A stretch of DNA of 60,603 nucleotides. Source: Candidatus Parcubacteria bacterium (GTDB lineage: Bacteria > Patescibacteriota > Minisyncoccia > Phycocordibacterales > UBA918). Under the pieces are notes generated by a model that did not search any database, had not been told where the DNA came from, and saw only the letters and a list, made by a program, of their open reading frames with translations. Location: the NCBI GenBank assembly GCA_021767645.1, contig JAASSY010000001.1, positions 1 through 60,603 of the forward strand. Reading direction: 5' to 3'. The translations under genes and the position numbers were made by a program. Below, piece after piece: positions 1 through 60,603 of this stretch. How positions within the stretch are numbered: the stretch's first letter is position 1; every line of letters begins with the position of its first letter.

Positions 1-31
1 GCGGCGCGAGCGACGCTCGCGCCGCTTTTTT
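1..31 (+). terminator. Rho-independent terminator hairpin
   Basis: Inverted repeat GCGGCGCGAG / CTCGCGCCGC (1-10 / 16-25) followed by TTTTTT (26-31). Presumably ends a + strand gene upstream of the window. Confidence 0.6.
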
Positions 32-36
32 CACTC

Positions 37-660
37 CTACCGCATCATCTCTTCTCGAACACCGACTTTATCGACAATAATTTCGTGCGGGTAGTCAAAC
101 ACATCGCGTGTGAGCTTATCGTACATGCCCACTCGGTACAGCAAGTCTTCCGTAGTAAACGCCGCGAAACGGATCTCAATTCCTAGCTCAGCCTCAAGTG
201 ATCGTATCGCGTTCTCAATTTTATTCTCTGGCAAATTCTTCATCGCTACCAATACATCAAGCCGTTGCTCAAAGTCACGCACAAATACCCCAGCGATGCA
301 GACGAAGTCAAGCTTCCCTGCCTTCCGTAAGTGCCGCAAGACAGTCTTGCCATTAATCGGTGCGGTCTCAAAGAGGAAGGTCTGCAGGGCTTGCAGCTCC
401 GGAGATTTTTTATCGAGCGTGTAGCCTTGTACTTTCACTTTCTTGTCGGTTCCCTCTTTGGTTTGATAGAAGGTCTTTTTCTTAATGATACCGGCTTTTT
501 CAAGTGCGGTAATTTCAGTCCGAGCCGTGCGTCGTACTAGTTTCGCTCGGCGAGAGATCTCGTCAAACGTGAAGTCTTTGGAGGGATTAAAGAGGAAGAA
601 GCGAAGGAGTTTCACCCGTGCCGGACTTCCAAACAGAATTGCCAGTGGATCAGTCGCCAT
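37..660 (-). CDS. Hypothetical winged-helix DNA-binding protein with C-terminal domain of unknown function
   Basis: 207-aa ORF. N-terminal wHTH-like segment (ARVKLLRFFLFNP..FDEISRRAKL..TEITALEKAGII). No named family recognised. Confidence 0.6.
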   Translation of the reverse strand: MATDPLAILFGSPARVKLLRFFLFNPSKDFTFDEISRRAKLVRRTARTEITALEKAGIIKKKTFYQTKEGTDKKVKVQGYTLDKKSPELQALQTFLFETAPINGKTVLRHLRKAGKLDFVCIAGVFVRDFEQRLDVLVAMKNLPENKIENAIRSLEAELGIEIRFAAFTTEDLLYRVGMYDKLTRDVFDYPHEIIVDKVGVREEMMR

Positions 661-801
661 AATCGTTTCGTGTTTCGGAGTATAGCACAGTGAAGCTTCC
701 TACCAACTGGACAAAGAAAATATGAAGTGTTCTGAATAGTCCACCTTGAGACGGACACACGACCTGTGCTATACATAGGCCCGGAACTACAGGAGTACCT
801 T

Positions 802-972
802 ATGGCTGAACACAACGAACCCAAAACCGCTGACACCTCCTTGGGACAGATGACCTACCAAGACATGCAGAATCGTTCCTGGGAGCTCATCGATCGTATT
901 TTGCACGAAGAAGCCACCGAAGAAGACTGCGCAGAATACGACGCACTTCTGAGGCAAATGGACCAATTGTAA
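802..972 (+). CDS. Small acidic hypothetical protein (56 aa)
   Basis: ATG at 802 is preceded by AGGAG (791-795). The ORF is followed by the terminator at 994-1021. The ORF-track start at 766 is a GTG without an SD. Confidence 0.45.
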   Translation: MAEHNEPKTADTSLGQMTYQDMQNRSWELIDRILHEEATEEDCAEYDALLRQMDQL

Positions 973-993
973 GCACTCTCTGCGTCCGCCCCA

Positions 994-1021
994 ACCCGCT
1001 GCTAAACGGCAGCGGGTTTTT
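994..1021 (+). terminator. Rho-independent terminator
   Basis: ACCCGCTGC (994-1002) pairs with GCAGCGGGT (1009-1017), followed by a T-run to 1021. Confidence 0.7.
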
Positions 1022-1292
1022 CAGATAATATTTTTCGTCACCTCCCACCCCGACTGCGGCCCTGGCGCAACCATCAACCCAAATGAAAACACGCAGGCAC
1101 TGCCTATGTGTTTTCGAAAATAATTACAGTCGTAATTATTTAAGGTTTACAGTCTCCCAAGTTACTGAGTATATTATTTCGCCATGCTCATAATCTACTA
1201 AGTACTCGTGAGCTCGGCTCGCTGGTTCGTCGCTCTAGGAAGGAGCTTCTCACATCGCTGCGCCTCTACAGTAAATCTTAAGATTTGTTGCC

Positions 1293-1329
1293 AAAATGAA
1301 AACGCGGAGCAAGTCCGCGTTTTCATTTT
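1293..1329. terminator. Bidirectional terminator downstream of rplL
   Basis: AAAATGAAAACGCGGA (1293-1308) / TCCGCGTTTTCATTTT (1314-1329), a perfect 16-bp stem with A/T-rich flanks on both strands. Confidence 0.8.
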
Positions 1330-1341
1330 GGGCTAGAAAAT

Positions 1342-1884
1342 CTATTTAAGATTTACTGTAGCTCCAGCTTCTTCGAGCTTCGCTTTAAGCTCTTCAGCAT
1401 CTTCTTTCTTCGCACCTTCCTTCACGACTGCTGGAGCGCCGTCCACCATCTCCTTAGCCTCCTTGAGACCAAGACCGAGGGCTTCCTTCACTGCCTTGAT
1501 AACAGCGATCTTCTGACCACCAGCTTCCGCGAGCTCAACGTCGAACTCGTCTTTCTCGTCTTCGCCACCAGCGTCACCGCCAGCACCGCCACCAGCGACT
1601 GCTACTGCAGCAGCTGATACACCGAAGCGCTTCTCGAGCACCTTCACCAGTTCGTGAAGCTCAAGTACGGTCATGTTCTCGACTTGCTCAACGAGTGTCT
1701 TGAACTGCTCTGGCACCTCAACTGACTCATCAACGTCAGAATCTGTTGATTCTTCAGCTGCTTCTTCCTTGGTTTCTTCCGCTGCTGGAGCAGCCTCTTC
1801 TTTTGTTTCTTCAGCTGCTTCGGGAGCGGCTGTTTCTTCGGTAGTAGTTTCTTCTACTGCCTGTGTCTCTTTTTCGTCTGTCAT
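1342..1884 (-). CDS. rplL: 50S ribosomal protein L7/L12 with acidic N-terminal extension
   Basis: The C-terminal ~125 aa match L7/L12 ([19 protein letters not shown], Gly/Ala hinge, [37 protein letters not shown]). About 48 extra E/T/A-rich residues precede this. Confidence 0.95.
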
Positions 1885-1998
1885 GCTTAGATTTCTTATG
1901 AGCGTAAGCGAATTAGCAAATCTTAGCCATCTTGAGAGGTGTTATACCTAATACACCTCGGAGATGAACTAATGCTAATTCACCACAAATTTTAATAA

Positions 1999-2487
1999 TT
2001 ATGCACTGCGTTTATCAGCAATCGCATTGGTAACGATAGCCAATCCTTGGATTGGAGAGTTAATGACATTCACGAACATACCGCGCAGCACTGGTAGTGG
2101 TGGGATAGACGCAATTTCAGTCATTTCTGCCTGGTCTTTGTAGACGCCCTGGAAGATACCGCCCACGATGTTGACCTGGTCTTTGAACTTGCCGGCAAAC
2201 TCTTTGATGTTTTGTGCTGGTGCAATCGCGTCAGTGCTGTACGCTACAGCGATTTCACCATCGAGGGTTGGCATCTCACCTTCAAACGCACCGTCGAAGG
2301 CTCGTTTGATGAGAGTTTTCTTGGCCACAAAGTAGCCTACTCCTTCCTCGCGTAGCTTCGCTCGCATTTCGACAGTATCGTTACCGCCGAGCTGAGAGAA
2401 GTTTACAAATACAATCGAGTCGCTCGTACTTTTGATGTCAGCGAGCTTTGCCAGAATGTCTTCTTTCTTTTCTTTTGTAATGGCCAC
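1999..2487 (-). CDS. rplJ: 50S ribosomal protein L10
   Basis: 162 aa with typical L10 sequence (FVNFSQLGGNDTVEMRAKLREEGVGYFVAKKTLIKRA). Lies immediately upstream of rplL. Confidence 0.9.
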   Translation of the reverse strand: MAITKEKKEDILAKLADIKSTSDSIVFVNFSQLGGNDTVEMRAKLREEGVGYFVAKKTLIKRAFDGAFEGEMPTLDGEIAVAYSTDAIAPAQNIKEFAGKFKDQVNIVGGIFQGVYKDQAEMTEIASIPPLPVLRGMFVNVINSPIQGLAIVTNAIADKRSA

Positions 2488-2672
2488 AGTAAATGTACTT
2501 TACCTGGATAACTATCAGACCCTAACGTTTAGGGTTCGACCTCCAAATCATGAGAAATGGACCTCGGCTGGCGCAGAAACCTGCTTTACTGAGAAGCCTT
2601 TACGCTTCTCGACCAACTGTCATGAGTCTGACGCTCGCTACTATAGCAGAGACGTCCTAAATGTAAACCTCC
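2488..2672 (-). promoter_or_regulatory. Candidate rplJ 5' leader / promoter region
   Basis: ~185-nt ORF-free region upstream of rplJ with hairpins on the - strand, e.g. GAGAAGC-gtaaag-GCTTCTC and ACCCTAA-cg-TTAGGGT. L10 leaders are common in bacteria, but no consensus match was verified. Confidence 0.3.
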
Positions 2673-2693
2673 TCCCTAGGTCCGACCTAGGGA
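2673..2693. repeat. CCTAGG-type palindromic (REP-like) element, copy 1
   Basis: TCCCTAGG-tccga-CCTAGGGA. The same motif occurs at 3709-3730 and twice at 7677-7722. Confidence 0.7.
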
Positions 2694-2748
2694 GATGTTT
2701 GTGTACAAGGGTGATTGGCTCGCTCTTGTAGTACGGTACTATGAGGTT

Positions 2749-3135
2749 ATGACAACCGACCCGCAACACTTGCTCCCGGCCCACACTCCGTTTTATAAGA
2801 AACTCTTTTTTTCAAACCTGCTTTTGAGTATTTTGGTGGGAATCAATATTTTGTATGGATTAGTATTTGTGTATGGTTTTGAGAGTTTATCAATAGAAAA
2901 TGCCCTATATTTACTATTTCTTTCGAGCGGAGGTGGTACCCTAGCCATAATGTCAGGACTGTTTTTTAACTATCAACTTAATAACCTACTTTTAACTACT
3001 ATATATGCGTTATTCCTTATAATAGCTTTTGTAAATAATAAATATAATTACAGTGTCTCTATTTATTTAATGACTATTATATATCTTATGTTATCTATTG
3101 GCGGCATTACGCTAATAGCAATTATTGGTTACTGA
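2749..3135 (+). CDS. MTTDPQH-family small multi-TM membrane protein, paralog 1
   Basis: ATG at 2749 (gaggtt precedes it). Starts with the N-terminus MTTDPQHLLPAHTPFYK shared with three downstream ORFs, followed by an AT-rich hydrophobic body. The ORF-track start at 2695 lies in the conserved upstream DNA. Confidence 0.7.
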   Translation: MTTDPQHLLPAHTPFYKKLFFSNLLLSILVGINILYGLVFVYGFESLSIENALYLLFLSSGGGTLAIMSGLFFNYQLNNLLLTTIYALFLIIAFVNNKYNYSVSIYLMTIIYLMLSIGGITLIAIIGY

Positions 3136-3297
3136 TAATTTCCTAACAAAATATCATTCTAAATATCTAATTAAAATTCTGTTTTAGAAAGTAAAGTGTT
3201 TGTTATGCTGTGATTAATATGTGCATCATTAGCATACTTTGCCCGCAAAGCGGTCTATTACTGAATAGCCCCGAATATCTTGTCTCTATGAAAAGTT

Positions 3298-3693
3298 ATG
3301 ACAACCGACCCTCAACATCTCCTGCCGGCCTACACTCCGTTTTATAAGACGAGGAAGTTTTGGTTAATCTTGGCTTCTCTGTTTTTCTTAGTTAATATCC
3401 TCATTCTAATTTCTGCTCCAGGAGTTGATGGGAATACTATTTTTTTCTTAAATGAGTTTGCTTTTGCAGCTGGCTCGGGACTGTATGTTCTCTCGTTGGG
3501 TATTTTTAATTCACAATTATCTACAAGCTCAATGATCAGTCTCCTATATCTGATTATGGCTGTGTTTATGCTAAAGAAAGTTTGCAGTAGTAAAAAAATT
3601 CTTTGGTCAGCTTTATTATTTTTTCACATTTTCATCAGTTGTCTGATTCTCATTGGAATTTATTTATATTTACAAGGAACAGCACCTTTTTAG
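3298..3693 (+). CDS. MTTDPQH-family small multi-TM membrane protein, paralog 2
   Basis: 131 aa. MTTDPQHLLPAYTPFYKTRKFW followed by divergent hydrophobic segments. Confidence 0.7.
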   Translation: MTTDPQHLLPAYTPFYKTRKFWLILASLFFLVNILILISAPGVDGNTIFFLNEFAFAAGSGLYVLSLGIFNSQLSTSSMISLLYLIMAVFMLKKVCSSKKILWSALLFFHIFISCLILIGIYLYLQGTAPF

Positions 3694-3708
3694 AAAAAAT
3701 ATAAAGCA

Positions 3709-3730
3709 CCCCCAGGTCGGACCTAGGGGA
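3709..3730. repeat. CCTAGG-type palindromic element, degenerate copy, inverted loop
   Basis: CCCCCAGG-tcgga-CCTAGGGGA. Followed by ~55 nt that are conserved with the region upstream of paralog 1. Confidence 0.6.
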
Positions 3731-3785
3731 GAGGTTTGTGTACAAGGGTGACTGGCTCACTCACTTGGTGCGGTACTATTAATAT

Positions 3786-4166
3786 ATGACAACCGACCCT
3801 CAACACCCCCTTCCAGCCCACACTCCGTTTTATAAAACGAGGAGGTTTTTAAAATCTGTATTATTTCTCATTTTTATATTTTCTTTATTTGTCTTCTATT
3901 TTATTTTCTTGCCAAATATTAACTCTCCAGAAGACTTGATCATATATATTTCTGCGGCATTAGGTAGTTCAAGTTTGTACTTTTTACTAGGTATCTCACC
4001 TTACTACAGCTCTCTTTTAGTATCAGCTTTATATTTAGTTGGATTCGTTACAGCTAACCTATTGTTTTTTTATAAAAGACGACCTCCTCTATTTGTGTTA
4101 CTAATGATACTTTTCTTTTTTGGAATTGGTAACTTTATAAATATTATAATTGCAGGAATTTCTTAA
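3786..4166 (+). CDS. MTTDPQH-family small multi-TM membrane protein, paralog 3
   Basis: 126 aa. MTTDPQHPLPAHTPFYKTRRF followed by a divergent AT-rich hydrophobic body. The ATG is directly preceded by cggtactattaatat. Confidence 0.7.
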   Translation: MTTDPQHPLPAHTPFYKTRRFLKSVLFLIFIFSLFVFYFIFLPNINSPEDLIIYISAALGSSSLYFLLGISPYYSSLLVSALYLVGFVTANLLFFYKRRPPLFVLLMILFFFGIGNFINIIIAGIS

Positions 4167-4237
4167 TTAAAATAAAAAGGTTGTTTTAATTTATTTCATA
4201 TAATTTGCTCACCCACCTGATACGGTACTATTAATAT

Positions 4238-4624
4238 ATGACAACCGACCCTCAACATCTCCTGCCGGCCCACACACCGTTTTATAAAACACGGAAATTT
4301 TGGTTAACTATTCTATTAATAGCATTTACGGTAAATGTCTATCTCTATTTTGTATACATAAGTGGCTCATTACCTGATAATATTGAAGATTTTTACCACT
4401 TCATTAATTCTATTCTTGGTGGAACCTTATTCCTTTTACTTGGAAACAGTATTGCTGGAAAATTCGGTTATTATCTTGGAGGATTTGTATATATATTTTT
4501 ACTTTGTTTGCTCTTATACAAGAGTCTTAAATTAAAAAAAGTGAAAATGATTTATCCAATAATCACGCTCTCTTTCTTAATTTTAAATTTTTATACATAC
4601 TTTCTCTTTTCAGATTTTACTTGA
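4238..4624 (+). CDS. MTTDPQH-family small multi-TM membrane protein, paralog 4
   Basis: 128 aa. MTTDPQHLLPAHTPFYKTRKFW followed by a divergent body. The same cggtactattaatat box abuts the ATG. Confidence 0.7.
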   Translation: MTTDPQHLLPAHTPFYKTRKFWLTILLIAFTVNVYLYFVYISGSLPDNIEDFYHFINSILGGTLFLLLGNSIAGKFGYYLGGFVYIFLLCLLLYKSLKLKKVKMIYPIITLSFLILNFYTYFLFSDFT

Positions 4625-4644
4625 ATGAAAAATATTGGATCTGA

Positions 4645-7047
4645 TTAGGCTGATGACAATATTATTTTAAGTTCTTTGAGCAGAGCTTGAATGTCATTTT
4701 TTTCATCCTTAGTAAAAGATTGACTGCTAATCATATCTTTTAGACGAGCCACTGCCTGTTCGAGATCACGCAGATTTTCTTCGGTTATATCCCTGGAAAC
4801 ACTGACGCCTGCCACGCGTTGTAACTGTCGCTGCTGCCACACATCACGAGGGTAGGCAGCTTGACTGGTTGACTCAGTCACCTGCCCTATCTCTTCCAGG
4901 TTTGGTTGCTCTGGCTGATTTGTAACTTCATCAGTATCAGTAGTAGTGCTCGTTTCAGCTAGTGTTTCCTCATCACTTTCTGGAGCTGCCGTCGTGTACC
5001 CTAGACCGTAGCGTGAGAAGTGGTCGGTTTCTATCCAAACCATCTCTTCTGCTGTGTCGACTGTTGACGAGACCATACTCCACGAACCAGTTTCCGGACT
5101 GAAGAACAAGCCGGTGAGAGTAGCTGGTGTGATGTCTAACTCTTCTAGTAATGCAGTATCATACGGCAGACCGAACAGGGTGTTGAACGTACCATTCTCT
5201 AAGTTAGTACTAATATCCCAGAACGTCGGCAGCACGTTCACTCCTTCTGGCGCTTGCCCAGACACAGGCTCGGTGTGTGGTTCGACTGTTATTTCTGCAC
5301 CCTCTGGCACCGGATTATCAAAGGAGAACGATAGCAGCCCGACAAACAAATCTTTAGTTTTCTCCCGTATATTTTTCCGACTAATTCCATCAATGCCCGC
5401 CCATTCGATAGGATTAGCAAAACGTGTCTGACCAGTCAGGTCTATAAAGGCCGGCCCTTGGGGACCATCGCCGCCAATTTGTATTGTATCTACTCCCCAG
5501 AGCCCTTGATAATCGTTAAGGATATTATATTCAGCCACTTTCATTTCATAGCTGACTAACTTAGTTCCATTTTTGGAGACAATTTCATTTTTTTGTAATG
5601 GTATGTTTTTTATTCCATTTCCCACGATAGAGTAATTTGCATGAGAACCTAATGCCACGTAACTCACCACACTATCACCGTCTGTCTCAACCTCCTCACT
5701 ACCCCACTGACGACGGACTGAGCCGTACTGTTTGACGTTGTACCACTCGGCTTGGCCATCATTAAGGTGGGCCGAGTATGCCACATACTCCGGCCTTTCG
5801 GTCGCCTTATCGAGAAAAACGAAAACCGACTCCCAGTCTCCTTCGTGATCATTAAAACCACCCTGCTCACCCCAATTGTTCATAGCGTAGAAGAACCAGT
5901 ACTGTAAGACGATAAACTCATGTTCCTCTCCTTCGTTGTCGACGTAGCTATCTTCCATTTTGTGCACATAGACAGTGGAAGTAGCAGCACCGCTGTCGAC
6001 CAGGCTTTGGTAGGTGGCGTAGGCGTTTGCTAAGTCGAAGGAGCCAGCGGTATCTCCATCACTAAACGCGAGATAGTGATCGGTAGTATCATTGGTTTCA
6101 ATATAGTCAGTAAGCGTCTCTACGGTGAGCTCGTCGGCGGTATAGAGCTGCGTGTCAGAACCGCTACCGTCCCACAGGGCACTAGCCTCAATAAACGGCT
6201 CGACGTTCATCGGGAAGTACTGCTCGTCTTCATGAAACTGCAGTGTCGGTGCGTACTGCAGCAAGAGTGGGTCGATCGGTTCTGGTTCTGGTTCAAACGG
6301 TGGAATGTCAGCTGTTTCGAGTGTAAAGGTAACACTACGCACAGCAGGGTCTTGGCCACACGCTGCAGCGTGAGCAATTGCTGGACGTAACCACTCTGGC
6401 CACCACGAGTGCGCACCATGGCTAACACACAGTACAACTTCTGTAGAAACCAGTGTATACGTACCAACCGGAATCGGTGCATACCGAGTACGACTATACG
6501 CTGGTTGGGAAAATTGACCGATGGCTGCAAACACAGTTTGCGCTTCAGGAGAGAGGTCACTTGGTGGCATAACCCCTTCTATCACCGCAACCACCTCATC
6601 GAGCACTGGGCCAAGTGGTTCCTGGTACCGTTGCCAAGCCAGGGCTTTGATTTCAGTAGCAGTTGGTGGAGCCATTGACTGCTCCGACAGTGCCACTTCT
6701 TCGTAGCCAGCTGGAGTGTGGCGGTAGAGGGTTGGTGTGTAGGTGGAGTCGTCAGCACCGAGGTTGAGTAGCGCAGTCGTCGTCCCGCGTATCCCCATAG
6801 TACCGTCAGGCTCGACCAAAGCGCCGTCGACGCGTACTACGGCAGGCACATCAGTACTAACACCAAATGGGTTGTTGCAGTCTTCAATCGCCACCGCTTC
6901 TCCGTCCAAATTAGTGATGGAGCCACACGCAGCCGCTTGAGACGGAGCAAATAAAAGAAAAAGCACCGCTAAAGCAGCGCTGCTACACCCCACCACCCCG
7001 TGGAATCGTTTACTTTTTGGTAACTGACTCGCTTTCGTATTTGGCAT
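4645..7047 (-). CDS. Secreted protein with Vps62/DUF946-like domain
   Basis: Signal-peptide-like N-terminus (SSAALAVLFLLFAPSQAAAC). The central region resembles the Vps62 family (LQFHEDEQYFPMNVEPFI, LQYWFFYAMNNWG..NDHEGDWESVFVFL, YSAHLNDG..ALGSHANY, GDGPQGP). The start may instead be the in-frame GTG at 6996, which would avoid the 38-nt overlap with 7010-7501. Confidence 0.8.
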   Translation of the reverse strand: MPNTKASQLPKSKRFHGVVGCSSAALAVLFLLFAPSQAAACGSITNLDGEAVAIEDCNNPFGVSTDVPAVVRVDGALVEPDGTMGIRGTTTALLNLGADDSTYTPTLYRHTPAGYEEVALSEQSMAPPTATEIKALAWQRYQEPLGPVLDEVVAVIEGVMPPSDLSPEAQTVFAAIGQFSQPAYSRTRYAPIPVGTYTLVSTEVVLCVSHGAHSWWPEWLRPAIAHAAACGQDPAVRSVTFTLETADIPPFEPEPEPIDPLLLQYAPTLQFHEDEQYFPMNVEPFIEASALWDGSGSDTQLYTADELTVETLTDYIETNDTTDHYLAFSDGDTAGSFDLANAYATYQSLVDSGAATSTVYVHKMEDSYVDNEGEEHEFIVLQYWFFYAMNNWGEQGGFNDHEGDWESVFVFLDKATERPEYVAYSAHLNDGQAEWYNVKQYGSVRRQWGSEEVETDGDSVVSYVALGSHANYSIVGNGIKNIPLQKNEIVSKNGTKLVSYEMKVAEYNILNDYQGLWGVDTIQIGGDGPQGPAFIDLTGQTRFANPIEWAGIDGISRKNIREKTKDLFVGLLSFSFDNPVPEGAEITVEPHTEPVSGQAPEGVNVLPTFWDISTNLENGTFNTLFGLPYDTALLEELDITPATLTGLFFSPETGSWSMVSSTVDTAEEMVWIETDHFSRYGLGYTTAAPESDEETLAETSTTTDTDEVTNQPEQPNLEEIGQVTESTSQAAYPRDVWQQRQLQRVAGVSVSRDITEENLRDLEQAVARLKDMISSQSFTKDEKNDIQALLKELKIILSSA

Positions 7048-7501
7048 ATTCCGCCTTGTGCCCTAGTAAGTTTGCTCCTATTTGTACCATACTTGCTAGC
7101 GAAGAAACAGCCAGCAGCAGTACCGGGAAGTAGGCGTACGGCGTCAGGAGGTAGAAGAACGCGACCGAAGCAGTAGCCCACATACCAAAGCACCACGGGC
7201 AACTAAGAAGCGTGACGATGGTCCGCCGTGGACCACGCTCGGGCTTGTGCAGCGTGACTTTGGTCTTGAGTACCTTGGCATCGTAAAACTGCTCGCGGAA
7301 CCACTTCGTGACGTGGTCGTACACAAAGAGACGCACGAGCCGCTGTGACGCGAGGGTGATGAGCACCACATCAAGCCAGGTGAGGTCAGCCGGTGCAAGT
7401 CGGGCTTCTGTATCGAGAATAAGCAACCCCATACCCACTAGCACGAGGAAAAACACGCTAAAGACAAAGTTCCAAAAGTACTGGTCAGTGATACGGATCA
7501 T
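7010..7501 (-). CDS. Integral membrane protein, DUF1360-like
   Basis: 163 aa with several TM segments and a CPWCFGMW motif, as in DUF1360 proteins. GGGGAG lies upstream of the ATG. Confidence 0.6.
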   Translation of the reverse strand: MIRITDQYFWNFVFSVFFLVLVGMGLLILDTEARLAPADLTWLDVVLITLASQRLVRLFVYDHVTKWFREQFYDAKVLKTKVTLHKPERGPRRTIVTLLSCPWCFGMWATASVAFFYLLTPYAYFPVLLLAVSSLASMVQIGANLLGHKAEYAKYESESVTKK

Positions 7502-7510
7502 ACTCCCCTA

Positions 7511-7615
7511 CTAGCTCGCTACCACACCTACCACCAAGACCAGCGTGAGCGTGACAGCAATCACTCCCACGAAGCCAAAGAAGAAACGGTAGAACGTGCG
7601 GTTTAAAAGCTTCAT
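7511..7615 (-). CDS. Small membrane peptide (34 aa), not in ORF track
   Basis: Translated by hand as MKLLNRTFYRFFFGFVGVIAVTLTLVLVVGVVAS. The stop lies 9 nt before the start of 7010-7501, so an operon arrangement is plausible. Confidence 0.4.
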   Translation of the reverse strand: MKLLNRTFYRFFFGFVGVIAVTLTLVLVVGVVAS

Positions 7616-7676
7616 AGTTCCTTTAGTATAGCAAACCAAACTAGAGACTGTGTGCCTAATAACCACACGTACATTT

Positions 7677-7722
7677 CCCTAGGTCCGCCCTAGGGATATT
7701 TTTCCCTAGGGCGGACCTAGGG
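7677..7722. repeat. Double CCTAGG-type palindromic element (two inverted copies)
   Basis: CCCTAGGTCCGCCCTAGGG (7677-7695) and its exact reverse complement (7704-7722), separated by atattttt. Confidence 0.8.
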
Positions 7723-7742
7723 GAAATAAATTGGTGGACAGC

Positions 7743-7768
7743 AAAAAAGCCCCCGAAGGGGCTTTTTT
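7743..7768. terminator. Bidirectional terminator
   Basis: AAAAAAGCCCC-cgaa-GGGGCTTTTTT, lying between the 3' end of 7804-9807 and the upstream operon. Confidence 0.8.
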
Positions 7769-7803
7769 GCTGGTTGAGAATGATTCTCAGTACACTAGTT
7801 AGA

Positions 7804-9807
7804 CTAGCTTGAAGAGAGGCTCATTCCGTTTGATGTTTCATCAACATCAACACCATCAACAGATTCGAGGGTTACACGGTATGTACCTGCACCATCTGTA
7901 CCGTCAAACGCTACGTCAAGTGCGAAGGTAGCTGTGTCACCTTCTGCAACAGTCCAGGTTCCACCTGCGTATGTTGCGTCACCGTCGATCTTAGCAAGTG
8001 TTGCAGTTGCAGTTGATGTCGCTGCGCCACCGGTTAGGGTGAACATAACGTCATCTGAAGCACCGTCAACATCTGCGTTGTTAGCTACAGAGAAGGTTAC
8101 ATCATCATCTGCGTCCTCAGCGTCAACTGTGAACTCGTATGAGATGGTACCTGCTGTACCAGCGTCGTTCTCATCTACTGTTGAATCAACACCAGTGATT
8201 TGTGGAACGGCTGTCTGTAGAGTGTGTGTACCGCTAGTTTCAGAACCGTCGATGAGGTTGTCATCTTCGAGACCTTCAGCCTCCCAGTCTGAAGCAGCAG
8301 TGTCACCGTCAACTGCGAGGTCGATAGTTACACCGTCTTCGTAGTTGTCACCACCGTCTTGACCTTCGAATACAACAGATACTACTGATTCGTACTCTTC
8401 GTCAGCTTCAAGTTCAAGGTCATCGAACTCAAAGAGGTAGTGTACGGTAGTTGCTGAAGAAGAAGCGATAACATCGTCTTCGTCATCAGAACCACCCTTG
8501 CTGTCTGTAGAGTCTACAGCTTCTCCTTCAATCTTCTCACCATCGATAGTGAGGTAGATGTCAGAGATAACATCTTCTTGACCACCCATGATGTCGTCGT
8601 TTGAAGCTGGGTTACTTACAGTAACAGCTACGTACGCGTCAGTAAGGACAAGGTCTGAAGAATCTTCACCAACGTCAATGTCGAAGATGAATGCGTCGTA
8701 CTCATCTGACTCATCTGTGTTGTCATCTACCTGAAGGGTAGTGTCATCTGGGTCATTTGAGTTTGATTCGAAGTCAGCTCCGTCATCAATACCTGCTTCT
8801 TCAATAACAAATGTTACTGAACCAGATACTGAATCATCTGAAGCTACACCATCAGCGTCGAAGTAACGTACTTCTGTTGCTTCTAGTTCCCAGTCTCGCT
8901 TATCTTCGTCTGCGTCATCTGAGCCGTCTACTGAGTTCATTACTGAAACAGCAACGAGTACTTCTACTTCTTCACCGTCTTCAACAATCATGTCGAGGTT
9001 AGTGAAACGGAATTCACCTTCATCTTCGTCAAGGTATTCGTCTTCATCGTCAGCTTCGAATGAAGCAACTTTGTCACCGTCTACCCAGAGAGCAACTTCA
9101 GTGAATACATCCCATGGATCATCTTCGTCGTTGATGGTACCAGTGGTAGCATCAGCGAGTTCGAATGTCATGCGAGACATTTCGATGTCACCGTCGTCAG
9201 CTTCAAGTGTAACTGAAGCAACAACAACATCATCTTCACCCTCTTGTACTTCAGTCTCTTCGTCGTCCATGTCGAACTCTTCGAGAGTACCTTCACCTGA
9301 GAGAGTCATGTCATCTTCGTCCATGTCCTCATCTTCGTCCATGTCGTCATCCATGTCCTCGTCAGTGTCTGGCACTGTAACGGTACATGCTGATTCCATA
9401 GCACCTTGAGTGATAGGACCGTAGTAACCTACCGCTGGAGCGACACCGTTAGCAGCTTGCCATGAAGCAAGAGCAGCTTGTGTCTGTGAACCGAAGTAGC
9501 CAGTTGCACCAGCAGGGATCACTTCACCCCATCCAATAAGAAGTTCTTGGAGAGCAGTAACGTTTGCTCCTTGTGAACCGATTGTCATAGGTGGTACAGG
9601 AACTTCACAGGTTTCTGTGGTAGTTTCACCGCCGCCACCGAGTTGTGCTTCAAGCTGCGCGATTTGTGCGAGCAGTGAAGCGATTTGTGCTTGCAGGTCA
9701 TCAGCTTCTTGCGCCTGCGCAGCAGGAGCAACAAGTGTGAAGAGCATAGCAACTGTAACGAAAGCTACTGAAAGCTTTGCCACAGTGTTGGTTGCAATAT
9801 TAGTCAT
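7804..9807 (-). CDS. Secreted, extremely acidic surface protein with peptidoglycan-binding-like domain
   Basis: Signal peptide (VAMLFTLVAPAAQAQ), a short coiled coil, a PG_binding_1-like segment (GANVTALQELL..GYFGSQTQAALASWQAANGV), then ~500 aa very rich in D/E/T/V. Confidence 0.85.
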   Translation of the reverse strand: MTNIATNTVAKLSVAFVTVAMLFTLVAPAAQAQEADDLQAQIASLLAQIAQLEAQLGGGGETTTETCEVPVPPMTIGSQGANVTALQELLIGWGEVIPAGATGYFGSQTQAALASWQAANGVAPAVGYYGPITQGAMESACTVTVPDTDEDMDDDMDEDEDMDEDDMTLSGEGTLEEFDMDDEETEVQEGEDDVVVASVTLEADDGDIEMSRMTFELADATTGTINDEDDPWDVFTEVALWVDGDKVASFEADDEDEYLDEDEGEFRFTNLDMIVEDGEEVEVLVAVSVMNSVDGSDDADEDKRDWELEATEVRYFDADGVASDDSVSGSVTFVIEEAGIDDGADFESNSNDPDDTTLQVDDNTDESDEYDAFIFDIDVGEDSSDLVLTDAYVAVTVSNPASNDDIMGGQEDVISDIYLTIDGEKIEGEAVDSTDSKGGSDDEDDVIASSSATTVHYLFEFDDLELEADEEYESVVSVVFEGQDGGDNYEDGVTIDLAVDGDTAASDWEAEGLEDDNLIDGSETSGTHTLQTAVPQITGVDSTVDENDAGTAGTISYEFTVDAEDADDDVTFSVANNADVDGASDDVMFTLTGGAATSTATATLAKIDGDATYAGGTWTVAEGDTATFALDVAFDGTDGAGTYRVTLESVDGVDVDETSNGMSLSSS

Positions 9808-9853
9808 AACTGTAAATTACTTTCAAAGTAATTACTTCTAATGAATACTGATA

Positions 9854-9873
9854 AATATGAATTAATTCATATT
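9854..9873. promoter_or_regulatory. Perfect 20-bp palindrome upstream of the surface-protein gene (candidate operator)
   Basis: AATATGAATTAATTCATATT lies 47 nt upstream of the start codon at 9807. It is followed by the hairpin ACAAGAGG..CCTCTTGT (9875-9899). Confidence 0.4.
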
Positions 9874-10546
9874 CACAAGAGGCTCATATAACCTCTTGTT
9901 GAACAACACTAGCTTCTTATCTATGAGGCTACTCTCATATATTAAGAAGTTAGCTGCGGAATCCCTCGTTGCGAATGGTTGGTCAGTCGTAGCAGAACAA
10001 GTCGGCTCGCAACTAGGCACTACTTATACCGCGCGGTGCTTACGCGCGTGAGTGTTGGCAATATATATGTAGGGACAGGTGCGCTGTACGCTCTTCCTGT
10101 ATACAGTTGTCAACGAACTCTTAGTCCCGTCAGTCGTGGTCGCTCTAATAAAAAAGCGTGACCAGACTGAGGACGCATCATTAGTATACCCGACCTAGCA
10201 CATGCGCTTGTTGCGTTATGTGGATAGGAACTAGGAGGAACTAATGAAGTGCACCGAGAATACGTGGTTTTAGGGACAAAGTCAACTAAAACGACGTCGG
10301 TGCAGCTGTCATTGAAGACGACACGGGACAGCACTTCTTACACCGTAAAACCTTAGCAAACAACACTATTTTCACTTGGCAAGTAGTGGGGTCGCCACCT
10401 CGCTGCAATGTCTCTTTAAGCAGTTGAGCTCATAGACGAGTGCCGTACGTGTCTGCTAGCGCGCTTCTGCGACATGTCGTTTAAAACCAACATAGAGACA
10501 CGTTGTCTGTCTCTTATAACAGACACAAACTCTCATAGAGACAACC

Positions 10547-11266
10547 CTAGACAAGGCTGTACTTAGACCAGCGACGCTCACCTTCTCGTTTGACAATATT
10601 GTCCTCTATCATGGCGTTGAGCTCACGCTGAATGGTCTTTTCACTAACGTCCGTTACTATCTCTGATATGTCTTTGATACTGGCCTCCCCTTTGGCTTCA
10701 AGGATGGTCCTAATGCGGGTGCGGCGATCGTTGCCACTCGGGCTCTGCGGTGCCGGACGCGGGGCTGACTGGTAGCTGCTTGGAGCCGGGACTGACGGTC
10801 GACTCGGAGTAGTGCGCTTGCCACGAACGGGTGCGGCAGTTGGTTCAGCCATGAGCGACGCGAGAACGTCTTCCCCTTCTATATACTCACTTAAGTTACG
10901 CAGGGTGAGGGCAATCTCACTACACAAGAGATCGTGGACATCTTGCGGGATGACAGAAGCAATCCGGGCAATCCGGATGGTGCTCTCGAGACCAATGAGC
11001 GACTGGGCAAACTGCTCTAAGACCTCCCGCGCGGTAGCTGGTTTGGTCTCTAAGGTACGCAGTGCATTCTCGTGGGCGAAGTGTGCCTTTGAGGCGAGGT
11101 TGCTGGTATGTGTCTCTGACTTTTTGTCTACCTCGATATTGTTGAGGATATAAAAGACAACAGAAACAATCTTTTCTGTCTTTTTAAAAATGTTTTGGTA
11201 ATACTCATTATCGTGAATGAGTTTTTCGTAGCTTTTGTCCTTGAGAAGACTGTCGTTTTGATCCAT
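10547..11266 (-). CDS. Hypothetical regulator with C-terminal DeoR-like wHTH
   Basis: The C-terminus RIRTILEAKGEASIKDISEIVTDVSEKTIQRELNAMIEDNIV is HTH-like, preceded by a Pro/Ser-rich linker. ATG at 11266 with AAGGA upstream. The ORF-track start at 11308 is a TTG. Confidence 0.6.
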   Translation of the reverse strand: MDQNDSLLKDKSYEKLIHDNEYYQNIFKKTEKIVSVVFYILNNIEVDKKSETHTSNLASKAHFAHENALRTLETKPATAREVLEQFAQSLIGLESTIRIARIASVIPQDVHDLLCSEIALTLRNLSEYIEGEDVLASLMAEPTAAPVRGKRTTPSRPSVPAPSSYQSAPRPAPQSPSGNDRRTRIRTILEAKGEASIKDISEIVTDVSEKTIQRELNAMIEDNIVKREGERRWSKYSLV

Positions 11267-11499
11267 GTAGGCTGTCCTTAAAACTGGTAAATGGAGTGTA
11301 GGAGACAATATCTATTTGTACTATATACCTTTTAAAGACAGTTGCAAGTCCTTATTTTGCGCCATTGTCGCTGACTTTGACGTTAGCTACCGGACACCTA
11401 CGGCAGCTCTATACGGCATGGTGTAGCTGCTTGGCTGGGACGTACGTATAGGGTGCTTCATGCTAGAATAGGGTCATTGTAAGTTACTGAAACGTAGAC

Positions 11500-13731
11500 A
11501 TGGCACGACGAAAGAACAAGCGGTCTAAGCCCGAGAAAAAACCATTATTCGACGACCTCGCTCCACAAACCAAGCAAGCCATTGGAGCGGTGCTCTTGGT
11601 CTTCTTAGCTATCTTTATCATCCTCTCGCTCATGCAAGCAGCGGGTATGGTCGGCGACTGGACGAATCAGGCGCTGGACTTCCTCTTTGGTGGTGGTGCC
11701 TACCTCGCTCCCCTGGCGTGTCTCTTCTACGTGTACGCGCTGTTGAATCCAAAAGAGAATGAAGAAGTAAGCACTTCGAAAGTCATCGGGATTGCGCTCT
11801 TGTTTCTGTCACTCCTTGGTTACCTCTCACTCTACCAAGACGGCTTTGGTGGGCTTGGCGGTGCCATCCTCGCCTGGCCGCTGAAGTACCTCATGGGTAA
11901 CTTAGCGACCGGCATCGTACTCGGCGCAGTACTGGTGATCGGTATCTTCCTGACCTTCAACACCGGCCTGAAACTACCTGGCTTCCTGAAGAAGAAAGAG
12001 CTCGACCTAGAGAACGACGAAGACATCGCCAACCTCGAACTTCCAACCGAAGACGAACCAGCCACTGAAAGTGAGGCAGAACTCCCAGAAGAAACCGCAG
12101 AGCCCGAGCCAGCACCAAAGAAAAAATCAAGCGGTGGCAAACTCGGCCTCGGGAAGAAGAAGCCCGATATGGACATCCCGATGTACAGTGGACCGTACAC
12201 TGCTCCCCCGCTCTCACTCCTTAAGCGCGGCAAAGGCAAAGCTAAGACGGGCAATGTAAAAGAAAGTGCCAATACTATTAAACAGACGCTTAAGAACTTC
12301 GGCATTGAGGTAGAGATGGACCAGGTAGAAATCGGACCGACTGTCACCCGCTATGCCCTGAAGCCAGCCCAGGGAGTGAAGCTAGCGAAAATTGTTGGTC
12401 TCCAGCGTGAGCTCGAGCTCGCACTGCAGGGGAGTACCATCCGCATCGAGGCACCAATCCCCGGCAAGTCGCTCGTTGGTATCGAAGTACCTAATACAGA
12501 AAAAGCTACTATCGGCCTGGCTGCCCTCTTGGCTTCGCCGGAGTTTACCGACTCCCCACAACCACTCTTGGCCGCCCTTGGTAAAGACATCACAGGTAAG
12601 GCACACTTTGCGAACATTGCCCGAATGCCGCACGGACTCATCGCTGGTACCACTGGCTCGGGTAAGTCGGTGATGATTCACAACCTCATCCTCTCCCTCC
12701 TCTACCGCAACTCCCCTGACCAGCTACGGCTCGTGATGGTCGACCCAAAGCGAGTGGAACTCACCCTCTACAACGGCATCCCGCACCTGATGACTGACGT
12801 GATTACCGACGCTAAAAAGGCCCTGATGGCACTGAAGTGGGCTGTTAAAGAGATGGAACGGCGCTACGACGTCTTACGCGAAAACCGTGTACAGAACCTG
12901 GCGAGCTACCACAGCAAGGTGTACCAGCCAGCCAAAGACACGTTTGACGACGCGACCTTCGAGACTGACGAAGAGCGTGAAGCAGCTCGCAAAGAACTCC
13001 CACCGGCGTTGCCATACATCGTGATAATTATGGACGAACTAGCTGACCTCATGCACGCCTACCCACGCGAGCTCGAGGCGGCCATCGTCCGACTGGCGCA
13101 GATGAGTCGGGCCGTGGGTATTCACCTCCTCTTAGCCACGCAGCGACCATCGGTCAACGTCATCACCGGTACTATCAAGGCCAACATCCCGACGCGACTG
13201 GCGATGAAGGTAGCGTCGCAAGTCGACTCGCGTACCATACTCGACTCAGTCGGCGCTGAGAAACTCCTCGGCCAAGGTGACCTCCTCTTCAGTTCAGAGG
13301 AGTACGATAAGCCAATGCGTCTCCAGTCAGCCTTTGTGTCTGATGATGAGCTCAAGGCAGTGGTCGACTTCCTGAAAAAACAAGCTGACGTACAAGAACT
13401 CGACTCCCTCGACCTCGATGCTAAAGCAGATGGTCCGGGTGATGATAGTATCTTCGGTGCAGCGGTCGAAGACGATGACGAGGACGATCTCTACGGTGAA
13501 GCCAAGCAGACCGTCATCGAAGCCGGCAAAGCCTCGACCTCGTTCCTCCAGCGGAAGTTACGAATTGGCTACTCGCGGGCTGCTCGCTTGATGGACATCC
13601 TTGAGGAGCGCGGTGTCATTGGTCCGGCTGATGGCGCCAAACCACGCGAAATCCTCGCGAGCAGTGAAGACGCAGCTGACGAGGCAGACGCCACAGACGA
13701 CACCTTTGCCGAAGATGAACCACTTCGTTAA
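11500..13731 (+). CDS. ftsK: DNA translocase FtsK
   Basis: N-terminal TM segments, Walker A GTTGSGKSV, motor domain, and C-terminal gamma wHTH (TSFLQRKLRIGYSRAARLMDILEERGVIG). Confidence 0.95.
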   Translation: MARRKNKRSKPEKKPLFDDLAPQTKQAIGAVLLVFLAIFIILSLMQAAGMVGDWTNQALDFLFGGGAYLAPLACLFYVYALLNPKENEEVSTSKVIGIALLFLSLLGYLSLYQDGFGGLGGAILAWPLKYLMGNLATGIVLGAVLVIGIFLTFNTGLKLPGFLKKKELDLENDEDIANLELPTEDEPATESEAELPEETAEPEPAPKKKSSGGKLGLGKKKPDMDIPMYSGPYTAPPLSLLKRGKGKAKTGNVKESANTIKQTLKNFGIEVEMDQVEIGPTVTRYALKPAQGVKLAKIVGLQRELELALQGSTIRIEAPIPGKSLVGIEVPNTEKATIGLAALLASPEFTDSPQPLLAALGKDITGKAHFANIARMPHGLIAGTTGSGKSVMIHNLILSLLYRNSPDQLRLVMVDPKRVELTLYNGIPHLMTDVITDAKKALMALKWAVKEMERRYDVLRENRVQNLASYHSKVYQPAKDTFDDATFETDEEREAARKELPPALPYIVIIMDELADLMHAYPRELEAAIVRLAQMSRAVGIHLLLATQRPSVNVITGTIKANIPTRLAMKVASQVDSRTILDSVGAEKLLGQGDLLFSSEEYDKPMRLQSAFVSDDELKAVVDFLKKQADVQELDSLDLDAKADGPGDDSIFGAAVEDDDEDDLYGEAKQTVIEAGKASTSFLQRKLRIGYSRAARLMDILEERGVIGPADGAKPREILASSEDAADEADATDDTFAEDEPLR

Positions 13732-13758
13732 GCAAGAATTTCGTATCTACCACCGTAT

Positions 13759-14181
13759 ATGTCACCAATTTCTACCAACCTCCTCCCCGTCCGCACCTAC
13801 CTCCGCTGGTCGTTGGTAGTGGTAGTGGGTGTGGCACTGGTGTGGTACATCAGTTTCCAAGCACGATTTATGCTGGAAGGACCAGTCGTAGAGCTGAGTG
13901 ACGAGCCGGCCTTCACTCAGTCTGACCGGCTCGTCACCCTCTCGGGCCAAGCCCGTAATATCGTTGAGTTGACCTTGAACGGGCGCGAGATATACACTGA
14001 TACTGATGGGTATTTTGCAGAAGCGCTCGTGCTCGAAAACGGCTATACTATAGCTACCATCACTGCCCGAGACCGGTACGGCCGTGAACAGTCTTATGAA
14101 CAAACGTTTGTGTACACCGGCACACAACCTAACCACAGCAACAATTATGGCAAGCAAGAAAACGACCAAGAAAACAGCTAA
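13759..14181 (+). CDS. Membrane-anchored hypothetical protein
   Basis: 140 aa with an N-terminal TM ([17 protein letters not shown]) and a beta-rich extracytoplasmic part. Overlaps the recA start by 35 nt. Confidence 0.55.
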
Positions 14182-15220
14182 AAAAGCTGTCAAAGCAGAC
14201 GACCAGAAGCAAGGCGGTGCCGCAAATATCGCTGAGACCCTTCGCAGCCTGAAAACTAAGTTTGGCGAAGAAGCGATCATGACGCTCGACGAGAGTAAAA
14301 AAGTCGACGTAGATTCCGTTTCGACGGGATCGATTGGTCTTGACGACGCGCTCGGTATTGGCGGTCTCCCCCGGGGACGGATTGTTGAGATCTATGGACC
14401 AGAGTCTTCGGGTAAGACGACCCTCTCGCTCCATGCTGTTGCCGAAGCGCAAAAAGAAGGTGGTGTCTGTGCGTTTATCGACGCTGAGCACGCCATGGAC
14501 CCAGAGTACGCTAAGAATATTGGTGTTAAACTCGACGAACTCCTCATCTCCCAACCCGACACTGGCGAACAGGCACTCGAGATTGTGGAGTCACTGGTGC
14601 GCTCAGGCAAGCTCGACGTGATCGTGATTGATTCGGTGGCTGCGCTGACCCCGAAGGACGAGATCGAAGGTGAAATGGGAGCGCACCACGTTGGCAAGCA
14701 GGCGCGGCTGATGAGTCAGGCCTTGCGAAAACTAACAGGTATCGTCAGCAAGAGTAAGACGGTAGTGATCTTCATTAACCAAATCCGGATGCAGGTGGGG
14801 GTGATGTTTGGTAACCCAGAAACTACCCCAGGTGGTAAAGCGCTCAAGTTCTATACCTCGGTGCGGCTTGATATCCGCCGGATCGCCCAGATTAAGAAGG
14901 GTGACGAAGTGGTCGGTGGTCGCCACCGGGTGAAAGTAGCCAAGAACAAAGTAGCGGCGCCGTTCCGGACCACTGAGTTTGACCTCATCTACGGCGAAGG
15001 TATCAGTCGTGAAGGTGAACTCCTCGCCCTCGGTGAGAAGTACGACATGGTCACGAAAGCCGGTGCTAGCTACAGCTACACTCCCCCGGGCGGTGATGAG
15101 TCAACCGTCGTGAAGCTCGGCCGTGGTTATGACGCCGCTCGTACCACCCTGCGCGAAGATAAAAAGCTGAGCAAGGAAATGCTAAAACACATCCGCAAAG
15201 CACTGAAAGAAGAGTCATAG
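14147..15220 (+). CDS. recA: Recombinase RecA with basic N-terminal tail
   Basis: Canonical RecA ([25 protein letters not shown]-like, [38 protein letters not shown]). ATG at 14147 was chosen over the ORF-track start at 14084. Confidence 0.95.
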
Positions 15221-15240
15221 GTTCATTACCTCAATACTAA

Positions 15241-15274
15241 ACACCAGCGCGCCACTTTCGTGGCGCGCTGGTGT
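15241..15274. terminator. Bidirectional terminator (recA / convergent gene)
   Basis: ACACCAGCGCGCCAC-tttc-GTGGCGCGCTGGTGT, a perfect 15-bp stem. Confidence 0.75.
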
Positions 15275-15290
15275 ATTAACTTAGATGATA

Positions 15291-15632
15291 CTAGAGAGCT
15301 ATCCGGTGGGTGGTGAGGTGGTGAGGGCGAATGCGTCGAAGCTGCTGGAGTAATACCATACAAGACGCTAGTAGCGCTATGATACTTAACAGTGTTAGCA
15401 CCTCCCCTTTCATCAGTAGACTGAGAGTGAAAGCTGGCACCTCGCGTACTGGCTGGTTAAGAAATGCCTCCCACACACGAGCTACGTGCACCAGCTTCGC
15501 AAACGAAAATAGACTCACCATAAAGACAGCGCCCGCTAGCGCAGCCCAGCTCCACACCACGCTCAGTGTATAGCTCAAGTAGACACGACGCATTACAGCG
15601 CGGTGTACTGTATTGTTTGTTTGAGTATTCAT
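15291..15632 (-). CDS. Putative membrane anti-sigma factor
   Basis: 113 aa starting at the ATG at 15632, with two TM segments. Lies immediately downstream of the ECF sigma gene. The call rests on position only. Confidence 0.45.
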   Translation of the reverse strand: MNTQTNNTVHRAVMRRVYLSYTLSVVWSWAALAGAVFMVSLFSFAKLVHVARVWEAFLNQPVREVPAFTLSLLMKGEVLTLLSIIALLASCMVLLQQLRRIRPHHLTTHRIAL

Positions 15633-15680
15633 ACGTAATTGCCTATTGCACCTATTACTACTGTGGCGCCACACAAAAGG

Positions 15681-16292
15681 TTACGTCCGGTCTTCCAGTA
15701 GTGTTCGCACCTCTTCTGTCGCCGCTTCTTTACGAAACGCGGCTTTGGCACGGTGGATCCGAGCCTTGATGGTACCAACGTTCTCTCCGGTGTCTGCCGC
15801 AATATCTTTATGACTCCAACGCTCGAGGTAGTGGAGGCGTAAGACGTACGCAAAATGTCCCGGCAAACGCTCAAGCACCCGTACGATAGCATCAGTCCGC
15901 TCCGTGTGTGCGTGGTTGACAGACTGGTCACGGACAAATGATTCGAACTCGGGGTCAATGTTCGTAAAGCGCTCCCCTTCTTTTACCTTCTTCTGGTAGC
16001 GTGTGAAAGCGGTATTCATGAGAATCCGGTAGGCCCACGAGCTAAATTTAGCACCGTCTTGTGGTGTAAAGGAGTGCGCGTTGACGTAGATTTTGGTAAA
16101 CGCGTCTTGGACCACTTCTTCTGCGTCCAGCTGATTGCGGAGAATGTTCATTGCTTTGCGCATAAAGGGGTCTTGGTAGCGCTCTAGCAACACCGCAAAA
16201 ATCCAAGGGTGGGCCTGGCTGCGGGTTAACACCTCTTCATCGCTGAGCTTTTTGGCGTCGTCCGTTGTGGTAATACCGAACATCATATACAT
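15681..16292 (-). CDS. ECF-type RNA polymerase sigma-70 family factor
   Basis: Region 2 (EVVQDAFTKIYVN..FSSWAYRILMNTAF) and region 4 HTH (LRLHYLERWSHKDIAADTGENVGTIKARIHRAK). Confidence 0.85.
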   Translation of the reverse strand: MYMMFGITTTDDAKKLSDEEVLTRSQAHPWIFAVLLERYQDPFMRKAMNILRNQLDAEEVVQDAFTKIYVNAHSFTPQDGAKFSSWAYRILMNTAFTRYQKKVKEGERFTNIDPEFESFVRDQSVNHAHTERTDAIVRVLERLPGHFAYVLRLHYLERWSHKDIAADTGENVGTIKARIHRAKAAFRKEAATEEVRTLLEDRT

Positions 16293-16386
16293 ACTATCAC
16301 CTCCTCCTACTGACGGAAGTTTCGTTTTGTTGCGTTTATGGTCTTATCCGCTACACTATAGCCGTTACTGCTAATCTATACGAACT

Positions 16387-16968
16387 GTGGCAAAAGTAGA
16401 ATACAACCAAATACTTCCGAAACGAACCGTTGTCATGGACGGTGATCCATACCTTGTCCTCTCATCGACAATCTCTAAAAAAGACCGGCAAAAAGCCAGC
16501 AACAATGTGAAGATGAAAAACCTTCGCTCAGGCAACGTCGTCGACCGCACCTTTCACCAGTCTGATGTACTCACCGAAGCAGAACTTGAGAAACGGCCGA
16601 TTGTATTTATTTTTTACAACCCGAAAAAGGGTGAATACATGTTTCATACTGCCGGTAATCCGGGTGAACGCTTCCCTTTAAGTGAAGCCGTTGTTGGCCC
16701 TGACGGCAAGTGGCTCAAGGAGAAGAGTGAGCTGGATGCGGTTGTATTTAACGACGAGATTATGGGGGTACAGATACCTATTAAAGTAGAACTGACGGTG
16801 ACTGAAGCGTCTGAAGCGGTTAAGGGTAATACATCAAGCGGCGCTACCAAGGAAGTGACCGTAGAAACGGGTGCTACCCTGCAAGTACCCCAGTTTATCA
16901 ACCAGGGCGATGTGATTTCGATCAATACCGAAACTGGTCAGTACGCTGAGCGAGTGAGTAAGGCATAG
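16387..16968 (+). CDS. efp: Translation elongation factor P
   Basis: 193 aa with a GTG start. EF-P three-domain pattern with a C-terminus ending ..GDVISINTETGQYAERV. Confidence 0.9.
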   Translation: MAKVEYNQILPKRTVVMDGDPYLVLSSTISKKDRQKASNNVKMKNLRSGNVVDRTFHQSDVLTEAELEKRPIVFIFYNPKKGEYMFHTAGNPGERFPLSEAVVGPDGKWLKEKSELDAVVFNDEIMGVQIPIKVELTVTEASEAVKGNTSSGATKEVTVETGATLQVPQFINQGDVISINTETGQYAERVSKA

Positions 16969-16994
16969 CTTTGCTCAGCGCTATAAATATAAAT

Positions 16995-17027
16995 ACAACC
17001 GCGCTGTACGCGCGGTTGTCTTGTTTT
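16995..17027 (+). terminator. Rho-independent terminator of efp
   Basis: ACAACCGCGC (16995-17004) / GCGCGGTTGT (17010-17019), followed by cTTGTTTT. Confidence 0.75.
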
Positions 17028-17048
17028 ACATTTTTAAGTGGATCTCCA

Positions 17049-17165
17049 CTACCCAAAAAGGTATTTCACCAAGGCACCAATCCACACCAACCCGATTAAC
17101 AAATACACGACGATGCCTCTACTCTCTAGAAACCGTCGCAACCAGCTGTTTTCGTTATGTGCCAT
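17049..17165 (-). CDS. Small membrane protein (38 aa)
   Basis: MAHNENSWLRRFLESRGIVVYLLIGLVWIGALVKYLFG. AAGGGAGAAG SD lies upstream of the ATG at 17165. Confidence 0.5.
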   Translation of the reverse strand: MAHNENSWLRRFLESRGIVVYLLIGLVWIGALVKYLFG

Positions 17166-17248
17166 TATCACTTCTCCCTTTCTTGTACTACCGTACCATA
17201 TGACTGATCGATGACGTAATACACCCGGCAACGAAATGTTGCCGGGTG

Positions 17249-17410
17249 TTAGAGCTCACTATAAATTGCGTATGCCGCTAGTGTCATGGCTTCGTACGGA
17301 AGAGAAAGAACGGTACCACCTACCAGAATAATCAGTTTGACTGTCCCATAGTAGAGGGCAATACAGATTATGAACACCACAAGCAGCAAACAACACCGAG
17401 TGAATGTCAT
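17249..17410 (-). CDS. Small membrane protein (53 aa)
   Basis: MTFTRCCLLLVVFIICIALYY... A strong AGAAGGAGGG SD lies before the ATG at 17410. The hairpin at 17221-17248 follows the stop. Confidence 0.5.
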   Translation of the reverse strand: MTFTRCCLLLVVFIICIALYYGTVKLIILVGGTVLSLPYEAMTLAAYAIYSEL

Positions 17411-17560
17411 ACAACCCTCCTTCTGTTGCCTCTTTGAGCTTAACATCAATAGAGATAGATGTAAAAACCAACCGTTGTGGTTGGTTTTTACAAGGTAGGA
17501 AGGAAATGTCTTCACGGAACGGCTCTTGACACATAGTCACTACGTTCCTTGTTGTAAGGC

Positions 17561-17755
17561 CTAGTACTGGATGTATGGTACGAGGGCCATAAAGCGAGCT
17601 CGCTTGACGGCTCGAGCGAAATCACGCTGTGCCTTTGCCGTCATGTGGGTGCGTCGGCGACTATTGATACGTGAGTGTGGGTTAAGGTTTGCCTTCATCT
17701 TAGCGACGTTTTTGTAGTCGATATGGTTGAGGGTCTGAGTTTGTGTTTCTGACAT
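17561..17755 (-). CDS. rpsR: 30S ribosomal protein S18
   Basis: 64 aa. The sequence ...KAQRDFARAVKRARFMALVPY is typical of S18. Sits in an rpsF-ssb-rpsR context. Confidence 0.9.
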   Translation of the reverse strand: MSETQTQTLNHIDYKNVAKMKANLNPHSRINSRRRTHMTAKAQRDFARAVKRARFMALVPYIQY

Positions 17756-17999
17756 GTTGTGTAGTTGTGAATGCTTATAAAGGTGTTTGTTGCGTTATAT
17801 GTTGCAATGCTCGATATTCTAAAGTATCAGGATGACCTAGTAGCGCGGCGGAAGAAAAATATCTTACGTGCACTTCACTTAATGAAGATCTTGACACTTA
17901 TTTTTTATACCCCTGAAGTTCCTCGTCAGCTTCTAGGAAGGAAGCTTCCTAATGGAACGGCTCTGAAACTCAGTGGCCTAGCGGCCATGTGTTTCAGGC

Positions 18000-18452
18000 C
18001 TAGAATGGGATGTCGTCTGGATTGATCTCCTCTTCTGGATACTCCGGCATCGACGGTGCCTTGTCGTTATCTTGCGCTGGTGCACTGTTGTTCGTGTTTT
18101 GCGCGGGAGCACCGCCACCACCGTCACCAGAGCGCGGACCAAACTGTACCCGGTCGGCAACAATCTCGGTACGATACATTTTTTGACCATCTTTCTCCCA
18201 GGAGCGAGTCTGCAATCGACCTTCAACGAAGGCACCGCTACCTTTCTTGAGGTATTGGTTAACGGTCTCAGCTTGGCGACCAAATACGACAATGTTGTGG
18301 TAATCGGTCGACTCTTGCCGCTTACCATCTCGGTCGTTGTAGACGCGGTTGGTAGCGAGTGAGAAGGTAGTAACGTTCATCCCACTCGGCAACGCTTTCA
18401 TTTCAGGGTCGCGAGTAAGATTTCCGTAGATCATTGCTTTGTTAAGGTACAT
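18000..18452 (-). CDS. ssb: Single-stranded DNA-binding protein
   Basis: OB fold (NKAMIYGNLTRDPE..TDYHNIVVFGRQAE..VEGRLQTRSWE), a Gly/Pro-rich linker, and an acidic tail ending DDIPF. Confidence 0.95.
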   Translation of the reverse strand: MYLNKAMIYGNLTRDPEMKALPSGMNVTTFSLATNRVYNDRDGKRQESTDYHNIVVFGRQAETVNQYLKKGSGAFVEGRLQTRSWEKDGQKMYRTEIVADRVQFGPRSGDGGGGAPAQNTNNSAPAQDNDKAPSMPEYPEEEINPDDIPF

Positions 18453-18477
18453 AGTGGTTGGCTGGTTACGCTAACAA

Positions 18478-19065
18478 TTAGGCTTTGGTTTCGTCGGCTT
18501 CTGCCGTTGGTGCAGTATCGTTATCAGCTTCGGTGGCTGATGCTGGCTCCGACCCAGTCGAAGCTTCAGTGGTTGCGGCTGCTGCCTCGGTTGTTTCAGC
18601 TGTGGCTGATGCATCAACTGATTCAAGTGCAGCTTCGACATCGACATTGGCTACCTGAGCTTCATCCGCGGCTGCTTCGTGGAAGTAGAAAGGATGTTCC
18701 TCCTCTGCCTTCGTCAGCTTAACTAGTAAGTGACGTAGTACATTTTGATCATCTTCCATTTCTTCAGTGAGCTCAGCGATTGTGCTTGGCTCAGCCGTGA
18801 ATCGTACCCACCCGAAGTAGGCGCTGGTGAACTTCCGGTACTTGCCTTCGAGGTATTTCTCGATTTCGTAAGCTAGCTCGATACGAGCTGGCGCCTCTTC
18901 TGTGTCGAGCGTTCCGCCGGCGTTGGTAATGTAACCTTTGATGGTGTCAAAGGCATTAGCTACTTCCCCTTCAGCAACCGTTGGAAGTACGTGGAAAGCA
19001 AGTTCGTAGCTATTGGTTTCAGCTACTTCGTTTGCTTCGGCTGCTGGCATTGTTGTTTCTGCCAT
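18478..19065 (-). CDS. rpsF: 30S ribosomal protein S6 with long acidic/Ala-Thr-rich C-terminal extension
   Basis: S6 core (YELAFHVLP..RIELAYEI..YFGWVRFTAEP..VLRHLLVKL) followed by ~70 low-complexity residues. Confidence 0.85.
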   Translation of the reverse strand: MAETTMPAAEANEVAETNSYELAFHVLPTVAEGEVANAFDTIKGYITNAGGTLDTEEAPARIELAYEIEKYLEGKYRKFTSAYFGWVRFTAEPSTIAELTEEMEDDQNVLRHLLVKLTKAEEEHPFYFHEAAADEAQVANVDVEAALESVDASATAETTEAAAATTEASTGSEPASATEADNDTAPTAEADETKA

Positions 19066-19180
19066 AGATACAGAATTATGTTAATAACGGGGCTACAGTA
19101 CCACAGAAAAATAGCTCCGGCAACGAGCTGTAACTATGCGAGCACCTGCAGAGTTCTAATAAATAGAACAGGAGGCAACC

Positions 19181-19381
19181 ATGGCACAAAGCGGTAAATT
19201 TCACGCAACTATTCTCCCCTGCCAGCAGCGAGTACAGGTGCCTGACGAGGACGGGGCACTGCTCATCACGCAACACGTCGACACCAGCTACCGCCCCTCA
19301 CTTGCGGGTCACGTCAGAGTACGGCAGCCAGGTGGCGCTGAAGTATGGTGGCGAGTACGTGGAAGCCACAACGAGGAATAA
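19181..19381 (+). CDS. Small hypothetical protein (66 aa)
   Basis: AGGAGG lies 6 nt upstream of the ATG. The stop is 6 nt before a strong terminator (19388-19415). No similarity was recognised. Confidence 0.45.
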   Translation: MAQSGKFHATILPCQQRVQVPDEDGALLITQHVDTSYRPSLAGHVRVRQPGGAEVWWRVRGSHNEE

Positions 19382-19387
19382 ACTGTT

Positions 19388-19415
19388 AGTGCGCGGCAAT
19401 CGCCGCGCACTTTTT
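19388..19415 (+). terminator. Rho-independent terminator
   Basis: AGTGCGCGGC-aatc-GCCGCGCACT followed by TTTTTG. Confidence 0.8.
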
Positions 19416-19449
19416 GTTCGTGCCAGAAACGGTGCTACAATAGGCGCTA

Positions 19450-20352
19450 ATGAGTCGACATTTTATCTTCACCTACCTCCTGCCTGTGACACTTGGTGGA
19501 TTTATAGCGCTCGCTGGTTACCTCTACTACCAGACAACTGTTCTACAGGCTGATCTGGCTGCCATGACAGAACAACGCGATATCGCTGAAGAAGAAGTTC
19601 GGGTACTCAATGAAACAATCGACAATATCCAAGGTGAACTCGCCATTTTGAGCGAAGATTACGAAGAACTCCGCGACGATTATCGTGAAGAGCGCAACAA
19701 GAACGAAGACTTCGAAGACCGCATCGACAACCTTGCCGGAACGCTCGGTAATCTCAATAAGCTCGCGAAAACTGATAAAGAGCTCCTCCAAAAATACTCC
19801 AAAGTGTATTTCTTAAACGAAAACTACGCTCCGGAGCGAATCGACAAAATCGACGATGAGTGGATCCTCGAAGGCAAGGATGAACAGTACTTCCACCGAG
19901 AAGCCTTGCCTTTCTTAGAAGACTTGCTCGAAGACGCTGAGCGAGACGACATTGAGCTAAAAGTTGTTTCTGGGTACCGCTCATTTGACGAGCAGGCCGA
20001 CCTCAAAGGCCAGTTCACGCAAGTATATGGCTCAGGTGCCAATGCGTTCTCGGCTGACCAAGGCTACTCCGAGCACCAGCTCGGCACAACCGTCGATCTT
20101 ACTACCGAAGAAGTAGGTGGCGCGTACGAGAGTTTCGCCAACACCGAGGCGTACGAATGGCTCTTAGATAACGCTCACAAGCACGGTTTCGTCCTGTCTT
20201 ACCCCGAAGGCAATGACTACTACATTTTTGAACCGTGGCACTGGCGTTTCGTCGGTGAAGACCTCGCTCGTGACCTCCACCGTGATGATATGGGCTTCTA
20301 CGATATGGACCAACGAGAGATCGACGAATATCTCATCTCTATCTTTGACTAG
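19450..20352 (+). CDS. Membrane-anchored D-alanyl-D-alanine carboxypeptidase (peptidase M15B/VanY-like)
   Basis: N-terminal TM, a coiled coil, then VanY motifs (VVSGYRSFDEQ, SEHQLGTTVDL, FEPWHWRFVG). Confidence 0.85.
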   Translation: MSRHFIFTYLLPVTLGGFIALAGYLYYQTTVLQADLAAMTEQRDIAEEEVRVLNETIDNIQGELAILSEDYEELRDDYREERNKNEDFEDRIDNLAGTLGNLNKLAKTDKELLQKYSKVYFLNENYAPERIDKIDDEWILEGKDEQYFHREALPFLEDLLEDAERDDIELKVVSGYRSFDEQADLKGQFTQVYGSGANAFSADQGYSEHQLGTTVDLTTEEVGGAYESFANTEAYEWLLDNAHKHGFVLSYPEGNDYYIFEPWHWRFVGEDLARDLHRDDMGFYDMDQREIDEYLISIFD

Positions 20353-20457
20353 CTGAGAGCTGTGTGCTCTGTTTGCACACTCCACAGTCTATTTCCCGTG
20401 ACCTGCTACCGGGTGTATTAAGATAACAAGAGAGACCTTTAAAAATGGAGCGTACAC

Positions 20458-20889
20458 ATGGCACCGACCTACGTCAAAGCGCTCTCTGAAGCGCAGAACC
20501 ACCTATGCTGTTACTGCCACCAAGAAATGCCGGCCGAAAAACACCGGCAAACGAAACGCAACCAGCCAACCAAGGATCACGTCGAGCCACGTTGTCACGG
20601 TGGACCAACCCGACCAGATAATTTGGTTATGGCGTGTGCCCAATGTAACCACATCCGAGGAGCTATGGACGCGGAAGTGTTTTATGACCTCATCTGGTAT
20701 TGGTTTCGTTCAGACGAAACGCTGCACGCGAGATGGCACCACATATCGCACCACGAATTTCGTGCCTTCCAAAAAGAGTGTGCTCGCATTCACCAACTCC
20801 AGTGGCAACGGCGCCTCAAGCGCTGTGTCGCTGCTCGGGTACTGCATGCCATTGTTCCACTGCCTTTTCTACATGAAAGACGAGCCTGA
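20458..20889 (+). CDS. HNH endonuclease domain protein
   Basis: CCYCHQEM...TKDHVEPRCHGGPTRPDNLVMACAQCNHIRG, i.e. an HNH motif with Cys ligands. Confidence 0.75.
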   Translation: MAPTYVKALSEAQNHLCCYCHQEMPAEKHRQTKRNQPTKDHVEPRCHGGPTRPDNLVMACAQCNHIRGAMDAEVFYDLIWYWFRSDETLHARWHHISHHEFRAFQKECARIHQLQWQRRLKRCVAARVLHAIVPLPFLHERRA

Positions 20890-20911
20890 CATCACTGTCA
20901 GGCTCGTTTTA
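20880..20911. terminator. Bidirectional terminator overlapping two convergent stop codons
   Basis: ACGAGCCTGACA-tcac-TGTCAGGCTCGT followed by TTTT. It contains the TGA of the HNH gene and abuts the TAA of tatD. Confidence 0.75.
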
Positions 20912-21742
20912 TAGTGCGTATAAGCGACGTGCGTTGGTCAGAAGCTGCTCGCGCACCACTGCCTCATCAAGACCTTTGAGCTCAGCGATTTTTTTGTACA
21001 CTTCTAGCACCATCCACGGTTCGCACCGCTTTCCCCGGTATGGCACTGGCGCTACGTACGGACAATCGGTCTCAGCGTGCATCATATCGAGCGGCACATA
21101 CTGTACAAGCTCACGATACTGCTCTGCAAATGTAATCACACCAGTAAACGAAATAGTGTACCCCAGTTCCAAGAAGCCCTTCGCCTGCTCGACTGATCCA
21201 GCATAAAAGTGAGCATTACCAGGTACTTTTGCCTCGGACTGCAGTACTGCTAAAGCATCATCGTACGCATCGCGACCACCAGTGTCGCGACCATTTCGTA
21301 GGTGCAGCATGAGTGGCTTCTGTAGCTCGTTGGCTAAATGAACTTGGTCAACAAACACCGCTCGTTGTGCCTCGTACGTGTCAGCACTATTGTGCATATA
21401 ATCAAAACCACACTCGCCAATCCCGACTACCTTGTCTTGCTGGGCTAACTGCTTATAGGTGTCATACGCAAACGTAGGCTCCACCACGGCATCGGCGTCA
21501 GCTGGGTCGGGTGTCACAACGTTGACCGGATGGAGACCAACTATCGCCCAATTCATGTCGTACTGGTGCGCTAAAGTAACTGCGAGCTCACTGGTATTTT
21601 GGTGGGTACCGATGTTAATACACCCCACGCCCCGTTCGTGGTTGTGAGCGATGACCGCTGCGCGGTCTTCAGCAAACTGCGCGAGGTTAAGATGAGCATG
21701 AGTGTCAAGATAATGAAGCCTATGTTCTGCATTACTAACCAT
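20909..21742 (-). CDS. tatD: TatD-family metal-dependent hydrolase/DNase
   Basis: YLDTHAHLN.., GECGFDY, HLR.., and FYAGS.. motifs. ATG at 21742 was chosen because the longer ORF-track start overlaps the palindrome at 21765-21790. Confidence 0.85.
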   Translation of the reverse strand: MVSNAEHRLHYLDTHAHLNLAQFAEDRAAVIAHNHERGVGCINIGTHQNTSELAVTLAHQYDMNWAIVGLHPVNVVTPDPADADAVVEPTFAYDTYKQLAQQDKVVGIGECGFDYMHNSADTYEAQRAVFVDQVHLANELQKPLMLHLRNGRDTGGRDAYDDALAVLQSEAKVPGNAHFYAGSVEQAKGFLELGYTISFTGVITFAEQYRELVQYVPLDMMHAETDCPYVAPVPYRGKRCEPWMVLEVYKKIAELKGLDEAVVREQLLTNARRLYAL

Positions 21743-21764
21743 TTGCACCACTATACCACACCCA

Positions 21765-21790
21765 AAACCTTTCAATCGATTGAAAGGTTT
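21765..21790. promoter_or_regulatory. 26-bp perfect palindrome in the divergent promoter region (candidate operator), copy 1
   Basis: AAACCTTTCAATCGATTGAAAGGTTT. The 24-bp core recurs exactly at 22211-22234. Confidence 0.5.
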
Positions 21791-21804
21791 GCTACGGTGG
21801 TTCT

Positions 21805-22212
21805 ATGGTACATCTTAACCAAAATCAACTTTCTGCAGCGCAACTCAATGACTTATTTGCGCAGCTGAGCAACCTACTGCAAGACAACCCGACTTCATCT
21901 CAGTGTTTAAGTGAATTACTCGGCACCGAAGAGCGCATAATGTTAGCAAAACGACTCGCTATAATAATTTTGTTAGTCGAGAACGTATCGTTGTATAAAA
22001 TCTCTAGAACAGTCAAAGTCAGTCCAGCTACTGCCTTAGATATCAAACAAAAACTGGCAGACGGTCATTACCAAACTATCTTGGCTACGTTTGGAAAAAA
22101 CAAAAGAAATTACTTTAGCATTCTTGAAACAATTGACACCATCCTACACCTAGGCGGTATTCTCCCCCACTATAACGGACTCGATCGTTACCGCGGCGTT
22201 GGCGGTACCTAA
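21805..22212 (+). CDS. TrpR/YerC-like helix-turn-helix protein (putative)
   Basis: 135 aa. EERIMLAKRLAIIILLVENVSLYKISRTVKVSPATALDIKQKL resembles YerC/TrpR-type HTH proteins. Flanked by identical palindromes. Confidence 0.55.
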   Translation: MVHLNQNQLSAAQLNDLFAQLSNLLQDNPTSSQCLSELLGTEERIMLAKRLAIIILLVENVSLYKISRTVKVSPATALDIKQKLADGHYQTILATFGKNKRNYFSILETIDTILHLGGILPHYNGLDRYRGVGGT

Positions 22213-22234
22213 CCTTTCAATCGATTGAAAGGTT
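22211..22234. repeat. 24-bp perfect palindrome, copy 2 (overlaps the stop codon of 21805-22212)
   Basis: AACCTTTCAATCGATTGAAAGGTT, identical to 21766-21789. Confidence 0.8.
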
Positions 22235-22302
22235 AGACGCTGTTTATCTTACTCAATATCTAACTCTATATTTTGAGTGTACACACTGCCCTGCAGGAGT
22301 CA

Positions 22303-22842
22303 CTATGACTCACGGAGGAAATCTTTAATGTATGAATCGTACGTCTCCACGTCGCCGTACCAGTGATCTTTCTCCTCGGTTGTAATTAGTGTCGCTGTCG
22401 GTGCATACTGTTGCAAGGCAGCGGCCGTAAAACGGTAGTCAGCTGTGGGGTCGGCGCTATTGTGAAAGACAAGTGTCGGAACGGTAAGAGTTTCCAGCGC
22501 CGACCAGTCGTTTTGGAATAGATCCTCAGCTGCCATATCAAGCGGCATACCAAAAAATACACAGTGAGTGGGACGCAAAATACCTTCTGCTATTGCCACC
22601 AGAGCCAACAGTGAACCAGCTGACTTAGCCAATACCACTTCTTCACCGCCCAGGAGTGGTTGTGAGCGCTCGCGTAATTTTACCAGCTCTACATCAAAAT
22701 CAATTACTGGGTCACCGGCCTCCCAGTGCTCGTATGATTGACAATGCAATGAATCAAACCAGGGACCGTAGTGGTCACTCATTAAACCTCCCCATGTTTG
22801 GTTAGTAACACTATTGCCGGGCAGGACGATAAGCTGTTGCAT
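22303..22842 (-). CDS. Putative alpha/beta-fold hydrolase
   Basis: 179 aa. Nucleophile-elbow-like AKSAGS, and late D/H residues (NSADP, KDHWY). The family was not firmly identified. Confidence 0.5.
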   Translation of the reverse strand: MQQLIVLPGNSVTNQTWGGLMSDHYGPWFDSLHCQSYEHWEAGDPVIDFDVELVKLRERSQPLLGGEEVVLAKSAGSLLALVAIAEGILRPTHCVFFGMPLDMAAEDLFQNDWSALETLTVPTLVFHNSADPTADYRFTAAALQQYAPTATLITTEEKDHWYGDVETYDSYIKDFLRES

Positions 22843-22844
22843 AG

Positions 22845-24287
22845 CTACGTTTCTAAACGACTAAATAGGTTATCGGGTTTTTTGTTGTGCCTCACCGCCT
22901 CGATAATCTTATCTGCTGTATCTGGAAACAACGGAGATAGGTGGTGAGCAACTACCGCTAGCCCTTGCACTAATTCTGTGATGATGCGTTGCGCGGCTGG
23001 TTTGTCTTCTTTGACCAGCTTAAACGGTTCTGTCTCGGTAATAGTCTCGTCGAGCTCCCCCACCTTCTGCCATACGTAATCGCAGGCTGCCATAAAATCA
23101 TAGCGCTCAAGCGCGTCACGGTACGCCGAGTCAAACGGTGTAGCGGTCGGCTGTTCTACCGGACTATCAAGGTGTGTTTCAGCCATCTTCATGATCCGGG
23201 CCGTTAAGTTGCCGAGGCCATTAACCAAACCAGCGGTATACCACTCGTCCATTTTCTCCCATGTGACGTCAGAATCATCAGTTGGGTGCACGTGACGCAA
23301 GAGTACGTAGCGAGTTGCATCAGTACCATACCGTTCGATCATTTCGTACGGTGAGATCACATTGCCGAGACTCTTGCTCATCTTCTGACCACCGCTATTG
23401 ATAAAGCCATGGTAGAACACGCAGTCCGTGGCGGCGATGCCGGCACTTTTCAGCATTGCTTGCCACATAATCGACTGGAAGCGGACCTGGTCTTTCCCAG
23501 CTAGCTGCAATGTTTCGCCGTCTGCCCAGAATGTCTGAAACGTGCCGTCAGTATCCTCCGGCCAGCCGAGTGTAGAAATATAGTTTGTCAGTGCATCAAA
23601 CCAAACATACATCACATGCTCATCGTCTCCCGGCACAGGGACTCCCCAGTCCATCCGGTCTTTGCGACGAGAGATAGAAAAGTCTTCGAGTCCACCCTGG
23701 ACAAACTTCAACGCTTCTTGTCGTCGATACTCGGGTACCACTACGCCTTCGCGAGAAAGATACTCCTCGAGGTACGCTTGGTAGTTAGAGAGCTTAAAGA
23801 AGTAGTTTTCTTCCTCAATTTCTTCAGGCGTCATGTTCGGGTGGTCAGGACACCGACCATCGACTAAATCACTCTCGGTTTTAAAACTCTCACACCCGAC
23901 ACAGTAGAGGCCTTGGTACTGTTGTTTGTAGATATCTCCCGCTTTGTCGCACAGCTGCCAGATATGCTGAGCAGCCTGCTTATGATGTTCATCAGTGGTA
24001 CGAACGAAGTTATCATAGGAGAGATTGAGAGCGTCCTTGAGGCGGTTAAACTCAGCCGCAAAGTGTGCTACGTACTCAAGTCGATCCTGGCCGGCACTAT
24101 CAGCCTTTTCTGCTATTTTTTGCCCGTGCTCGTCAGTACCGGTACTGAAAAATACTTCATGACCGAAAAGACGCCAGTATCGAGCCAGCGTATCAGACTG
24201 CACTAATTCTAACGCAAACCCGACGTGTGGATCTGCGTTGACGTACGGCAAGGTAGTCGTGATGTACTTGGCTGGTTTCTCACTCAT
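22845..24287 (-). CDS. metG: Methionyl-tRNA synthetase (short form)
   Basis: YVNADPHVGF (HIGH-like), a CxxC zinc knuckle (CVGCESF..GRCPDH), and KMSKSLGN. ATG at 24287. Confidence 0.95.
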   Translation of the reverse strand: MSEKPAKYITTTLPYVNADPHVGFALELVQSDTLARYWRLFGHEVFFSTGTDEHGQKIAEKADSAGQDRLEYVAHFAAEFNRLKDALNLSYDNFVRTTDEHHKQAAQHIWQLCDKAGDIYKQQYQGLYCVGCESFKTESDLVDGRCPDHPNMTPEEIEEENYFFKLSNYQAYLEEYLSREGVVVPEYRRQEALKFVQGGLEDFSISRRKDRMDWGVPVPGDDEHVMYVWFDALTNYISTLGWPEDTDGTFQTFWADGETLQLAGKDQVRFQSIMWQAMLKSAGIAATDCVFYHGFINSGGQKMSKSLGNVISPYEMIERYGTDATRYVLLRHVHPTDDSDVTWEKMDEWYTAGLVNGLGNLTARIMKMAETHLDSPVEQPTATPFDSAYRDALERYDFMAACDYVWQKVGELDETITETEPFKLVKEDKPAAQRIITELVQGLAVVAHHLSPLFPDTADKIIEAVRHNKKPDNLFSRLET

Positions 24288-24408
24288 AGAGCTCAACTGT
24301 ACCATAGGCCGGAAGCGCCTGTCTGGTTGACAGTTTAGAAATATATTATATTTTACAGTGTAGAAGGACTCTCACAGAAATTTTTCATTTTCCAAAGGGG
24401 AAAATAAC

Positions 24409-24933
24409 ATGTTCTACAAAGACGAACGGCTCGCGCTGTTTATCGATGGGCCACACCTGCACCAAGCGGCAAAGGCGCTTGGTTTCGACATCGACTACAA
24501 GCGGCTGCGAGCAGAATTTATGCGCCGGGGTAGGCTACTGCGAGCGCTGTACTATACAGCCCTACTGGAGAACGAGATATACTCGACGATCCGGCCACTC
24601 GTCGATTGGTTGCAGTACAATGGGTTTACCCTGGTCACCAAACCGGCCAAGGAGTACGCCGACAGCCAAGGCCGACGGAAAGTCAAAGGCAGTATGGACA
24701 TCGAACTTGTGGTCGACGCCATGAAGCTTGCACCACGACTAGACCACGCGGTACTCTTCTCCGGCAATGGCGATTTTCGCCCGCTGGTGGAGAGCCTACA
24801 GCGCTCTGGCGTGCAGGTGTCGGTGGTCTCAACCATTGTGAGCCGGCCACCGATGATCTCGGATGATCTGCGTCGCCAAGCCGATAACTTCATCGAGCTG
24901 ACTGAGCTCAGTGAAGTGATCGAAGTGACGTGA
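24409..24933 (+). CDS. NYN/LabA-like domain protein (putative RNase)
   Basis: LALFIDGPHL..., MDIELVVDAM, and VLFSGNGDFRPLVESLQRSGVQV are typical of the LabA/NYN (PF01936-like) family. Confidence 0.75.
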   Translation: MFYKDERLALFIDGPHLHQAAKALGFDIDYKRLRAEFMRRGRLLRALYYTALLENEIYSTIRPLVDWLQYNGFTLVTKPAKEYADSQGRRKVKGSMDIELVVDAMKLAPRLDHAVLFSGNGDFRPLVESLQRSGVQVSVVSTIVSRPPMISDDLRRQADNFIELTELSEVIEVT

Positions 24934-24990
24934 TCGGCCGGCCGCCTCAAGCTGAACCAGATGGTACCTGATACAGCTCCAACAGAAGAC

Positions 24991-25019
24991 AAAAGCCGCG
25001 TGTACTGCGCGGCTTTTTT
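24991..25019. terminator. Bidirectional terminator
   Basis: AAAAGCCGCG-tgtactg-CGCGGCTTTTTT. Confidence 0.8.
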
Positions 25020-25022
25020 CGT

Positions 25023-26408
25023 TTAACGTACGTACGCAACTAAGTCATTGATACTCACCCGCTCCTGCTCTCCCGTGTCGCGGTTACGGACAGTGACAGT
25101 GTCTGTGTGCTCCGGAGCTTCTTCGCCGAGCGTATCAAAATCGATCACGACACAGTGCGGGGTACCGATCTCATCTTGTCGGCGGTAGCGCTTGCCGACG
25201 TTGCCGTTATCATCCCAGGCGACGTTACCAAACTCAGCTTTGAGCATGGTAAAGACGTCTCGAGCTTTCTCTACTAGTGGTGGCTTATTCTTAAGAAGTG
25301 GCGAGACCGCTACCCGGTACGGAGCGAGATGCTTTGGCAAGCGCAAGAACGTTCTCGTCTCACCGTTCATTTCGTCTTCCGTGTACGCCTCGCACAACAC
25401 CGCGGTAAACGCTCGTCCGACACCAAAGCTAGGTTCCAAAACATGTGGAATATAGCGAGTACCATCTGGTTCTATGTATTCCATAGAGACCCCACTATGC
25501 TCCATGTGTTGGCGTAAATCATGGTCTGTGCGGTAAGCAAAACCAGCGAGTTCATCAAACCCCTTCCCAGGGTAGTTGTACTCGAAGTCGATGGTGCGTT
25601 TGCTGTAGTGAGCCAGATCATTGGCTGGTACGTCGTACTCACGAATATTTTCATCCGAGAGACCAATGTGACGATGCCACGCCTGGATGTCTGCCCGCAG
25701 TTTCTCAAAATATGCTTCCCAGTCAGCCTCTTTAACAAAGTACTCAATTTCCATCTGCTCAAACTCACGCACTCGAAAAAGCCATTCGCGCGGTGCGATT
25801 TCGTTGCGAAAGGCTTTTCCTACTTGCGCGATTCCAAATGGCAGCTTCGGACTCATCGTATCAACAACGTTCTTAAAATTGACGAAAATACCTTGTGCTG
25901 TCTCTGGCCGAAGATACACCTTCCCTTCCGCACCAGCTGTCGCTCCGATGTGTGACTCGAACATAAGATTAAACTGACGAGCTGGTGAAAGCTGGTTTCC
26001 TTGTGGACTTGTAACCTTGTGTTCAGCAATGGCTGCGTCGATTTCTGCCAGCGTCATACCTTCTGCTTCCACACCAATGTCTTTTAGCAGGTGATCAGCG
26101 CGATAGCGTTCACCAGTTGTTGTATCCTCGACCAACGGGTCACAGAAGCCAGCACCGGTATGGCCAGATGCTTCCCACACCTGTGCATTCATAATAATTG
26201 AAGCGTCGAGACCATACATATCTTCCCGACTATCGACAAAAAATTTCCACCACTCCTGCTTGAGGTTGTTGTTGAGAGCTACACCAAGTGGTCCAAAATC
26301 CCACGTGCCTCGTAATCCACCATAGATTTCACTCCCCTGAAAAACAAAGCCGCGGCGTTTACAAAGCGATACAATTTTTTCCATTTTATTTTCAGTGGTG
26401 TCTGCCAT
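25023..26408 (-). CDS. glyQS: Glycyl-tRNA synthetase (alpha2 type)
   Basis: 461 aa. RGFVFQGSEIYGGLRGTWDFGPLG, class II motifs, and a C-terminal anticodon-binding domain. Confidence 0.95.
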   Translation of the reverse strand: MADTTENKMEKIVSLCKRRGFVFQGSEIYGGLRGTWDFGPLGVALNNNLKQEWWKFFVDSREDMYGLDASIIMNAQVWEASGHTGAGFCDPLVEDTTTGERYRADHLLKDIGVEAEGMTLAEIDAAIAEHKVTSPQGNQLSPARQFNLMFESHIGATAGAEGKVYLRPETAQGIFVNFKNVVDTMSPKLPFGIAQVGKAFRNEIAPREWLFRVREFEQMEIEYFVKEADWEAYFEKLRADIQAWHRHIGLSDENIREYDVPANDLAHYSKRTIDFEYNYPGKGFDELAGFAYRTDHDLRQHMEHSGVSMEYIEPDGTRYIPHVLEPSFGVGRAFTAVLCEAYTEDEMNGETRTFLRLPKHLAPYRVAVSPLLKNKPPLVEKARDVFTMLKAEFGNVAWDDNGNVGKRYRRQDEIGTPHCVVIDFDTLGEEAPEHTDTVTVRNRDTGEQERVSINDLVAYVR

Positions 26409-26444
26409 ATGTGTTTTAGTTACTGATGTGCAATTACTCTAGCA

Positions 26445-26476
26445 GAAAAGCGCCGGGAAGCGAAGCTTCCCGGCGC
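26445..26476 (-). terminator. Rho-independent terminator of 26506-28533
   Basis: GCGCCGGGAAGC-gaa-GCTTCCCGGCGC. On the - strand it is followed by TTTTCTG. Confidence 0.75.
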
Positions 26477-26505
26477 AATGAAACGATATGTAGTAACTCA
26501 ACTGT

Positions 26506-28533
26506 CTACTCAACCACTCGGCCATTTTGTTCCTCAAAGCCCGCTTCGAGTGACATCTCGGTCGTCCGGGCTGGATAATCATCACGGACAGTGGTGCCAG
26601 TGAAGTCATCTGTAGCGCGGAAACTTTGTTCATTAAGAATCACTGGCGTCTGCCCTACTTGCGTTCGACTTGGTGTTACTCCAACCTGAAACGAAACATA
26701 GGCAGTGTCGTTAGCATCCATGTTGCCGAGCGCCCACGTGATTGAACGACTGGTACTGTTGTAACTGACGAGTCCGTCACCGGTAGTCTGGTCAAGCCAG
26801 CTGACGTAGGTTGGCAATACGGCAGTCACTTCACTTTCTGATACATCGTTAGAACCATTTTCAACCATCATGGTAATTGTGTACGTTGTTTGCTCCTCAG
26901 CTTGTGGTGGGATTGGTCCGCTATCAGAAAACTGTCCACTACCGTGAGTAACGGTAGATTGAATTTCTGGCATTGAGACAACGCGCACAGCACCCGCAGC
27001 TGTACCCATCAGTGTCTCGGCTACCTGTGACTCTCGCACACGCCGTGCCCGTACGTCTACATCCATAGTCACTTCTGGTGTTTGATCAACTGCTGTGTCT
27101 GGTGTCACCACGAACGCAATCCGGGTCGAGTCGCCTGGCTGCAATTCGCTCAACTCAGGAGAATTAGACACATCCCACACAATCGTGTCACGCGCTGAGT
27201 CGTAAAAACCGTTAGGCGGACCTACCTCGAGATCAGCAATTGCGTTGCCGCCCAGCACGACATCGACTTCAATGTCATAAATAGTATCTTTCAGTGTGTT
27301 CGTAATCTCAACACTTGCGTTCACCGGCTGTCCAGGATCAACTACTTTAGTGTCGTTCACGACGTTACCCATCGAAAGAGCTACGTTTAAAAATGGCTGC
27401 TCGATGACAAACTCGGTTTGAGCAGCACCAAACACCGCTGCCATCTGATCACGATCGCGGTCATCTGGCACACCAACGGTAAAGTTCATGGCGTATTCGT
27501 CTGTTTCGTTACCGATCACCACACCGCTCACCACAATGGTAGCTGAACCCTCCGGCTCAAGATCTTCTATCAGCCAGACGTTTTCGCCAGAATATGGCCG
27601 GGGTTCAGCCGATTCAAAATCAAACCCAATCGGGTACTCAGCGCGCACAAGTACGTCAGATAACGTAGTCGGTGCATTACTGTCGATAGTAATTGCTACG
27701 TCAGTACTCTGTCCAGAAGAAATTTGCTGCAGTGCCTCAGTTGTAATGGAAACTGGTGAAGAGCTGATCTTGTACCGAAGCGGATCCGCCTCTTTCACAA
27801 AGCGGGCATTAGAACCCTCAACCCGGTACTCGATTGATACGTCAATTATCTGTTCTTCATTTTCTTCACCAAAGACTACCGCCCGAAGTGGTACGTTGAC
27901 CGTTTCACCACTAGCGATTGTATCGAGTGGTAAGCGCTCATTGAACAATTGTCGATTTTCATCACCCGCCGATACCGTACCCGGATGGTACTCGACAATC
28001 AAAATAGCTGACTGGATTGGCACGACATTGTCATTGGTAACCGCAACCTGCACTGGCATCACCTCACCTCCACCGACGGTAAACGGCCCTTCCACGGACA
28101 CTGAGATATTCTCTCCAGAGATAGTATTATTGCCAAACAGCATCAAGAAGCTCGACACTAGTAAAGCACCGACAAAGAACGCCAGGCCGAGCAGGATAAT
28201 TTTTTTACGGTACTGTTTGCGTTTAGTTGTGCCCATAGGTCGCGGTGGGGTGTTTGTGCCTGACGGCACTTGTTTGGTGACAGCAGCCGGGCGTTTGACT
28301 GAGCTACTCGACGACGCTGGAGTTGTTTCTGCTGCAGCTTGTTCTGCCTCAATCCGAGCCGCTGATTTATGTCGAGTGTTATCAGAAGACTGCTTAGTTG
28401 TCGGCCACGATGTGGGCACTTCGGTTTTCGTGTCGTTTAACTGATGGTTCTGTCGCTTCGGAACCGGATTGCCACGCTCGTAGAGTCGGCGGCGAAGTTC
28501 TTCAATATTTTCGCTGTCTTTAATACCTCCCAT
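26506..28533 (-). CDS. Large membrane-anchored extracytoplasmic protein, beta-rich repeats (hypothetical)
   Basis: 675 aa with a basic, disordered N-terminus, one TM (IILLGLAFFVGALLVSSFLMLF), then repeated beta-sandwich-like segments. Confidence 0.8.
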   Translation of the reverse strand: MGGIKDSENIEELRRRLYERGNPVPKRQNHQLNDTKTEVPTSWPTTKQSSDNTRHKSAARIEAEQAAAETTPASSSSSVKRPAAVTKQVPSGTNTPPRPMGTTKRKQYRKKIILLGLAFFVGALLVSSFLMLFGNNTISGENISVSVEGPFTVGGGEVMPVQVAVTNDNVVPIQSAILIVEYHPGTVSAGDENRQLFNERLPLDTIASGETVNVPLRAVVFGEENEEQIIDVSIEYRVEGSNARFVKEADPLRYKISSSPVSITTEALQQISSGQSTDVAITIDSNAPTTLSDVLVRAEYPIGFDFESAEPRPYSGENVWLIEDLEPEGSATIVVSGVVIGNETDEYAMNFTVGVPDDRDRDQMAAVFGAAQTEFVIEQPFLNVALSMGNVVNDTKVVDPGQPVNASVEITNTLKDTIYDIEVDVVLGGNAIADLEVGPPNGFYDSARDTIVWDVSNSPELSELQPGDSTRIAFVVTPDTAVDQTPEVTMDVDVRARRVRESQVAETLMGTAAGAVRVVSMPEIQSTVTHGSGQFSDSGPIPPQAEEQTTYTITMMVENGSNDVSESEVTAVLPTYVSWLDQTTGDGLVSYNSTSRSITWALGNMDANDTAYVSFQVGVTPSRTQVGQTPVILNEQSFRATDDFTGTTVRDDYPARTTEMSLEAGFEEQNGRVVE

Positions 28534-28551
28534 GTTCCCTAGTATACCCTA

Positions 28552-29139
28552 CTATAGCTGACTCGCAGCCTTGGCAGACACCAACTGTTGACTGATATAC
28601 GTGTCAGTTGCGCGACTCACTCCGCGCGATACCGCTGTCACTGAGGGGGCGTTTAACACTTCTTGTAGAGCTTCTGAGGAAGCTAAGTAACCAAGCTGAT
28701 GGAGGGCGCGAACTTCAAAAATAGTCAGCAACTCATCACCTTGTGACATATCCGTCAACACCGACAAGAGAGGTAGTGTGGCTACTACATCGTCAAAGAC
28801 TGACACGAGTGGTTCTTCTCCCTGCACAAAGCGGCGCAAAAAACGCACGAGTGTGACGACACTCGCTCGACCAGCACGCTGGGGTGCCCTAAGATAGGCA
28901 TTATCAATCGCCTCGACACTACCAATACGCCATCCGGCCTTGCCTTTCACAAGCGACACTCGAATGTGCGCATAGTCTTGTAGCGCAAACCGTTGCCGGC
29001 TCCGCTCTTCTCGTACACTGCGTGCCGTTGCCCACACCATACCGGCCTGCCGCGTAAACAGCAGGTAGGAACGGTCGGATGTATTGCTGTCTCGACTACC
29101 ACAAACAACAGCTTCAGTCGTGTAGGTCACATAGCCCAT
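28552..29139 (-). CDS. recO: DNA repair protein RecO-like (short)
   Basis: Starting at the ATG at 29139 (MGYVTYTTEAVV..), the N-terminal OB-like region and helical C-terminus resemble RecO. The ORF-track 5' extension overlaps rpsT and the terminator. Confidence 0.5.
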   Translation of the reverse strand: MGYVTYTTEAVVCGSRDSNTSDRSYLLFTRQAGMVWATARSVREERSRQRFALQDYAHIRVSLVKGKAGWRIGSVEAIDNAYLRAPQRAGRASVVTLVRFLRRFVQGEEPLVSVFDDVVATLPLLSVLTDMSQGDELLTIFEVRALHQLGYLASSEALQEVLNAPSVTAVSRGVSRATDTYISQQLVSAKAASQL

Positions 29140-29170
29140 AGACGTAGTATAGCAATCACCGCAGTATACA

Positions 29171-29194
29171 AAAAACCGCCAGCGGCGGTTTTTT
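29171..29194. terminator. Terminator downstream of rpsT
   Basis: AAAAACCGCC-agc-GGCGGTTTTTT. Confidence 0.8.
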
Positions 29195-29206
29195 AAGGCA
29201 ATACGC

Positions 29207-29467
29207 TTACGCGTCTTTGACAGCCTTGACGAGGCGAGACTTCTTACGAGCAGCCGTGTTTTCCTTGATAACACCGCGCTTGGCTGCCTTATCGATCGCC
29301 TTGTACGCGGTTGGCATGAGCGCTTCTGCCTCTTTTCGCTCACCAGCTGTAACGTGTTTGCGGATCTTTTTCACCACGTCATTCATGGCTCGCATACGGC
29401 GCATGTTGAACACACGCTTGCGAAGCGATGAACGATGGGCTTTTTTGGCTCCAGTAGTAATTGGCAT
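29207..29467 (-). CDS. rpsT: 30S ribosomal protein S20
   Basis: MPITTGAKKAHRSSLRKRVFN.., 86 aa starting at the ATG at 29467. Confidence 0.9.
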   Translation of the reverse strand: MPITTGAKKAHRSSLRKRVFNMRRMRAMNDVVKKIRKHVTAGERKEAEALMPTAYKAIDKAAKRGVIKENTAARKKSRLVKAVKDA

Positions 29468-29523
29468 AATTGAATACTTTCTTAAAGTGGCGCTACTATA
29501 CTGCAACTAACCTAAAAACGCAA

Positions 29524-32500
29524 CTACTCTACCACTGTCAGACTTACCGTGAAGGAATGTTCACCAACGACAACCTCACTGCCATCCGTATCTTTGTAGA
29601 CAATGGATTCAGCACCGACGGTCTGCATAATATCTGCCTTGTGAGCGTCGATTAGTGCCTGCCCTCCATCTGAAGTTTGGACCGCCAACTCTATCCGATC
29701 GTGTTGGGCTAAACCTGCTTCTTTCCGCAGCCCTTGGATGGCGCGCATCAATTCACGCGCCTCCCCTTCTGCTTGTAACGCCGCAGTTAATGTGAGGTCG
29801 AGCTCTGCGATCGACTTACCACCAAGCGACACTGTCTTGACGTTTACCTCATCGGCAATGATCTGCTGATACTCAGGTGAGACGTCACAATTCGTCGTCA
29901 GCGACGCGAGTGGCTGACGCACTTTCACACCGGCTTTCGTACGTGCTTCAAGTGCTGCTGAGACAATCTCGCGCGTCACGCTCATGGCTGAGAGTACAGC
30001 TTCATCTGCTGCAGCTGCCATTGGCCAGTCAGTGAGGTGGACGCTTTCTGGCTCAGCCTCACTGCGAACAGACCGGTATAGATGTTCGGCGTAAAACGGC
30101 ATCGCTGGTGCCATCACTTGGGCTAGCGTTTTGAGTACGTGTCGCAATGTAGCTAGTGTCGCATCGCGGTCAGCTGCGTCGCTTCCCTTCAGTCGATCAC
30201 GACTCCGGCGGAGATACCAGACCGATACGTCATCAATAAAGTCAGTGATTGGCCGAGTAGCCTTATCAAGTTCGTAGGACCGATAGCCGCCCGTGACCGC
30301 CGCGACTAGTTGGTTGAGGCGAGCCAGTACCCACTGGTCAAGGACATGGGTGGAGTTTGTCTCAGCCGCGATACTTCCGTCGGCAAACATTTCGTACATC
30401 GAGAGTACATTATGCAACCGACCGATGTTTTTCCGTTGCAGCTCCTGCACCTCTTTCTCAGAGAAATTAAGGTCTTCCCCTTTGATAATTGATGATGTCA
30501 GAAGGTAAAAACGCATCGCATCAGCCCCTTGCCGCTCAACCAGTTCGACTGGGTCTGGGTAGTTTTGTAGCGATTTACTCATCTTCCGACCGTCTTCGGC
30601 CAAGACTAAACCGTTCACAATCACGTTCTGGTACGGTGACTTACCAAAGAGTGCTGTCCCCAGCACAATCAGCGAGTAGAACCAACCCCGAGTTTGGTCA
30701 AGCCCTTCCGCGATAAAGTCAGCGGGGTAACCCTTGTTCTTCTCGGGGTTAAACGTATCGAGGTTAGCAAACGGATAATGGTTCTGGCCGTACGGCATCG
30801 AACCACTCTCAAACCAGCAATCAAACACGTCAGGAATCCGTTCGAGTTTCGTGTCACCGTCGTAGAGATCGATGTTGTCAATGTATGGTCGATGGAAGTC
30901 GAGTTCGTAGTCGTCGTTGTGAGGGTACCGAGTAAACTGGATTGACCGTACCTCACCATTGCCGAACTGCTTACCTTCGTTATCACAATTAAATTCGTTC
31001 GCGTATGGTTCACCAGTAGACACATGTTCCAGAGCGGTTAAAGGACTATTGTGTCCCACCACCAGGATCGTCTCATTCTGGTGTGTCGCCTCTGTGTCAA
31101 AGAGAAAATCTCCGACGCGCCGACGCACATCAAGCCACGACTCACCCTGCTCGGTGCGTGCTTGGTACCACTCCGCACCCGTTACCACTTCACTACGGTA
31201 GGCAGCGCCAGCTTTGCCTTCATACTCAGGCAGCTGAATTTCTTGTATCCGGTCGTCATACACTACAGCCGACTCGTCCAAACCGAGTTCGGTACGGATA
31301 ATAGCAGCCGTGGCTTTGGTGCGCTCAAACGGTGAACAGATGATCTTCGTAATACCGTACTGTTTCAACTCAGTCACGGCTGCAAGCACTTGTTCTTTAC
31401 CAGCTGCAGTAAGTGGATTAGCCTCGGTGATATCAGTTTGTACAGTGTCAGTAGCGTTGCTTTCACTTTCACCGTGCCGCATCAGTAGGTACTGGTTGTT
31501 AGGGTTCGGCACATACGCTTGCAGCTCCTCCAGTGAACCAAAGATTTTTACGTCCTTGGTCGCTGGGTTGCACCAGACTGGCAGTGGTGCTCCCCAGTAG
31601 CGCTGTCGACTGACCGCCCAGTCACGCGCACCTTCAAGCCACTTCCCAAACCGCGCTCGTCCGACGTGTTCCGGCACCCAGTTGATACGGTTATTCTCAG
31701 CTACGAGCTCATCTTTGATGTCGGTCACTTTTACGAACCAGCTGGTCGTCGCGTAGTTTAAAAGTGGTGTGTCACAGCGCCAACAGTGCGGGTAGCTGTG
31801 GGTGATGTTCTCCTTACGTAACAACTTACCCGCTGCCTTAAGGGCTTTGACAATCTCGATGTCAGCGTCGAGGTGGGTCACCCCGGCGTTCTCGTCGTCT
31901 TTTGGCTTCACCAGCTGACCGGCAAAGTCGGTCACTATGTCCATGAAGTGTCCACTCTCACTGACATGGTGCACAATCGGGATGTGGTTCTCTTGCGCCA
32001 GCTGCATATCCTCATCACCGTAGGCAGGTGCCAAGTGGACCGCTCCGGTACCCTCATCCCCCAGTTCGACGTAGTCGGCGTGGTAGATGGTCCAAGCGTT
32101 CTCCTTATGTTCGAAGTCTTGGTCTTTGAAGTACGCAAACGGCGGCTCGTACCGACGACCGACCAAGTCGCTTCCGGCTATTTCCTCCAATATCTCGTAA
32201 CTGTCAGTAGCGAGTTGTTCCAGGCGATCTTTTGCTAGGATGACGTTCTCGGTAGCCGCATCAGTAGTGACCGCTACTTTAACGTAGGTGTGGTCGTTAT
32301 GAACCGCGGCGGCCATGTTGCCCGGTAACGTCCAGGGTGTGGTAGTCCAGACTAAGAGGCTGGTGTCTGTCACCTCCCCTTGTTCGTCCAGGAGCGGCAG
32401 CTTAACCGTCACGGCAATATCTTTGGTGTCTTTGTAGCCCTGGTTTACCTCAAAGTTTGAAAGCGTCGTACCACAGCGCGGGCAGAGGTGCATCGACTTG

Positions 32501-33042
32501 AAGCCTTCATACACCAGACCTTTGTTATCAAGCTCCTTAAAGACCCACCACACGCTTTCCGTGTAGCTACTGTCCATGGTCTTGTAGTCGTTCTCCATAT
32601 CGACGAAGCGACCCATCCGGGGAACAATTTGCTCCCAGTCGTCAGCGTAGCGCATGACGGTACCACGGGCTTTTTCGTTGAAATTTTGGATACCGTATTC
32701 CTCAATGTCCCGCTTGGTCGCAAGGCCGAGCTCCTTCTCAATCAGATTCTCGAGTGGCAAGCCGTGGCAATCCCACCCCCACCGTCGCGGGACGTGATAA
32801 CCATTCATCGTCCAGAAGCGCGGTATCGCGTCTTTGATGGTGCCGGCTAAAATGTGGCCGTAGTGTGGCAAGCCGGTGGCAAACGGTGGACCGTCGTAGA
32901 AAATAAACTCTCCGTTTGGGGCGTCTTTCTCCAGTGTTTTATGAAAAATATTGTGCTCGCGCCAAAACTCGAGAATGGCTGCTTCGCGCTTAGCGACGTC
33001 ACTGGTCTGCACCTCTGGTGCTGTTTGGTTGGTTGTATTCAT
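29524..33042 (-). CDS. ileS: Isoleucyl-tRNA synthetase (type 2) carrying an inserted histidine-phosphatase-like domain
   Basis: PPFATGLPHYGHIL, the CP1 editing domain, and KMSKSLQN. The likely start is MNTTNQ at 33042. About 205 aa with RHGESESN, CSPFERTKATA, GESWLDVRRRV and VVGHNSP are inserted between GSLEELQ and LDFHRPYID. Confidence 0.95.
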   Translation of the reverse strand: MNTTNQTAPEVQTSDVAKREAAILEFWREHNIFHKTLEKDAPNGEFIFYDGPPFATGLPHYGHILAGTIKDAIPRFWTMNGYHVPRRWGWDCHGLPLENLIEKELGLATKRDIEEYGIQNFNEKARGTVMRYADDWEQIVPRMGRFVDMENDYKTMDSSYTESVWWVFKELDNKGLVYEGFKSMHLCPRCGTTLSNFEVNQGYKDTKDIAVTVKLPLLDEQGEVTDTSLLVWTTTPWTLPGNMAAAVHNDHTYVKVAVTTDAATENVILAKDRLEQLATDSYEILEEIAGSDLVGRRYEPPFAYFKDQDFEHKENAWTIYHADYVELGDEGTGAVHLAPAYGDEDMQLAQENHIPIVHHVSESGHFMDIVTDFAGQLVKPKDDENAGVTHLDADIEIVKALKAAGKLLRKENITHSYPHCWRCDTPLLNYATTSWFVKVTDIKDELVAENNRINWVPEHVGRARFGKWLEGARDWAVSRQRYWGAPLPVWCNPATKDVKIFGSLEELQAYVPNPNNQYLLMRHGESESNATDTVQTDITEANPLTAAGKEQVLAAVTELKQYGITKIICSPFERTKATAAIIRTELGLDESAVVYDDRIQEIQLPEYEGKAGAAYRSEVVTGAEWYQARTEQGESWLDVRRRVGDFLFDTEATHQNETILVVGHNSPLTALEHVSTGEPYANEFNCDNEGKQFGNGEVRSIQFTRYPHNDDYELDFHRPYIDNIDLYDGDTKLERIPDVFDCWFESGSMPYGQNHYPFANLDTFNPEKNKGYPADFIAEGLDQTRGWFYSLIVLGTALFGKSPYQNVIVNGLVLAEDGRKMSKSLQNYPDPVELVERQGADAMRFYLLTSSIIKGEDLNFSEKEVQELQRKNIGRLHNVLSMYEMFADGSIAAETNSTHVLDQWVLARLNQLVAAVTGGYRSYELDKATRPITDFIDDVSVWYLRRSRDRLKGSDAADRDATLATLRHVLKTLAQVMAPAMPFYAEHLYRSVRSEAEPESVHLTDWPMAAAADEAVLSAMSVTREIVSAALEARTKAGVKVRQPLASLTTNCDVSPEYQQIIADEVNVKTVSLGGKSIAELDLTLTAALQAEGEARELMRAIQGLRKEAGLAQHDRIELAVQTSDGGQALIDAHKADIMQTVGAESIVYKDTDGSEVVVGEHSFTVSLTVVE

Positions 33043-33132
33043 ATAGGGTTGTTGTATATCAGACAATAATTGAGCGGCTGCTCTCGTACGCGTATCAGGC
33101 GTACTGAACCATCCTAGCACTATTTTGTAATA

Positions 33133-33159
33133 TGAAAAGCGGCGCATACAGCGCCGCTT
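33133..33159 (-). terminator. Rho-independent terminator of 33163-33474
   Basis: AAGCGGCGC-ataca-GCGCCGCTT. On the - strand it is followed by TTTTCA. Confidence 0.7.
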
Positions 33160-33162
33160 ATT

Positions 33163-33474
33163 CTAATCAGAATGATCCGCAACCGTGGATTGTATATGCA
33201 TAAGTGTTTTGAAAAACAGCACCGCCAACAATCCAAACTGCAAAAACACAACCAGCGCTCTATGCTCTTCCATGGCTAGCAGCAAACAACCAGCTAACAT
33301 TGGGACGAATATAGCGTTGCCGTAGTGCGCGGCCACTAAAGTAGTTGGAATAGACCATTCATCTTCCAACTCCACTACTTGTGCAAACATCCACACAGCA
33401 CACCATGTTAGCCCCAAAATAATTATCCAAAGAACTGTCAAGCCTACCGTGAAAGCTATTTCATGAACAGTCAT
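33163..33474 (-). CDS. Small membrane protein (103 aa)
   Basis: MTVHEIAFTVGLTVLWIIILG.. AGGAG lies 7 nt upstream of the ATG at 33474. Three TM-like segments. Confidence 0.55.
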   Translation of the reverse strand: MTVHEIAFTVGLTVLWIIILGLTWCAVWMFAQVVELEDEWSIPTTLVAAHYGNAIFVPMLAGCLLLAMEEHRALVVFLQFGLLAVLFFKTLMHIQSTVADHSD

Positions 33475-33574
33475 TTTTTTCTCCTTGTGTCTACCCTGCC
33501 TGAAACATAACAAACTTAACTTATATATGCACGTAAAGCAAAACCGCGCCTGAATAGATCAAGCGCGGCAGTAA

Positions 33575-33847
33575 TCATTTGTCGTTATTGACCACCAGCT
33601 GCAGGCTGGTTGGTGATGTTATTTCACCCCGATGCTCAGGTGGCCACGTTGCCAGTGTTGGCTCACTCAGGCAATCTGTCAACGCCTCCCGATAATCAGC
33701 CTCTGTTGGGAGTGGTTCTGGCGGGGCCGAAAAGAGTTTGCGCCAGCACCTGACGGAGATCATTTCTCCAAAGAAGATGGTGCTCCAAAACCAATCCCAG
33801 ACAATAAAAGTAAAGCATACAAGCAGTAGTGTAAACGTGGTCGTCAT
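33575..33847 (-). CDS. Small membrane protein (90 aa)
   Basis: N-terminal TM (FTLLLVCFTFIVWDWFW). The start overlaps the stop of the upstream ORF in an ATGA arrangement. Confidence 0.5.
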   Translation of the reverse strand: MTTTFTLLLVCFTFIVWDWFWSTIFFGEMISVRCWRKLFSAPPEPLPTEADYREALTDCLSEPTLATWPPEHRGEITSPTSLQLVVNNDK

Positions 33848-34035
33848 TTTGACCCTCCTTGTTTGAGTATTGTTTGCGCTTCCTGATCGCCACGAAACGC
33901 TAATTGTTCGAGCGCTCGCTGATCTTTTTTAAGCTTCTCTGCATCGTACTGCTGAAGCCAGCGTCGCACGAAATACACCGCAACTCCAACTACCGGCACT
34001 AAAGCTGAGATGGCAAACCAGCTCCATGTCCACAT
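33844..34035 (-). CDS. Small membrane protein (63 aa)
   Basis: MWTWSWFAISALVPVVGVAVYFV.. Translationally coupled to 33575-33847. Confidence 0.5.
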   Translation of the reverse strand: MWTWSWFAISALVPVVGVAVYFVRRWLQQYDAEKLKKDQRALEQLAFRGDQEAQTILKQGGSK

Positions 34036-34149
34036 AGTGCGTCTCCTCTCGTTTGTACTTTTTTCCTGTCACTATTTAATAACAAATATATAAAAAGTCA
34101 ATACTATTGGGTAATGTCTAAACACTTCTGGCACTTTTTATCATCAAGC

Positions 34150-34362
34150 AGGCTCACATCTACCGAAACTGTCCTGAGGACCTTCACCACAGGCACTGGT
34201 ACTTCATAGTCGCTTTGCTCCTTGAATTACTGGCGCACAACTATGCCCTGCGGGCATTTGTTCATAGATCGATACCAGTTTGGTATATGTTCGCTTGGAA
34301 GGCTCACATCTACCGAAACTGTCCTGAGGACCTTCACAATATGCCCTGCGGGCATTTGTTCA
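34150..34362. repeat. Composite direct repeats (R1 38 nt x2, R2 23 nt x2) downstream of argS
   Basis: R1 aggctcacatctaccgaaactgtcctgaggaccttcac occurs at 34150-34187 and 34300-34337. R2 tatgccctgcgggcatttgttca occurs at 34242-34264 and 34340-34362. R2 contains the hairpin ATGCCC-tgc-GGGCAT. Confidence 0.85.
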
Positions 34363-34364
34363 GG

Positions 34365-36065
34365 TCACATCTGGTCTGGAGCTTCGATGCCAAGTACCCA
34401 CAAGCCGTTTTTGAGCGTCTGCCCCACAGCGGCTGCGAGTGTAGCTTTGTATGGTGCGTATTGATCGGACGGATCAGCGATCTTTTCCTGTGCGTACAGC
34501 GTGTTAAAGGCACTGGCAAGCTCAGTGAGAAAGGTAGCTACCTTATGTGGAGCTCGTTCCACGAGCGCGTCCGCTATCACTTCAGGGTAGCGGTACAACA
34601 GTCGCTCAACAGCATACGGCGCTTCGGGCACTGTCTCAGTACCTGACATAACACCAACTGCAGCCGCTTTTTCTAAGACTGAGTTAATACGGGCATGCGT
34701 GTACTGCAAGTACGGTCCAGACGCCCCTTCAAACGACAGAGCCTGCTCCTTATCAAACACTGTGTCTTGTAAAATACTGCCCTTGAGTGTGGTGTACTTA
34801 ATCGCTCCGATAGCTATCTGCTCAGCCAAAGCTCGATCAACCTGCCCCACTTCACCAGTTTGGGCAGTAGCCGCTATCCGGGTAGCAGCAGCGTCGGTAA
34901 TTTCAGCAATGAAATCATTGGCAGCTATGACGTCTCCGGTTCGCGAGGACATCTTACCGGTGCTCAAGCGCACCATACCGTGGCCAATGTGCTCTGTCTT
35001 GGCTGCCAACTCAGGATAAACAAAGCTCATTGCCTGAAGCAGCACTTTAAAGTACTCGTTGATTTCGTTGGCGGTCGAAACAACCGAATGGTCATACGCA
35101 CCCAGTGCGTCTTCCTTCATTTTTGCGAGCGCCAGCTCTTTCGCTTCGTAGGTAGGTAACCCTTCCGAATTGATAAACACCCGGGTATGCAGGCCGTACT
35201 CTTCACCCACGAAAACCTTAGCGCCGTCACTGTCGGTAAAAATAGCGTCATGCTGCAACACGAGCTCGCGCCCCTTCGGACCAGCTTCGCTTTCAAAGAA
35301 GTACGCGTCAAACTGGGTACCCAGCGTCTCGTAAATAGTTTCAAAGTACGCCAGCGACACTTCACGACCCTTGTCGTACAACGCATTAATCGTCTCATCG
35401 TCTCGTTCGTAGACGTGCTTGTTGATGGCTTTGATGGCCGCAACTGTCGAGGCCTCACCGGCTTTGTATGCGGTCGCACCATACGCGTAGGCTTGCCCTA
35501 AATCACCAGCCGAGATATCGGCTTTCTCACCAAGGCCAAGCTGCTGCACCCCCCATAATGTCATCGCGACGTGCATACCGACGTCGCCTTGATAATTCAC
35601 CTTTTTGGTGTCAGCACCGTTGGCAATAAATAATCGGGCCAGACTCTCACCCACTACGTTGGTAAACAAGTGGCCGATATGAAACTCTTTAAACGGGTTT
35701 GGGTCAGTGTACTCAACCAGTACCCGCTTACCAGCCCAGCTCTCGTTTGTACCCCATGAAGAACCTTGCTCACCTACGGCAGTAACTTGCGACACGAAAA
35801 AATCGCGGTGTAAGTGAACGTTAACAAAACCAGGGCCAGCTACTTCAACACGCGCCACAGCCGGGACAGCCGCTGTCACCAGTGGTGTCAGCTGCGCTGC
35901 CACCTCTCTTGGTGACTGACCGAGTTGTTTAGCCGCTGCCATAGCAGCATTGGTAGCGTAGTCGCCGTGAGTCAAATCTGTCGGGTGCTCCACAACAAAG
36001 GTAACGTCGGTAGCACCCAAGGTGCCTAACGCTTGCTGAATCGCAGTAGTAATCGTGTCTCGCAT
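34365..36065 (-). CDS. argS: Arginyl-tRNA synthetase
   Basis: 566 aa. EYTDPNPFKEFHIGHL (HIGH), MSSRTG (the KMSKS equivalent), and a DALR anticodon-binding C-terminus. Confidence 0.95.
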   Translation of the reverse strand: MRDTITTAIQQALGTLGATDVTFVVEHPTDLTHGDYATNAAMAAAKQLGQSPREVAAQLTPLVTAAVPAVARVEVAGPGFVNVHLHRDFFVSQVTAVGEQGSSWGTNESWAGKRVLVEYTDPNPFKEFHIGHLFTNVVGESLARLFIANGADTKKVNYQGDVGMHVAMTLWGVQQLGLGEKADISAGDLGQAYAYGATAYKAGEASTVAAIKAINKHVYERDDETINALYDKGREVSLAYFETIYETLGTQFDAYFFESEAGPKGRELVLQHDAIFTDSDGAKVFVGEEYGLHTRVFINSEGLPTYEAKELALAKMKEDALGAYDHSVVSTANEINEYFKVLLQAMSFVYPELAAKTEHIGHGMVRLSTGKMSSRTGDVIAANDFIAEITDAAATRIAATAQTGEVGQVDRALAEQIAIGAIKYTTLKGSILQDTVFDKEQALSFEGASGPYLQYTHARINSVLEKAAAVGVMSGTETVPEAPYAVERLLYRYPEVIADALVERAPHKVATFLTELASAFNTLYAQEKIADPSDQYAPYKATLAAAVGQTLKNGLWVLGIEAPDQM

Positions 36066-36133
36066 AGACCTGCACTATAGCAAATTATTATTGTAATAAC
36101 AGCGCTCCCGAGGCCGGTCCGCGGGTAACCACC

Positions 36134-37246
36134 CTACCGTACTTCAGTCACCAGCTCGCCCACCGGTGCGGTACTATCAATCCAAAACACTTCGCGGCCT
36201 AACACTTGCCCGCGCTCGGTTTCTACCGAGCAGCGCCACTTACCATCTTCGTAGTTCCGCATGAGCGTATAACCACGGTACCCGTCGCCACGCCCACCCT
36301 GGATCGGGTACGCCAACTCAAAGCGCTCTTCCCAGTCACCCGTGGTTTCGTTTTTGTAGTACCAGCGGTGCACGATATCTGTATCGAGTCTGGTTGGAGC
36401 AAACACTTGGGCAAAACAAAACACGTTACCGCCCGACTCAGGATGGAACACTCGATCAGAATCCTTAAAGGGCTGCCACCACGCACCTGGCTCATAGCGT
36501 ACTTGGTAGTCACCATTTTCAAACCGTACCACCGAGTGATAAATACCAACGTCCTTCAGCGACAACGGGATTGGTGGAATGATATTCGCGAAGTAGAGGA
36601 AATTGAATCCAGCAAAAATAGCGCCGACCGAAAACACTACTGCTTTCATATGAAGCTCTAAAAAGCGCGGGATGATCCGGTATAGCAGCCGCACAAACCA
36701 GTACATAATAACTACCGCTAAAAGACCGCTGCCGATAAACACCCACGGCCCCATCCAACCAGTTACCACCGGAACGACGAGTACCACGTACGAGAAGAGT
36801 CCGATGAATAAAATAGTGATGTTGTAAATCAGGCGTGAAGAACGGTCTTTCACTAATTCGTTACCAAAAATGGCGCCAATGATAACCGCCAAAAACGGCC
36901 AACTAGCTGCCCACGCACCGGAGCGTCCGTAAAATATCAGCATCCCCGACAGCAAACCACCAAACGCGTACTGCATCACCAGCGGTGCGTACTGGCGTGC
37001 GTAGCGGTTGTACTGTTCGGGCAACTTTTCTGCTGCACCCGCGTAGAGAAATAAAATACTCCCCATCGCCAACACAACGTAAGTGGCTAAAATGACGTTA
37101 TCAAATACTTGATCAACTCGATTCAGTGTTAGGTTGTCGACCACAAACCCGAGGATAAACGCGATCGTCATCCAGTAGCGACGTACACCCGCAATGGTTT
37201 TTTGGGAAGGAGCGACTTTTTGCAACGCACTGTTCATAGTGGCCAT
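36134..37246 (-). CDS. Polytopic membrane protein with C-terminal DUF2914-like domain
   Basis: ~7 TM segments, then a soluble domain (HRWYYKNETTGDWEERF..GYRGYTL..GKWRCSVETERGQVLGREVFWI) typical of DUF2914. Confidence 0.6.
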   Translation of the reverse strand: MATMNSALQKVAPSQKTIAGVRRYWMTIAFILGFVVDNLTLNRVDQVFDNVILATYVVLAMGSILFLYAGAAEKLPEQYNRYARQYAPLVMQYAFGGLLSGMLIFYGRSGAWAASWPFLAVIIGAIFGNELVKDRSSRLIYNITILFIGLFSYVVLVVPVVTGWMGPWVFIGSGLLAVVIMYWFVRLLYRIIPRFLELHMKAVVFSVGAIFAGFNFLYFANIIPPIPLSLKDVGIYHSVVRFENGDYQVRYEPGAWWQPFKDSDRVFHPESGGNVFCFAQVFAPTRLDTDIVHRWYYKNETTGDWEERFELAYPIQGGRGDGYRGYTLMRNYEDGKWRCSVETERGQVLGREVFWIDSTAPVGELVTEVR

Positions 37247-37353
37247 TGTACCCCGCTTTTCAAGAAGCGTAAAAAATGCACTTGGCTAAGCCAAGCGCTA
37301 GTGCAGCAGAGAGATAAATGGACGTCGTCTGTACAACGCCATAATCATCATAA

Positions 37354-37385
37354 CAAAAAAAGCGCCCGGTATAAAAACCGGGCGC
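37354..37385 (-). terminator. Rho-independent terminator of glyA
   Basis: GCGCCCGG-tataaaaa-CCGGGCGC. On the - strand it is followed by TTTTTTT. Confidence 0.8.
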
Positions 37386-37516
37386 CAGTCGCGGAACGAG
37401 GGACAGTGAAGGAAGCAGTGTTCCGGACGCACTTCCACCACTACTGTACTACATAAAAATACACTTAGCAATAATCCATGTAGTAGGTAGCTATTACGAG
37501 CTGAGTATCACTTACC

Positions 37517-38794
37517 TTAAGAGACGAAGCTATCAGGCACCGGAAACGCCTCACACAGCTCCTTCACTTCAGCTCGCAATTTGGTCTTCAACTCAGCGTT
37601 ATCTTTATCTTTCATCACCGTAACCATCAGCTCCGCCAACTTCGTAGCTTCCGCTTCTTGCATACCGCGAGTCGTCATAGCTGGGGTACCAAAGCGAATA
37701 CCCGACGGATCCATGGCTGTGCGCGGATCATCAGCAATCATGTTCTTATTAAGGGTGATGCCAATTTCATCGAGCACACTTTCAGCTTCTTGGCCAGTTA
37801 CTCCCAGTGAGCCGTAAACATCAGCTAAAAGCAGGTGGTTGTCAGTTCCGCCAGCAAGTAGACGAATGTCGTGTTCTTTAAAGACCGCTTCCATAGCCTT
37901 AGCATTTTTTACGATCTGCTCAGCGTACGTTCTAAAAGACGGATCGAGCGCCTCCTTAAACGCCACCCCCTTAGCAGCAACAATATGCATGTGTGGACCA
38001 CCCTGCATACCCGGAAAAACTGCTTTGTTGATACGCTTTGCCAGCTCTTCACTTTCGCGCACAACAATCATTCCACCTCGAGGGCCCCGTAATGACTTAT
38101 GCGTCGTCATGGTCATAACGTCAAAGCCATAATCAAACGGGTTCTTCAGTACCCCAGCCGCAATCAGGCCTGTGATGTGTGCCACGTCTGCCACTGTGTA
38201 CGCCCCCACTTCATCAGCGATGGCTTTCATTTTCTCGTAGTCGAGCTCACGACTATAGGCAGAGAAACCAGCCAGAATGATTTTTGGCTTGTGCTCTAAG
38301 GCTACCGTGCGTAGTTCGTCATAGTCGATCTCACCCGTAGCAACGTCCTTCATTTTGTAGCGAACAAAGTTGAAGACTTTATTGATCTCTGTAGTCGGAT
38401 GACCATGCGTCAGGTGACCACCGTGACTTAAGTCCATTCCCAGCACGGTGTCACCCGGCTCCATAAGAGCGAAGTACATCGCGACGTTGGCGGCTGCTCC
38501 GCCCAGTGGTTGTACATTGGCGTACTTGGCTTTAAACAGTTGGCACGCTCGATCAATGGTAATCCGTTCCATGGCGTCGGTGAACTCTTGTCCGCCGTAG
38601 TAACGTTTACCGGGGTACCCCTCTGAGTACTTGTTGGTGAACACCGAACCGGCCGCTTCTCGCACCGCTTTGCTGACGTAGTTTTCGCTAGGGATGAGTT
38701 CGACACCAGTGCGTTCGCGTTCTTCTTCCCCCACTAACGTGGCGTATAGTTCAGGATCTTGTTGTTGGATGAAAGTATAATCGTTCATAGGCAA
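37517..38794 (-). CDS. glyA: Serine hydroxymethyltransferase
   Basis: 425 aa. ELIPSENYVS, GYPGKRYYGG, and TTHKSLRGPRGG (PLP lysine motif). Confidence 0.95.
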   Translation of the reverse strand: MPMNDYTFIQQQDPELYATLVGEEERERTGVELIPSENYVSKAVREAAGSVFTNKYSEGYPGKRYYGGQEFTDAMERITIDRACQLFKAKYANVQPLGGAAANVAMYFALMEPGDTVLGMDLSHGGHLTHGHPTTEINKVFNFVRYKMKDVATGEIDYDELRTVALEHKPKIILAGFSAYSRELDYEKMKAIADEVGAYTVADVAHITGLIAAGVLKNPFDYGFDVMTMTTHKSLRGPRGGMIVVRESEELAKRINKAVFPGMQGGPHMHIVAAKGVAFKEALDPSFRTYAEQIVKNAKAMEAVFKEHDIRLLAGGTDNHLLLADVYGSLGVTGQEAESVLDEIGITLNKNMIADDPRTAMDPSGIRFGTPAMTTRGMQEAEATKLAELMVTVMKDKDNAELKTKLRAEVKELCEAFPVPDSFVS

Positions 38795-39051
38795 AATAAA
38801 ATCAGTGGTTAATCAGCTCTACTGCAGGTGAACGAAAAGACTTAAATCATAGGCACAAGTGTTATGTATCGTGAGTATATCACAACTAATCACAAGATCG
38901 GAGTTCCAGAAGTATGTTTTATACCCTTACAGTTCCCCTGTTACATTACATTAATGGGATGTCAAAATAATTCATTTAACACTGACGATTGGTGTGGGGT
39001 GTATATATACCGGCCAGCAACTAACTACGATCATTTTACCGGCATCTGGTT

Positions 39052-40065
39052 TTATTTTTTATTGGTCTCAAACCCGCCGATGTTGGCGATCTCTGCTTTG
39101 AGGCTCGGGTGTGACTGATAATCCTGCAGTTCAATATCCTCCAGTGTAAAGCTATCGATATCTTTCACCGCTGGGTTGAGTTTCAAGGTCGGGAACGGAT
39201 ACGGCTCGCGAGTCATCTGCTCTTTAATTTGCTCAAAGTGGTTGCTGTAGATGTGCGCGTCACCAAACGTGTGCACAAACTCGCCAGCTGGTATATCGAC
39301 CACTTGCGCTACCATCTCCAAGAGGAGTGCGTAACTCGCGATGTTAAACGGTACACCCAAGAAGACATCAGCGGAGCGTTGGTAGAGACCAAGATTTAAC
39401 TTCCCGTTCGCCACCTGAAATTGAAACATGGTGTGACAAAACGGGGGCACCTGTGACTGCTGCCCTTCACTCGCCATAGCATAGATAAAATCTGGGTTCC
39501 AAGAGTTCACTACGTATGACTTGCGGTCGGGTTTTGTCTTAAGTCCATCGATGACCCAACCCAACTGATCGATTTCACGACCATCTTTAGCGGGCCAACG
39601 ACGCCACATCCGGCCGTAAATGGTAATCAAGTCACCCCACTTTTCTACAAATGGATCATCAGCCGGTAGTGAGGCGATTTTCTCGATAAACTCCTCTTGC
39701 GTCATGTCTTCCTCGGGTGCGTTTTCAAGCGCCCACATGTGGTACATCTTCCAAGCCCATTCATCCCAAATGTGATTATTCTGATCGACGAGTGGTTTGA
39801 GGTTAGAACTACCCGAGAGAAACCAGAGCAACTCAGTAGTAATACCGCGCCAAAACGTCTTTTTGGTTGTTAGGAGTGGAAAACCTTCACTTAGATCAAA
39901 ACGAATTTGTCGCCCAAACACGGAACGGATGAACGGCGGTTCTTCGCCTTTTTGTTTATACTCCTCCAAAACAACCTCATTGAAGAAAAGTTCCTTATCA
40001 GCTCCGTTATCAAGAATGTCCTGACACAGATCTAGGTATTGATATTCGGGGTGTCGTTCACTCAT
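39052..40065 (-). CDS. thyA: Thymidylate synthase ThyA (long form)
   Basis: 337 aa. LLWFLSG.., the PPCH-like motif PFCHTMFQFQV, and YQRSADVFLGVPFNIASYALL. Confidence 0.9.
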   Translation of the reverse strand: MSERHPEYQYLDLCQDILDNGADKELFFNEVVLEEYKQKGEEPPFIRSVFGRQIRFDLSEGFPLLTTKKTFWRGITTELLWFLSGSSNLKPLVDQNNHIWDEWAWKMYHMWALENAPEEDMTQEEFIEKIASLPADDPFVEKWGDLITIYGRMWRRWPAKDGREIDQLGWVIDGLKTKPDRKSYVVNSWNPDFIYAMASEGQQSQVPPFCHTMFQFQVANGKLNLGLYQRSADVFLGVPFNIASYALLLEMVAQVVDIPAGEFVHTFGDAHIYSNHFEQIKEQMTREPYPFPTLKLNPAVKDIDSFTLEDIELQDYQSHPSLKAEIANIGGFETNKK

Positions 40066-40067
40066 AC

Positions 40068-40670
40068 TTATTTCTTTTTTACTGATTTTGTAACTGTCTT
40101 CTTGGTTGTACGTTTGCGAGCTAGCGGACCCGTCTTAGGCGGGACGTAGCCCAAAAAGTTATTGTGGTGATACCGGCCGGTTTGCTTGTAGCTTTTTTTT
40201 GTGCCCGAGGAGAGCGTCGAGAACGATAGCTGGGCGATCTCCATACCGGGTCGCAACACAATTGGGACGTTGTTGAGGTTGCAAAGCTCCAGAGCGATGT
40301 TGAGTACGTGACCGGGGTTCACAATACTGGCCGAGTTGTGCACGATGAGCCCAATCCGCGCTAAACTCGACTTGCCATTGACTTCGATGAGGTAATTATC
40401 GCTCCCGAACTTTTCTTTCGAGTAGCCTAAAATGGACACCCCCGGGTGTAATACAAACTCATCCCCATCAGCTACCTCGATGGTTTGTGTTTGGGGGTAG
40501 ATGCCTTTGGCTGGATCAATCGCTTTTGTTGAATGGGCGTCGTTGACGATAAACGTATTGCCCAGGCGAATATCATACGTCGCTGGTTGCAACCGCTTCG
40601 CTTCAAATGGCTCAAGGGTAATTTCACCTTTTTTCACCGCCGCGTGAATGTCTTTGTCAGATAGAAACAT
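40068..40670 (-). CDS. dcd: dCTP deaminase with basic C-terminal tail
   Basis: MFLSDKDIHAAVKKGEI..YDIRLGN.. has the dCTP deaminase/dUTPase fold pattern. The tail ARKRTTKKTVTKSVKKK is extra. The gene starts 2 nt after... i.e. it is separated from thyA by 2 nt. Confidence 0.85.
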   Translation of the reverse strand: MFLSDKDIHAAVKKGEITLEPFEAKRLQPATYDIRLGNTFIVNDAHSTKAIDPAKGIYPQTQTIEVADGDEFVLHPGVSILGYSKEKFGSDNYLIEVNGKSSLARIGLIVHNSASIVNPGHVLNIALELCNLNNVPIVLRPGMEIAQLSFSTLSSGTKKSYKQTGRYHHNNFLGYVPPKTGPLARKRTTKKTVTKSVKKK

Positions 40671-40677
40671 AGTCTCC

Positions 40678-41352
40678 TTATTCTACCGTAAAGGTCTTCG
40701 TCGTGCCGTAGTAATCACGCCAGTTTTGGTTATAAAACTCAAACATCCGGGCCAAGCGGTCTTGGGGCAACTCCTCGACACCGAGCTCAGCCATCATGGC
40801 CTCGAGCTCACCTCGTACCGTACTCACCTGGTCTTCATCGTCGGTCAATTTCTCAAACTCAGCCAGGTAGCCGTAGCCCGCGTTGTAATCTATACAGACA
40901 GTCGCTCCCTTATAGCTGTATTCCTCACGCTGTCGTGACCACTTGGCTTGGTAGTCAAACCCCGCCTGCATCACCAACGCATCCAGTTCATCAAGCGTAA
41001 TATCGACCGGCTCTTCAAACTCAAGTCGAGAAATAGTGTTCTCGCTCGTTCCCTCATCGACTGAGGCTTTCACCACAAGGAGTACCTCGGCGTCTTTCTG
41101 GCGGGTACGCACCGAAAAGTCAGTCCCTCGCTCTACCACCTTCGCTAGTTTTTCCCGATCAGCGGGACTGAAGTGTTCGTCGGTCAAGTCGTACAATTCA
41201 CGCATGTTACCTCCGGAGAAGTAGTGGTTGAGCTGTTTATTTTCAGCCGTTTTACAAGTCTCCGGATCGAGCTCACACATTTTATCTTTCAGTATCTGAG
41301 CCGTTTCTTCGTCACCTAGTAAGCTTTTAATCTCAATTTCGTAGTGGGCCAT
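40678..41352 (-). CDS. CYTH-domain protein (triphosphate tunnel metalloenzyme)
   Basis: N-terminal EIEIK (the ExExK signature of CYTH). 224 aa. Located inside the thymidylate-cycle cluster. Confidence 0.65.
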   Translation of the reverse strand: MAHYEIEIKSLLGDEETAQILKDKMCELDPETCKTAENKQLNHYFSGGNMRELYDLTDEHFSPADREKLAKVVERGTDFSVRTRQKDAEVLLVVKASVDEGTSENTISRLEFEEPVDITLDELDALVMQAGFDYQAKWSRQREEYSYKGATVCIDYNAGYGYLAEFEKLTDDEDQVSTVRGELEAMMAELGVEELPQDRLARMFEFYNQNWRDYYGTTKTFTVE

Positions 41353-41445
41353 GGTGTGTAGTCGTTATCTGCTATGGCTGCATTATACGGTACGTGGAAA
41401 TGGAGACCAAAAGACAGGCCGCTTAGTTTATGTCATAATCCCACC

Positions 41446-41973
41446 ATGAGTTACACACCAAACGCTCCCGTTGTGATAGTAGCAGGCATCGAAAAACGTA
41501 GCCGCGCGATTGGTCGTAACAACCAGCTGCTCTGGCACGTACCTGATGATCTGAAACGCTTTAAACAGCTCACACACGGTCACCCTGTCATCATGGGGCG
41601 GAAAACGTTTGAATCTATTCTCGCTATTTTGGGCAAGCCGCTTCCCGGACGCCCAAACCACGTTGTCACTCGTAATGCTGACTACCACCATGAAGCTGAC
41701 CATGTACACACCCATACATCACTGACTGACGCGCTAGCAGCCGCTGATGCTTCATCGCCAAGCGAGATTCATATCGGTGGTGGTGCTGATCTCTATAAAC
41801 AGGCACTGCCGCACGTATCGCGACTCCACCTCACCCTCTTTGACGACCCAGGAGTGGAAGCCGACACGCATTTCCCTGACTTTAGCGACGAGTTCACCAT
41901 CAGCAAAATTTACCCCATCACTGAACACAACGGCCTCCCCTACCAATGGGTCGACTTTGAGCGGTTGAACTAA
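41446..41973 (+). CDS. folA: Dihydrofolate reductase
   Basis: VVIVAGIEKRSRAIGRNNQLLWHVPDDLKRFKQLTHGHPVIMGRKTFESI. ATG at 41446 was preferred over the ORF-track start at 41374. Confidence 0.9.
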   Translation: MSYTPNAPVVIVAGIEKRSRAIGRNNQLLWHVPDDLKRFKQLTHGHPVIMGRKTFESILAILGKPLPGRPNHVVTRNADYHHEADHVHTHTSLTDALAAADASSPSEIHIGGGADLYKQALPHVSRLHLTLFDDPGVEADTHFPDFSDEFTISKIYPITEHNGLPYQWVDFERLN

Positions 41974-41977
41974 AACA

Positions 41978-42000
41978 AGGCGGACCTATACGGTCCGCCT
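41978..42000. terminator. Hairpin between convergent folA and 42008-42556
   Basis: AGGCGGACC-tatac-GGTCCGCCT. The T-tract is weak (only on the - strand: TTGTTTTA). Confidence 0.55.
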
Positions 42001-42007
42001 AGTAAAT

Positions 42008-42556
42008 TTATTGTAACCAACCGTAATCAACGACTCTGCGCAGCGCCTGCTCAATAGCGTGGGCTTTGGCCGGGTTAGTCCGGAGTGTTGAGCGCAAGCA
42101 CCAGTGTAACTGGTCTACACCTGCCACCCATTCGGCACGATCACACTCAGCACCATCTGGCTGTAAACGCAATCGCTGGTTGCTCGCAAAAGCAACAAAA
42201 TGAATCCGCTTACACCACCCACTCCGCGCCTGTTCATTGATAAATGAACCGAGATAGAGTGGTCGTGACCAGTTCACTAATGGCTGAGCGTGGCGATGAA
42301 GACGGCGTATAGATGGCAGTTCCTCGCGTGACTCCCTCCGCGCCGCTTTTTGCAGCGGTTCTTTCGGTAGTCGAACACCTCCTTGTGGTGGTATGAATGT
42401 CTCCTCGTCAGCTTTGACTGGGTGAATAAACGGTACTGCATTTCGTACACGGTCTACGATGATTACTGCCACCGTCTCACGAAAGCCTCCTGACTGGATA
42501 AGTCGACGAGGAAACCGAAATCGAGGATTGATAGCATGTTTAACTAAAGCAGTCAT
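42008..42556 (-). CDS. NUDIX-like hydrolase (putative)
   Basis: GGVRLPKEPLQKAARRESREELPS approximates the Nudix box GX5EX7REUXEEXGU. Confidence 0.45.
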   Translation of the reverse strand: MTALVKHAINPRFRFPRRLIQSGGFRETVAVIIVDRVRNAVPFIHPVKADEETFIPPQGGVRLPKEPLQKAARRESREELPSIRRLHRHAQPLVNWSRPLYLGSFINEQARSGWCKRIHFVAFASNQRLRLQPDGAECDRAEWVAGVDQLHWCLRSTLRTNPAKAHAIEQALRRVVDYGWLQ

Positions 42557-42685
42557 TTGTTTCCTCCCATGACAATGATTGGTATTGTGCTAGTCTCTTA
42601 TGGTTATACCATACTCTTCCTCACCACCAACAAAACCGCTGCAATAGCGGTTTTGTTGGCACATACCGTTGGTGTGTGCATTCAT

Positions 42686-43111
42686 CTATTCTTTCACCTG
42701 TACACCCATACTCCGGGCTGTACCTTCGATGATTTTATCAGCCTGCTCGAGTGATGAAGCATTGAGGTCAGCCATCTTGGCTTCCGCGATCTCGCGGATT
42801 TGTGCCTTGGTGATTTCACCTCCTTTGGAAATACCAGGCTTTTGTGAGCCTTTGTCTTTACCGATCGCCTTGAGGATAAGTCGTGACGCTGGCGTGGTTT
42901 TGACGATGAAGTCAAATGACCGGTCGTCGTAGACATTAATCACGGTTGGTACCACTTCGCCGATCCGATCTTGTGTCTTTTCGTTAAACTGGTTAACGAA
43001 CTCACCGATGTTAATACCAGCCTGACCCAATACCGGACCAAGTGGTGGCGCTGGTGTCGCCTTACCACCGACAGCTTGTACTTTAACTTGTTTGAGTAGT
43101 TTTTTAGCCAC
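42686..43111 (-). CDS. rplK: 50S ribosomal protein L11
   Basis: From the GTG at 43111, (M)AKKLLKQVKVQAVGGKATPAPPLGPVLGQAGINI.. matches the L11 N-terminus. The ORF-track TTG start at 43177 would add 22 non-homologous residues. Confidence 0.9.
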   Translation of the reverse strand: MAKKLLKQVKVQAVGGKATPAPPLGPVLGQAGINIGEFVNQFNEKTQDRIGEVVPTVINVYDDRSFDFIVKTTPASRLILKAIGKDKGSQKPGISKGGEITKAQIREIAEAKMADLNASSLEQADKIIEGTARSMGVQVKE

Positions 43112-43299
43112 AGTGTTGTTGTTATTGGTTATAAATGTGCCGATAACCTCGGCTTGAGTAGGAGCAGTCCATAGCAACTACTACTCGGTAGAAGCAGCGC
43201 AATCGTACTAGGTTTTATTAGCTTTGGCAAGCCAATAATGAATTTGTTTGACACGAAGTGCTACGTATGACACTTTTTACTAAGACAAGGGAGGGTAAA

Positions 43300-43635
43300 A
43301 TGATCCGAGATATTATAGACGAACTACTATTCTGGTGGCGAAACGGTAACATCAAATGCCCCAGCTGCAACAGTCTTTACCGCGTAGACGAACTTGTGCA
43401 TGAGGATAATTTTGGTGTCACCACAACAGATGGGATCGTCTTTGACATCTGTTTTGCTTGTAGAACTGGAGAACACTGGTTTGATGAACAAGCTTTTGCG
43501 ATACAGGCACTAAAACGAAACTACTCGGTACAGGAAGTCTGCGAAGCAATCGATCTTATTCAGCAAGACAGATTTGCCTCGCATATAACTCAGGAAATGC
43601 TACGTCGCCGTTACGCCTGTGACACTCGGTTATAA
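43300..43635 (+). CDS. Hypothetical zinc-ribbon protein
   Basis: AGGGAGGG SD lies before the ATG at 43300. Contains CPSC..CFAC Cys pairs. Inserted between nusG and rplK on the opposite strand. Confidence 0.55.
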   Translation: MIRDIIDELLFWWRNGNIKCPSCNSLYRVDELVHEDNFGVTTTDGIVFDICFACRTGEHWFDEQAFAIQALKRNYSVQEVCEAIDLIQQDRFASHITQEMLRRRYACDTRL

Positions 43636-43664
43636 AGCAGACCTTATTGCAAAACTTTGCAAAA

Positions 43665-43692
43665 CTCCGCGCCTCGAGCGCGGAGCAATTTT
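43665..43692 (+). terminator. Terminator of 43300-43635
   Basis: CTCCGCGC-ctcga-GCGCGGAG followed by caATTTTa. Confidence 0.6.
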
Positions 43693-43716
43693 ACATAGCG
43701 GTATTACACACGAGGT

Positions 43717-43753
43717 ACAACCAACCCCGCGACGAAGTCGCGGGGTTGGTTGT
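43717..43753. other. Very stable 17-bp hairpin without T-tract
   Basis: ACAACCAACCCCGCGAC-gaa-GTCGCGGGGTTGGTTGT. Confidence 0.7.
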
Positions 43754-43915
43754 TGTAATGCTGCTTGGTGAACAAGGCACCAACGCAGCATTCACATATC
43801 CAAAGAAGTGGAAGATTGTGCCAAATACGAGGCGCAAGGCGATTTTGGAAGGAGGCGTACTTAAAGGTACGATGACTGACAAAATCGTTGAAGCAACAAA
43901 GTAGTTGGCGCGATA

Positions 43916-44461
43916 TTACACCTTCTTCACTTGGAGGAAATCAAGTTCGACAGGAGTCTCTCGCCCAAACATACTCACCAGCACTTTCACCTTACCAGTC
44001 GCTTCATCGACTTCGCCCACTTTACCTTCCAAGTCTTTGAAAGGACCATCATTAATAGACACCAGGTCATCAACCTGCAGATCGACTTTGTGCTTCACTT
44101 CTTCACTGTCCATGATGTTCATGAGCTTGTTGTACTCTTCTTCCGATAACGGTACTGGCTGCGTACCGGCACCAACAAAGCCCGTCACCCGTGGTGTGTT
44201 TCGTACCACGTACCACGATTCGTCGTTCACGATCATATCAACCAGTACATAGCCCGGATACAACTTCTCCTCTTCGGTCACTCGCTTGCCACCTTTAACA
44301 CGCACCTTCTTCTCAGTGGGTACAACTACTGCAAAAATTTGGTCTTGCATACCGAGCGAATCAATCCGCTGCCGAAGATTGCGCGCCACCGCGTTTTCAT
44401 AGCCTGAATACGTGTGAATAGCGTACCAATGTCGCTCACCTGTGCTTACTTGTTTTGCCAT
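43916..44461 (-). CDS. nusG: Transcription antitermination factor NusG
   Basis: WYAIHTYSGYENAV.., with a KOW motif (GPFKDLEGKVGEVD..VKVLVSMFGRETPVEL). Confidence 0.95.
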   Translation of the reverse strand: MAKQVSTGERHWYAIHTYSGYENAVARNLRQRIDSLGMQDQIFAVVVPTEKKVRVKGGKRVTEEEKLYPGYVLVDMIVNDESWYVVRNTPRVTGFVGAGTQPVPLSEEEYNKLMNIMDSEEVKHKVDLQVDDLVSINDGPFKDLEGKVGEVDEATGKVKVLVSMFGRETPVELDFLQVKKV

Positions 44462-44489
44462 AATGTGTTCTCAGTTACAAAACTGCTAC

Positions 44490-44675
44490 TTACAGACTGA
44501 TAACTATATCGAGGAGGTTAGTAAAGACGTAGTCAAACGCACCTAAAAAGGCGGCAGTGACACCAGAAATAACAATGACCAAAACGGTGTAGACAATGGC
44601 TTGTGTCTGGGTCGGCCATGACACATGCTTCATTTCGGCCTTTGTGTCACGTAAGTAGTTTCCAATTCGACTCAT
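44490..44675 (-). CDS. secE: Preprotein translocase subunit SecE
   Basis: 61 aa. LRDTKAEMKHVSWPT followed by a single TM. Lies directly upstream of nusG. Confidence 0.9.
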   Translation of the reverse strand: MSRIGNYLRDTKAEMKHVSWPTQTQAIVYTVLVIVISGVTAAFLGAFDYVFTNLLDIVISL

Positions 44676-44741
44676 AGAGAATATTGTTGTTTCCTATAAA
44701 AAAACGCCGGTGGCGGCGATTTCTCATATCATACGCTTGTT

Positions 44742-44777
44742 TCCAAAAAACGCAAGCGCGGCTACAAGTAGCCGCGC
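44742..44777 (-). terminator. Rho-independent terminator of 44784-44978
   Basis: AGCGCGGCTAC / GTAGCCGCGCT stem. On the - strand it is followed by tgcgTTTTTTgg. Confidence 0.75.
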
Positions 44778-44783
44778 TATACT

Positions 44784-44978
44784 TCATCTCACCACAGCGT
44801 GAACAACTCGGTCGTCCTGAAGCTTCACGCTCAGTCGATCATCTCGCACATCTGTCGTACATGCGTATGGCTGACCATCGCGCTCTACAACTCGAAATAG
44901 CTTGAAGCCAAGCTGCTCGGCTTGTTTCATTGCGTCTGCTTCACTCAGACCCTGAAGCTCGGACAAACCTTTTGGCAT
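44784..44978 (-). CDS. Small protein resembling peptidase inhibitor I78 family
   Basis: 64 aa. ..A..LG..FRVVERDGQPYACTTDVRDDRLSVKLQDDRVV fits my recollection of the I78 pattern. Confidence 0.45.
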   Translation of the reverse strand: MPKGLSELQGLSEADAMKQAEQLGFKLFRVVERDGQPYACTTDVRDDRLSVKLQDDRVVHAVVR

Positions 44979-45093
44979 ACTACCCTCTCTTTCTGTAGTG
45001 TGTATCCGCTAGAAACATAGCGCATCAACCCCTTAAAGGCAAGCGCGATGACTTACTGTCATCGCGCTTGCCTTTCCTTTCTGCACTCTTTGG

Positions 45094-45888
45094 TTACTTC
45101 AAACGGTAGGTAATCGTCACCGTACTGGTGAACTCATTTTCGCCAGTTGGCACCACGGCCGGAGCCGCCGCATCCATAGCCATAGCTCGCTCTTCCATCG
45201 CGCCGCCAAAACCGTATGGCACCGGGTTGTTACCCTGCTCATTAAAGCCCACTACTGGCCCCAATTTCATGCCAAGATTTTTAGCTAACACTTCTGCTTT
45301 AGCTTGCGCATCAGCAATCGCTGCCGCTCTCGCCTCAGCCATTAGTTCCGCGTCTTCATCAACGGTAAACGATAGCTGCGAAATGTTCGTAGCACCTCGC
45401 TCACCCACACCTGAGATAAGTGCACCGGCTTGGTCGAGGTCTCGCACTTTCACCGTAACGTTTTGGTACACCTCATACCCATCAATCACACGTTCACCCG
45501 GTGGACAGTAGCCATTACCAGCGCAGAGACGCTCCTCGTAGCGATACTTGGGCTGTAGGTTGTAGTTCGCTGTTTCAATATCAGCCTCCGCAACGTCTTG
45601 CTCTTCTAGATACGCCACGATATTACCCATAGCCTCGGTGGCGTTGGCCTGTGCTGTCGCAGCATCTTCCCCTTCAGCGCGCACACCAAAGGTAAAGGTC
45701 CCGATATCAGGAATTGCGGTTACCTCTCCCTCGCCGGTCACATTGACCGTTGCTTCACCGGTATAGGCACCCTGTGCGAGCTTTAGCGTGTGGTAGGTAT
45801 AAGCAGCAGTGCCGGCCAACACACCAACGAGTATCAGTGTCAGCAAAAACTGCACGTGTGGCTTCTGCCAAAAAGATTGCATTTCCAT
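45094..45888 (-). CDS. SIMPL/DUF541-domain protein (periplasmic immunogenic-protein-like)
   Basis: N-terminal TM, then VTGEGEVTAIPDIGTFTFGV..ANYNLQPKY..ISQLSFTVDE, typical of the SIMPL family. Confidence 0.75.
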   Translation of the reverse strand: MEMQSFWQKPHVQFLLTLILVGVLAGTAAYTYHTLKLAQGAYTGEATVNVTGEGEVTAIPDIGTFTFGVRAEGEDAATAQANATEAMGNIVAYLEEQDVAEADIETANYNLQPKYRYEERLCAGNGYCPPGERVIDGYEVYQNVTVKVRDLDQAGALISGVGERGATNISQLSFTVDEDAELMAEARAAAIADAQAKAEVLAKNLGMKLGPVVGFNEQGNNPVPYGFGGAMEERAMAMDAAAPAVVPTGENEFTSTVTITYRLK

Positions 45889-45893
45889 AGTGT

Positions 45894-46835
45894 TTAGTTA
45901 AATGATGTAGTAAAACCAAGATTAATTGTATCCCAAAACGTACGCGCACCGCAAACATCAGCGAAAGCAGCTATATCAGATTCGCTTAACTCCAGATTCG
46001 CTGGCTGCTCACCAATCATAAAGTACATCACCGACTCCGTGCCAGCTACGTGCTCAATTGATAGAGCATGGCCCAGTTCATGCGCCAAGACCAACACCAA
46101 CTCTTCACGATCGGCAAACGTATAAATGTCGATGTTGCCGGTGCTGCGGTAGGTACCTTGAGTGAATTCGCGGTGAGTACTGAAGGTGTCGTTATACTGC
46201 TCCACCTGCTGGTTATAGGACGTAATTAACTCATTCCCTTCTTCGCTCAAGCGGTTGATTTCAGCTACCAGCTCATTGAGCGCTTCGGCCTCCTGATTGA
46301 TGGCCGCGCGAGTAGCGTCCAGCGCTTCTCGCTTGGTTTCTAGCTCCTCAAACACCTCCGGTGGTGCCCCACCGGTTTCGTTGTACTCAGCGACCTGCTC
46401 GTTAAACGCCGCCAGGTCAGCTTCGTAGGCTGCCACTGTCCGCTCGTGCGCTACCTGACGATCGTTGTACCTAGCAATCAATTCATCGTACCGCGACTGT
46501 AGCTGATCATTAACGTTTGCTGTTGTATTAAGGCGATTACGTTCTGCCATCTCTGCGTCTGTCAGTGCTTGACGTTCATCGTAGAGAAAATTAATGGTGA
46601 GATCTGCGTTCTCTTCGTAAGTGAAGAGGTTTTGTCCAGTCGCATCCTCCCAAACACTCTCAGCTTCAGCGATAGCTAGTTTTGCATCGTCCAACGTCAG
46701 ACCAAACCGTTCATCGAGCTCTCCTACCTCATAAGTAATCGGCACTGGACAGATAGCCTGCGCCACGTAGTAAAAATACCCGAGCGTGATCGCTATGGTA
46801 AGCAATAGACTGACGATGAAGCGGAGTCGCAACAT
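45894..46835 (-). CDS. Membrane-anchored metzincin (matrixin-like) zinc protease with coiled-coil insert
   Basis: HELGHALSIEH (HExxHxxxxxH) followed by a Met-turn (ESVMYF). Long helical, Q/E/A-rich central segment. ATG at 46835 (MLRLRF.. signal anchor). Confidence 0.7.
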   Translation of the reverse strand: MLRLRFIVSLLLTIAITLGYFYYVAQAICPVPITYEVGELDERFGLTLDDAKLAIAEAESVWEDATGQNLFTYEENADLTINFLYDERQALTDAEMAERNRLNTTANVNDQLQSRYDELIARYNDRQVAHERTVAAYEADLAAFNEQVAEYNETGGAPPEVFEELETKREALDATRAAINQEAEALNELVAEINRLSEEGNELITSYNQQVEQYNDTFSTHREFTQGTYRSTGNIDIYTFADREELVLVLAHELGHALSIEHVAGTESVMYFMIGEQPANLELSESDIAAFADVCGARTFWDTINLGFTTSFN

Positions 46836-46941
46836 AGTAAGTCTATGGTAGCAAGGAGTGATGGGCTTGGAAAGATTACTCTTGCTACCCAGCACGACTA
46901 TTTTTATGCTAGCTTATGTAAAGACAAGGAGAAGATACACG

Positions 46942-47160
46942 ATGAATGGAGAACGTTGTTACCACTGTGGTGCCACAGAAACCGCTCACGACCTGGGACT
47001 GACTGATTGCGCAAACTTCGTCTCCAAAGAGCAGCACGCCCTCAACTGCCCCGGTGCAGCGGGTGGTTGCTTCGGCAGTCTGTTTTGTGAACAAACGTTG
47101 GCGAGCGCCACAGCAGACCGAGCACCTACCACTTCACCGCAGCTGTGGTTTAACTACTAG
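46942..47160 (+). CDS. Small Cys-rich hypothetical protein (72 aa)
   Basis: AAGGAG SD lies before the ATG at 46942. Contains CYHC..C..C..C. Followed by the terminator at 47176-47203. Confidence 0.5.
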   Translation: MNGERCYHCGATETAHDLGLTDCANFVSKEQHALNCPGAAGGCFGSLFCEQTLASATADRAPTTSPQLWFNY

Positions 47161-47175
47161 CGCTCTACTCGACCA

Positions 47176-47203
47176 AAAAGCCCCGTCTCAAGGCGGGGCT
47201 TTT
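47176..47203 (+). terminator. Rho-independent terminator
   Basis: AAAGCCCCG-tctcaagg-CGGGGCTTTT. Confidence 0.75.
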
Positions 47204-47214
47204 ACTATAAGTAA

Positions 47215-47270
47215 AGCGGCGGTGAGCGGGGACTCCGTGTCGCGTCACGTCGTCCCGGCTCACCGCCGCT
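47215..47270. other. Long composite hairpin (13+5+4 bp)
   Basis: AGCGGCGGTGAGC (47215-47227) pairs with GCTCACCGCCGCT (47258-47270). Inner pairings are GGGAC/GTCCC and CGTG/CACG. Confidence 0.65.
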
Positions 47271-47393
47271 TCCAATACATACAATATAGCACGTAGTACA
47301 TTGCCAAAGGAACATTATCCACTACCCACACTGTGCAGCACTGGTGGTATTTATGAAAAGTTATAGTAGCATCAAGTTTGGGAGGTACCCATA

Positions 47394-47756
47394 ATGAAAC
47401 CTGATGATCTTTTTTACACCAGCCAAAACTGGCATGATGATAGACACATTGAAGCTCACCGTCGCTGGTTTGCAGCAGCCATACGTAGTCACTTTCCACC
47501 GGGAATGATAGTGACGATTGACTTTGGCTCTAACCAGTTATGGAGCATTGGTGACCCTTCACTACGAGACTGTCTGGATAAATTTGCGAACCAGTTACCG
47601 CCAGTCGAATTACCATTACGCATACACACTCGCGGCGGCACTGTCTTCTTTTTTATCCGGGCAATACCGACACGTCACAATCCTGGTCCTCGTGATTTTC
47701 GGTGTCATGTGGAAGTTGAACTAGACGAATCAACCACACCAACAAACTGTTGGTAA
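47394..47756 (+). CDS. Hypothetical protein (120 aa)
   Basis: GGGAGG lies upstream of the ATG. No recognisable domain. Confidence 0.5.
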   Translation: MKPDDLFYTSQNWHDDRHIEAHRRWFAAAIRSHFPPGMIVTIDFGSNQLWSIGDPSLRDCLDKFANQLPPVELPLRIHTRGGTVFFFIRAIPTRHNPGPRDFRCHVEVELDESTTPTNCW

Positions 47757-47759
47757 AAA

Positions 47760-47784
47760 CAGCGCAGCCCACAGGGCTGCGCTG
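47760..47784 (-). terminator. Terminator shared by convergent genes (T-tract on the - strand)
   Basis: CAGCGCAGCCC-aca-GGGCTGCGCTG. On the - strand it is followed by TTTTTAC. Confidence 0.7.
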
Positions 47785-47805
47785 TAACTGCTATAAAGGC
47801 TGCGC

Positions 47806-48195
47806 TTACGCAACAATCTCTTGGCCAGCCTCTTCACCGGCCGAAATATCGTAGACGTTCGTTGGTGATAGAACTAGTACACCAGACAACGTCCGTTCAG
47901 GAAACCGCTCGAGCATTTTCGTCTTAGCCTGGGTATATAACTCACCTTTGGTCACGTATTCAGCCGTCGCTTTCACCTGCACACCCGCCAGACCAGTCCA
48001 GCACGTTAGCGCCACTTCGGGTGTAGCCCTCACATTTTCTACTGTTTTTCCCATGAAGAAGTCGTAGAGATATATCGCTTCATCCGTCACCTCCACAACT
48101 GATACTGGTACACAATTCACCCCATGCGGTCCGGTGGTCGCCAAAGCCCGAGCTTCAGCGCCAGTAATACTATCCGCGATTGCCTGGTTCAACAT
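47806..48195 (-). CDS. Pyridoxamine 5'-phosphate oxidase-like FMN-binding split-barrel protein
   Basis: 129 aa starting at the ATG at 48195. ..ALATTGPHGVNCVPVSVVEV..IYLYDFFMGKTVEN fits the PNPOx-like family. Confidence 0.5.
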   Translation of the reverse strand: MLNQAIADSITGAEARALATTGPHGVNCVPVSVVEVTDEAIYLYDFFMGKTVENVRATPEVALTCWTGLAGVQVKATAEYVTKGELYTQAKTKMLERFPERTLSGVLVLSPTNVYDISAGEEAGQEIVA

Positions 48196-48258
48196 ACTCT
48201 TATTTATGATTACAACACCCCTGCGCATATACACGTGAGTGTCATACTTATACCGCTG

Positions 48259-49950
48259 CTAGTCTTCCTCTTTCTTAATCAACTTCTGCCGGGTCAGCTC
48301 TTGGGCTGCGTTCATGCTGTGTTGGTAGTAGAGCGCTTTCACACCACTCTCCCACGCTTGCAGGTAGAGCTGGTTGATATCTTTAATCGGTGTGCTCGGC
48401 GGCACCATGACGTTTAGTGACTGACCTTGGTCGATGTACTGCTGCCGGTCCGCAGCTTGTTCGATCACCACACTCTGATCAACTTCTGCAAACGTCCGGA
48501 AGACATCCTTCTCTTCATCGGTCAAGAAGTCAAGGTGTTGCACCGAGCCGTCGTTGTCGCGAATATCACGCCAGACATCTTTTTCGTTTTTTCCTTTCTC
48601 CTCGAGCAGTTCTAGCAGGAACGGGTTCTTGATCGTCACCTTCAGCTTCGCCACATCTTTCACGTAACAGTTACTCCACACCGGCTCGATCCCCTGCGAC
48701 ACCTGGCCGAGAATGAAGGCAGATGAAGTCGTCGGCGCTACCGCCATAGTGGTGGTGTTACGCATGCCGTACCCCTCGAGTACTTTTGGTTCACCGTACT
48801 CTTTTGCCATCGCCTGACTCGCGGCGTGTGACTTCTCTTGCATGGTTTTAAAGACGTCTTTGTTTAGCTGCTTGGCTTCCTCGCTGGCAAACGGCAACAT
48901 CTTCGACTGTAGGAGTGAGTGCCACCCGAGGACACCGAGACCAAGCGCACGGTTTTCATTCGCAAAGTTATACGCCCGCTCCATAAACCGAAACGCGAGC
49001 TGTTCTTCTTTGTCATCAGAGTCCCGCAGAGCTTCAAGCTTCGTACAAAACTCACTCATCACAGCGTCAAGGAAATACGTCATCGTCTCTACGAGGTCAG
49101 TATCTTTCCAGTCGTCGTAGAAGAGTACGTTAAGTGACGACAGACAGCATACGAACGACCACTCTTCGTTACTCGGCAGCATAATCTCACTACACAGGTT
49201 CGAGGCGACAATGTCGAGCCCTTTGTCTTTGTAGACTTGTGGCTTTTGCTCGTTCGCGTTATCGATGAAGATGATGTACGGGTACCCCATTTCCCCCCGT
49301 CGCTGGATAACCCGCGCCCAGATAGCGCGCTTTTCTTCATCGCCTGCCTTCATCGACTCGAGCCACTCACTGGTCACCGTCACGCCGTGGGTCATGGTCT
49401 GGATCGGATTACCCTCAGTACCAATATCGAGAAACTCGAGAATGTCTGGGTGCTCAATCGGCAAGTACGGACTGAAGCTACCACGACGCACCTTCCCTTG
49501 TGAGACGACGTCAACCATCGTTTCAAACAGCTGCATAAATGTAACCGGGCCGTTGCTGGTGCCATTATCACCAATCGGCGCCCCTCGTTCACGCAAAGCC
49601 CCAAAGTAACCAGAGGTGCCGCCACCGTACTTACTCATCATACTGGCTTCAGCGTGTGTATGGAGAATGCTCCCCATGTCGTCAGCTAAATACGAACCAA
49701 AGCAGCTGATCGGCAATCCGCGGTCGGTACCGAAGTTGGCCCACACCGGCGATGCCAATGAGATCCAGCCTTTACTCATGTAATCAACAAACTTGTCGGC
49801 AAAGCCGTCTTTTTGCAGAATCTTTTCCGCAGTCTCACCGATAACGCGAATACGGTCTTCTGCTGTCTGTCCTTCGGTCAAGTAGCCTCGGGCGAGGAAG
49901 GCTTGGCTGTTTTCGTTCAACCAAAACCATGGTTCTTGTCGATTCGTCAT
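48259..49950 (-). CDS. nrdA: Ribonucleoside-diphosphate reductase alpha subunit, short form lacking ATP-cone
   Basis: 563 aa. Active-site NLCSEIMLPSN and a GGGTSGYF-type loop. No VxKRDG ATP-cone motif at the N-terminus. Confidence 0.9.
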   Translation of the reverse strand: MTNRQEPWFWLNENSQAFLARGYLTEGQTAEDRIRVIGETAEKILQKDGFADKFVDYMSKGWISLASPVWANFGTDRGLPISCFGSYLADDMGSILHTHAEASMMSKYGGGTSGYFGALRERGAPIGDNGTSNGPVTFMQLFETMVDVVSQGKVRRGSFSPYLPIEHPDILEFLDIGTEGNPIQTMTHGVTVTSEWLESMKAGDEEKRAIWARVIQRRGEMGYPYIIFIDNANEQKPQVYKDKGLDIVASNLCSEIMLPSNEEWSFVCCLSSLNVLFYDDWKDTDLVETMTYFLDAVMSEFCTKLEALRDSDDKEEQLAFRFMERAYNFANENRALGLGVLGWHSLLQSKMLPFASEEAKQLNKDVFKTMQEKSHAASQAMAKEYGEPKVLEGYGMRNTTTMAVAPTTSSAFILGQVSQGIEPVWSNCYVKDVAKLKVTIKNPFLLELLEEKGKNEKDVWRDIRDNDGSVQHLDFLTDEEKDVFRTFAEVDQSVVIEQAADRQQYIDQGQSLNVMVPPSTPIKDINQLYLQAWESGVKALYYQHSMNAAQELTRQKLIKKEED

Positions 49951-50023
49951 AGTAGGTGTCTGTCGTTAGGTGTGGAGAGGTGGTAAGTAAGGTTGTGTGT
50001 CGGTTTGTGCGTCGTACTGATGT

Positions 50024-51337
50024 TTAGAAGAGGTCAGCACTTGTCACACTACTGCTGCGCTTATTGTAGTTGATAGAGCGCTTTTGGAAGAAGTCGACAT
50101 GCTTGGTAGCAATCACCTCTTCGTCAAACCAGTCGGTTTCTTCAACCAGTGCTTCGTCAACCTCGAAGATTGGCTGGTAACCAATGCTCTTGAGTGAGTT
50201 GTTCATACGACTCTTCACAAACTCTTTGACTGTAGCAGCTGGCATGAAATCAAGTTCACCCGCTTCGAAGATCCAGTCGATGATTCCCTCTTCGGCTTCG
50301 TAGGCCTTGCGGCACAATTCTTCGACTTTTTCTTGCTGTGCTTCGTCAAACCACTCTGGGTGCTCTTTACGGATGATGTTGATGAGGTCGATACCAAACA
50401 GACCGTGGATCTGCTCTTCCTTTGACGTCGCTTCAACCGCGTTACTAATACCCTTAAACAAGTTCTTGTGCTTGTTGAAGCTCATCATAATGAGGAACTG
50501 TGAGAAAAGCGACACGTGCTCAACAAAGAGTGAGAACAAGAGGACTGACTCAGTAAACTCACGGTTCTCTTCAGTACGTGAGAGCGAAATAACTTCATTT
50601 AAGTACTCGATACGCTTGGCGATAACGGGTACTTCTGTCAGGTGTTCAAACTCTTCATTGAGACCAAGGATTTCTAAGAGGTGTGAGTACGCGTCCATGT
50701 GCCGCACTTCACTATCGGCGAAGGTAAAGCCCACCGCACCGATCTCCGGTTTTGGCATTTTGTTGTAGAGGTTGCCCCAGAAGGTTTTGACTGCTACCTC
50801 AATCTGAGCAATCGCGAGCATCGTCTTTTTGATAGCGTCTCGCTCGTGGTCTGAGATGTTGACCTTAAAGTCATTGACGTCACTGGTGAAATTGAATTCA
50901 GTATGAATCCAGTAGGAGTGCCGAACAGCGTCTACGTATTGGGCGAGCTCTGGATACTCGTATGGCTTGAGGTTGGTGCGCTTTTTAAAGAGGTCGCGCT
51001 CCCGCATCTTCTTACGCTCGTTACGGTACAAGATGTACGCCTTGGCAGTCGTAAAGAAGTCGAGCTCCATGAGCACCTTCTCCACAATATCTTGCATCTC
51101 TTCCACTGTTGGGTGTCCGTCGACGCATTTTTGCGCCAATTCGCTACCAGACTCAGCAGTGTTTGCTTGAACACACATCGCGACTGTCTGTTCGTGAACC
51201 TTGGCCGCAACGTCCTCCGCTGCTTCCAGACTACCTTCACCAGTTTCCTGGAAGGCTTTATAAACCGCGTTGGTGATCTTTGAGAGGTCGAACTCTTGGA
51301 TCGAACCATCGCGCTTACGAACTCGGTTGATTTCCAT
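50024..51337 (-). CDS. nrdB: Ribonucleotide reductase beta subunit with N-terminal ATP-cone
   Basis: N-terminal VRKRDGSIQEFDLSKITNAV..AKAYILYRNERKKMRE (ATP-cone), followed by the ferritin-like R2 core with ExxH motifs (SEVRH, EEQIH). Confidence 0.9.
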   Translation of the reverse strand: MEINRVRKRDGSIQEFDLSKITNAVYKAFQETGEGSLEAAEDVAAKVHEQTVAMCVQANTAESGSELAQKCVDGHPTVEEMQDIVEKVLMELDFFTTAKAYILYRNERKKMRERDLFKKRTNLKPYEYPELAQYVDAVRHSYWIHTEFNFTSDVNDFKVNISDHERDAIKKTMLAIAQIEVAVKTFWGNLYNKMPKPEIGAVGFTFADSEVRHMDAYSHLLEILGLNEEFEHLTEVPVIAKRIEYLNEVISLSRTEENREFTESVLLFSLFVEHVSLFSQFLIMMSFNKHKNLFKGISNAVEATSKEEQIHGLFGIDLINIIRKEHPEWFDEAQQEKVEELCRKAYEAEEGIIDWIFEAGELDFMPAATVKEFVKSRMNNSLKSIGYQPIFEVDEALVEETDWFDEEVIATKHVDFFQKRSINYNKRSSSVTSADLF

Positions 51338-51470
51338 AATAAGGGTTCATCACAATTTAATTTACTAAGACCGTCATCGCAGTCATACGTGAGTGGTGGT
51401 GGGCTGTTCGCTGCGTCGTGTAGAGTGACGAAGCGCAATCAGGTATGGGTACGATACGGATTTTAAGAGC

Positions 51471-51525
51471 GTAAGATACACAACCATGCAGTTACGCATG
51501 GCGCTTGATTAAGCGCGTGTCTTAC
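51471..51525. other. Candidate three-way-junction RNA structure upstream of nrdB
   Basis: GTAAGATAC/GTGTCTTAC closes two hairpins (CCATGC-agttac-GCATGG and CGCTT-gatt-AAGCG). Strand and function are unknown. Confidence 0.3.
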
Positions 51526-51836
51526 CTCCGACACACTCGCGTGGAGAAGATTGCTCCGAGTGGTAGTTTCATCATAAAACGCTCAGTGGATTTGTGGAGT
51601 ACCTTATCCCCAGTTAGAGCGGGTACAACTCCTGTGGATAGAAAGTGGATACAATATAAGCCCTGTTTACGGTCTTTTTCGTCACCCGAGCGTACTAGTA
51701 GAAAATGAAAATACTCCAGCGCAAGTCTTTACAACCCGCCCTTCCCTATGCGGAGTACAGCTGGTAAGACTTGCGGTTACAGCATAACCGTTTATAGTGG
51801 TGCCAGACTTAGCTCATCAGAAAGGAAATTCCTCTC

Positions 51837-52457
51837 ATGGCAGACGATGCAACACTATCGTGGGCTGCCGGCACACCGCTCGTGCACTACTACCACGGTG
51901 CCGGCTACGTCATCCAAACCGAATCGCTTACCATCAACGGCACTACTGAAACGTATCTGCACCTTCAGTTACTCGACAGTAGTACCATCAGAATCCCGGC
52001 AGCTAAAGCGGCCGAGGTACTGCGGCAACCAGCCGTCAACAATGACGTATACCGTCGGCTGGTAAATATCTTGAAAAATAGCGATCGACCGGTCGGGAAA
52101 AAGTGGCACGAAATACAACGAGATACTCACGACAGACTACGTACCGGGAAACTTGAAGAAATTGCGAAAGCTGTCCGGGACATGCTCCCCAGCAATGTAC
52201 CGGAGTCAAATGCCCTATTGCGTCAGGCACTGCGCCGACTACTCGGAGAAGTGGCTCTCAGTCGAGGCATCTCTCCCCCTGAAGCTGCTCGGGAACTGGC
52301 TGAAGCAACTGGACAGCGTATCGTCTGGCCTAAAAGTCGTTTTGATATGCTGGAGTACACCAGCTCTGATCGAGTACGCCAAGCGGCAGCACAGCGGAAA
52401 AATAAAGAGCTTGAACAGGCTGCCACAGCAGTACTTGAGGCTCTCAAACAGCAGTAG
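51837..52457 (+). CDS. carD: CarD/CdnL-family RNA polymerase-binding regulator
   Basis: N-terminal Tudor-like segment (VHYYHGAGYVIQTESLTINGTTETYLHLQL..IRIPAAKA) and a helical C-terminal domain. Confidence 0.6.
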   Translation: MADDATLSWAAGTPLVHYYHGAGYVIQTESLTINGTTETYLHLQLLDSSTIRIPAAKAAEVLRQPAVNNDVYRRLVNILKNSDRPVGKKWHEIQRDTHDRLRTGKLEEIAKAVRDMLPSNVPESNALLRQALRRLLGEVALSRGISPPEAARELAEATGQRIVWPKSRFDMLEYTSSDRVRQAAAQRKNKELEQAATAVLEALKQQ

Positions 52458-52462
52458 CGAAA

Positions 52463-52489
52463 AGCCGCCGGACTATATGTCCGGCGGCT
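52463..52489. terminator. Hairpin between convergent carD-like gene and mscL
   Basis: AGCCGCCGGAC-tatat-GTCCGGCGGCT. Confidence 0.65.
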
Positions 52490-52509
52490 CTTACGTTACA
52501 ACCTGTTAC

Positions 52510-52902
52510 CTAACGACGCAGATTGTCTCGGATTTCCCGCAACAACTTCACTTCTTCGCTTGGTTCTGGTGGAGTCTCTGGCGCCTCCTCTTCTTCCTTA
52601 GCCACGAGACCTTGTGCTCGGTTAATACCCTTGATAACCATAAAGATCACGAGGGCCACGATCAGGAAGTCGATAATTGCTTGGAGAAACGCTCCATATG
52701 TTACAACCGCGTCACCAACGGTGTATGACAAGCCGGCAAAACTCACCCCACCCATCGCCAAACCAATCAATGGAGTGATGATATTCGTTACGAGCGCTGA
52801 CACAATCTTGCCAAACGCTGCACCGATCACTACTGCAACCGCGAGATCGATGACATTGCCTTTCATAGCGAAGGCTTTAAACTCAGCAATAAAATTACTC
52901 AT
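52510..52902 (-). CDS. mscL: Large-conductance mechanosensitive channel
   Basis: EFKAFAMKGNVIDLAVAVVIGAAFGKIVSALV.., 130 aa. Confidence 0.95.
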   Translation of the reverse strand: MSNFIAEFKAFAMKGNVIDLAVAVVIGAAFGKIVSALVTNIITPLIGLAMGGVSFAGLSYTVGDAVVTYGAFLQAIIDFLIVALVIFMVIKGINRAQGLVAKEEEEAPETPPEPSEEVKLLREIRDNLRR

Positions 52903-52990
52903 ATATATAATGTGTTATGGATAACGTAGTTGTAGTATAGCGCTTTTTGCGGCGCTTTCGTATTACGTAATACCCAGCACAGGTCGTCAA

Positions 52991-53080
52991 CTACCAAATC
53001 AGATGCGCGATAAAGAAGCCTAGGCCAGCACCAAAGAGAAATACGAAGAACAATGTTACCTTGAGTCCCTCATCATCCAT
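52991..53080 (-). CDS. Possible 29-aa hydrophobic peptide (not in ORF track)
   Basis: Hand translation gives MDDEGLKVTLFFVFLFGAGLGFFIAHLIW. No clear SD, so this is weak. Confidence 0.2.
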   Translation of the reverse strand: MDDEGLKVTLFFVFLFGAGLGFFIAHLIW

Positions 53081-54845
53081 TGGTTGCAGTATACCGCACT
53101 GAAACAAAAGACTCGACTTTTACGTGAAAAACTAGTATAAATATGGCCACTTCATAGCGAAGTATGGCGGCTATGGTGTAGAGGTAACACGCAAGTTTGT
53201 GGCACTTGAATCTCGGGTTCAATTCCCGGTAGCCGCCCCAAGTGAGAATCAGCTCTGCAAAACGTGCATTTCGCGTTGCAGTGTCTAGGTTTTTGTCCAG
53301 TTCGAGCCGATTGTATTCGGCTTCTAGCTCTGGATACGCTTTTTCTATTGGAACAAACCAATCGTTAGGTGTTATAAGGACTTTTTTGTCTTTCAACGTA
53401 AAGTTCTGACCAAGTGCTGAAAATATCTCTCGTTTTTCTTGAATGCTTCCGTGCACGAATGTTGCCCGTGCGTGCCGAGCAAAGTTGAAGGTCCGCTCGC
53501 TGAGTTCTAACCACGTGGCTGCCCTATTCTCAGTAGAGTTGAGTTGCAGCTTCAGTTTACCGAGCTTCTTCTTCAAGTCACTACGCTGTGTCTTGAACTC
53601 TTCGTCATCAATTAGATTCCGGTAGCGCATCTTTGTTAGTGTGTCTAATTCATTTTGTGTTTGGTTGTATGCCCTCTGCTGTTGTTCGTAGACCTTGGTC
53701 CGTGCATCAATCTCCTTGTCGTTTTCCTTGTTAATAATCTCCAAGGCCCACTCCTGAAACTTCGGGAGAATGGTGTAACGTTCGAGTTCAACATCTACCT
53801 GACGCTCAAACTCTTCCAGAGTAACTGGCTTCTGCCCACAGCTACATTTACCAGAAGCATCCTTCTTCTTTTTTGTGCAGTGATAGTATGCGTAGGTTTT
53901 TAATTCTCCAGTTTTCTTAACAATCTTTTGCTTGGCTGAATATGTGCACATACCACCGCATTCACCACAAATAACCATACCTGTAAAGGCAGATTCATGG
54001 ACTTGATTTCGAGGCTTCCCTTTGCGACCAAGTATGACCTGGGCTTTGTCATATTCTTCCACAGTAATCATCGGTTTATGGTTACCGTTTTCGTATACGG
54101 TACCTGACCATTCAAACATCCCCGTGTAAAAGATGTTGGTAAAGATGCGATATAACGAACTTTCTGCAATTGGTCCTCCTCCAGACTTCTTAAACTTAGG
54201 CGTCCTGAAACCCCATTCTTCATTCGCTATCTTACGGATTTTAGGGACGGTATAGTTACCAGATAGCAGCATGTCCCACATTTTACGAACCATATCCCAG
54301 CGTTCTTCGTCCGGGTAGATTTCATTCACAATTTTATCGTTGTAATACCCAAGCGGAGCCCGTGAAGGTAACCACCCACTATTTGCTTTGCTTTCCATGC
54401 CACGCCGCGAAGTCTTGGCTAGATCACGTACAAATTGGTTCGCCATTGCTCCCTCTACATGAAACAGCAATACATTGTCTTCTGGGTAGTATGCACGGTC
54501 ATAGGTTTGAATGACTTTAATTACTTCTGTCTGCAACATCCAGGCAACAGTTCCCTGGTCAACCGGATTGCGGAATAAACGGTTAAGGTGCCATGTCAAA
54601 ATACCGTCTGCTTCACCCGCTTCAATGCGAGACAGCATTTCATAAAAGATTGTTCTCACTTGGGGTTGTTTGGCAGACTTTGATTCCTGCAGCACATCCA
54701 CAATTTGATACCCCATTTGTGCAGCACGAGATTTGTAGTAAGCAATCTGGTCTGGAATAGACTGCAACTGCTTATCAGACGATTCATCCGAAGATCGTCG
54801 TGCATAGAGGAATACTTTTAACTTCTTGTTTTGCATTTTATTCAT
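53073..54845 (-). CDS. Large serine recombinase (integrase)
   Basis: Resolvase catalytic N-terminus (VFLYARRSSDESSDKQLQSIPDQ), recombinase domain, zinc ribbon (CGECGG..YYHCTKKKK..CSCG), and coiled coil. The last ~56 codons run antisense through tRNA-His. Confidence 0.9.
   Translation of the reverse strand: MNKMQNKKLKVFLYARRSSDESSDKQLQSIPDQIAYYKSRAAQMGYQIVDVLQESKSAKQPQVRTIFYEMLSRIEAGEADGILTWHLNRLFRNPVDQGTVAWMLQTEVIKVIQTYDRAYYPEDNVLLFHVEGAMANQFVRDLAKTSRRGMESKANSGWLPSRAPLGYYNDKIVNEIYPDEERWDMVRKMWDMLLSGNYTVPKIRKIANEEWGFRTPKFKKSGGGPIAESSLYRIFTNIFYTGMFEWSGTVYENGNHKPMITVEEYDKAQVILGRKGKPRNQVHESAFTGMVICGECGGMCTYSAKQKIVKKTGELKTYAYYHCTKKKKDASGKCSCGQKPVTLEEFERQVDVELERYTILPKFQEWALEIINKENDKEIDARTKVYEQQQRAYNQTQNELDTLTKMRYRNLIDDEEFKTQRSDLKKKLGKLKLQLNSTENRAATWLELSERTFNFARHARATFVHGSIQEKREIFSALGQNFTLKDKKVLITPNDWFVPIEKAYPELEAEYNRLELDKNLDTATRNARFAELILTWGGYRELNPRFKCHKLACYLYTIAAILRYEVAIFILVFHVKVESFVSVRYTATNG
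53166..53240 (+). tRNA. tRNA-His (GTG)
   Basis: Manual cloverleaf: G-1 plus acceptor GCGGCTA/TAGCCGC, D arm GTGT-agaggta-ACAC, anticodon arm CAAGT-ttGTGgc-ACTTG, T arm TCGGG-ttcaatt-CCCGG, discriminator C, encoded CCA. The G-1:C73 pair is the tRNA-His hallmark. Confidence 0.9.
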
Positions 54846-54856
54846 TGTACTTTAAT

Positions 54857-55078
54857 TTACTCGTCTTCGCCCAAACACTTCTCTAGGTCTCCCTTACTGG
54901 CCAAGCGATGAGCTTCAATCTCATCTTCCTGCTCCCGTGTCATTGGCTTGTAGATTACAGACAGCAAATTAACCAACTTGAGTCCCTGCTCAGCTGCTTC
55001 CTTTGCAGATATATTGGTTCCATAATGCGCTTTATAGATAGCTTGGAACTGTTTTATATTTTCGTCTGTGAGAGTCAC
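54857..55078 (-). CDS. Small helical hypothetical protein (73 aa)
   Basis: Lies immediately upstream of the recombinase on the same strand. No domain was recognised. Confidence 0.5.
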   Translation of the reverse strand: MTLTDENIKQFQAIYKAHYGTNISAKEAAEQGLKLVNLLSVIYKPMTREQEDEIEAHRLASKGDLEKCLGEDE

Positions 55079-55178
55079 GGTTTGGGTGAAAATTCCATTA
55101 AACAGAGATTCGACTGCATCCCTGTACTTTCATTTTCCCTTCTACCCGGTGACTCAAGACCAGGTAAGGTGACTCACC

Positions 55179-55931
55179 CTAATAGTTACGAATGATTTGA
55201 TTGTCTATGGCTGTATTAAAAAGGTCTTGGGTAATGTGCAGCCTCTCTTTCACTAAGTCATTTACTGCTCGGCAGGCGTCTTTTATGTTACGACGCCCTG
55301 AAACCCTTGGTGCCATAGGATCGTCTTCAAAATAGCCAAGCATCACATCTACATCTGCCTGTTCACCCCGGGACTTCTGGTTGAACATGTAATCAGAAAC
55401 TGCATCCATGATTGTGCCACTCTCTATAGGTATTTGAATGGAGTCTATATGCAATATGTGATTCTCGTATGAGGTTACAGATGAAGCAATATCAGCCAGT
55501 GCGACATCGGCTCCTGACCGACTTCGACTCTCCCGTGACGCAATTAATTCCTTCCCCTGACGCACTACCTCCTGGACCTCCTGAGGCGTTGCAGTCCCAT
55601 AGGCTTCTTGTGCATCGTTATACGTCTTCAAATCACCCCGAGCATCCAATATCTGACGCCATGAATCCTCGGTTACCTGTGAAATGGTTTTATGAGGTAA
55701 CAAGTATTCCAATGTGAGAGGGTTAGTCTGACTCCCTGCCTCGATGGGGTCCAAGGAGGCTAGGGCGTAGTACTGCTCCAGCTTTTCCCGCAAACCACCC
55801 CGTAAATAGAATATGTCCAATTCCTGAGGTGAGACACGGGATTCCAAAGAGTGTTGCACCAGATCCCCGTATAAGTAATACAAATCCGTGAGGGCATTTA
55901 AGGCTTCTTTATTTACGGGGGTAGTGGGCAT
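55179..55931 (-). CDS. Hypothetical protein (250 aa)
   Basis: Clean ORF with protein-like composition. No domain was recognised. Confidence 0.6.
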   Translation of the reverse strand: MPTTPVNKEALNALTDLYYLYGDLVQHSLESRVSPQELDIFYLRGGLREKLEQYYALASLDPIEAGSQTNPLTLEYLLPHKTISQVTEDSWRQILDARGDLKTYNDAQEAYGTATPQEVQEVVRQGKELIASRESRSRSGADVALADIASSVTSYENHILHIDSIQIPIESGTIMDAVSDYMFNQKSRGEQADVDVMLGYFEDDPMAPRVSGRRNIKDACRAVNDLVKERLHITQDLFNTAIDNQIIRNY

Positions 55932-56169
55932 TTAAAAATACTACCGAATGTAGCACTAAATGACCAGACACAAATATCGCCAATTTACACACCATGATTC
56001 CCGTATACCCAACCCTGTTACCCTTGGTGATACGTTTGTTTGTGACTCTTCCCGATAACCAATCCCTGTTACTGGGTAAGTTTGCTAGTTTTGTTTGGCT
56101 TGTTATTAAGGTGTCTCCAGTTTATTTGTTTGGTTAAGTGTATATCCCAAACCTGACTTCTAGGACAAG

Positions 56170-56930
56170 AGAGGGCTAAAGCGGTCTGGGGGGTTGCCAT
56201 GTACCACTTTCACCTATGTATTGAGTCCGTTGTCTCCCGGAATACACGTACCTCACCGCTGTCGGCATCACACTCTCTGTGTTTCTTGTCGCCAGCATCT
56301 CCTTGTATCCATAACTCAATCCAAACAAGGGGTAGTCTCCTGACGTGCCGCGTGCTTGGAACCGCCAGTAAGGTCTCGGCGCAACAGTTCCAGAGGCTTC
56401 TAGAGTCACCTGTCCCAGAGTCAGCCAACGAACATATCACGAGCTGACTCCCAGGAGTCCCGAGTGCTGTCGGGACCGCATCAGGGCTTAGAATCCGAAG
56501 GTTTCACCGCGTCCAGGAGGCAGGTCCTTCGGTTCGCGTCCTACACCCTCCCAGTATTAGCTAGCTCAATGGCCACAACACACCGAGGCTTTATTAGCAC
56601 TTTCGGTGGCTGCCCCTCTTACCGAGGAAGCTTCATTGCAAAGTATTAAATTGGGATTTGAATATAGGATTTCGTCGAGGAGAACTATCTAGGCACTACT
56701 TTACTTGAGTCCCACTGGGTGTGACAAGTCCTAAAATTACACCATGCGTGTAAGAATCGTCATCAACATACACTTTGAAGGTAGGTGTGAGCCCGAGCGA
56801 CTACTATTCATAACAGTTTCCTTGACCCCGGAGTCACACACTGAACTGGTCCCCGTACCCATTTCCATCTCTTAGGTCTTATTACTTATGGAATGAAGAG
56901 TCTTAATCATTCAGGCAACTACTCTTCGTG
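56170..56930. ncRNA. Candidate large structured non-coding RNA (unclassified)
   Basis: GC-rich, stop-poor on several frames of both strands, yet without a convincing ORF. Many local perfect stems, e.g. GTCCCGA/TCGGGAC 56456-56475, GAGTCAGC/GCTGACTC 56419-56451, GAAtCCGAAGG/CCTTCGGTTC, CACCGA/TCGGTG. Confidence 0.3.
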
Positions 56931-56965
56931 CTGTGAGGCATCCGGCACTTGCCATAACAATCACT

Positions 56966-57298
56966 ATGAAAAAAGTAAGTGAGGTATTGGAACCCCAGAT
57001 AACGACTAACTATCAGGGGTCCGAGGCTACCTACGAAGACGTCAAGCAACAACTGCAAGAACGCTTTGGGAAGAAGGTAGCAGATAGCTATAACCCAGCT
57101 ACCAATTGCGCCCCGTTCAGCGTGTGGGCTAAAGCAGGTTATCGAGTAAAGAAGGGTGAGAAGGCACTTAAATCAGTGACTTTTGTAGAGCGTGAAAACG
57201 ATGAGACCGGTGAGGTAGAAAAGATTCGCCGAGTGGTTAATCTCTTTCATCGGGTACAGGTTGAGTTAGCCGAACCAATAACTGAGCAACCAGCATGA
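56966..57298 (+). CDS. ArdC N-terminal-domain-like (DUF1738-like) ssDNA-binding protein
   Basis: 110 aa starting at the ATG at 56966. ..NCAPFSVWAKAGYRVKKGEKALKSVTFVE.. resembles the ArdC-N motif (W..G..VkKGEK). Confidence 0.45.
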   Translation: MKKVSEVLEPQITTNYQGSEATYEDVKQQLQERFGKKVADSYNPATNCAPFSVWAKAGYRVKKGEKALKSVTFVERENDETGEVEKIRRVVNLFHRVQVELAEPITEQPA

Positions 57299-57468
57299 CT
57301 CGCCAAATGACCGTAGTGTCCGAGCGTAGAGCCAAGGATGAACCATGTATACGAATCAGTGATAGCAGACTGGCTACTGCTGGTTTTTCTTTGGGAGACA
57401 TTATTTCCGTCACCATCAAACCCAAAACTGTAATTATCAAACGACTAAACAAACTAAATCATGAATAA
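57295..57468 (+). CDS. AbrB/SpoVT(SymE)-like small protein (57 aa), not in ORF track
   Basis: Hand translation gives MTRQMTVVSERRAKDEPCIRISDSRLATAGFSLGDIISVTIKPKTVIIKRLNKLNHE. ATGA overlap with the upstream stop, and an 8-nt overlap with the downstream start. Confidence 0.45.
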   Translation: MTRQMTVVSERRAKDEPCIRISDSRLATAGFSLGDIISVTIKPKTVIIKRLNKLNHE

Positions 57469-58006
57469 CACCACAACCACGAAGCCTCGACTCCAAGGCA
57501 ACTACGCATCAATGCAACCATCCCAGCCAGAGGTGCATCCAATCAAGGCTGAGATTGAGAAGAACATTGGTAGCTTCACATTCGTTGCCCGATTCGAAGA
57601 GGACAATGAAGCAAAGCAAGCCTTCAATCACGGCGGCCTTATCGCTTACAGATGTGTGCTCTCTACCCCTGATGGACGCACACTCGGCATTGGTCACGGC
57701 TTGAATGTGTTGAGTCAACAAAACCGTTACATTAGTAAATCAGTAAAGTGGGCGCACTCAGGAGCCTTGATAGCCGCTGTTACCAATGCAGTGAAGTTCC
57801 CGGATTTAAGTGGCTCTCCAACCTCTGACTTCGGCATGAACCAAGACATAGCTTCTGAGTTTATGGCTACTGACCGCCAGAAATCATACCTAACTGAATT
57901 GATTGGTAACCTCTCTGACGAGAGCGAACGAGAGGAGCTAATGAGTGAGCTAGGCACTATGAGCAAGGAGCGTGCTTCTGAGCTTATTGGACAACTGAAG
58001 AACTAA
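57461..58006 (+). CDS. Hypothetical protein (181 aa)
   Basis: Third gene of the tightly overlapping operon. No domain was recognised. Confidence 0.6.
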   Translation: MNNTTTTKPRLQGNYASMQPSQPEVHPIKAEIEKNIGSFTFVARFEEDNEAKQAFNHGGLIAYRCVLSTPDGRTLGIGHGLNVLSQQNRYISKSVKWAHSGALIAAVTNAVKFPDLSGSPTSDFGMNQDIASEFMATDRQKSYLTELIGNLSDESEREELMSELGTMSKERASELIGQLKN

Positions 58007-58244
58007 TCACAAAGCCCTGGCTGTCACCGTGCAGTCTGGGCTTTTGTGGTGAAGGAGGGTTTTATTACAAAACAATTAAATACACACGTGACCTAAGGTC
58101 GTTCAGGCTATGGTCCAAAACCGTGGAAGACAGAAAACCCGTTATCAGGGCGTCTTCCACGTTGCATGGGGAAACTCATGTAGAGGCTTCGGCCTTCCTG
58201 GTAGCGGGCTTTGTGTATTTGCTCCTACCATAACGTAAAACACT

Positions 58245-58502
58245 ATGTTTGGACCATTAGCACTATTCATCGTTGGACTCTTCCTGTCATTTAAGAAGGG
58301 TTACGACGAGCCGGCAATAATTTTAATCACTATCTTCGCTTTTGCTTGGACTATCTACGAGCTTATTAAGGGAGGCTCAAGTCCAGAGGAAGTCGACGCT
58401 GTCTACTCTGGTACATCGTCCATGAAGGCACGTGACTGGATTGAAATGGCAATACTTGTATTCGCCTTTATATGGTTAGCAGCTGTCGCAGAACTAACTT
58501 AG
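58245..58502 (+). CDS. Small membrane protein (85 aa)
   Basis: Three hydrophobic segments. The stop is adjacent to the next start. Confidence 0.5.
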   Translation: MFGPLALFIVGLFLSFKKGYDEPAIILITIFAFAWTIYELIKGGSSPEEVDAVYSGTSSMKARDWIEMAILVFAFIWLAAVAELT

Positions 58503-58504
58503 TC

Positions 58505-58834
58505 ATGAGAAAAGAGTTACTTACAGGTCTTCTGTCGTTCACTGCCGGACTACTGGTGTATCACTTGGTCCTGGTTGAGCGACCCCCTGAAACCGTGCCA
58601 CCAGCATCAATCAAGAAGTTTGTGTGTCCAACAGAAGAAACTTTTAGTGACTACTGGAATACCTGGAGCTTTGACTACCTAACAATGCGCCCTGGAGTGG
58701 ACATATATACCCAGCTCAACGACTGGCGTTTATTCCTTGAGTCGAACGAGTGTAACCTTCATTGGCACAGAAAAATTGTAGATCTCATCGAACAGAACAG
58801 TGTGTCCGGGACACCAGTTTATTGGACCAGATAG
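58505..58834 (+). CDS. Membrane-anchored hypothetical protein (109 aa)
   Basis: ATG at 58505, 2 nt after the upstream stop. N-terminal TM (LLTGLLSFTAGLLVYHLVLV). Confidence 0.5.
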   Translation: MRKELLTGLLSFTAGLLVYHLVLVERPPETVPPASIKKFVCPTEETFSDYWNTWSFDYLTMRPGVDIYTQLNDWRLFLESNECNLHWHRKIVDLIEQNSVSGTPVYWTR

Positions 58835-58926
58835 CCTTATCCACACTTCGATTGCTAAAATCGCGGCTAAACAAAGCCGCGAAATCACGTTGCACGTATT
58901 TGGCTATAATCAACAGCGTATACTCG

Positions 58927-59991
58927 ATGTATAATGACTACATGCAAGCTGTCGAGACACCAAAAATACCCAAGACCAAAGCCCTAAAAGGCTCAGTTGG
59001 TGGTCGTAGTACAAAGAAGACAAAACCACGAGTCGTCTCGTTGTTTTCTGGTTCGGGAGGTATGGACCTTGGATTTAAAAAAGCTGGATTTGATATCCTT
59101 TGGGCTAACGACGTAGACCACTGGGCTTGCCAGACTTTTAAGAAAAATTTTGGTGACCACATCGTCGAAGGTAGTATCTGTGACATCAAAAGTCAGGAGG
59201 TGCCGGACTGTGACATCATTCTTGGTGGCTTTCCGTGCCAGGACTTTTCAATGATATGGAAAAGGATGGGTATCAAGTCTGAACGAGGAAATCTGTACCG
59301 TCATTTTGTGCGGATCGTTACTGACAAACGTCCTAAAATGTTTGTGGCAGAGAACGTCAAAGGGCTGATTAGTGCCAACAAAGGAAAAGCTGTTGAGCAG
59401 ATAGTTAAAGACTTCGCAAGCGCTGGCTACACTGTTTCGGTAAACAAGATTAATTTTGCCGACTATGGCGCGCCCCAACTACGCGAACGGGTGTTAATTG
59501 TAGGTACCCGCGATGATTTGAATAAAGATTTTTCGCTACCAAACCCAACTCATACGCCAGAAAATTACGTATCGGCAAAGGAGGCTTTGAAGGAAGTCGA
59601 GCGGGTGAAATACAACAATGAACATCAAAATATTGCGCCTTCAACTGTAGCAAAACTAAGACTAATCCCGCCAGGTGGTAATTTTACTGACATACCAAAA
59701 GACTCACCCCATTACGTCAAAGGGATGATATCTCACGTGTATCGTCGCTTGCATCCAAACAAACCTTCCACTACTATCATTGCTGGAGGTGGTGGTGGCA
59801 CATGGGGCTATCACTACAAGGATCCGCGTCCGTTGACCAATCGCGAAAGAGCTCGATTATTTGGATACCCTGATAATTTCGAGTTTGTGGGTTCAATCGC
59901 TGAAGTACGCAGACAAATCGGAAACTCAGTTCCCCCTGCCGGTATCTACCCAATAGCTAAAGCTGTAAAAAAGTACCTGGCTGAATTATAA
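58927..59991 (+). CDS. DNA (cytosine-5)-methyltransferase
   Basis: Motifs I FSGSGGMDLGF, IV GGFPCQDFS, VI AENVKGL, VIII QLRERVLIVG, IX RPLTNRERARLFGYPDNF, X GNSVPP. ATG at 58927. Confidence 0.95.
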   Translation: MYNDYMQAVETPKIPKTKALKGSVGGRSTKKTKPRVVSLFSGSGGMDLGFKKAGFDILWANDVDHWACQTFKKNFGDHIVEGSICDIKSQEVPDCDIILGGFPCQDFSMIWKRMGIKSERGNLYRHFVRIVTDKRPKMFVAENVKGLISANKGKAVEQIVKDFASAGYTVSVNKINFADYGAPQLRERVLIVGTRDDLNKDFSLPNPTHTPENYVSAKEALKEVERVKYNNEHQNIAPSTVAKLRLIPPGGNFTDIPKDSPHYVKGMISHVYRRLHPNKPSTTIIAGGGGGTWGYHYKDPRPLTNRERARLFGYPDNFEFVGSIAEVRRQIGNSVPPAGIYPIAKAVKKYLAEL

Positions 59992-60009
59992 GAAAATAAC
60001 CAATACCGC

Positions 60010-60603
60010 ATGGAACTACTCTTTTCCAATGTCAAACCATGCGAGTATAACAACTCATCTTTTAGTGAGGCATTTGAACTCGGTGTGGTTGATGCCGATG
60101 AAATTAGCATTGCCACAGGATATGTCTCAGAAGAATCTCTACTGGAGCTAAAGGCAATTTTATCCTTTTACTCGGACAATAATCAGTCAAAAAGCTGTAG
60201 CCTGGTAATAGGAATGCACGGAAGAGAAGGTTTTACTCGCCCGCAATATGAAGCAGCAGTTGAGCTGGGTAATTTTTTGAAGGATAAAAATCTTGGTGCT
60301 GTATTTGTCTGTACGGCTTTTAGATATCACGGGAAGACCTATCTTTTTAGCCGAAACGGAGGTCCTGTATCCGCTCTACTAGGCTCGTCGAACCTGAGTA
60401 ATATACTCGACAACCGGCAGTGGGAAGTGGATGCTAAAGTTACCGAAGCCACTGCACTTAAGGAGCTAACACAGCTACACACTGATCTCACCAGTAAAGC
60501 GTGCAGAAACATCCTTGAGATTGATGCTCCGGAGTCTTTTACCGAGACAAATGATTTGTTACAGGACCGGATTGGTGTTGAAAAAGCTGACTCCGATATG
60601 TAC
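60010..60603 (+). CDS. PLD-family (NgoFVII/BfiI-like) restriction endonuclease, 5' partial (runs off the window)
   Basis: Not in the ORF track because there is no stop. Hand translation gives MELLFSNVKPCEYNN... with an HKD-type motif YHGKTYLFSRNGGPVSALLGSSNLS. Starts 18 nt after the methyltransferase. Confidence 0.6.
   Translation, partial: MELLFSNVKPCEYNNSSFSEAFELGVVDADEISIATGYVSEESLLELKAILSFYSDNNQSKSCSLVIGMHGREGFTRPQYEAAVELGNFLKDKNLGAVFVCTAFRYHGKTYLFSRNGGPVSALLGSSNLSNILDNRQWEVDAKVTEATALKELTQLHTDLTSKACRNILEIDAPESFTETNDLLQDRIGVEKADSDMY

Follow-up and report, generated by a model that had tools for sequence, protein, structure and literature searches.

The stretch of DNA analysed here, 60,603 nt from a Candidatus Parcubacteria bacterium (hereafter the window), belongs to a metagenome scaffold of the Patescibacteria (Paceibacteria/Kaiserbacteria-like). 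It carries four small tandem ORFs of 126-131 aa on the same strand, and the question raised by this locus is why genes that begin so much alike differ so strongly over the rest of their length. All four start with MTTDPQH(L/P)LPA(H/Y)TPFYK, as an earlier note on this DNA had correctly recorded. The reading that we favour, at a probability of roughly 0.6, is that the genes are members of a paralogous family paired with a gene for an NLP-like protein, that their 5' ends have undergone gene conversion while their AT-rich bodies evolve fast, and, with less confidence, that their products may protect against or engage the NLP-like protein.

Copy 1 (2749..3135, plus strand; 128 aa; family HMM E=2.7e-26) keeps the canonical N-terminal motif but has S in place of the near-invariant W22 and a degenerate YKTF...V.L.YP loop motif. 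Copy 2 (3298..3693, plus strand; 131 aa; E=3.2e-30) is preceded by a region that is unrelated to the upstream regions of copies 1, 3, and 4, and copy 3 (3786..4166, plus strand; 126 aa; E=5.6e-30) has L at the position of W22. The public annotation of the contig has no gene call for copy 3. Copy 4 (4238..4624, plus strand; 128 aa; E=1.8e-39) is the most canonical family member of the array, retaining RKFW and LYKS..KKVKMIYP, and it adjoins the partner gene described below, as do single-copy orthologues elsewhere. The probability that an AT-rich body stays open by chance is about 3e-4 to 1e-3 per body.

These genes are tandem paralogues, and the family to which they belong, comprising small helical membrane proteins about 115-130 aa in length, is undescribed. 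A word-indexed search with copy 4 returned the copies of its own contig only, and its repetition with the family alignment again gave few proteins; the apparent orphan status of the array was overturned by a full HMMER profile search, which recovered 32 proteins at E<=1e-3 (116-154 aa, about 29 of them beyond the array) with end-to-end matches. Hydrophobic segments are present in all family members. A metagenome locus search with a 16-sequence subset of the alignment found five loci. The small gene is present once in most loci, twice in two loci, and four times in the window, and thus copy number does vary across related genomes (1, 2, or 4), a point on which the earlier note had asked for comparison; in the array, an unnamed family of membrane proteins has locally expanded four-fold. 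The earlier note had not recognised this family, and no relative was found in Pfam, NCBIfam, PADLOC, PHROGs, or the PDB. Scanning 31 members against Pfam-A, NCBIfam, PADLOC, and PHROGs gave no match above the curated or usual threshold, the stray matches of single members being to YlaH (E=0.0015), Tet(C) (0.0076), and XrtY_assoc_Wzy (NF046084; 0.035), and the small protein had no sequence relative in the PDB and no structural match there by Foldseek (best E=4.5).

The family occurs in many Patescibacteria genomes, and its most conserved part is the N-terminal motif, M-x-TDPQHLL-x-AH-x-P[FW]Y-x-R-x-FW; the earlier view of the 5' module as an idiosyncratic fusion is not supported. The TDPQH part is absent from some members (L093, L091, and L003) and is thus not essential to the family. 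The motif is probably cytoplasmic and juxtamembrane. In the AlphaFold2 model of copy 4 (pLDDT 93.2, pTM 0.82), helices span residues 19-41, 49-59, 63-98, and 105-127. This architecture bears on one possible reading of tandem genes with a conserved N-terminus and a variable remainder, which recall some precursor families of RiPP-like peptides with a conserved leader and hypervariable core peptides. We give that reading almost no credence, since the bodies are high-confidence models of 110-residue helical membrane bundles, the motif directly abuts a transmembrane helix, and modification or export enzymes are absent nearby.

The partner gene (4645..7047, minus strand) encodes an 800-aa secreted protein and is convergent with copy 4, the two stops lying 20 nt apart. 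The convergent Vps62-like gene that the earlier note had mentioned in passing is an invariant partner of the family: in 11 of 11 inspected Patescibacteria loci the small gene is convergent on a gene for a homologue of the 800-aa protein, at a spacing of -41 to +52 bp. Pairing is found in the window, L003, L083, L084-86, L087, L088, L089/90, L091/92, L093/94, L095/96, L097, and L101. The genes around the pair differ among these loci, and the small gene and the NLP/Vps62-like gene constitute a two-gene module that occurs in varied genomic neighbourhoods. No small-gene partner accompanies an actinobacterial homologue of the 800-aa protein. In the lineage of the window, the pair lies between a DUF1360 gene and rplJ. 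Because the DUF1360 gene is directly 5' of rplJ in L002 and, judged by coordinates, in many relatives, and because L089/90 has the pair at this same site (with one small gene and an IS200-like transposase), the module appears to be an insertion. Transposases adjoin the pair in both L089 and L097.

The partner protein has a signal-like segment at its N-terminus, a Vps62/NLP-like domain in its centre, in which the motif HEGDWE is invariant, and a helical region at its C-terminus. Its best Foldseek match in the PDB is the NLP 3st1 (E=2.1e-4, probability 1.00), with a target-normalised TM score of 0.47 across 258 columns, a moderate resemblance. A profile match at E=0.44 places H401, E402, D404, and E406 (NDHEGDWE) opposite HRHDWE of MpNEP2, similar but not identical, and HEGDWEsVfVFL opposite the NLP sequence HRHDWEGAVVFL, the sequence E-values not being significant. 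For Pfam NPP1 (PF05630; gathering score 21 bits), the window protein scores 10.1 and the L088 homologue 15.2, both below the threshold; for Pfam Vps62 (PF06101; 22.1 bits), the window protein falls below at 17.3 and the L088 homologue lies above at 23.2, and precomputed PF06101 matches are on record for many homologues. Judged from these models and profiles, the central domain moderately resembles NLP cytolysins. Among known proteins, NLP cytolysins and Vps62 (DUF946) come closest to the partner, whose HxxDWE-type motif followed by VFL...SAH can be aligned with the NLP heptapeptide region. However, the motif is HEGDWE, whereas the NLP heptapeptide is GHRHDWE, and unlike NLPs the partner is 800 aa long with additional N- and C-terminal domains. 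To our knowledge, characterised NLPs target plant sphingolipids (GIPC lipids), need no immunity protein, and have no linked membrane partner. A literature search for Vps62 or NLP proteins in Patescibacteria found nothing relevant.

Turning to the DNA of the array, the window contains exactly four occurrences of the 20-mer ATGACAACCGACCCTCAACA, and likewise of the 20-mer GCCCACACTCCGTTTTATAA (at most one mismatch), and shuffled sequences are expected to contain none. Over +1..+51, pairwise nucleotide identity among the four copies is 0.86-0.94; the strong likeness claimed earlier for the first 51 nt is real, but "nearly identical" overstates it, the differences being mostly synonymous. By +73..+150 pairwise identity is already down to 0.31-0.37, the random level at which the bodies stand. 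Identity drops at codon 18 in copy 1, and copies 2, 3, and 4 hold 0.57-0.76 to about codon 24. G+C falls at the same time from 0.51-0.55 in the modules to 0.27-0.33 in the bodies. The similarity boundary and the compositional switch described in the earlier note are both real, and similarity along the genes is not uniform.

This AT-richness is more than a membrane-protein effect, as had been suspected. GC3 is 0.23-0.31 in the bodies and 0.36-0.64 in 17 other window genes, and among the membrane-protein genes of the window it is 0.64 for DUF1360 and 0.58 for a 370-aa channel-like gene (36134-37246). Elsewhere, family-gene GC3 is 0.20-0.34 versus 0.34-0.70 for neighbours (window, L055, L084, and L087) and 0.32 versus 0.40 in L097; in the AT-rich genome L088, the family gene and its neighbours show no GC3 contrast. 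The contrast is seen wherever the genes nearby have more G+C. AT-richness is a family property in several genomes, and the idea that it marks foreign cassettes at the array locus is not supported. The helical bodies are fast-evolving, with saturated synonymous sites and AT-rich composition. Weak constraint together with AT-biased mutation probably accounts for this, selection for AT-rich sequence or repeated import being the alternatives.

The likeness between copies continues upstream of the coding sequences. Copies 1 and 3 are 91% alike over 45 nt (2678-2721 versus 3714-3758), including a CCCTAGG hairpin, and copies 3 and 4 have 15 exact nt (cggtactattaatat) in common, abutting the ATG. The upstream sharing reported earlier thus stands for both pairs, but the hairpin also occurs outside the array. 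A CCCTAGG palindromic hairpin lies at 2672..2694 upstream of copy 1, where it is terminator-like on the plus strand, and a hairpin of the same type lies at 3709..3729 between copies 2 and 3. The palindrome is also doubled at 7676-7725 and found in related genomes; it is a generic intergenic repeat and was rejected as an array-specific element or a mobile-unit boundary. A second palindrome, TTGTGTACAA (2699..2708, plus strand), is a possible operator or promoter element 28 nt 5' of the -10-like box of copy 1, and the identical 10-mer precedes copy 3 (3736..3745, plus strand). Related TTGTTcatAAC(AA) motifs occur 25 nt 5' of the -10-like box in L082, L083, L084, and L055. Boxes of the -10-like type lie 5-8 nt 5' of the ATG; in the array, TACTAT is found on the plus strand before copy 1 (2737..2742), copy 3 (3774..3779), and copy 4 (4226..4231), each ending 6 nt from the ATG. 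The position of these boxes suggests that each small gene has its own promoter and that the mRNA of copy 1 is leaderless or has a very short leader. The missing Shine-Dalgarno sequence was discarded as a family trait, as most window genes also lack one.

The codons of the module bear on how the 5' ends have been kept alike. Same-codon fractions are 0.72 for the module and 0.39 for the bodies, the random expectation being 0.39, and all four copies agree at 9 of 15 codon positions of the module versus 1.5 expected (P=4e-7), with the caveat that four copies provide few independent contrasts. Four-fold degenerate sites (ACA, ACC, GCC, and CCG) are the same in every copy, and the same motif residues are written with different synonymous codons in other genomes. 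The likeness is also mosaic, linking copies 1 and 3 in the upstream sequence, copies 3 and 4 over -30..-1, and copies 2 and 4 in the coding module; the bodies of the four copies are not mutual best matches. At an independent two-copy locus, L101, identity is 0.83-0.97 over -30..+90 and then 0.27-0.33, and a decayed module remnant there is fused to a second copy of the partner-gene 3' end.

There is statistical support from these comparisons for a two-layered history, in which the amino-acid conservation of the module would come mostly from purifying selection across the family, and gene conversion among the copies within one locus would additionally have kept the module and promoter region alike at the DNA level. 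Homogenisation of this kind had been among the possibilities listed in the earlier note, and the identical codon positions together with bodies at the random same-codon level fit it. Because synonymous and upstream non-coding sites are conserved while the bodies are saturated, conversion would have been confined to the 5' end, and it may be able to run only through the stretch that is still similar between copies. An alternative would dispense with conversion altogether: the genes would be old paralogues in which purifying selection on a critical N-terminal peptide alone preserved the module, DNA identity being a by-product, and in which translation initiation on leaderless mRNAs perhaps acted as a reinforcing nucleotide-level constraint. 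The family-wide conservation of the amino-acid motif in many genomes, the mostly synonymous differences within the module, and the -10-like boxes that abut the ATG, which would make the first codons the ribosome-binding end of the mRNA, all suit such selection. We nevertheless consider it improbable as the sole explanation, since it does not account well for the identical four-fold sites, the other codons chosen elsewhere for the same residues, the mosaic sharing of upstream non-coding stretches, or the equally sharp boundary in L101. Nucleotide-level selection at the leaderless 5' end could still be responsible, instead of conversion, for part of the synonymous conservation.

Recombination has also been considered in a different role, namely the repeated import of AT-rich bodies as foreign cassettes from other lineages. 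Homologous recombination would then use the conserved 5' module and the partner-gene 3' end as homology arms, and the array would be a set of acquired specificities. The bodies of copies 1-4 are as far from one another as from members in other genomes, their composition is atypical, the breakpoint of the L101 remnant falls exactly at the module/body boundary and is joined to the partner 3' end, and the pair occupies different genomic sites, in L089 and L097 alongside transposases. However, single-copy orthologues are AT-rich too although the partner gene is host-like in composition, the best body matches are so weak (<=53 bits) that no donor can be named, no family member was found on viral contigs (16-sequence alignment subset as query), and the spacers of the window array contain no partner-gene fragments like those of L101. 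Overall, repeated import seems a poor explanation of the array.

The cassette or diversification locus proposed in the earlier note does not fit what was found, as each copy has its own ATG, all lie on one strand, and there are no inverted recombination sites and no recombinase nearby. In its programmed form, it would be a system of antigenic or phase variation with one expression site and silent copies, resembling Mycoplasma vsa or a shufflon, in which site-specific recombination through the conserved 5' module would exchange the copies. Such a system might use the direct repeat, about 50-110 nt long, that marks the 5' end of every gene in the tandem array, but the reading is very unlikely: all copies are complete, none lacking an ATG or a -10-like box, they have a single orientation, recombinase and invertase genes are absent from about 10 kb around them, sequence differences between the repeats amount to 6-14%, and a single copy is the usual state in other genomes. 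Recombinase or integrase domains were likewise not found in neighbouring genes. Integron gene cassettes, which would have attC imperfect inverted repeats at their 3' ends, were also rejected on architecture, there being no IntI integrase, the common repeat being 5' and coding, and the sole palindrome being the generic CCCTAGG element. The array is similar to tandem families under partial concerted evolution, such as the 5'-conserved Mycoplasma vsp/vlp paralogues or the orphan immunity arrays of polymorphic toxin loci, in being made of tandem same-strand paralogues, in that promoter and 5' coding sequence are homogenised and the rest has diverged, and in that copy number varies among genomes. 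Unlike these families, it has no signal-peptide or lipoprotein module, no intragenic repeats, and no dedicated recombinase, its conserved part is a probably cytoplasmic juxtamembrane motif, and its small genes are convergent with, and not downstream of, the presumed toxin gene.

With gene conversion at the 5' ends as the preferred reading, there is still the question of function. Because the small genes are adjacent to the partner gene, their products are located in the membrane, and their copy number has expanded, they are candidates for an immunity role, which, among the roles raised earlier, is our best guess. We propose tentatively, as something quite possible though short of even odds, that the small proteins shield the producer membrane from the NLP-like protein or otherwise specifically engage it. 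Additional divergent copies would then give wider protection against variant NLP-like proteins from neighbouring cells. Pore-forming colicin immunity proteins are small integral membrane proteins with three or four helices. Immunity genes of ionophoric colicins lie on the strand opposite to the toxin gene and have their own promoter (PMC9517006). The small proteins are likewise small membrane proteins with 3-4 helices (compare Cai, Cei, and Iia), each small gene stands beside an opposite-strand gene for a secreted protein with a putative membrane-targeting domain, and every copy would be read from its own putative promoter on the strand opposite the partner. There are also significant differences. 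The small proteins have no sequence or fold similarity to colicin immunity proteins (Pfam, NCBIfam, PDB, and Foldseek), the partner is NLP/Vps62-like and has no colicin helical pore domain, the array locus has no lysis gene or plasmid context, and its host is a single-membrane Patescibacteria cell.

In a more specific version, the NLP/Vps62-like protein and the small membrane protein would constitute a Patescibacteria-specific cytolysin-immunity system, in which the large protein, once secreted by the episymbiont, makes the membranes of hosts or competitors permeable, the producer is guarded by the small protein, and arrays are immunity repertoires diversified through recombination anchored in the conserved 5' module. 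This is rather unlikely in so complete a form. Alternatively, the small protein may work with the large protein in a structural or regulatory capacity and not be an immunity factor. It could, for example, help in assembly, serve in the membrane as an anchor or receptor for the helical C-terminal region of the secreted protein, or be a sensor that signals inward through the conserved cytoplasmic N-terminus. This reading is possible but doubtful. The strict linkage, near 1:1 in most genomes, would be expected of such partners, the conserved, probably cytoplasmic motif points to a shared contact inside the cell, and NLPs are not known to require immunity proteins. However, the arrangement is convergent with separate putative promoters and not operonic, the N-terminal motif is missing in some members, and two to four divergent copies per large gene suit immunity repertoires better than stoichiometric partners.

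The small-protein family has so far been unannotated, to the extent that copy 3 has not even been called as a gene. The pattern at its 5' ends appears to be one of partial concerted evolution, in which promoter and first 17-30 codons are homogenised and bodies are saturated, in two genomes, and it may be used for studying recombination in the reduced genomes of Patescibacteria. These bacteria are tiny, mostly uncultured episymbionts, and their action on host membranes is largely unknown. The conserved, movable module, in which a secreted, NLP-like and potentially membrane-active protein is joined by a dedicated small membrane protein, offers a concrete effector candidate for the episymbiotic lifestyle, possibly with its self-protection partner alongside. 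If the small proteins are anchors rather than immunity factors, the module would still be a new surface-protein system.

The four small genes at 2749-3135 (copy 1), 3298-3693 (copy 2), 3786-4166 (copy 3, for which the public contig annotation calls no gene) and 4238-4624 (copy 4, which abuts the large gene) all lie on the + strand and, as the earlier note described, encode proteins of 126-131 aa with the common start MTTDPQH(L/P)LPA(H/Y)TPFYK. Two 20-mers from their conserved 5' part (the module) have exactly four occurrences apiece across the 60.6-kb window, allowing one mismatch, versus none in shuffles; because the chance of each AT-rich frame remaining open is P ~3e-4 to 1e-3, the four copies are genes. 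In ungapped nucleotide comparison, pairwise identity is 0.86-0.94 over +1 to +51 and is down to 0.31-0.37 by +73 to +150. The note's placement of this collapse after codon ~18 applies to copy 1, whereas copies 2-4 break near codon 24. Copies 1 and 3 do share upstream sequence, at 91% identity across 45 nt, as do copies 3 and 4 (15 identical nt directly before the ATG). The composition switch was also borne out, with G+C of 0.51-0.55 in the modules and 0.27-0.33 in the divergent remainders (the bodies). Body GC3 is 0.23-0.31, versus 0.36-0.64 for 17 other window genes including two tested membrane proteins, so the AT-richness is not generic to membrane proteins.

A word-indexed protein search returned nothing beyond the paralogues of this contig, whereas 29 more family proteins emerged when 1.84 billion representatives were searched with a full HMMER profile; these span 78-286 aa, 27 falling within 116-154 aa, and nearly all aligned end to end. 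Their alignment gives the N-terminal motif M-x-TDPQHLL-x-AH-x-P[FW]Y-[KR]-x-R-x-FW, with Y16 and F21 invariant and W22 in at least 90%, together with a glycine-rich helix, a Y...L-x-YKTF-xx-K-x-V-x-L-x-YP loop and the last helix. The module, read earlier as an idiosyncratic fused unit, is instead the most conserved region of a protein family, although members at L091, L093 and L097 (loci of related genomes) lack the TDPQH half and keep (Y)xRKFW. Pfam, NCBIfam, PADLOC, PHROGs and PDB sequences contained no match; the family was not recognised in the note and is so far unannotated. Copy 4, the most canonical (family HMM E=1.8e-39 versus 2.7e-26 to 3.2e-30 for copies 1-3), is modeled by AlphaFold2 as a helical bundle (pLDDT 93.2, pTM 0.82; helices 19-41, 49-59, 63-98 and 105-127), for which Foldseek found no solved relative (best E=4.5). 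Basic residues around helix 1 and throughout the 95-104 loop, together with an acidic 42-54 loop, suggest by the positive-inside rule that the N-terminus would be cytoplasmic. W22, near-invariant in the family, is lost in copies 1 and 3, as is the YKTF..YP loop motif. At L082, two adjacent family genes (67-453 and 470-832) are of distinct subtypes, a YKTF..YP type and a YFSFFRK.INFY type, the latter also represented by both copies in L101 and by the homologues P0020, P0022 and P0025; at least two old lineages therefore make up the family.

The AT contrast of family genes is present wherever the host genome is G+C-richer and holds at third positions, with the partner gene keeping host-like composition (L055, L084, L087 and L097); in the AT-rich genome of L088, no contrast was seen for the family gene. 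AT-biased mutation is common in bacteria. Import of the bodies by recombination is one possible source of their AT-richness, but the recurrence of the contrast across G+C-richer hosts, and the ~20-30% identity of the paralogues' bodies to one another, suggest weak constraint combined with AT-biased mutation rather than recent import.

The small proteins are a membrane protein family strictly and convergently linked to a secreted NLP (Nep1-like protein)-like protein. Every member seen in context is convergent with the gene for a homologue of the 800-aa protein encoded in the window (4645-7047, - strand), with stop-to-stop distances of -41 to +52 bp, and the convergence noted for the array thus extends to an invariant neighbour in the loci seen. 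There is one small gene in most loci (L083, L084-86, L087, L088, L089/90, L091/92, L093/94, L095/96 and the Jacksonbacteria-like L097, whose 153-aa protein carries FYETRWFW), with two in L082, two intact copies in L101 and four in the window; L003 has a diverged 106-aa membrane protein beside rplJ, like the window. The remaining neighbours vary (SecA, DHFR/rplK, TatD, GlmS or DUF1360/rplJ), and in an actinobacterium the large protein's homologue lacks a small-gene partner. The two genes are therefore a conserved module that travels as one unit. Transposases adjoin the pair in L089/90 and L097. In L089/L090, where the insertion site is identical to the window's, the small gene and rplJ are separated by an IS200-like Y1 transposase (6880-7545; PF01797, 31 bits). 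L097 (818-8010) is a conflict-system neighbourhood: next to the pair are a gene of the PT-TG polymorphic-toxin type, which is followed by two small genes, as well as a DDE transposase and restriction-modification genes of the MvaI/BcnI pair. No description of the family or of its NLP/Vps62-like pairing in Patescibacteria was found in the searchable literature, and the pairing is unannotated.

The large protein has a signal-like hydrophobic N-terminal segment and more than 200 homologues, nearly all on Patescibacteria-type contigs and many with a precomputed Vps62 (PF06101) match. Its invariant residues include H401, E402, D404 and E406 (NDHEGDWE), H427 and GSH469. The closest PDB structure to its AlphaFold2 model (pLDDT 82) is the NLP cytolysin MpNEP2 (3st1, E=2.1e-4; TM 0.47, normalised to target); a profile-to-PDB search aligned HEGDWEsVfVFL..SaH to the NLP hallmark HRHDWEGAVVFL..SAH at only E=0.44, and Pfam NPP1 matches are weak. 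The label NLP/Vps62-like, which draws on these matches together, denotes a moderate, convergent resemblance rather than family membership.

The window comes from a metagenome scaffold (SOME21-1, scaffold_147), and its L10 is at most 81% identical to that of Paceibacteria, Kaiserbacteria and other Patescibacteria MAGs. Among the nearest array-free relatives, DUF1360 sits immediately upstream of rplJ, as read directly in L002 and suggested by coordinates in many others. In the window, ~4.5 kb containing the four small genes and the 800-aa gene separates DUF1360 (7010-7501) from rplJ (1999-2487), and this stretch is an insertion, given the adjacency in array-free relatives. The longest ORF of the large gene begins 38 nt within the DUF1360 3' end (7010-7047), and its true start may be further downstream; a similar overlap of 11 nt is seen in L089/90. 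A CCCTAGG-N5-CCTAGGG palindrome recurs in intergenic DNA (2672-2694, 3709-3729 and, doubled head-to-head, 7676-7725) and in several related Patescibacteria genomes (L015, L033, L038 and L050), and resembles a family of REP- or terminator-like repeats. Elsewhere in the window are a LOOT RNA (RF03000) match at 58090-58196 (+; 55.1 bits versus an Rfam gathering score of 46.4) and a 49-nt direct repeat (34150-34198 and 34300-34348; 92% identity, 150-nt spacing) that either overlaps the end of a 566-aa gene at 34365-36065 or lies just upstream of it. The product of the L7/L12 gene (1342-1884, -), 180 aa long, carries an extended N-terminus that is acidic and rich in Glu, Ala and Thr, an unusual feature in L7/L12.

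Protein-level selection accounts for the module amino acids but not for all of the nucleotide identity. Identical residues are encoded by the same codon in 72% of cases in the module versus 39% in the bodies, the latter equal to the 39% expected from this genome's codon usage, and one codon is used in all four copies at 9 of 15 informative module positions (1.5 expected, P=4e-7). Similarity is mosaic, with copies 1 and 3 sharing upstream sequence, copies 3 and 4 the -30 to -1 region and copies 2 and 4 the coding module; the best matches of the four bodies are not one another. L101 is an independent replicate of this boundary pattern, its intact pair showing an identity of 0.83-0.97 between -30 and +90, and of 0.27-0.33 beyond. 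L101 also carries, at 4375-4752, a degenerate copy of the promoter and initial ~27 codons of the small gene, in which ACG has replaced the ATG and an in-frame stop is present. It runs straight into a duplicated C-terminal piece (77 aa) of the Vps62-like gene, on the opposite strand. This is the footprint of a duplication and a subsequent deletion, and it shows rearrangement breakpoints at the module/body boundary.

Module conservation may owe something to selection on a leaderless mRNA's 5' end, as seven family genes from five genomes have a TAnnAT-type hexamer ending 5-8 nt before the ATG, and Shine-Dalgarno sequences are seldom used in this genome; however, the codons chosen for the same motif differ in other genomes, and there is hence no universal nucleotide constraint. 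Copies 1, 3 and 4 each have their own -10-like box, and the copy 2 hexamer, TATGAA, lacks the final T. Across 39 window gene starts, only ~7 have a Shine-Dalgarno-like motif, and a TAnnnT box precedes the start codon by 12-15 nt in several, suggesting that leaderless or short-leader mRNAs are widespread in this genome. The simplest reading of the codon excess, the mosaic sharing and the L101 replicate is gene conversion, one of the options in the note: the strongly selected N-terminal motif would keep the 5' stretch similar between copies, and conversion, running only through sequence still similar enough, would homogenise the module. Partial concerted evolution among tandem paralogues is, as an evolutionary pattern, of a known kind. 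A programmed cassette system or diversification locus, also raised in the note, is disfavoured, as all four copies are complete and in one orientation and no recombinase was found nearby.

Overall, the array combines an expanded copy number with divergent bodies. Toxin-immunity conflicts typically feature arrays of additional immunity genes. We infer that the small protein acts on or against the large protein at the producer's membrane, and tentatively assign a probability of about 0.35-0.4 to an immunity role; that it is a structural or regulatory partner of the large protein is somewhat less likely. As a working analogy, the pore-forming colicins come closest, in which a small membrane immunity gene lies on the strand opposite the secreted-protein gene and has its own promoter (PMC9517006). 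Although its function is putative, the pair is a good, testable lead for an interaction of Patescibacteria with hosts or competitors.

Follow-up and report, generated by a model that had tools for sequence, protein, structure and literature searches.

A histidine-phosphatase domain nested in the CP3 subdomain of a patescibacterial isoleucyl-tRNA synthetase

Why would an essential aminoacyl-tRNA synthetase carry a second, unrelated catalytic domain within its own catalytic body, and why would this arrangement be kept across much of the Patescibacteria, whose minimal genomes retain little that is dispensable? Few enzymes have been studied as thoroughly as the aminoacyl-tRNA synthetases, and to our knowledge the accessory domains of the bacterial ones nearly always serve tRNA binding or editing. 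The question is raised by the isoleucyl-tRNA synthetase (IleRS) gene in a 60,603-nucleotide stretch of DNA from a Candidatus Parcubacteria bacterium (contig JAASSY010000001.1, positions 1 to 60,603; hereafter the window). A preliminary description, made from the letters of the sequence, had reported a full branch-1 histidine-phosphatase domain, in frame, inside an intact type-2 IleRS, and this central claim is borne out by Pfam, by conservation and by the predicted fold. Our results favor, with moderate confidence, the hypothesis that a phosphomonoesterase of the PhoE/PspA/CobC type, able to fold on its own and competent for catalysis, is housed in the CP3 subdomain of this housekeeping IleRS and is a functional partner of the synthetase.

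The open reading frame lies on the minus strand and runs unbroken from its first ATG at 33147 to 29524. Because that ATG lies inside a terminator-like hairpin, translation probably does not begin there, and the true start is likely M36 at 33042, where the homologues begin in the alignment consensus. The gene and its synthetase parts are as follows, with subdomain names according to PMC7955072 and PMC7191050.

29524 to 33042, minus strand: ileS, for a putatively bifunctional IleRS with nested phosphatase, 1172 aa counted from M36, the likely start, to the stop codon (open reading frame and TIGR00392)
33137 to 33159, minus strand: terminator-like hairpin AAGCGGCGC-tgtat-GCGCCGCTT with a T-rich tail, 3' of the upstream small open reading frame (read from the sequence)
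31519 to 33042, minus strand: N-terminal part of IleRS, with first Rossmann half, CP core, CP1 editing domain, CP2, CP2-3 linker ARDWAVSRQRYWG, CP3 beta-hairpin and 'GSLEEL' helix
32854 to 32865, minus strand: HYGH (aa 95-98), in the first Rossmann half
29524 to 30900, minus strand: C-terminal part of IleRS, with the remaining CP3 (DFHRPYID...DVFDCWFESG), second Rossmann half, anticodon-binding domain and C-terminal DUF5915
30571 to 30585, minus strand: KMSKS (aa 855-859), in the second Rossmann half

We identify the protein as a type-2 isoleucyl-tRNA synthetase, the housekeeping enzyme of a patescibacterium (Paceibacteria/'Parcubacteria' type). It scored 879 bits with the isoleucine--tRNA ligase model TIGR00392 (cut-off 621), and its IleRS matches in the PDB reach E values down to 6e-214. 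Scores stayed far below the cut-offs for the mupirocin-resistant IleRS (MupB, 672 vs 1900; MupA, 665 vs 1900) and for the exception family ileS_w_GNAT (318 vs 1999). Pfam reads, in order, a tRNA-synt_1 half (aa 58-544, profile positions 2-265), His_Phos_1, the other tRNA-synt_1 half, Anticodon_1 (aa 937-1080) and DUF5915, and WTTTPWTLPGN and GTGAVHLAPAYGDED, both editing motifs, can be read in the translation.

The insertion point was defined by alignment with human IARS1 (9w01), in which query residues 53-543 match chain residues 14-489 and residues 750-1082 match 498-850; the N-terminal part aligns to residues 11-490 of both the human and the yeast enzyme. The alignment leaves a gap of about 8 linker residues, and consequently about 205 residues replace about 8. 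Together with the TIGR00392 score it agrees with the earlier claim that both IleRS flanks, including KMSKS and the editing domain, are intact. Insertion into the catalytic core had also been claimed; this holds insofar as the domain sits within the catalytic body, but the site, as judged from the alignment, is the CP3 subdomain and not the Rossmann core. Likewise, coordinates of 30904-31518 (aa 544-748) had been given, and we retain the place while resetting the insert to 30901-31518 (aa 544-749). CP3 varies in structure among the IleRS of Candida, Thermus and Staphylococcus, and it adjoins the CP2-3 linker, which lines the tRNA-CCA/reveromycin pocket (PMC7191050, PMC7955072). Listed as a module of 25-77 aa, CP3 here holds an enzyme domain of about 205 aa and is about four times its normal size, whereas in all its domains and motifs the protein otherwise resembles type-2 (eukaryote/archaeal-like) IleRS, and the insertion falls in their variable CP3.

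The insert itself carries the following features.

30901 to 31518, minus strand: nested histidine-phosphatase domain (His_Phos_1), aa 544-749 (Pfam, AF2, Foldseek and profile search)
31456 to 31479, minus strand: RHGESESN (aa 557-564), with Arg557, the presumed nucleophile His558 and, in the phosphate pocket, Asn564
aa 604-616, minus strand: CSPFERTKATAAI
31321 to 31323, minus strand: Arg609, second phosphate-binding Arg, in an S-x-x-x-R-T motif
31240 to 31242, minus strand: Glu636, presumed general acid, in a D-R-x-x-E motif
aa 641-645, minus strand: EYEGK
aa 668-682, minus strand: GESWLDVRRRVGDFL
aa 694-703, minus strand: ILVVGHNSPL, containing the second catalytic His
31051 to 31053, minus strand: His699, second catalytic His
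30901 to 30924, minus strand: C-terminal junction P-H-N-D-D-Y-E-L, running straight into the IleRS sequence below
aa 750-757, minus strand: DFHRPYID, where IleRS resumes after the insert

The motifs at aa 604-616, 641-645 and 668-682 are among those quoted in the preliminary description, all of which are present in the translation. The hmmscan search that it proposed places the insert in branch 1 of the histidine phosphatases (PF00300, E=1.6e-28, 100.2 bits against a cut-off of 21.7, aa 554-717). Sequence and alignment to PhoE and PspA give the full catalytic set, namely an RHG with nucleophilic His, a second Arg, a second His and an acidic proton donor; Glu636 lines up with the RLRE glutamate of both enzymes. 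An intein or mobile element, which we also considered, seems unlikely: Pfam sees His_Phos_1 alone in the insert and the composition shows no break across it.

A PGAM mutase identity, which the label "PGAM-like" might suggest, is rejected. The mutase models scored well below their cut-offs (NF038349 dPGM_arch, 81 vs 225 bits; GpmB, 51 vs 261), and dPGM structures cover only profile positions ~9-118, that is, the N-terminal half; the insert is therefore better classed, from profile and structure comparison, as phosphatase-type and PhoE/PspA/CobC-like, not as a PGAM mutase. A profile search with the insert matched PspA (4ij5) at 3e-28 and PhoE at 8e-27. As an equivalog, the insert scored below the cut-offs for PspA (55 vs 350) and CobC (TIGR03162, 65 vs 163; PRK15004, 45 vs 250) as well; it reached no NCBIfam equivalog cut-off.

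Structure prediction, another of the checks suggested earlier, points the same way. Modelled alone, the insert folds with AF2 at a pLDDT of 90.8 and a pTM of 0.89, and Foldseek matched the model with probability 1.00 and TM 0.70-0.76 to 6S2Q, 1H2E, 4IJ5 and 4QIH. The predicted model has the alpha/beta fold of the PGM/PhoE type and the capped, small-molecule-type architecture of about 200 aa, with a cap region of about 30 residues, and the insert is predicted to fold independently of the IleRS body. The full-length model reached a pTM of 0.49, its Rossmann core being poorly modelled. Compared with the small branch-1 phosphatases PhoE (1H2E/1EBB), PspA/iPSP1 (4IJ5), CobC (6NRU, 6E4B), GpgP Rv2419c (4PZ9/4QIH) and the mycobacterial hydrolases 6S2Q/6S2R, the insert shares the fold, the length and the R-H-G...N...R...E...H set. 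Those enzymes, however, are free-standing, whereas the insert occupies a loop within another enzyme; it also differs by its conserved junction motif PxPHNDxYEL and by the residue after the second His, which is not the usual Gly.

The survey of related genomes that had been proposed found the same architecture and junctions in Patescibacteria: at least 80 species-level genomes carry them, and CP060229.1 among these is a closed chromosome. Both junctions are covered at 80 of 80 genome loci, and hundreds of metagenomic proteins carry them too. The junctions are short and the same in all nested lineages; set A2 shows an invariant P199, with conservation of 90% or more at H200 and N201. PF00133 and PF00300 occur together in all of the 120 best full-length database matches, and an exhaustive search with the insert found IleRS flanks on 97 of its best 150 matches. 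The preliminary description had raised the concern of a chimeric assembly; junctions common to 80 or more independent genomes exclude it. More generally, an assembly or frameshift artefact joining a phosphatase gene to ileS has next to no probability: beyond its prior it can draw on some short contigs with broken versions (L081), and against it stand these independent assemblies, the metagenomic proteins, the continuous frame and the even composition. The preliminary description knew of no such fusion. Our literature search for a histidine phosphatase nested in IleRS likewise found no description, but the architecture is abundant in public databases (e.g. UniRef100_A0A2H0UGN8).

Conservation within the insert is sharply focused. 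Among 66 species-level orthologues, R557, H558, S605, R609, E636, R677 and H699 are each kept in 66/66 and N564 in 65/66; the pocket residues of RHGESESN are likewise invariant in sets A1, A2 and A3. Median identity is 36% for the insert against 65% for the IleRS body, so that, its catalytic residues apart, the insert has changed at roughly twice the rate of the body; its length stays at 201-213 aa in 65/66. Insert and body co-diverge in the nested IleRS family (Mantel r=0.58, reached in 0/999 permutations).

Two related lineages, L085 and L087, hold the domain as a separate gene. Their gene order is ArgRS, a stand-alone His_Phos_1 protein, an insert-less IleRS and RecO, an ArgRS-IleRS-RecO synteny that, the extra phosphatase gene aside, matches the window. 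The phosphatase gene lies upstream, and the two genes are 1 nt apart or overlap. Its product is 31% identical to the insert over the full length and keeps the catalytic set intact. In neighbor-joining trees only, with 60 bootstrap replicates, these split forms nest within the nested forms (59/60 and 43/60), and monophyly of the nested forms was recovered in 0/60. We infer that the domain was inserted once, long ago, and that at least two secondary fissions came later. Adjacency after the split could reflect the way in which fission took place (e.g. tandem duplication and complementary loss) and not selection for co-expression.

A parallel arrangement occurs in the valyl-tRNA synthetase (ValRS) of Peregrinibacteria/Gracilibacteria, which contains 1-4 His_Phos_1 domains (P0315, P0413, P0485 and others). 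These belong to the same family and sit at the same CP3 site after the hairpin (PF00133 position ~267, vs ~265 in IleRS), but they differ in synthetase, lineage and junction sequences and are often in tandem. The IleRS inserts are nearer to free-standing phosphatases than to the ValRS inserts in a best-hit analysis whose comparison set is biased toward IleRS-like sequences; the two captures are therefore probably independent, and with the same IleRS-biased set a shared origin found no support. Among three insert-less ValRS relatives, none (0/3) has a phosphatase gene within 5 kb. At least one of seven core positions, most often the Glu or the second His, is lost in 35 of 87 ValRS copies, and thus catalysis is not always retained in this analogous system. 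A fusion of Sua5 with a His_Phos_1 domain was also seen.

The ValRS copies bear on whether the IleRS insert is a catalyst at all. It might instead be a pseudo-enzyme spacer, a pad that binds phosphate or the tRNA backbone, or a sensor that responds allosterically to some phosphorylated metabolite. Such a role would suit the ValRS subgroups that lack the Glu general acid and/or second His and always keep R-H...R...R, the tandem copies, which resemble binding or spacer modules more than enzymes, and the structural plasticity of CP3, which has no assigned function. In IleRS, however, every catalytic residue, Glu636 and His699 included, is invariant against a background identity of 36%, and the gene kept its catalytic set after fission; we hold a non-catalytic module to be very doubtful. 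Invariant catalytic residues, and the survival of the domain as a gene beside ileS in two lineages, likewise speak against the purely structural insertion that the preliminary description had allowed for.

If the domain is an enzyme, it could still have nothing to do with tRNA charging. An ordinary metabolic phosphatase, acting on phosphoserine, a sugar phosphate or a nucleotide, might ride on ileS for constitutive housekeeping expression in a streamlined genome, with no mechanistic link to aminoacylation. The nearest characterized relatives by profile search and Foldseek are ordinary metabolic phosphatases, which speaks against a partnership; the closest in sequence and structure are PspA, PhoE, GpgP, CobC and the riboflavin-pathway HFP. 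We know of no enzyme of branch 1 that acts on synthetase substrates or tRNA ends. The capped architecture and the length fit a metabolic enzyme, as does a phosphatase that in L085 and L087 stands as a protein of its own. Another point in its favor is that one free-standing relative, P0288, does not adjoin ileS; a single-protein metagenome scan for such relatives returned 8 loci. What such a passenger leaves unexplained is the recurrence of the same CP3 site in paralogous editing synthetases, IleRS and ValRS, of different Patescibacteria classes, the tandem arrays of up to four copies, the short conserved junctions, and a gene that still abuts ileS after fission in two lineages. We consider it unlikely, though a serious contender.

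Several lines of evidence favor a phosphatase partnered with the synthetase, among them the invariant catalytic set, the separate gene upstream of insert-less ileS, and the ValRS copies at the same CP3 site. Taken together, these sequence comparisons make an active phosphomonoesterase in partnership with IleRS the most likely reading. In such an enzyme, Arg557, Asn564, Arg609 and His699 would form the phosphate pocket with Glu636 in the general-acid position, and phosphomonoesters would be hydrolyzed via a phospho-His558 intermediate. The phosphatase would be held beside the CP2-3 linker, part of the lining of the tRNA-CCA/adenylate pocket. For the substrate, our best guess is a small molecule, a nucleotide or a metabolite in phosphorylated form, that arises or is encountered during aminoacylation, because the cap region of small-molecule members is retained. 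Candidates put forward in the preliminary description are Ap4A, alarmones, and a phosphate or cyclic phosphate at the tRNA end.

The same location invites a bolder proposal, in which the domain erases a 3'-phosphate or 3'-pyrophosphate (e.g. toxSAS marks) from the tRNA acceptor end beside the CCA pocket and so restores charging. Aminoacylation is blocked when the CCA end is pyrophosphorylated, a modification employed by toxin-antitoxin and antiphage systems and by secreted toxSAS effectors (bioRxiv 10.1101/2021.04.30.441581, PMC11559606, PMC11782079). In addition, CP3 follows the linker lining the pocket, and ValRS, with the domain at the same site, handles the tRNA 3' end likewise. Against this, the cap region points to small substrates, repair confined to tRNAIle or tRNAVal seems narrow, the Sua5 partner is not primarily a tRNA-binding enzyme, and our literature search found no branch-1 histidine phosphatase acting on RNA ends; nor do we know of one. 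We regard an eraser as doubtful. Equally speculative is its extension to the class Ia editing synthetases of Patescibacteria (IleRS, ValRS), which would have recruited a CP3 phosphatase either as such an eraser or to destroy a phosphorylated nucleotide that blocks charging. Were either real, tRNA repair or counter-defense would have a layer, embedded in the synthetase, that was not known before.

Returning to the phosphatase-synthetase partnership, the pattern of nested IleRS, its mirror in ValRS and the un-nested neighboring gene points to an unrecognized link between a phosphatase and tRNA charging, and offers a tractable way into patescibacterial physiology with one recombinant protein and point mutants. 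The case also illustrates how, in nature, a permissive loop can take up a domain and release it again by fission, which is useful for synthetase engineering. Precedent for an accessory enzyme domain inside IleRS exists in the form with an embedded GNAT (NF040702 'ileS_w_GNAT', e.g. P0107), but that domain is of another family and, instead of sitting in CP3, precedes the CP2 helices. His_Phos_1 is likewise combined with a second catalytic domain in the RNase H/acid phosphatase of Rv2228c type (NF005567, which scored 62 bits over aa 551-706 of our protein) and in PFK-2/FBPase-2 (FBPase-2 structures were among the PDB matches); these, however, are end-to-end fusions and not nested, and involve no aminoacyl-tRNA synthetase.

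The nested architecture also bears on annotation, in that fragments of such genes currently go under the name "histidine phosphatase family protein" or else "broad specificity phosphatase PhoE". Some short contigs hold broken versions of the nested gene, and P0271 and P0272, candidates for the closest free-standing relatives, proved to be pieces of one broken IleRS-fusion gene (L081).

The window encodes an intact isoleucyl-tRNA synthetase (IleRS), into which a phosphatase domain is inserted in frame:

33147 to 29524, minus strand: ileS, one open reading frame of 1207 aa
30901-31518, minus strand: phosphatase insert, aa 544-749

NCBIfam TIGR00392 assigns the protein to ileS (879 bits against a cut-off of 621), and in Pfam tRNA-synt_1 is split in two around a significant His_Phos_1 match (PF00300; aa 554-717, E=1.6e-28, 100 bits), with Anticodon_1 and then DUF5915 downstream. 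The preliminary description, made by a model from sequence only, had likewise taken the flanking IleRS parts to be intact, and the motifs it quoted are all present in the translation where it placed them. Its count of about 205 intervening residues agrees with alignment to solved IleRS structures, in which the query is aligned to residue 543-549 and again from 750; since the targets move on by only ~8 residues across this gap, the ~205 residues stand in for a short linker. There is no GC-content break in the window sequence over the insert.

The domain had been placed in the catalytic core of the synthetase. The in-frame nesting holds, but the site is the connective-peptide subdomain CP3: the phosphatase comes after the CP3 beta-hairpin and 'GSLEEL' helix and before 'DFHRPYID', which places it within CP3 and outside the Rossmann core. 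In S. cerevisiae IleRS, CP2 comprises residues 420-458 and CP3 residues 459-526, and the CP2-3 linker, 453-ARDWNVSRNRYWG-465, contributes to the tRNA-CCA/reveromycin pocket (PMC7955072); its counterpart in the window enzyme is ARDWAVSRQRYWG. CP3 topology varies between Candida, Thermus and Staphylococcus IleRS (PMC7191050), and CP3 has been catalogued as a 25-77 aa module of unassigned function (PMC10810186). The NCBIfam family ileS_w_GNAT likewise has an enzyme domain embedded in IleRS, but at another site, before CP2. In P0107, a fragment of that type, GNAT directly precedes the CP2 helices ('INWIPDHI...ARDWSITRNRFWG'), a permissive site distinct from CP3.

The first ATG of the reading frame (33145-33147, minus strand) lies across loop and stem of a terminator-like hairpin (33137-33159), directly after the stop of an upstream 116-aa ORF. 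Since, in addition, ileS homologues start at M36, the true product is probably 1172 aa long, starting at 33042 (M36), and the database gene call P0121 (1207 aa) is probably 35 codons too long.

Of the earlier label, 'histidine-phosphatase (PGAM-like)', the complete branch-1 histidine phosphatase was borne out and the PGAM mutase type was not. A profile of the inserts matched the PspA phosphoserine phosphatase 4IJ5 at 3e-28 and PhoE (1EBB/1H2E) at 8e-27; PspA, PhoE, CobC and TIGAR were matched over almost the entire domain, whereas dPGM mutases were matched in the N-terminal half only. The insert scored far under every cut-off of the NCBIfam equivalogs dPGM_arch, CobC, PspA and GpmB, and mutase identity was rejected on the partial dPGM match together with the dPGM_arch and GpmB scores. 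AlphaFold2 predicts that the insert folds independently (pLDDT 90.8, pTM 0.89 when modelled alone), and the structures closest to this model (TM 0.70-0.76) are mycobacterial GpgP-type hydrolases, PhoE, PspA, CobC and a riboflavin-pathway HFP. In the full-length model the insert keeps a pLDDT of about 90-96, with an overall pTM of 0.49 that is too low for interdomain geometry. Full-domain matches, equivalog scores and the confident model with its hydrolase neighbours thus identify the insert, as far as profiles and prediction go, as a small, capped, phosphatase-type branch-1 member, and CP3 as the seat of a complete domain predicted to fold well.

Conservation was assessed in 66 full-length orthologues from different species. 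R557, H558, S605, R609, E636, R677 and H699 are each present in 66/66, N564 in 65/66 and E669 in 64/66, and insert length is 201-213 aa in all but one. Median identity to the window protein is 36% for the insert and 65% for the IleRS body. Judged from these alignments, the phosphatase domain in CP3 is under purifying selection. Divergence of insert and body is correlated (Mantel r=0.58, reached by 0/999 permutations), consistent with vertical co-inheritance. The insert joins the IleRS body through short conserved motifs, '(K)SGN.Y..MRHG' at its N-terminal end and 'F.P.PHND.YEL' at its C-terminal end.

Phosphatase-bearing IleRS is widely distributed. When GTDB species were scanned at one genome each, at least 80 loci matched the insert plus flanking IleRS segments; all those listed are Patescibacteria, including Kaiser-, Nomura-, Adler-, Vogel-, Taylor-, Yonath- and Lloydbacteria and Paceibacterota. 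The same Pfam architecture recurs in 120/120 best full-length database matches (62-75% identity), UniRef100_A0A2H0UGN8 ('Isoleucine--tRNA ligase, Ca. Kaiserbacteria') among them. An artefact or one-off is ruled out by these matches and by the genome loci, one of which is on the closed chromosome CP060229.1. When 1.84 billion representatives were searched exhaustively with the insert alone (HMMER), IleRS sequence flanked the domain in 97 of the 150 best proteins. Some fusion proteins carry odd source labels (P0021, 'Candidatus Methylomirabilis sp.'; P0148, 'Candidatus Azotimanducaceae'), and many TPA assemblies bear the title 'uncultured Candidatus Saccharibacteria', some grouping with Kaiserbacteria- or Paceibacterota-labelled sequences in a neighbour-joining (NJ) tree; such implausible labels are probably binning or labelling issues. 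On a short contig (L081:1-1362, P0271) the fusion gene is broken by stops or frameshifts, and gene callers output its phosphatase part as a separate 219-aa 'protein'; fragments of this kind, annotated 'histidine phosphatase family protein' or 'PhoE', can mimic free-standing homologues.

The window ileS has a housekeeping neighbourhood (MetRS, class II synthetase, DUF11 protein, RecO, IleRS, ArgRS, SHMT, ThyA), in which four aminoacyl-tRNA synthetase genes occupy ~13 kb of one strand (22848-36074, minus), interspersed with genes for RecO and a 675-aa DUF11 surface-type protein. Besides ileS these are:

22848-24371, minus strand: MetRS-like gene
25026-26438, minus strand: class II HGTP-type synthetase gene
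34368-36074, minus strand: ArgRS gene

No second His_Phos copy was found in the window. The order ArgRS-IleRS-RecO-DUF11-class II is kept in L085, one of two related metagenomic contigs on which the phosphatase is a separate gene:

L085:6001-9367: ArgRS, His_Phos_1 gene (P0303), insert-less IleRS
L087:5001-8320: same layout, with overlapping ORFs

Nested or adjacent, the phosphatase is thus linked to ileS. P0303 (189 aa) aligns with the insert along its whole length at 31% identity (E=3e-29), and the L087 phosphatase is 62% identical to P0303. In L085, P0303 stands between ArgRS and a 931-aa IleRS, its stop codon 1 nt from the ileS ATG, and RecO, a DUF11-like gene and the class II synthetase follow, as in the window. 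CP3 of this IleRS is plain ('GSIKELEKLS-TDLHKHFID'), and outside the insert the enzyme shares 49% identity with its window counterpart. The next-closest relatives of P0303 are nested IleRS inserts (L088-L090, 36-42% identity), about as near to it as nested inserts are to the window insert. NJ trees of the IleRS body place the two split-state enzymes at separate points within the insert-bearing radiation (59/60 and 43/60 bootstraps), and nested forms were monophyletic without them in 0/60; this suggests secondary fission of a nested domain. Insertion point and junction pattern are common to all nested lineages, the deepest included. The most economical reading of this simple tree would be a single ancient insertion, with two or more fissions later. 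Whichever the direction of change, a phosphatase kept as a separate protein with its catalytic set intact argues against a purely structural insertion, the fallback of the preliminary description.

A parallel exists in ValRS, proteins like which were among the best matches to the insert. In a dedicated search, 74/121 ValRS relatives carried 1-4 His_Phos_1 copies (P0315, P0385, P0397, P0398, P0413, P0485 and P0242 among them), those with names being labelled Peregrinibacteria or Gracilibacteria. In single-copy proteins the domain follows the 'ISRQ..WG..IP' hairpin and precedes 'DTLDTWFSS', entering the PF00133 profile after position ~267 as against 265 in the window IleRS; the CP3 site is shared, but the junction sequences differ. 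IleRS inserts score a median of 129 bits to free-standing phosphatases versus 95 bits to ValRS inserts, the free-standing set being biased towards IleRS-like members, which suggests that the two synthetases captured the phosphatase independently. The full catalytic set is present in 52/87 ValRS copies; the other 35 have lost one or more of seven core residues, chiefly the Glu or second His, and some subgroups that lost either or both retain R-H...R...R. No phosphatase gene was found within 5 kb of three insert-less ValRS relatives. In P0315 and P0385 a further copy precedes the 'ISRQ' motif. Some IleRS variants also carry two or three copies (P0380, 1419 aa; P0365, 1468 aa; P0317; P0350); the second copy of P0380 (aa 867-1053), between the KMSKS region and the anticodon-binding domain, marks a second insertion site. 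Threonylcarbamoyl-AMP synthases of the Sua5/YciO/YrdC family are tRNA-metabolism enzymes that turn ATP into an acyl-adenylate; in one cluster only, such a protein (P0313, L082:977-2140) is fused C-terminally to a His_Phos_1 of the insert's subfamily (195 bits to the insert HMM).

Homology with PhoE and PspA predicts that the insert is catalytically active, His558 being the nucleophile and Glu636 the general acid, with a phosphate pocket made up of Arg557, Asn564, Arg609 and His699. It would partner IleRS, beside the CCA/adenylate pocket, and we favour a small phosphorylated nucleotide or metabolite as candidate substrate. That it strips the tRNA 3' end of phosphate or pyrophosphate is improbable; such a role would answer toxSAS enzymes, which block charging in exactly that manner, by 3'-end pyrophosphorylation (bioRxiv 10.1101/2021.04.30.441581; PMC11559606). 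The main rival, an uncoupled metabolic phosphatase merely sharing ileS expression, we regard as unlikely but deserving of serious weight.

Synthetases with accessory domains are a known kind, and ileS_w_GNAT is a precedent for an embedded enzyme domain; what is unusual is a nested second catalytic domain, its reappearance in the same loop of two synthetases, and fusion/fission with a neighbouring gene. The fusion architecture is already in UniProt and NCBI, without comment. Like the preliminary description, we found no account of a histidine phosphatase in an aminoacyl-tRNA synthetase, in a literature mostly outside subscription journals, where absence is not proof.

Elsewhere in the window, LOOT RNA (Rfam RF03000), an sRNA motif of unassigned function, is matched at 58090-58196 (plus strand; 55.1 bits against a gathering score of 46.4). 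The sole tRNA gene, tRNA-His (GTG; 53167-53240, plus strand), overlaps the 3' end of a long stop-to-stop frame on the opposite strand (53076-54851, minus).

Follow-up and report, generated by a model that had tools for sequence, protein, structure and literature searches.

Gene organization around the gap

The window, that is, the whole stretch of DNA analyzed (60.6 kb), contains two divergent genes, 55179-55931 on the minus strand and 56966-57298 on the plus strand, separated by 1034 bp. With one spurious 82-aa ORF disregarded, this gap (55932-56965) is the longest ORF-free stretch of the window; the runner-up measures 517 bp. An initial annotation had described a gap of ~1 kb between divergent genes, exceptional for this genome, with a core more GC-rich than the surrounding island. 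Both descriptions were borne out: the GC content is 0.527 at positions 56151-56691 but 0.455 in the island, and the parts of the gap on either side of this core have values of 0.388 and 0.456. A structured, stem-dense segment of ~0.75 kb had also been proposed. The length had to be reduced to the ~540 nt of the conserved RNA described below (56151-56691), and the stem density was not upheld. For an 801-nt region compared with shuffled sequence, MFE z-scores of -0.32 (plus strand) and +0.07 (minus strand) were obtained, i.e. no extra stability and no thermodynamic excess over chance. Because these scores are close to zero, stem density in the thermodynamic sense is unsupported, and the support for an RNA comes from covariation instead.

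The leftward gene (55179-55931, minus strand) encodes a 250-aa protein, p250. It always follows the RNA directly and has the same orientation. None of the 33 clusters of p250 homologs has a Pfam domain. In the AF2 model (pLDDT 86), weak similarity to a winged-helix DNA-binding domain (5ju7: probability 0.84, TM 0.61) is confined to the ~90 C-terminal residues; Foldseek searches of the model against PDB and BFVD gave nothing at E<0.001. The sequence TAGTAT (55943-55938), 6-7 nt before the p250 ATG, is invariant, which suggests that p250 has its own, possibly leaderless, promoter.

The rightward operon starts with a gene for a 110-aa ArdC-N-like protein (56966-57298, plus strand), followed by a SymE/AbrB-like 57-aa gene and a 181-aa gene. 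The ArdC-N assignment, to an ssDNA-binding N-terminal domain, is based on a Pfam match (PF08401) with an E value of 0.0029, below the curated cut-off; against ArdC in the PDB, an E value of 0.67 was obtained. Searches of the neighboring proteins with Pfam, PHROGs, and NCBIfam returned weak ArdC-N and SymE matches alone. The 181-aa protein is represented by 63 clusters. For this protein, AF2 and Foldseek gave weak Rv1738, SnoaL-like, and RNase-H-like matches, and a fold identity derived from them was not relied on. Upstream of the ArdC-N-like gene, at 56893-56950 (plus strand), there are two hairpins or inverted repeats, GAAGAGT..ACTCTTC and GTGCTG..CGGCAC. They are kept both in the loci that carry the RNA (RNA-type loci) and in relatives that carry a primase-helicase gene (primase-type loci), for example with GTGCTG/CGGCAC replaced by GTACTG/CAGTAC. 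The double hairpin is probably an operator or the 5' UTR of the divergent operon.

An Rfam scan of the whole window detected one tRNA and one LOOT RNA (RF03000; 58090-58196, plus strand). LOOT was also detected in three further loci (L011, L013, and L029), and in every case it follows the 181-aa gene. This orphan Rfam family thereby gains a genomic home.

Homologs and distribution of the RNA

Homologs of p250 were found in metagenomes, and their contigs all have a gene-free gap of ~1.0-1.16 kb upstream of the p250 homolog. One p250 homolog is named as coming from Candidatus Saccharibacteria. Homologs of the RNA were recruited first by exact matching of a pattern of 21 bases, taken from the block with the highest conservation, and then with nhmmer. 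The pattern search yielded one GTDB genome (the MAG "uncultured Candidatus Saccharibacteria") and 17 more metagenome contigs. Full-length RNA copies were detected by nhmmer in all recruited contigs, with the match in the window extending over 56718-56150 on the minus strand (E 6e-185). A collection of homologs had been recommended in the initial annotation, and after removal of duplicates it comprised 21 distinct RNA sequences from ~11 lineages. The sources of the 20 other distinct loci are metagenomes of marine and saline-lake origin, with contigs from Antarctic saline-lake, TARA, and North Sea samples, plus one MAG of Candidatus Saccharibacteria. The core (~56151-56691) is 66-79% identical to them at the nucleotide level; in the gaps first aligned, those beside the p250 homologs, the identity was 67-80%. 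Protein identity across the same loci is 47-67% for p250 and 39-76% for the ArdC-N-like protein, and the nucleotide identity of the RNA is higher. In the phage and plasmid collections, BLASTN detected nothing similar to the gap. Scans of IMG/VR with p250 and two RNA patterns were likewise empty, and the element family is therefore not catalogued as viral.

Synteny was invariant in 21/21 loci. One arm consists of p181, an optional 57-aa gene, and the ArdC-N-like 110-aa gene. The divergent arm consists of the RNA, p250, a 73-aa gene that may be absent, and a recombinase, which in the RNA-type elements is of the large serine type or is a tyrosine integrase. Because the RNA occurs with both types, it is not tied to one recombinase. 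The elements adjoin a tRNA, which is tRNA-His in the window, and carry restriction-modification or other defense cargo. Judged from these alignments and gene orders, the predicted RNA is a core component of a small integrative-element family of marine and saline-lake Candidatus Saccharibacteria.

Covariation and fold

The conserved structured RNA was delimited by nhmmer, alignment, and covariation to 56151-56691 on the minus strand. It measures ~540 nt in the window, and the lengths of its homologs are 535-582 nt. A MAFFT alignment of the 21 distinct sequences (A2) was analyzed with RNAalifold, which predicted 118 pairs and reported compensatory double changes for 37. In a formal pair count on this structure, 98.7% of the cells were paired, compared with 37-44% in slid controls. 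Changes on both sides were found in 38/118 pairs (5-10 in slid controls), and 184 cells had double changes (6-18 in slid controls). None of 500 shuffles matched the observed pair values. The alignment has 207 invariant columns out of 541 (38%), many of them in loops and junctions. The fold has ~25 helices and contains at least two pseudoknots. The molecule as a whole is closed by two of its long-range helices, H1 and H11.

G-U pairs account for 14.4% of the cells. Read on the minus strand, 98.7% of the cells are paired, whereas for these pairs a plus-strand reading gives 85.0%, and the RNAalifold energy is -232 for the minus compared with -193 for the plus strand. The G-U pairs therefore place the RNA on the minus strand. 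The large structured RNA put forward in the initial annotation, in which the strand was left open, is in this way supported by homologs and by covariation, and the pseudoknots covary as well.

Of the five local helices listed at the outset, four belong to the RNA and covary, all on the minus strand: helix 12 at 56419-56451 (GAGTCAGC/GCTGACTC), helix 10 at 56456-56475 (GTCCCGA/TCGGGAC), helix 7 at about 56490-56535 (CCGAAGG/CCTTCGG), and helix 5 at 56581-56610 (CACCGA/TCGGTG). The fifth (56894-56926) also exists but is part of the double hairpin upstream of the ArdC-N-like gene, not of the RNA.

Pseudoknot PK1 (56513-56554, minus strand) is formed by CUGGGAGG (56554-56547) and CCUCCUGG (56520-56513), the latter in the loop of hairpin H7. 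Its 8 pairs are 100% paired in the 21 sequences, and compensatory changes were observed in 3 pairs (GGGAGG/CCUCC, GGAAGG/CCUUC, and GGGGAG/CUCCC). PK1 competes with helices H2/H3, which pair to the 5' region and covary as well. This competition points to alternative conformations or to some tertiary arrangement.

The central domain (56251-56391, minus strand) was defined by per-sequence folds and comprises hairpin X, H14, H15, C1, C2, and C3. Hairpin X (56391-56387 with 56362-56358) occurs in at least 7 helix sequence variants. The long-range helix H14 (56373-56364 with 56259-56251) has 5 compensatory pairs, and its 5' strand is the loop of hairpin X, resulting in a second pseudoknot. The domain has the same fold in every homolog with differing helix sequences, and C1 (CGUCAG/CUGGCG), C2 (CCCCUUG/CAAGGAG), and C3 (CACA/UGUG) covary. 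C2, C3, and X are misregistered by MAFFT, and their support comes from the per-sequence folds, not from the formal pair counts. A covariance model of the middle domain (R1, 146 positions) matched all 21 RNA-type loci with 71-164 bits. On this comparative evidence, the locus is a stand-alone gene for a structured non-coding RNA of ~540 nt on the minus strand, with the transcript itself being predicted.

Ends of the RNA and the spacer to p250

A consensus scan of the minus strand detected a single promoter-like site (56698-56727), with an 18-nt spacer between TTGTCA and TAAAGT. The -35 element TTGTCA (56727-56722) is TTGAC/TTGTC-like in most lineages. In the -10 element TAAAGT (56703-56698), TAnnnT is invariant in 21/21 sequences of alignment A2. 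Directly upstream of the -10 element, the window has the conserved sequence TGGGACTC (56714-56707), and this TgGnACTC block is also invariant in 21/21 sequences. Conservation of the RNA (AGAUAG...) begins 7-10 nt downstream of the -10 element. From the promoter-like site and the onset of the conserved block, we infer a 5' end near 56691, within ~5 nt, and transcription from the RNA's own sigma-70-like promoter.

The 3' end was set approximately at ~56151, where both the closing helix H1 and the conserved sequence end. It is uncertain, as no intrinsic terminator was found for the RNA or between the RNA and p250. The spacer between the RNA 3' end and p250 has a length of 190-270 nt and is poorly conserved, indel-rich, and A-rich, with iteron-like direct repeats. 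In the window, a repeat search located these repeats and the A-rich spacer at 55998-56097. Two 24-nt direct-repeat copies (55998-56021 and 56049-56072) are spaced by 51 nt, and a second pair is located at 56028-56042 and 56083-56097, the spacing across the pairs being 51-55 nt. An identical 24-nt pair with 51-nt spacing is present in another locus (L007), and GGGTAACAGG-type motifs recur in the spacer of all RNA-type loci. The iteron-like repeats are absent from the gaps of the primase-type loci.

Primase-helicase in the slot of distant relatives

The p250 profile search reached distant homologs with 31-41% identity, of which four contigs were examined together with locus L014. All five distant loci (L014 and L034-L037) have the same divergent operon, p250, and recombinase, and a primase-helicase gene occupies the slot upstream of p250. 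The slot gene combines an NrS1-1-like HBD with AAA_25 in three loci and Prim-Pol with PriCT_1 and AAA_25 in two. The RNA was not detected in these five primase-type loci by nhmmer at E<=10 or with covariance model R1, for which the best match had an E value of 0.68. In the 21 RNA-type loci, including the window, tblastn detected no homolog of the primase-helicases. A conserved non-coding region of ~0.5 kb also precedes the primase gene in the primase-type loci; it is unrelated to the RNA. Among the 21 + 5 loci, the RNA and the primase-helicase are mutually exclusive at one genomic slot. This exclusivity is weak evidence of functional substitution, since it may reflect one or two evolutionary events alone.

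The same slot bears on the possibility, raised in the initial annotation, that the gap contains a decayed protein gene. Such a gene could be a remnant of the primase-helicase found at this position in the relatives, or the four ORFs of 61-82 aa in the window could be small genuine genes. All four listed ORFs are present (56176-56409, minus strand; 56199-56447, plus; 56210-56440, minus; 56464-56649, plus), but none is kept in the homologs, in agreement with their earlier description as not protein-like. In each homolog, none of the six frames has fewer than 3 stop codons. Variable columns are distributed over the three phases as 108/118/108 in the RNA (p=0.74), i.e. with no codon periodicity, compared with 71/50/154 in the neighboring p250 gene (p=5e-15). 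Nucleotide conservation of the RNA is above that of the flanking genes, and its changes are compensatory. A search for protein remnants had been suggested as a check; tblastn of the five primase-helicases against the gaps at E<=10 gave noise alone, with a best E value of 0.17. With no conserved ORF, no periodicity, and no tblastn remnant, the decayed-gene alternative was rejected, and a protein-coding origin of the gap is effectively refuted.

Possible functions of the RNA

The best overall explanation of the locus is a stand-alone structured RNA gene combined with a replication or maintenance module, to which we give an even chance. The replication role was rated separately: that the RNA acts in replication priming or origin activation of the element is the leading proposal for its function, made tentatively and by analogy. 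In the proposed mechanism, transcription from the RNA promoter would run toward the adjacent iteron-like, A-rich region, and the folded transcript would prime or activate DNA synthesis by host enzymes, like ColE1 RNA II. If the RNA primed host DNA synthesis, the element would not have to encode a primase. Binding of the repeats would fall to p250 with its winged-helix-like domain. Two features point toward a replication role: a primase-helicase is absent from the RNA-type loci, and the iteron-like repeats, located beside the RNA 3' end, are confined to these loci. However, the winged-helix assignment of p250 is weak, and the competition between the covarying H2/H3 and PK1 is as compatible with a regulatory switch as with a primer, or more so. 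Hallmarks of a ColE1-like system were also missing from the RNA region, where no antisense-RNA promoter (by eye), no G-rich R-loop segment, and no obvious terminator were found. A guide or antisense function was rejected, as complementarity of the RNA to the rest of the island does not exceed 11 nt.

About as likely as the replication role is an activity in trans that is unrelated to replication, with the molecule being an ornate RNA or an RNP scaffold functionally akin to GOLLD and ROOL. Self-assembling cages, anti-defense, helper-phage hijacking, and a ribozyme are examples of what it might do. Its size, the 38% of invariant columns with many loop and junction nucleotides, and the two pseudoknots agree with such an activity, as do its residence in a tRNA-adjacent integrative element with defense cargo and the second small RNA, LOOT, carried by the same elements. 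The primase-helicase slot and the iteron-like repeats would be left unexplained by it; nothing else speaks specifically against it. The RNA could instead act in cis, as an unusually long 5' leader whose structure switches expression of the p250-p73-recombinase operon and so controls excision or integration. The RNA is indeed on the same strand and directly upstream of p250 in every locus with no intrinsic terminator found in between, and exclusive pairings that both covary, H2/H3 and PK1, are known from expression platforms. Nevertheless, we consider a leader unlikely. The ATG of p250 is preceded by the 190-270-nt indel-rich spacer with DNA-type direct repeats, the invariant TAGTAT suggests a separate p250 promoter, p250 of the primase-type relatives has no such leader at all, and 540 nt with ~25 helices are far beyond known riboswitch leaders.

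The fold could also act as single-stranded DNA, as a single-strand origin or a transfer origin. G-T pairs are tolerated in ssDNA, the neighboring gene has the weak match to the ssDNA-binding N-terminal domain of ArdC, and the element presumably moves as DNA between naturally competent hosts. Known single-strand origins, however, have 150-300 nt and no multi-domain pseudoknotted architecture, the 5' boundary of the conserved block coincides with the conserved promoter-like site, and 14% G-U together with conserved tertiary-type pairings is typical of RNA, which makes a DNA-level function very improbable. Taking up the replication role again, its most far-reaching version is a new class of large pseudoknotted RNA that is specific to mobile elements of the CPR (Saccharibacteria) and functionally replaces a primase-helicase. 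We regard this version as rather doubtful. If true, it would amount to an RNA-based replication-initiation module, with the RNA as primer, origin activator, or even catalytic RNA, and to the first functionally placeable "ornate" bacterial RNA.

Comparison with known RNAs

Positions 55800-57100 of the window and six homologous loci were searched with cmscan against Rfam 15 (4227 families) at E<=10. In none of these seven lineages was a match to the RNA obtained. In particular, the models of ROOL (RF03087, a multi-stem model of ~580 nt) and GOLLD (RF01998, ~800 nt, with the 3' half conserved) gave no match at E<=10, nor did those of group I and group II introns, RNase P, tmRNA, OLE, HEARO, and raiA. 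No intron-encoded protein or flanking exon was found in the synteny of the loci. A search of open-access papers and bioRxiv full text found no description of the RNA, although a description outside these sources is possible. The suggestion in the initial annotation of an undescribed class agrees with both searches, and by sequence comparison the predicted RNA is a new, previously undescribed class. The analogy to GOLLD and ROOL drawn there holds for the genomic context but not for family membership.

ROOL and GOLLD are multi-domain pseudoknotted RNAs of 500-800 nt. They occur in prophage-like and integrative elements, where tRNA genes are often close by (e.g. PMC12286853). The present RNA resembles them in size, complexity, and residence in a tRNA-adjacent mobile element. 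It differs in having no sequence or structure similarity to them, in its occurrence in Saccharibacteria/CPR, and in its fixed slot between the divergent ArdC-N-like operon and p250, a slot that relatives of the present element fill with a primase-helicase. Large ornate RNAs in mobile elements are a general phenomenon with precedent.

ColE1 RNA II is a folded transcript of ~550 nt that runs from its own promoter toward the origin, and with it neither an initiator nor a primase has to be encoded by the element for replication. The present RNA is of similar size, is aimed at iteron-like, A-rich DNA, and belongs to an element without the primase-helicase of its relatives. Unlike ColE1 RNA II, it has no antisense RNA I-like gene or evident R-loop G-run, and it is much more conserved and more intricately folded. 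The analogy is a functional one only.

LOOT (RF03000) belongs to the same element family but is a separate gene of ~110 nt and unrelated sequence on the strand of the other operon. HEARO/IscB omega RNA, IS110 bridge RNA, and P4 CI/C4 antisense RNA are, like the present RNA, non-coding RNAs beside recombination or replication genes of mobile elements. The present RNA differs in that it has no Rfam match, no IscB/TnpB or IS110 DEDD recombinase gene nearby, no tie to one recombinase, and no extended complementarity to the island.

Bacterial RNAs of large size and intricate fold are, to our knowledge, rare, and a function is known for almost none of them. The present RNA has unusually strong comparative support from only ~11 lineages in the poorly explored Candidate Phyla Radiation, and it defines a Saccharibacteria integrative-element family with defense cargo. 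Unlike GOLLD, ROOL, and OLE, it comes with a sharp genetic clue to function, namely the primase-helicase in the same slot of RNA-less relatives, which makes the function of an ornate RNA directly testable.

Sequence elements around the structured RNA

Between the predicted structured RNA and the downstream gene for a 250-amino acid protein (p250), the window carries iteron-like direct repeats and A-rich DNA (55998-56097). The repeats comprise a 24-nt pair and a 15-nt pair with a spacing of 51-55 nt. GGGTAACAGG-type motifs were repeated in this spacer in all element copies that contain the RNA (RNA-type loci) and were absent from the primase-type loci, the relatives with a primase-helicase gene in the slot of the RNA. 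All RNA-type loci share an invariant TAGTAT that precedes the p250 start codon (ATG) by 6-7 nt (window 55932-55943, minus strand), and no Shine-Dalgarno sequence was found at the start of the gene. Together, these two observations suggest that the p250 mRNA is leaderless.

On the other side, the ArdC-N-like gene, the first gene of the divergent operon, is preceded at a distance of 15-70 nt by two neighboring hairpins or inverted repeats (56893-56950, plus strand), one formed by GAAGAGT..ACTCTTC and the other by GTGCTG..CGGCAC. The pair was retained in RNA-type and primase-type elements alike, with symmetric changes such as GTACTG/CAGTAC, and is probably an operator or a 5' UTR structure of the operon. 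In the primase-type relatives, a separate conserved non-coding region of ~470 nt precedes the primase-helicase gene (L014 3262-3894, L034 3205-3885, and L036 3242-3886). This region contains GGTAATTCTCCCTCTCTTTATAGAGGGAGATTACC, a long perfect hairpin, as well as the terminator-like sequence CCCGACGGAAACGGGCTTT. Its sequence is unrelated to that of the ~540-nt RNA; the region may represent another RNA or an origin.

Probable boundary, cargo, and a second RNA of the element

In the region 53073-53240, the large serine recombinase ORF (53073-54845, minus strand) overlaps, at its 3' end, with tRNA-His(GTG) (53167-53240, plus strand), which is encoded on the opposite strand, a recombinase/tRNA juxtaposition common to related loci. 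This overlap probably marks the attachment site and the island edge; the second end of the island falls outside the contig. Cargo regions are located at 58927-60603 in the window and at 591-2720 in the related locus L001. The copy in the window carries a type II restriction-modification pair (C-5 cytosine methylase plus NgoFVII-family endonuclease). In other copies, OLD-family nuclease, Z1, NucS, NUDIX/NADAR, or HsdM genes were found. The elements thus serve as small defence islands.

Among the proteins of the element, conservation is highest for a 181-amino acid protein (57461-58006, plus strand; 63 clusters, 49-87% identity), for which no family was found. Its AF2 model (pLDDT 72) gave only weak Foldseek matches, among them RNase H-like folds (E 0.16-0.5). 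The gene lies directly upstream of a LOOT RNA (Rfam RF03000) in every case, namely the window (58090-58196, plus strand), L011 (3893-4007), L013 (1500-1614), and L029 (9035-9160). These matches within the same element family scored 54-57 bits compared with a gathering score of 46.4, and they place the home of LOOT in integrative elements, assigned to Candidatus Saccharibacteria from a single GTDB match.
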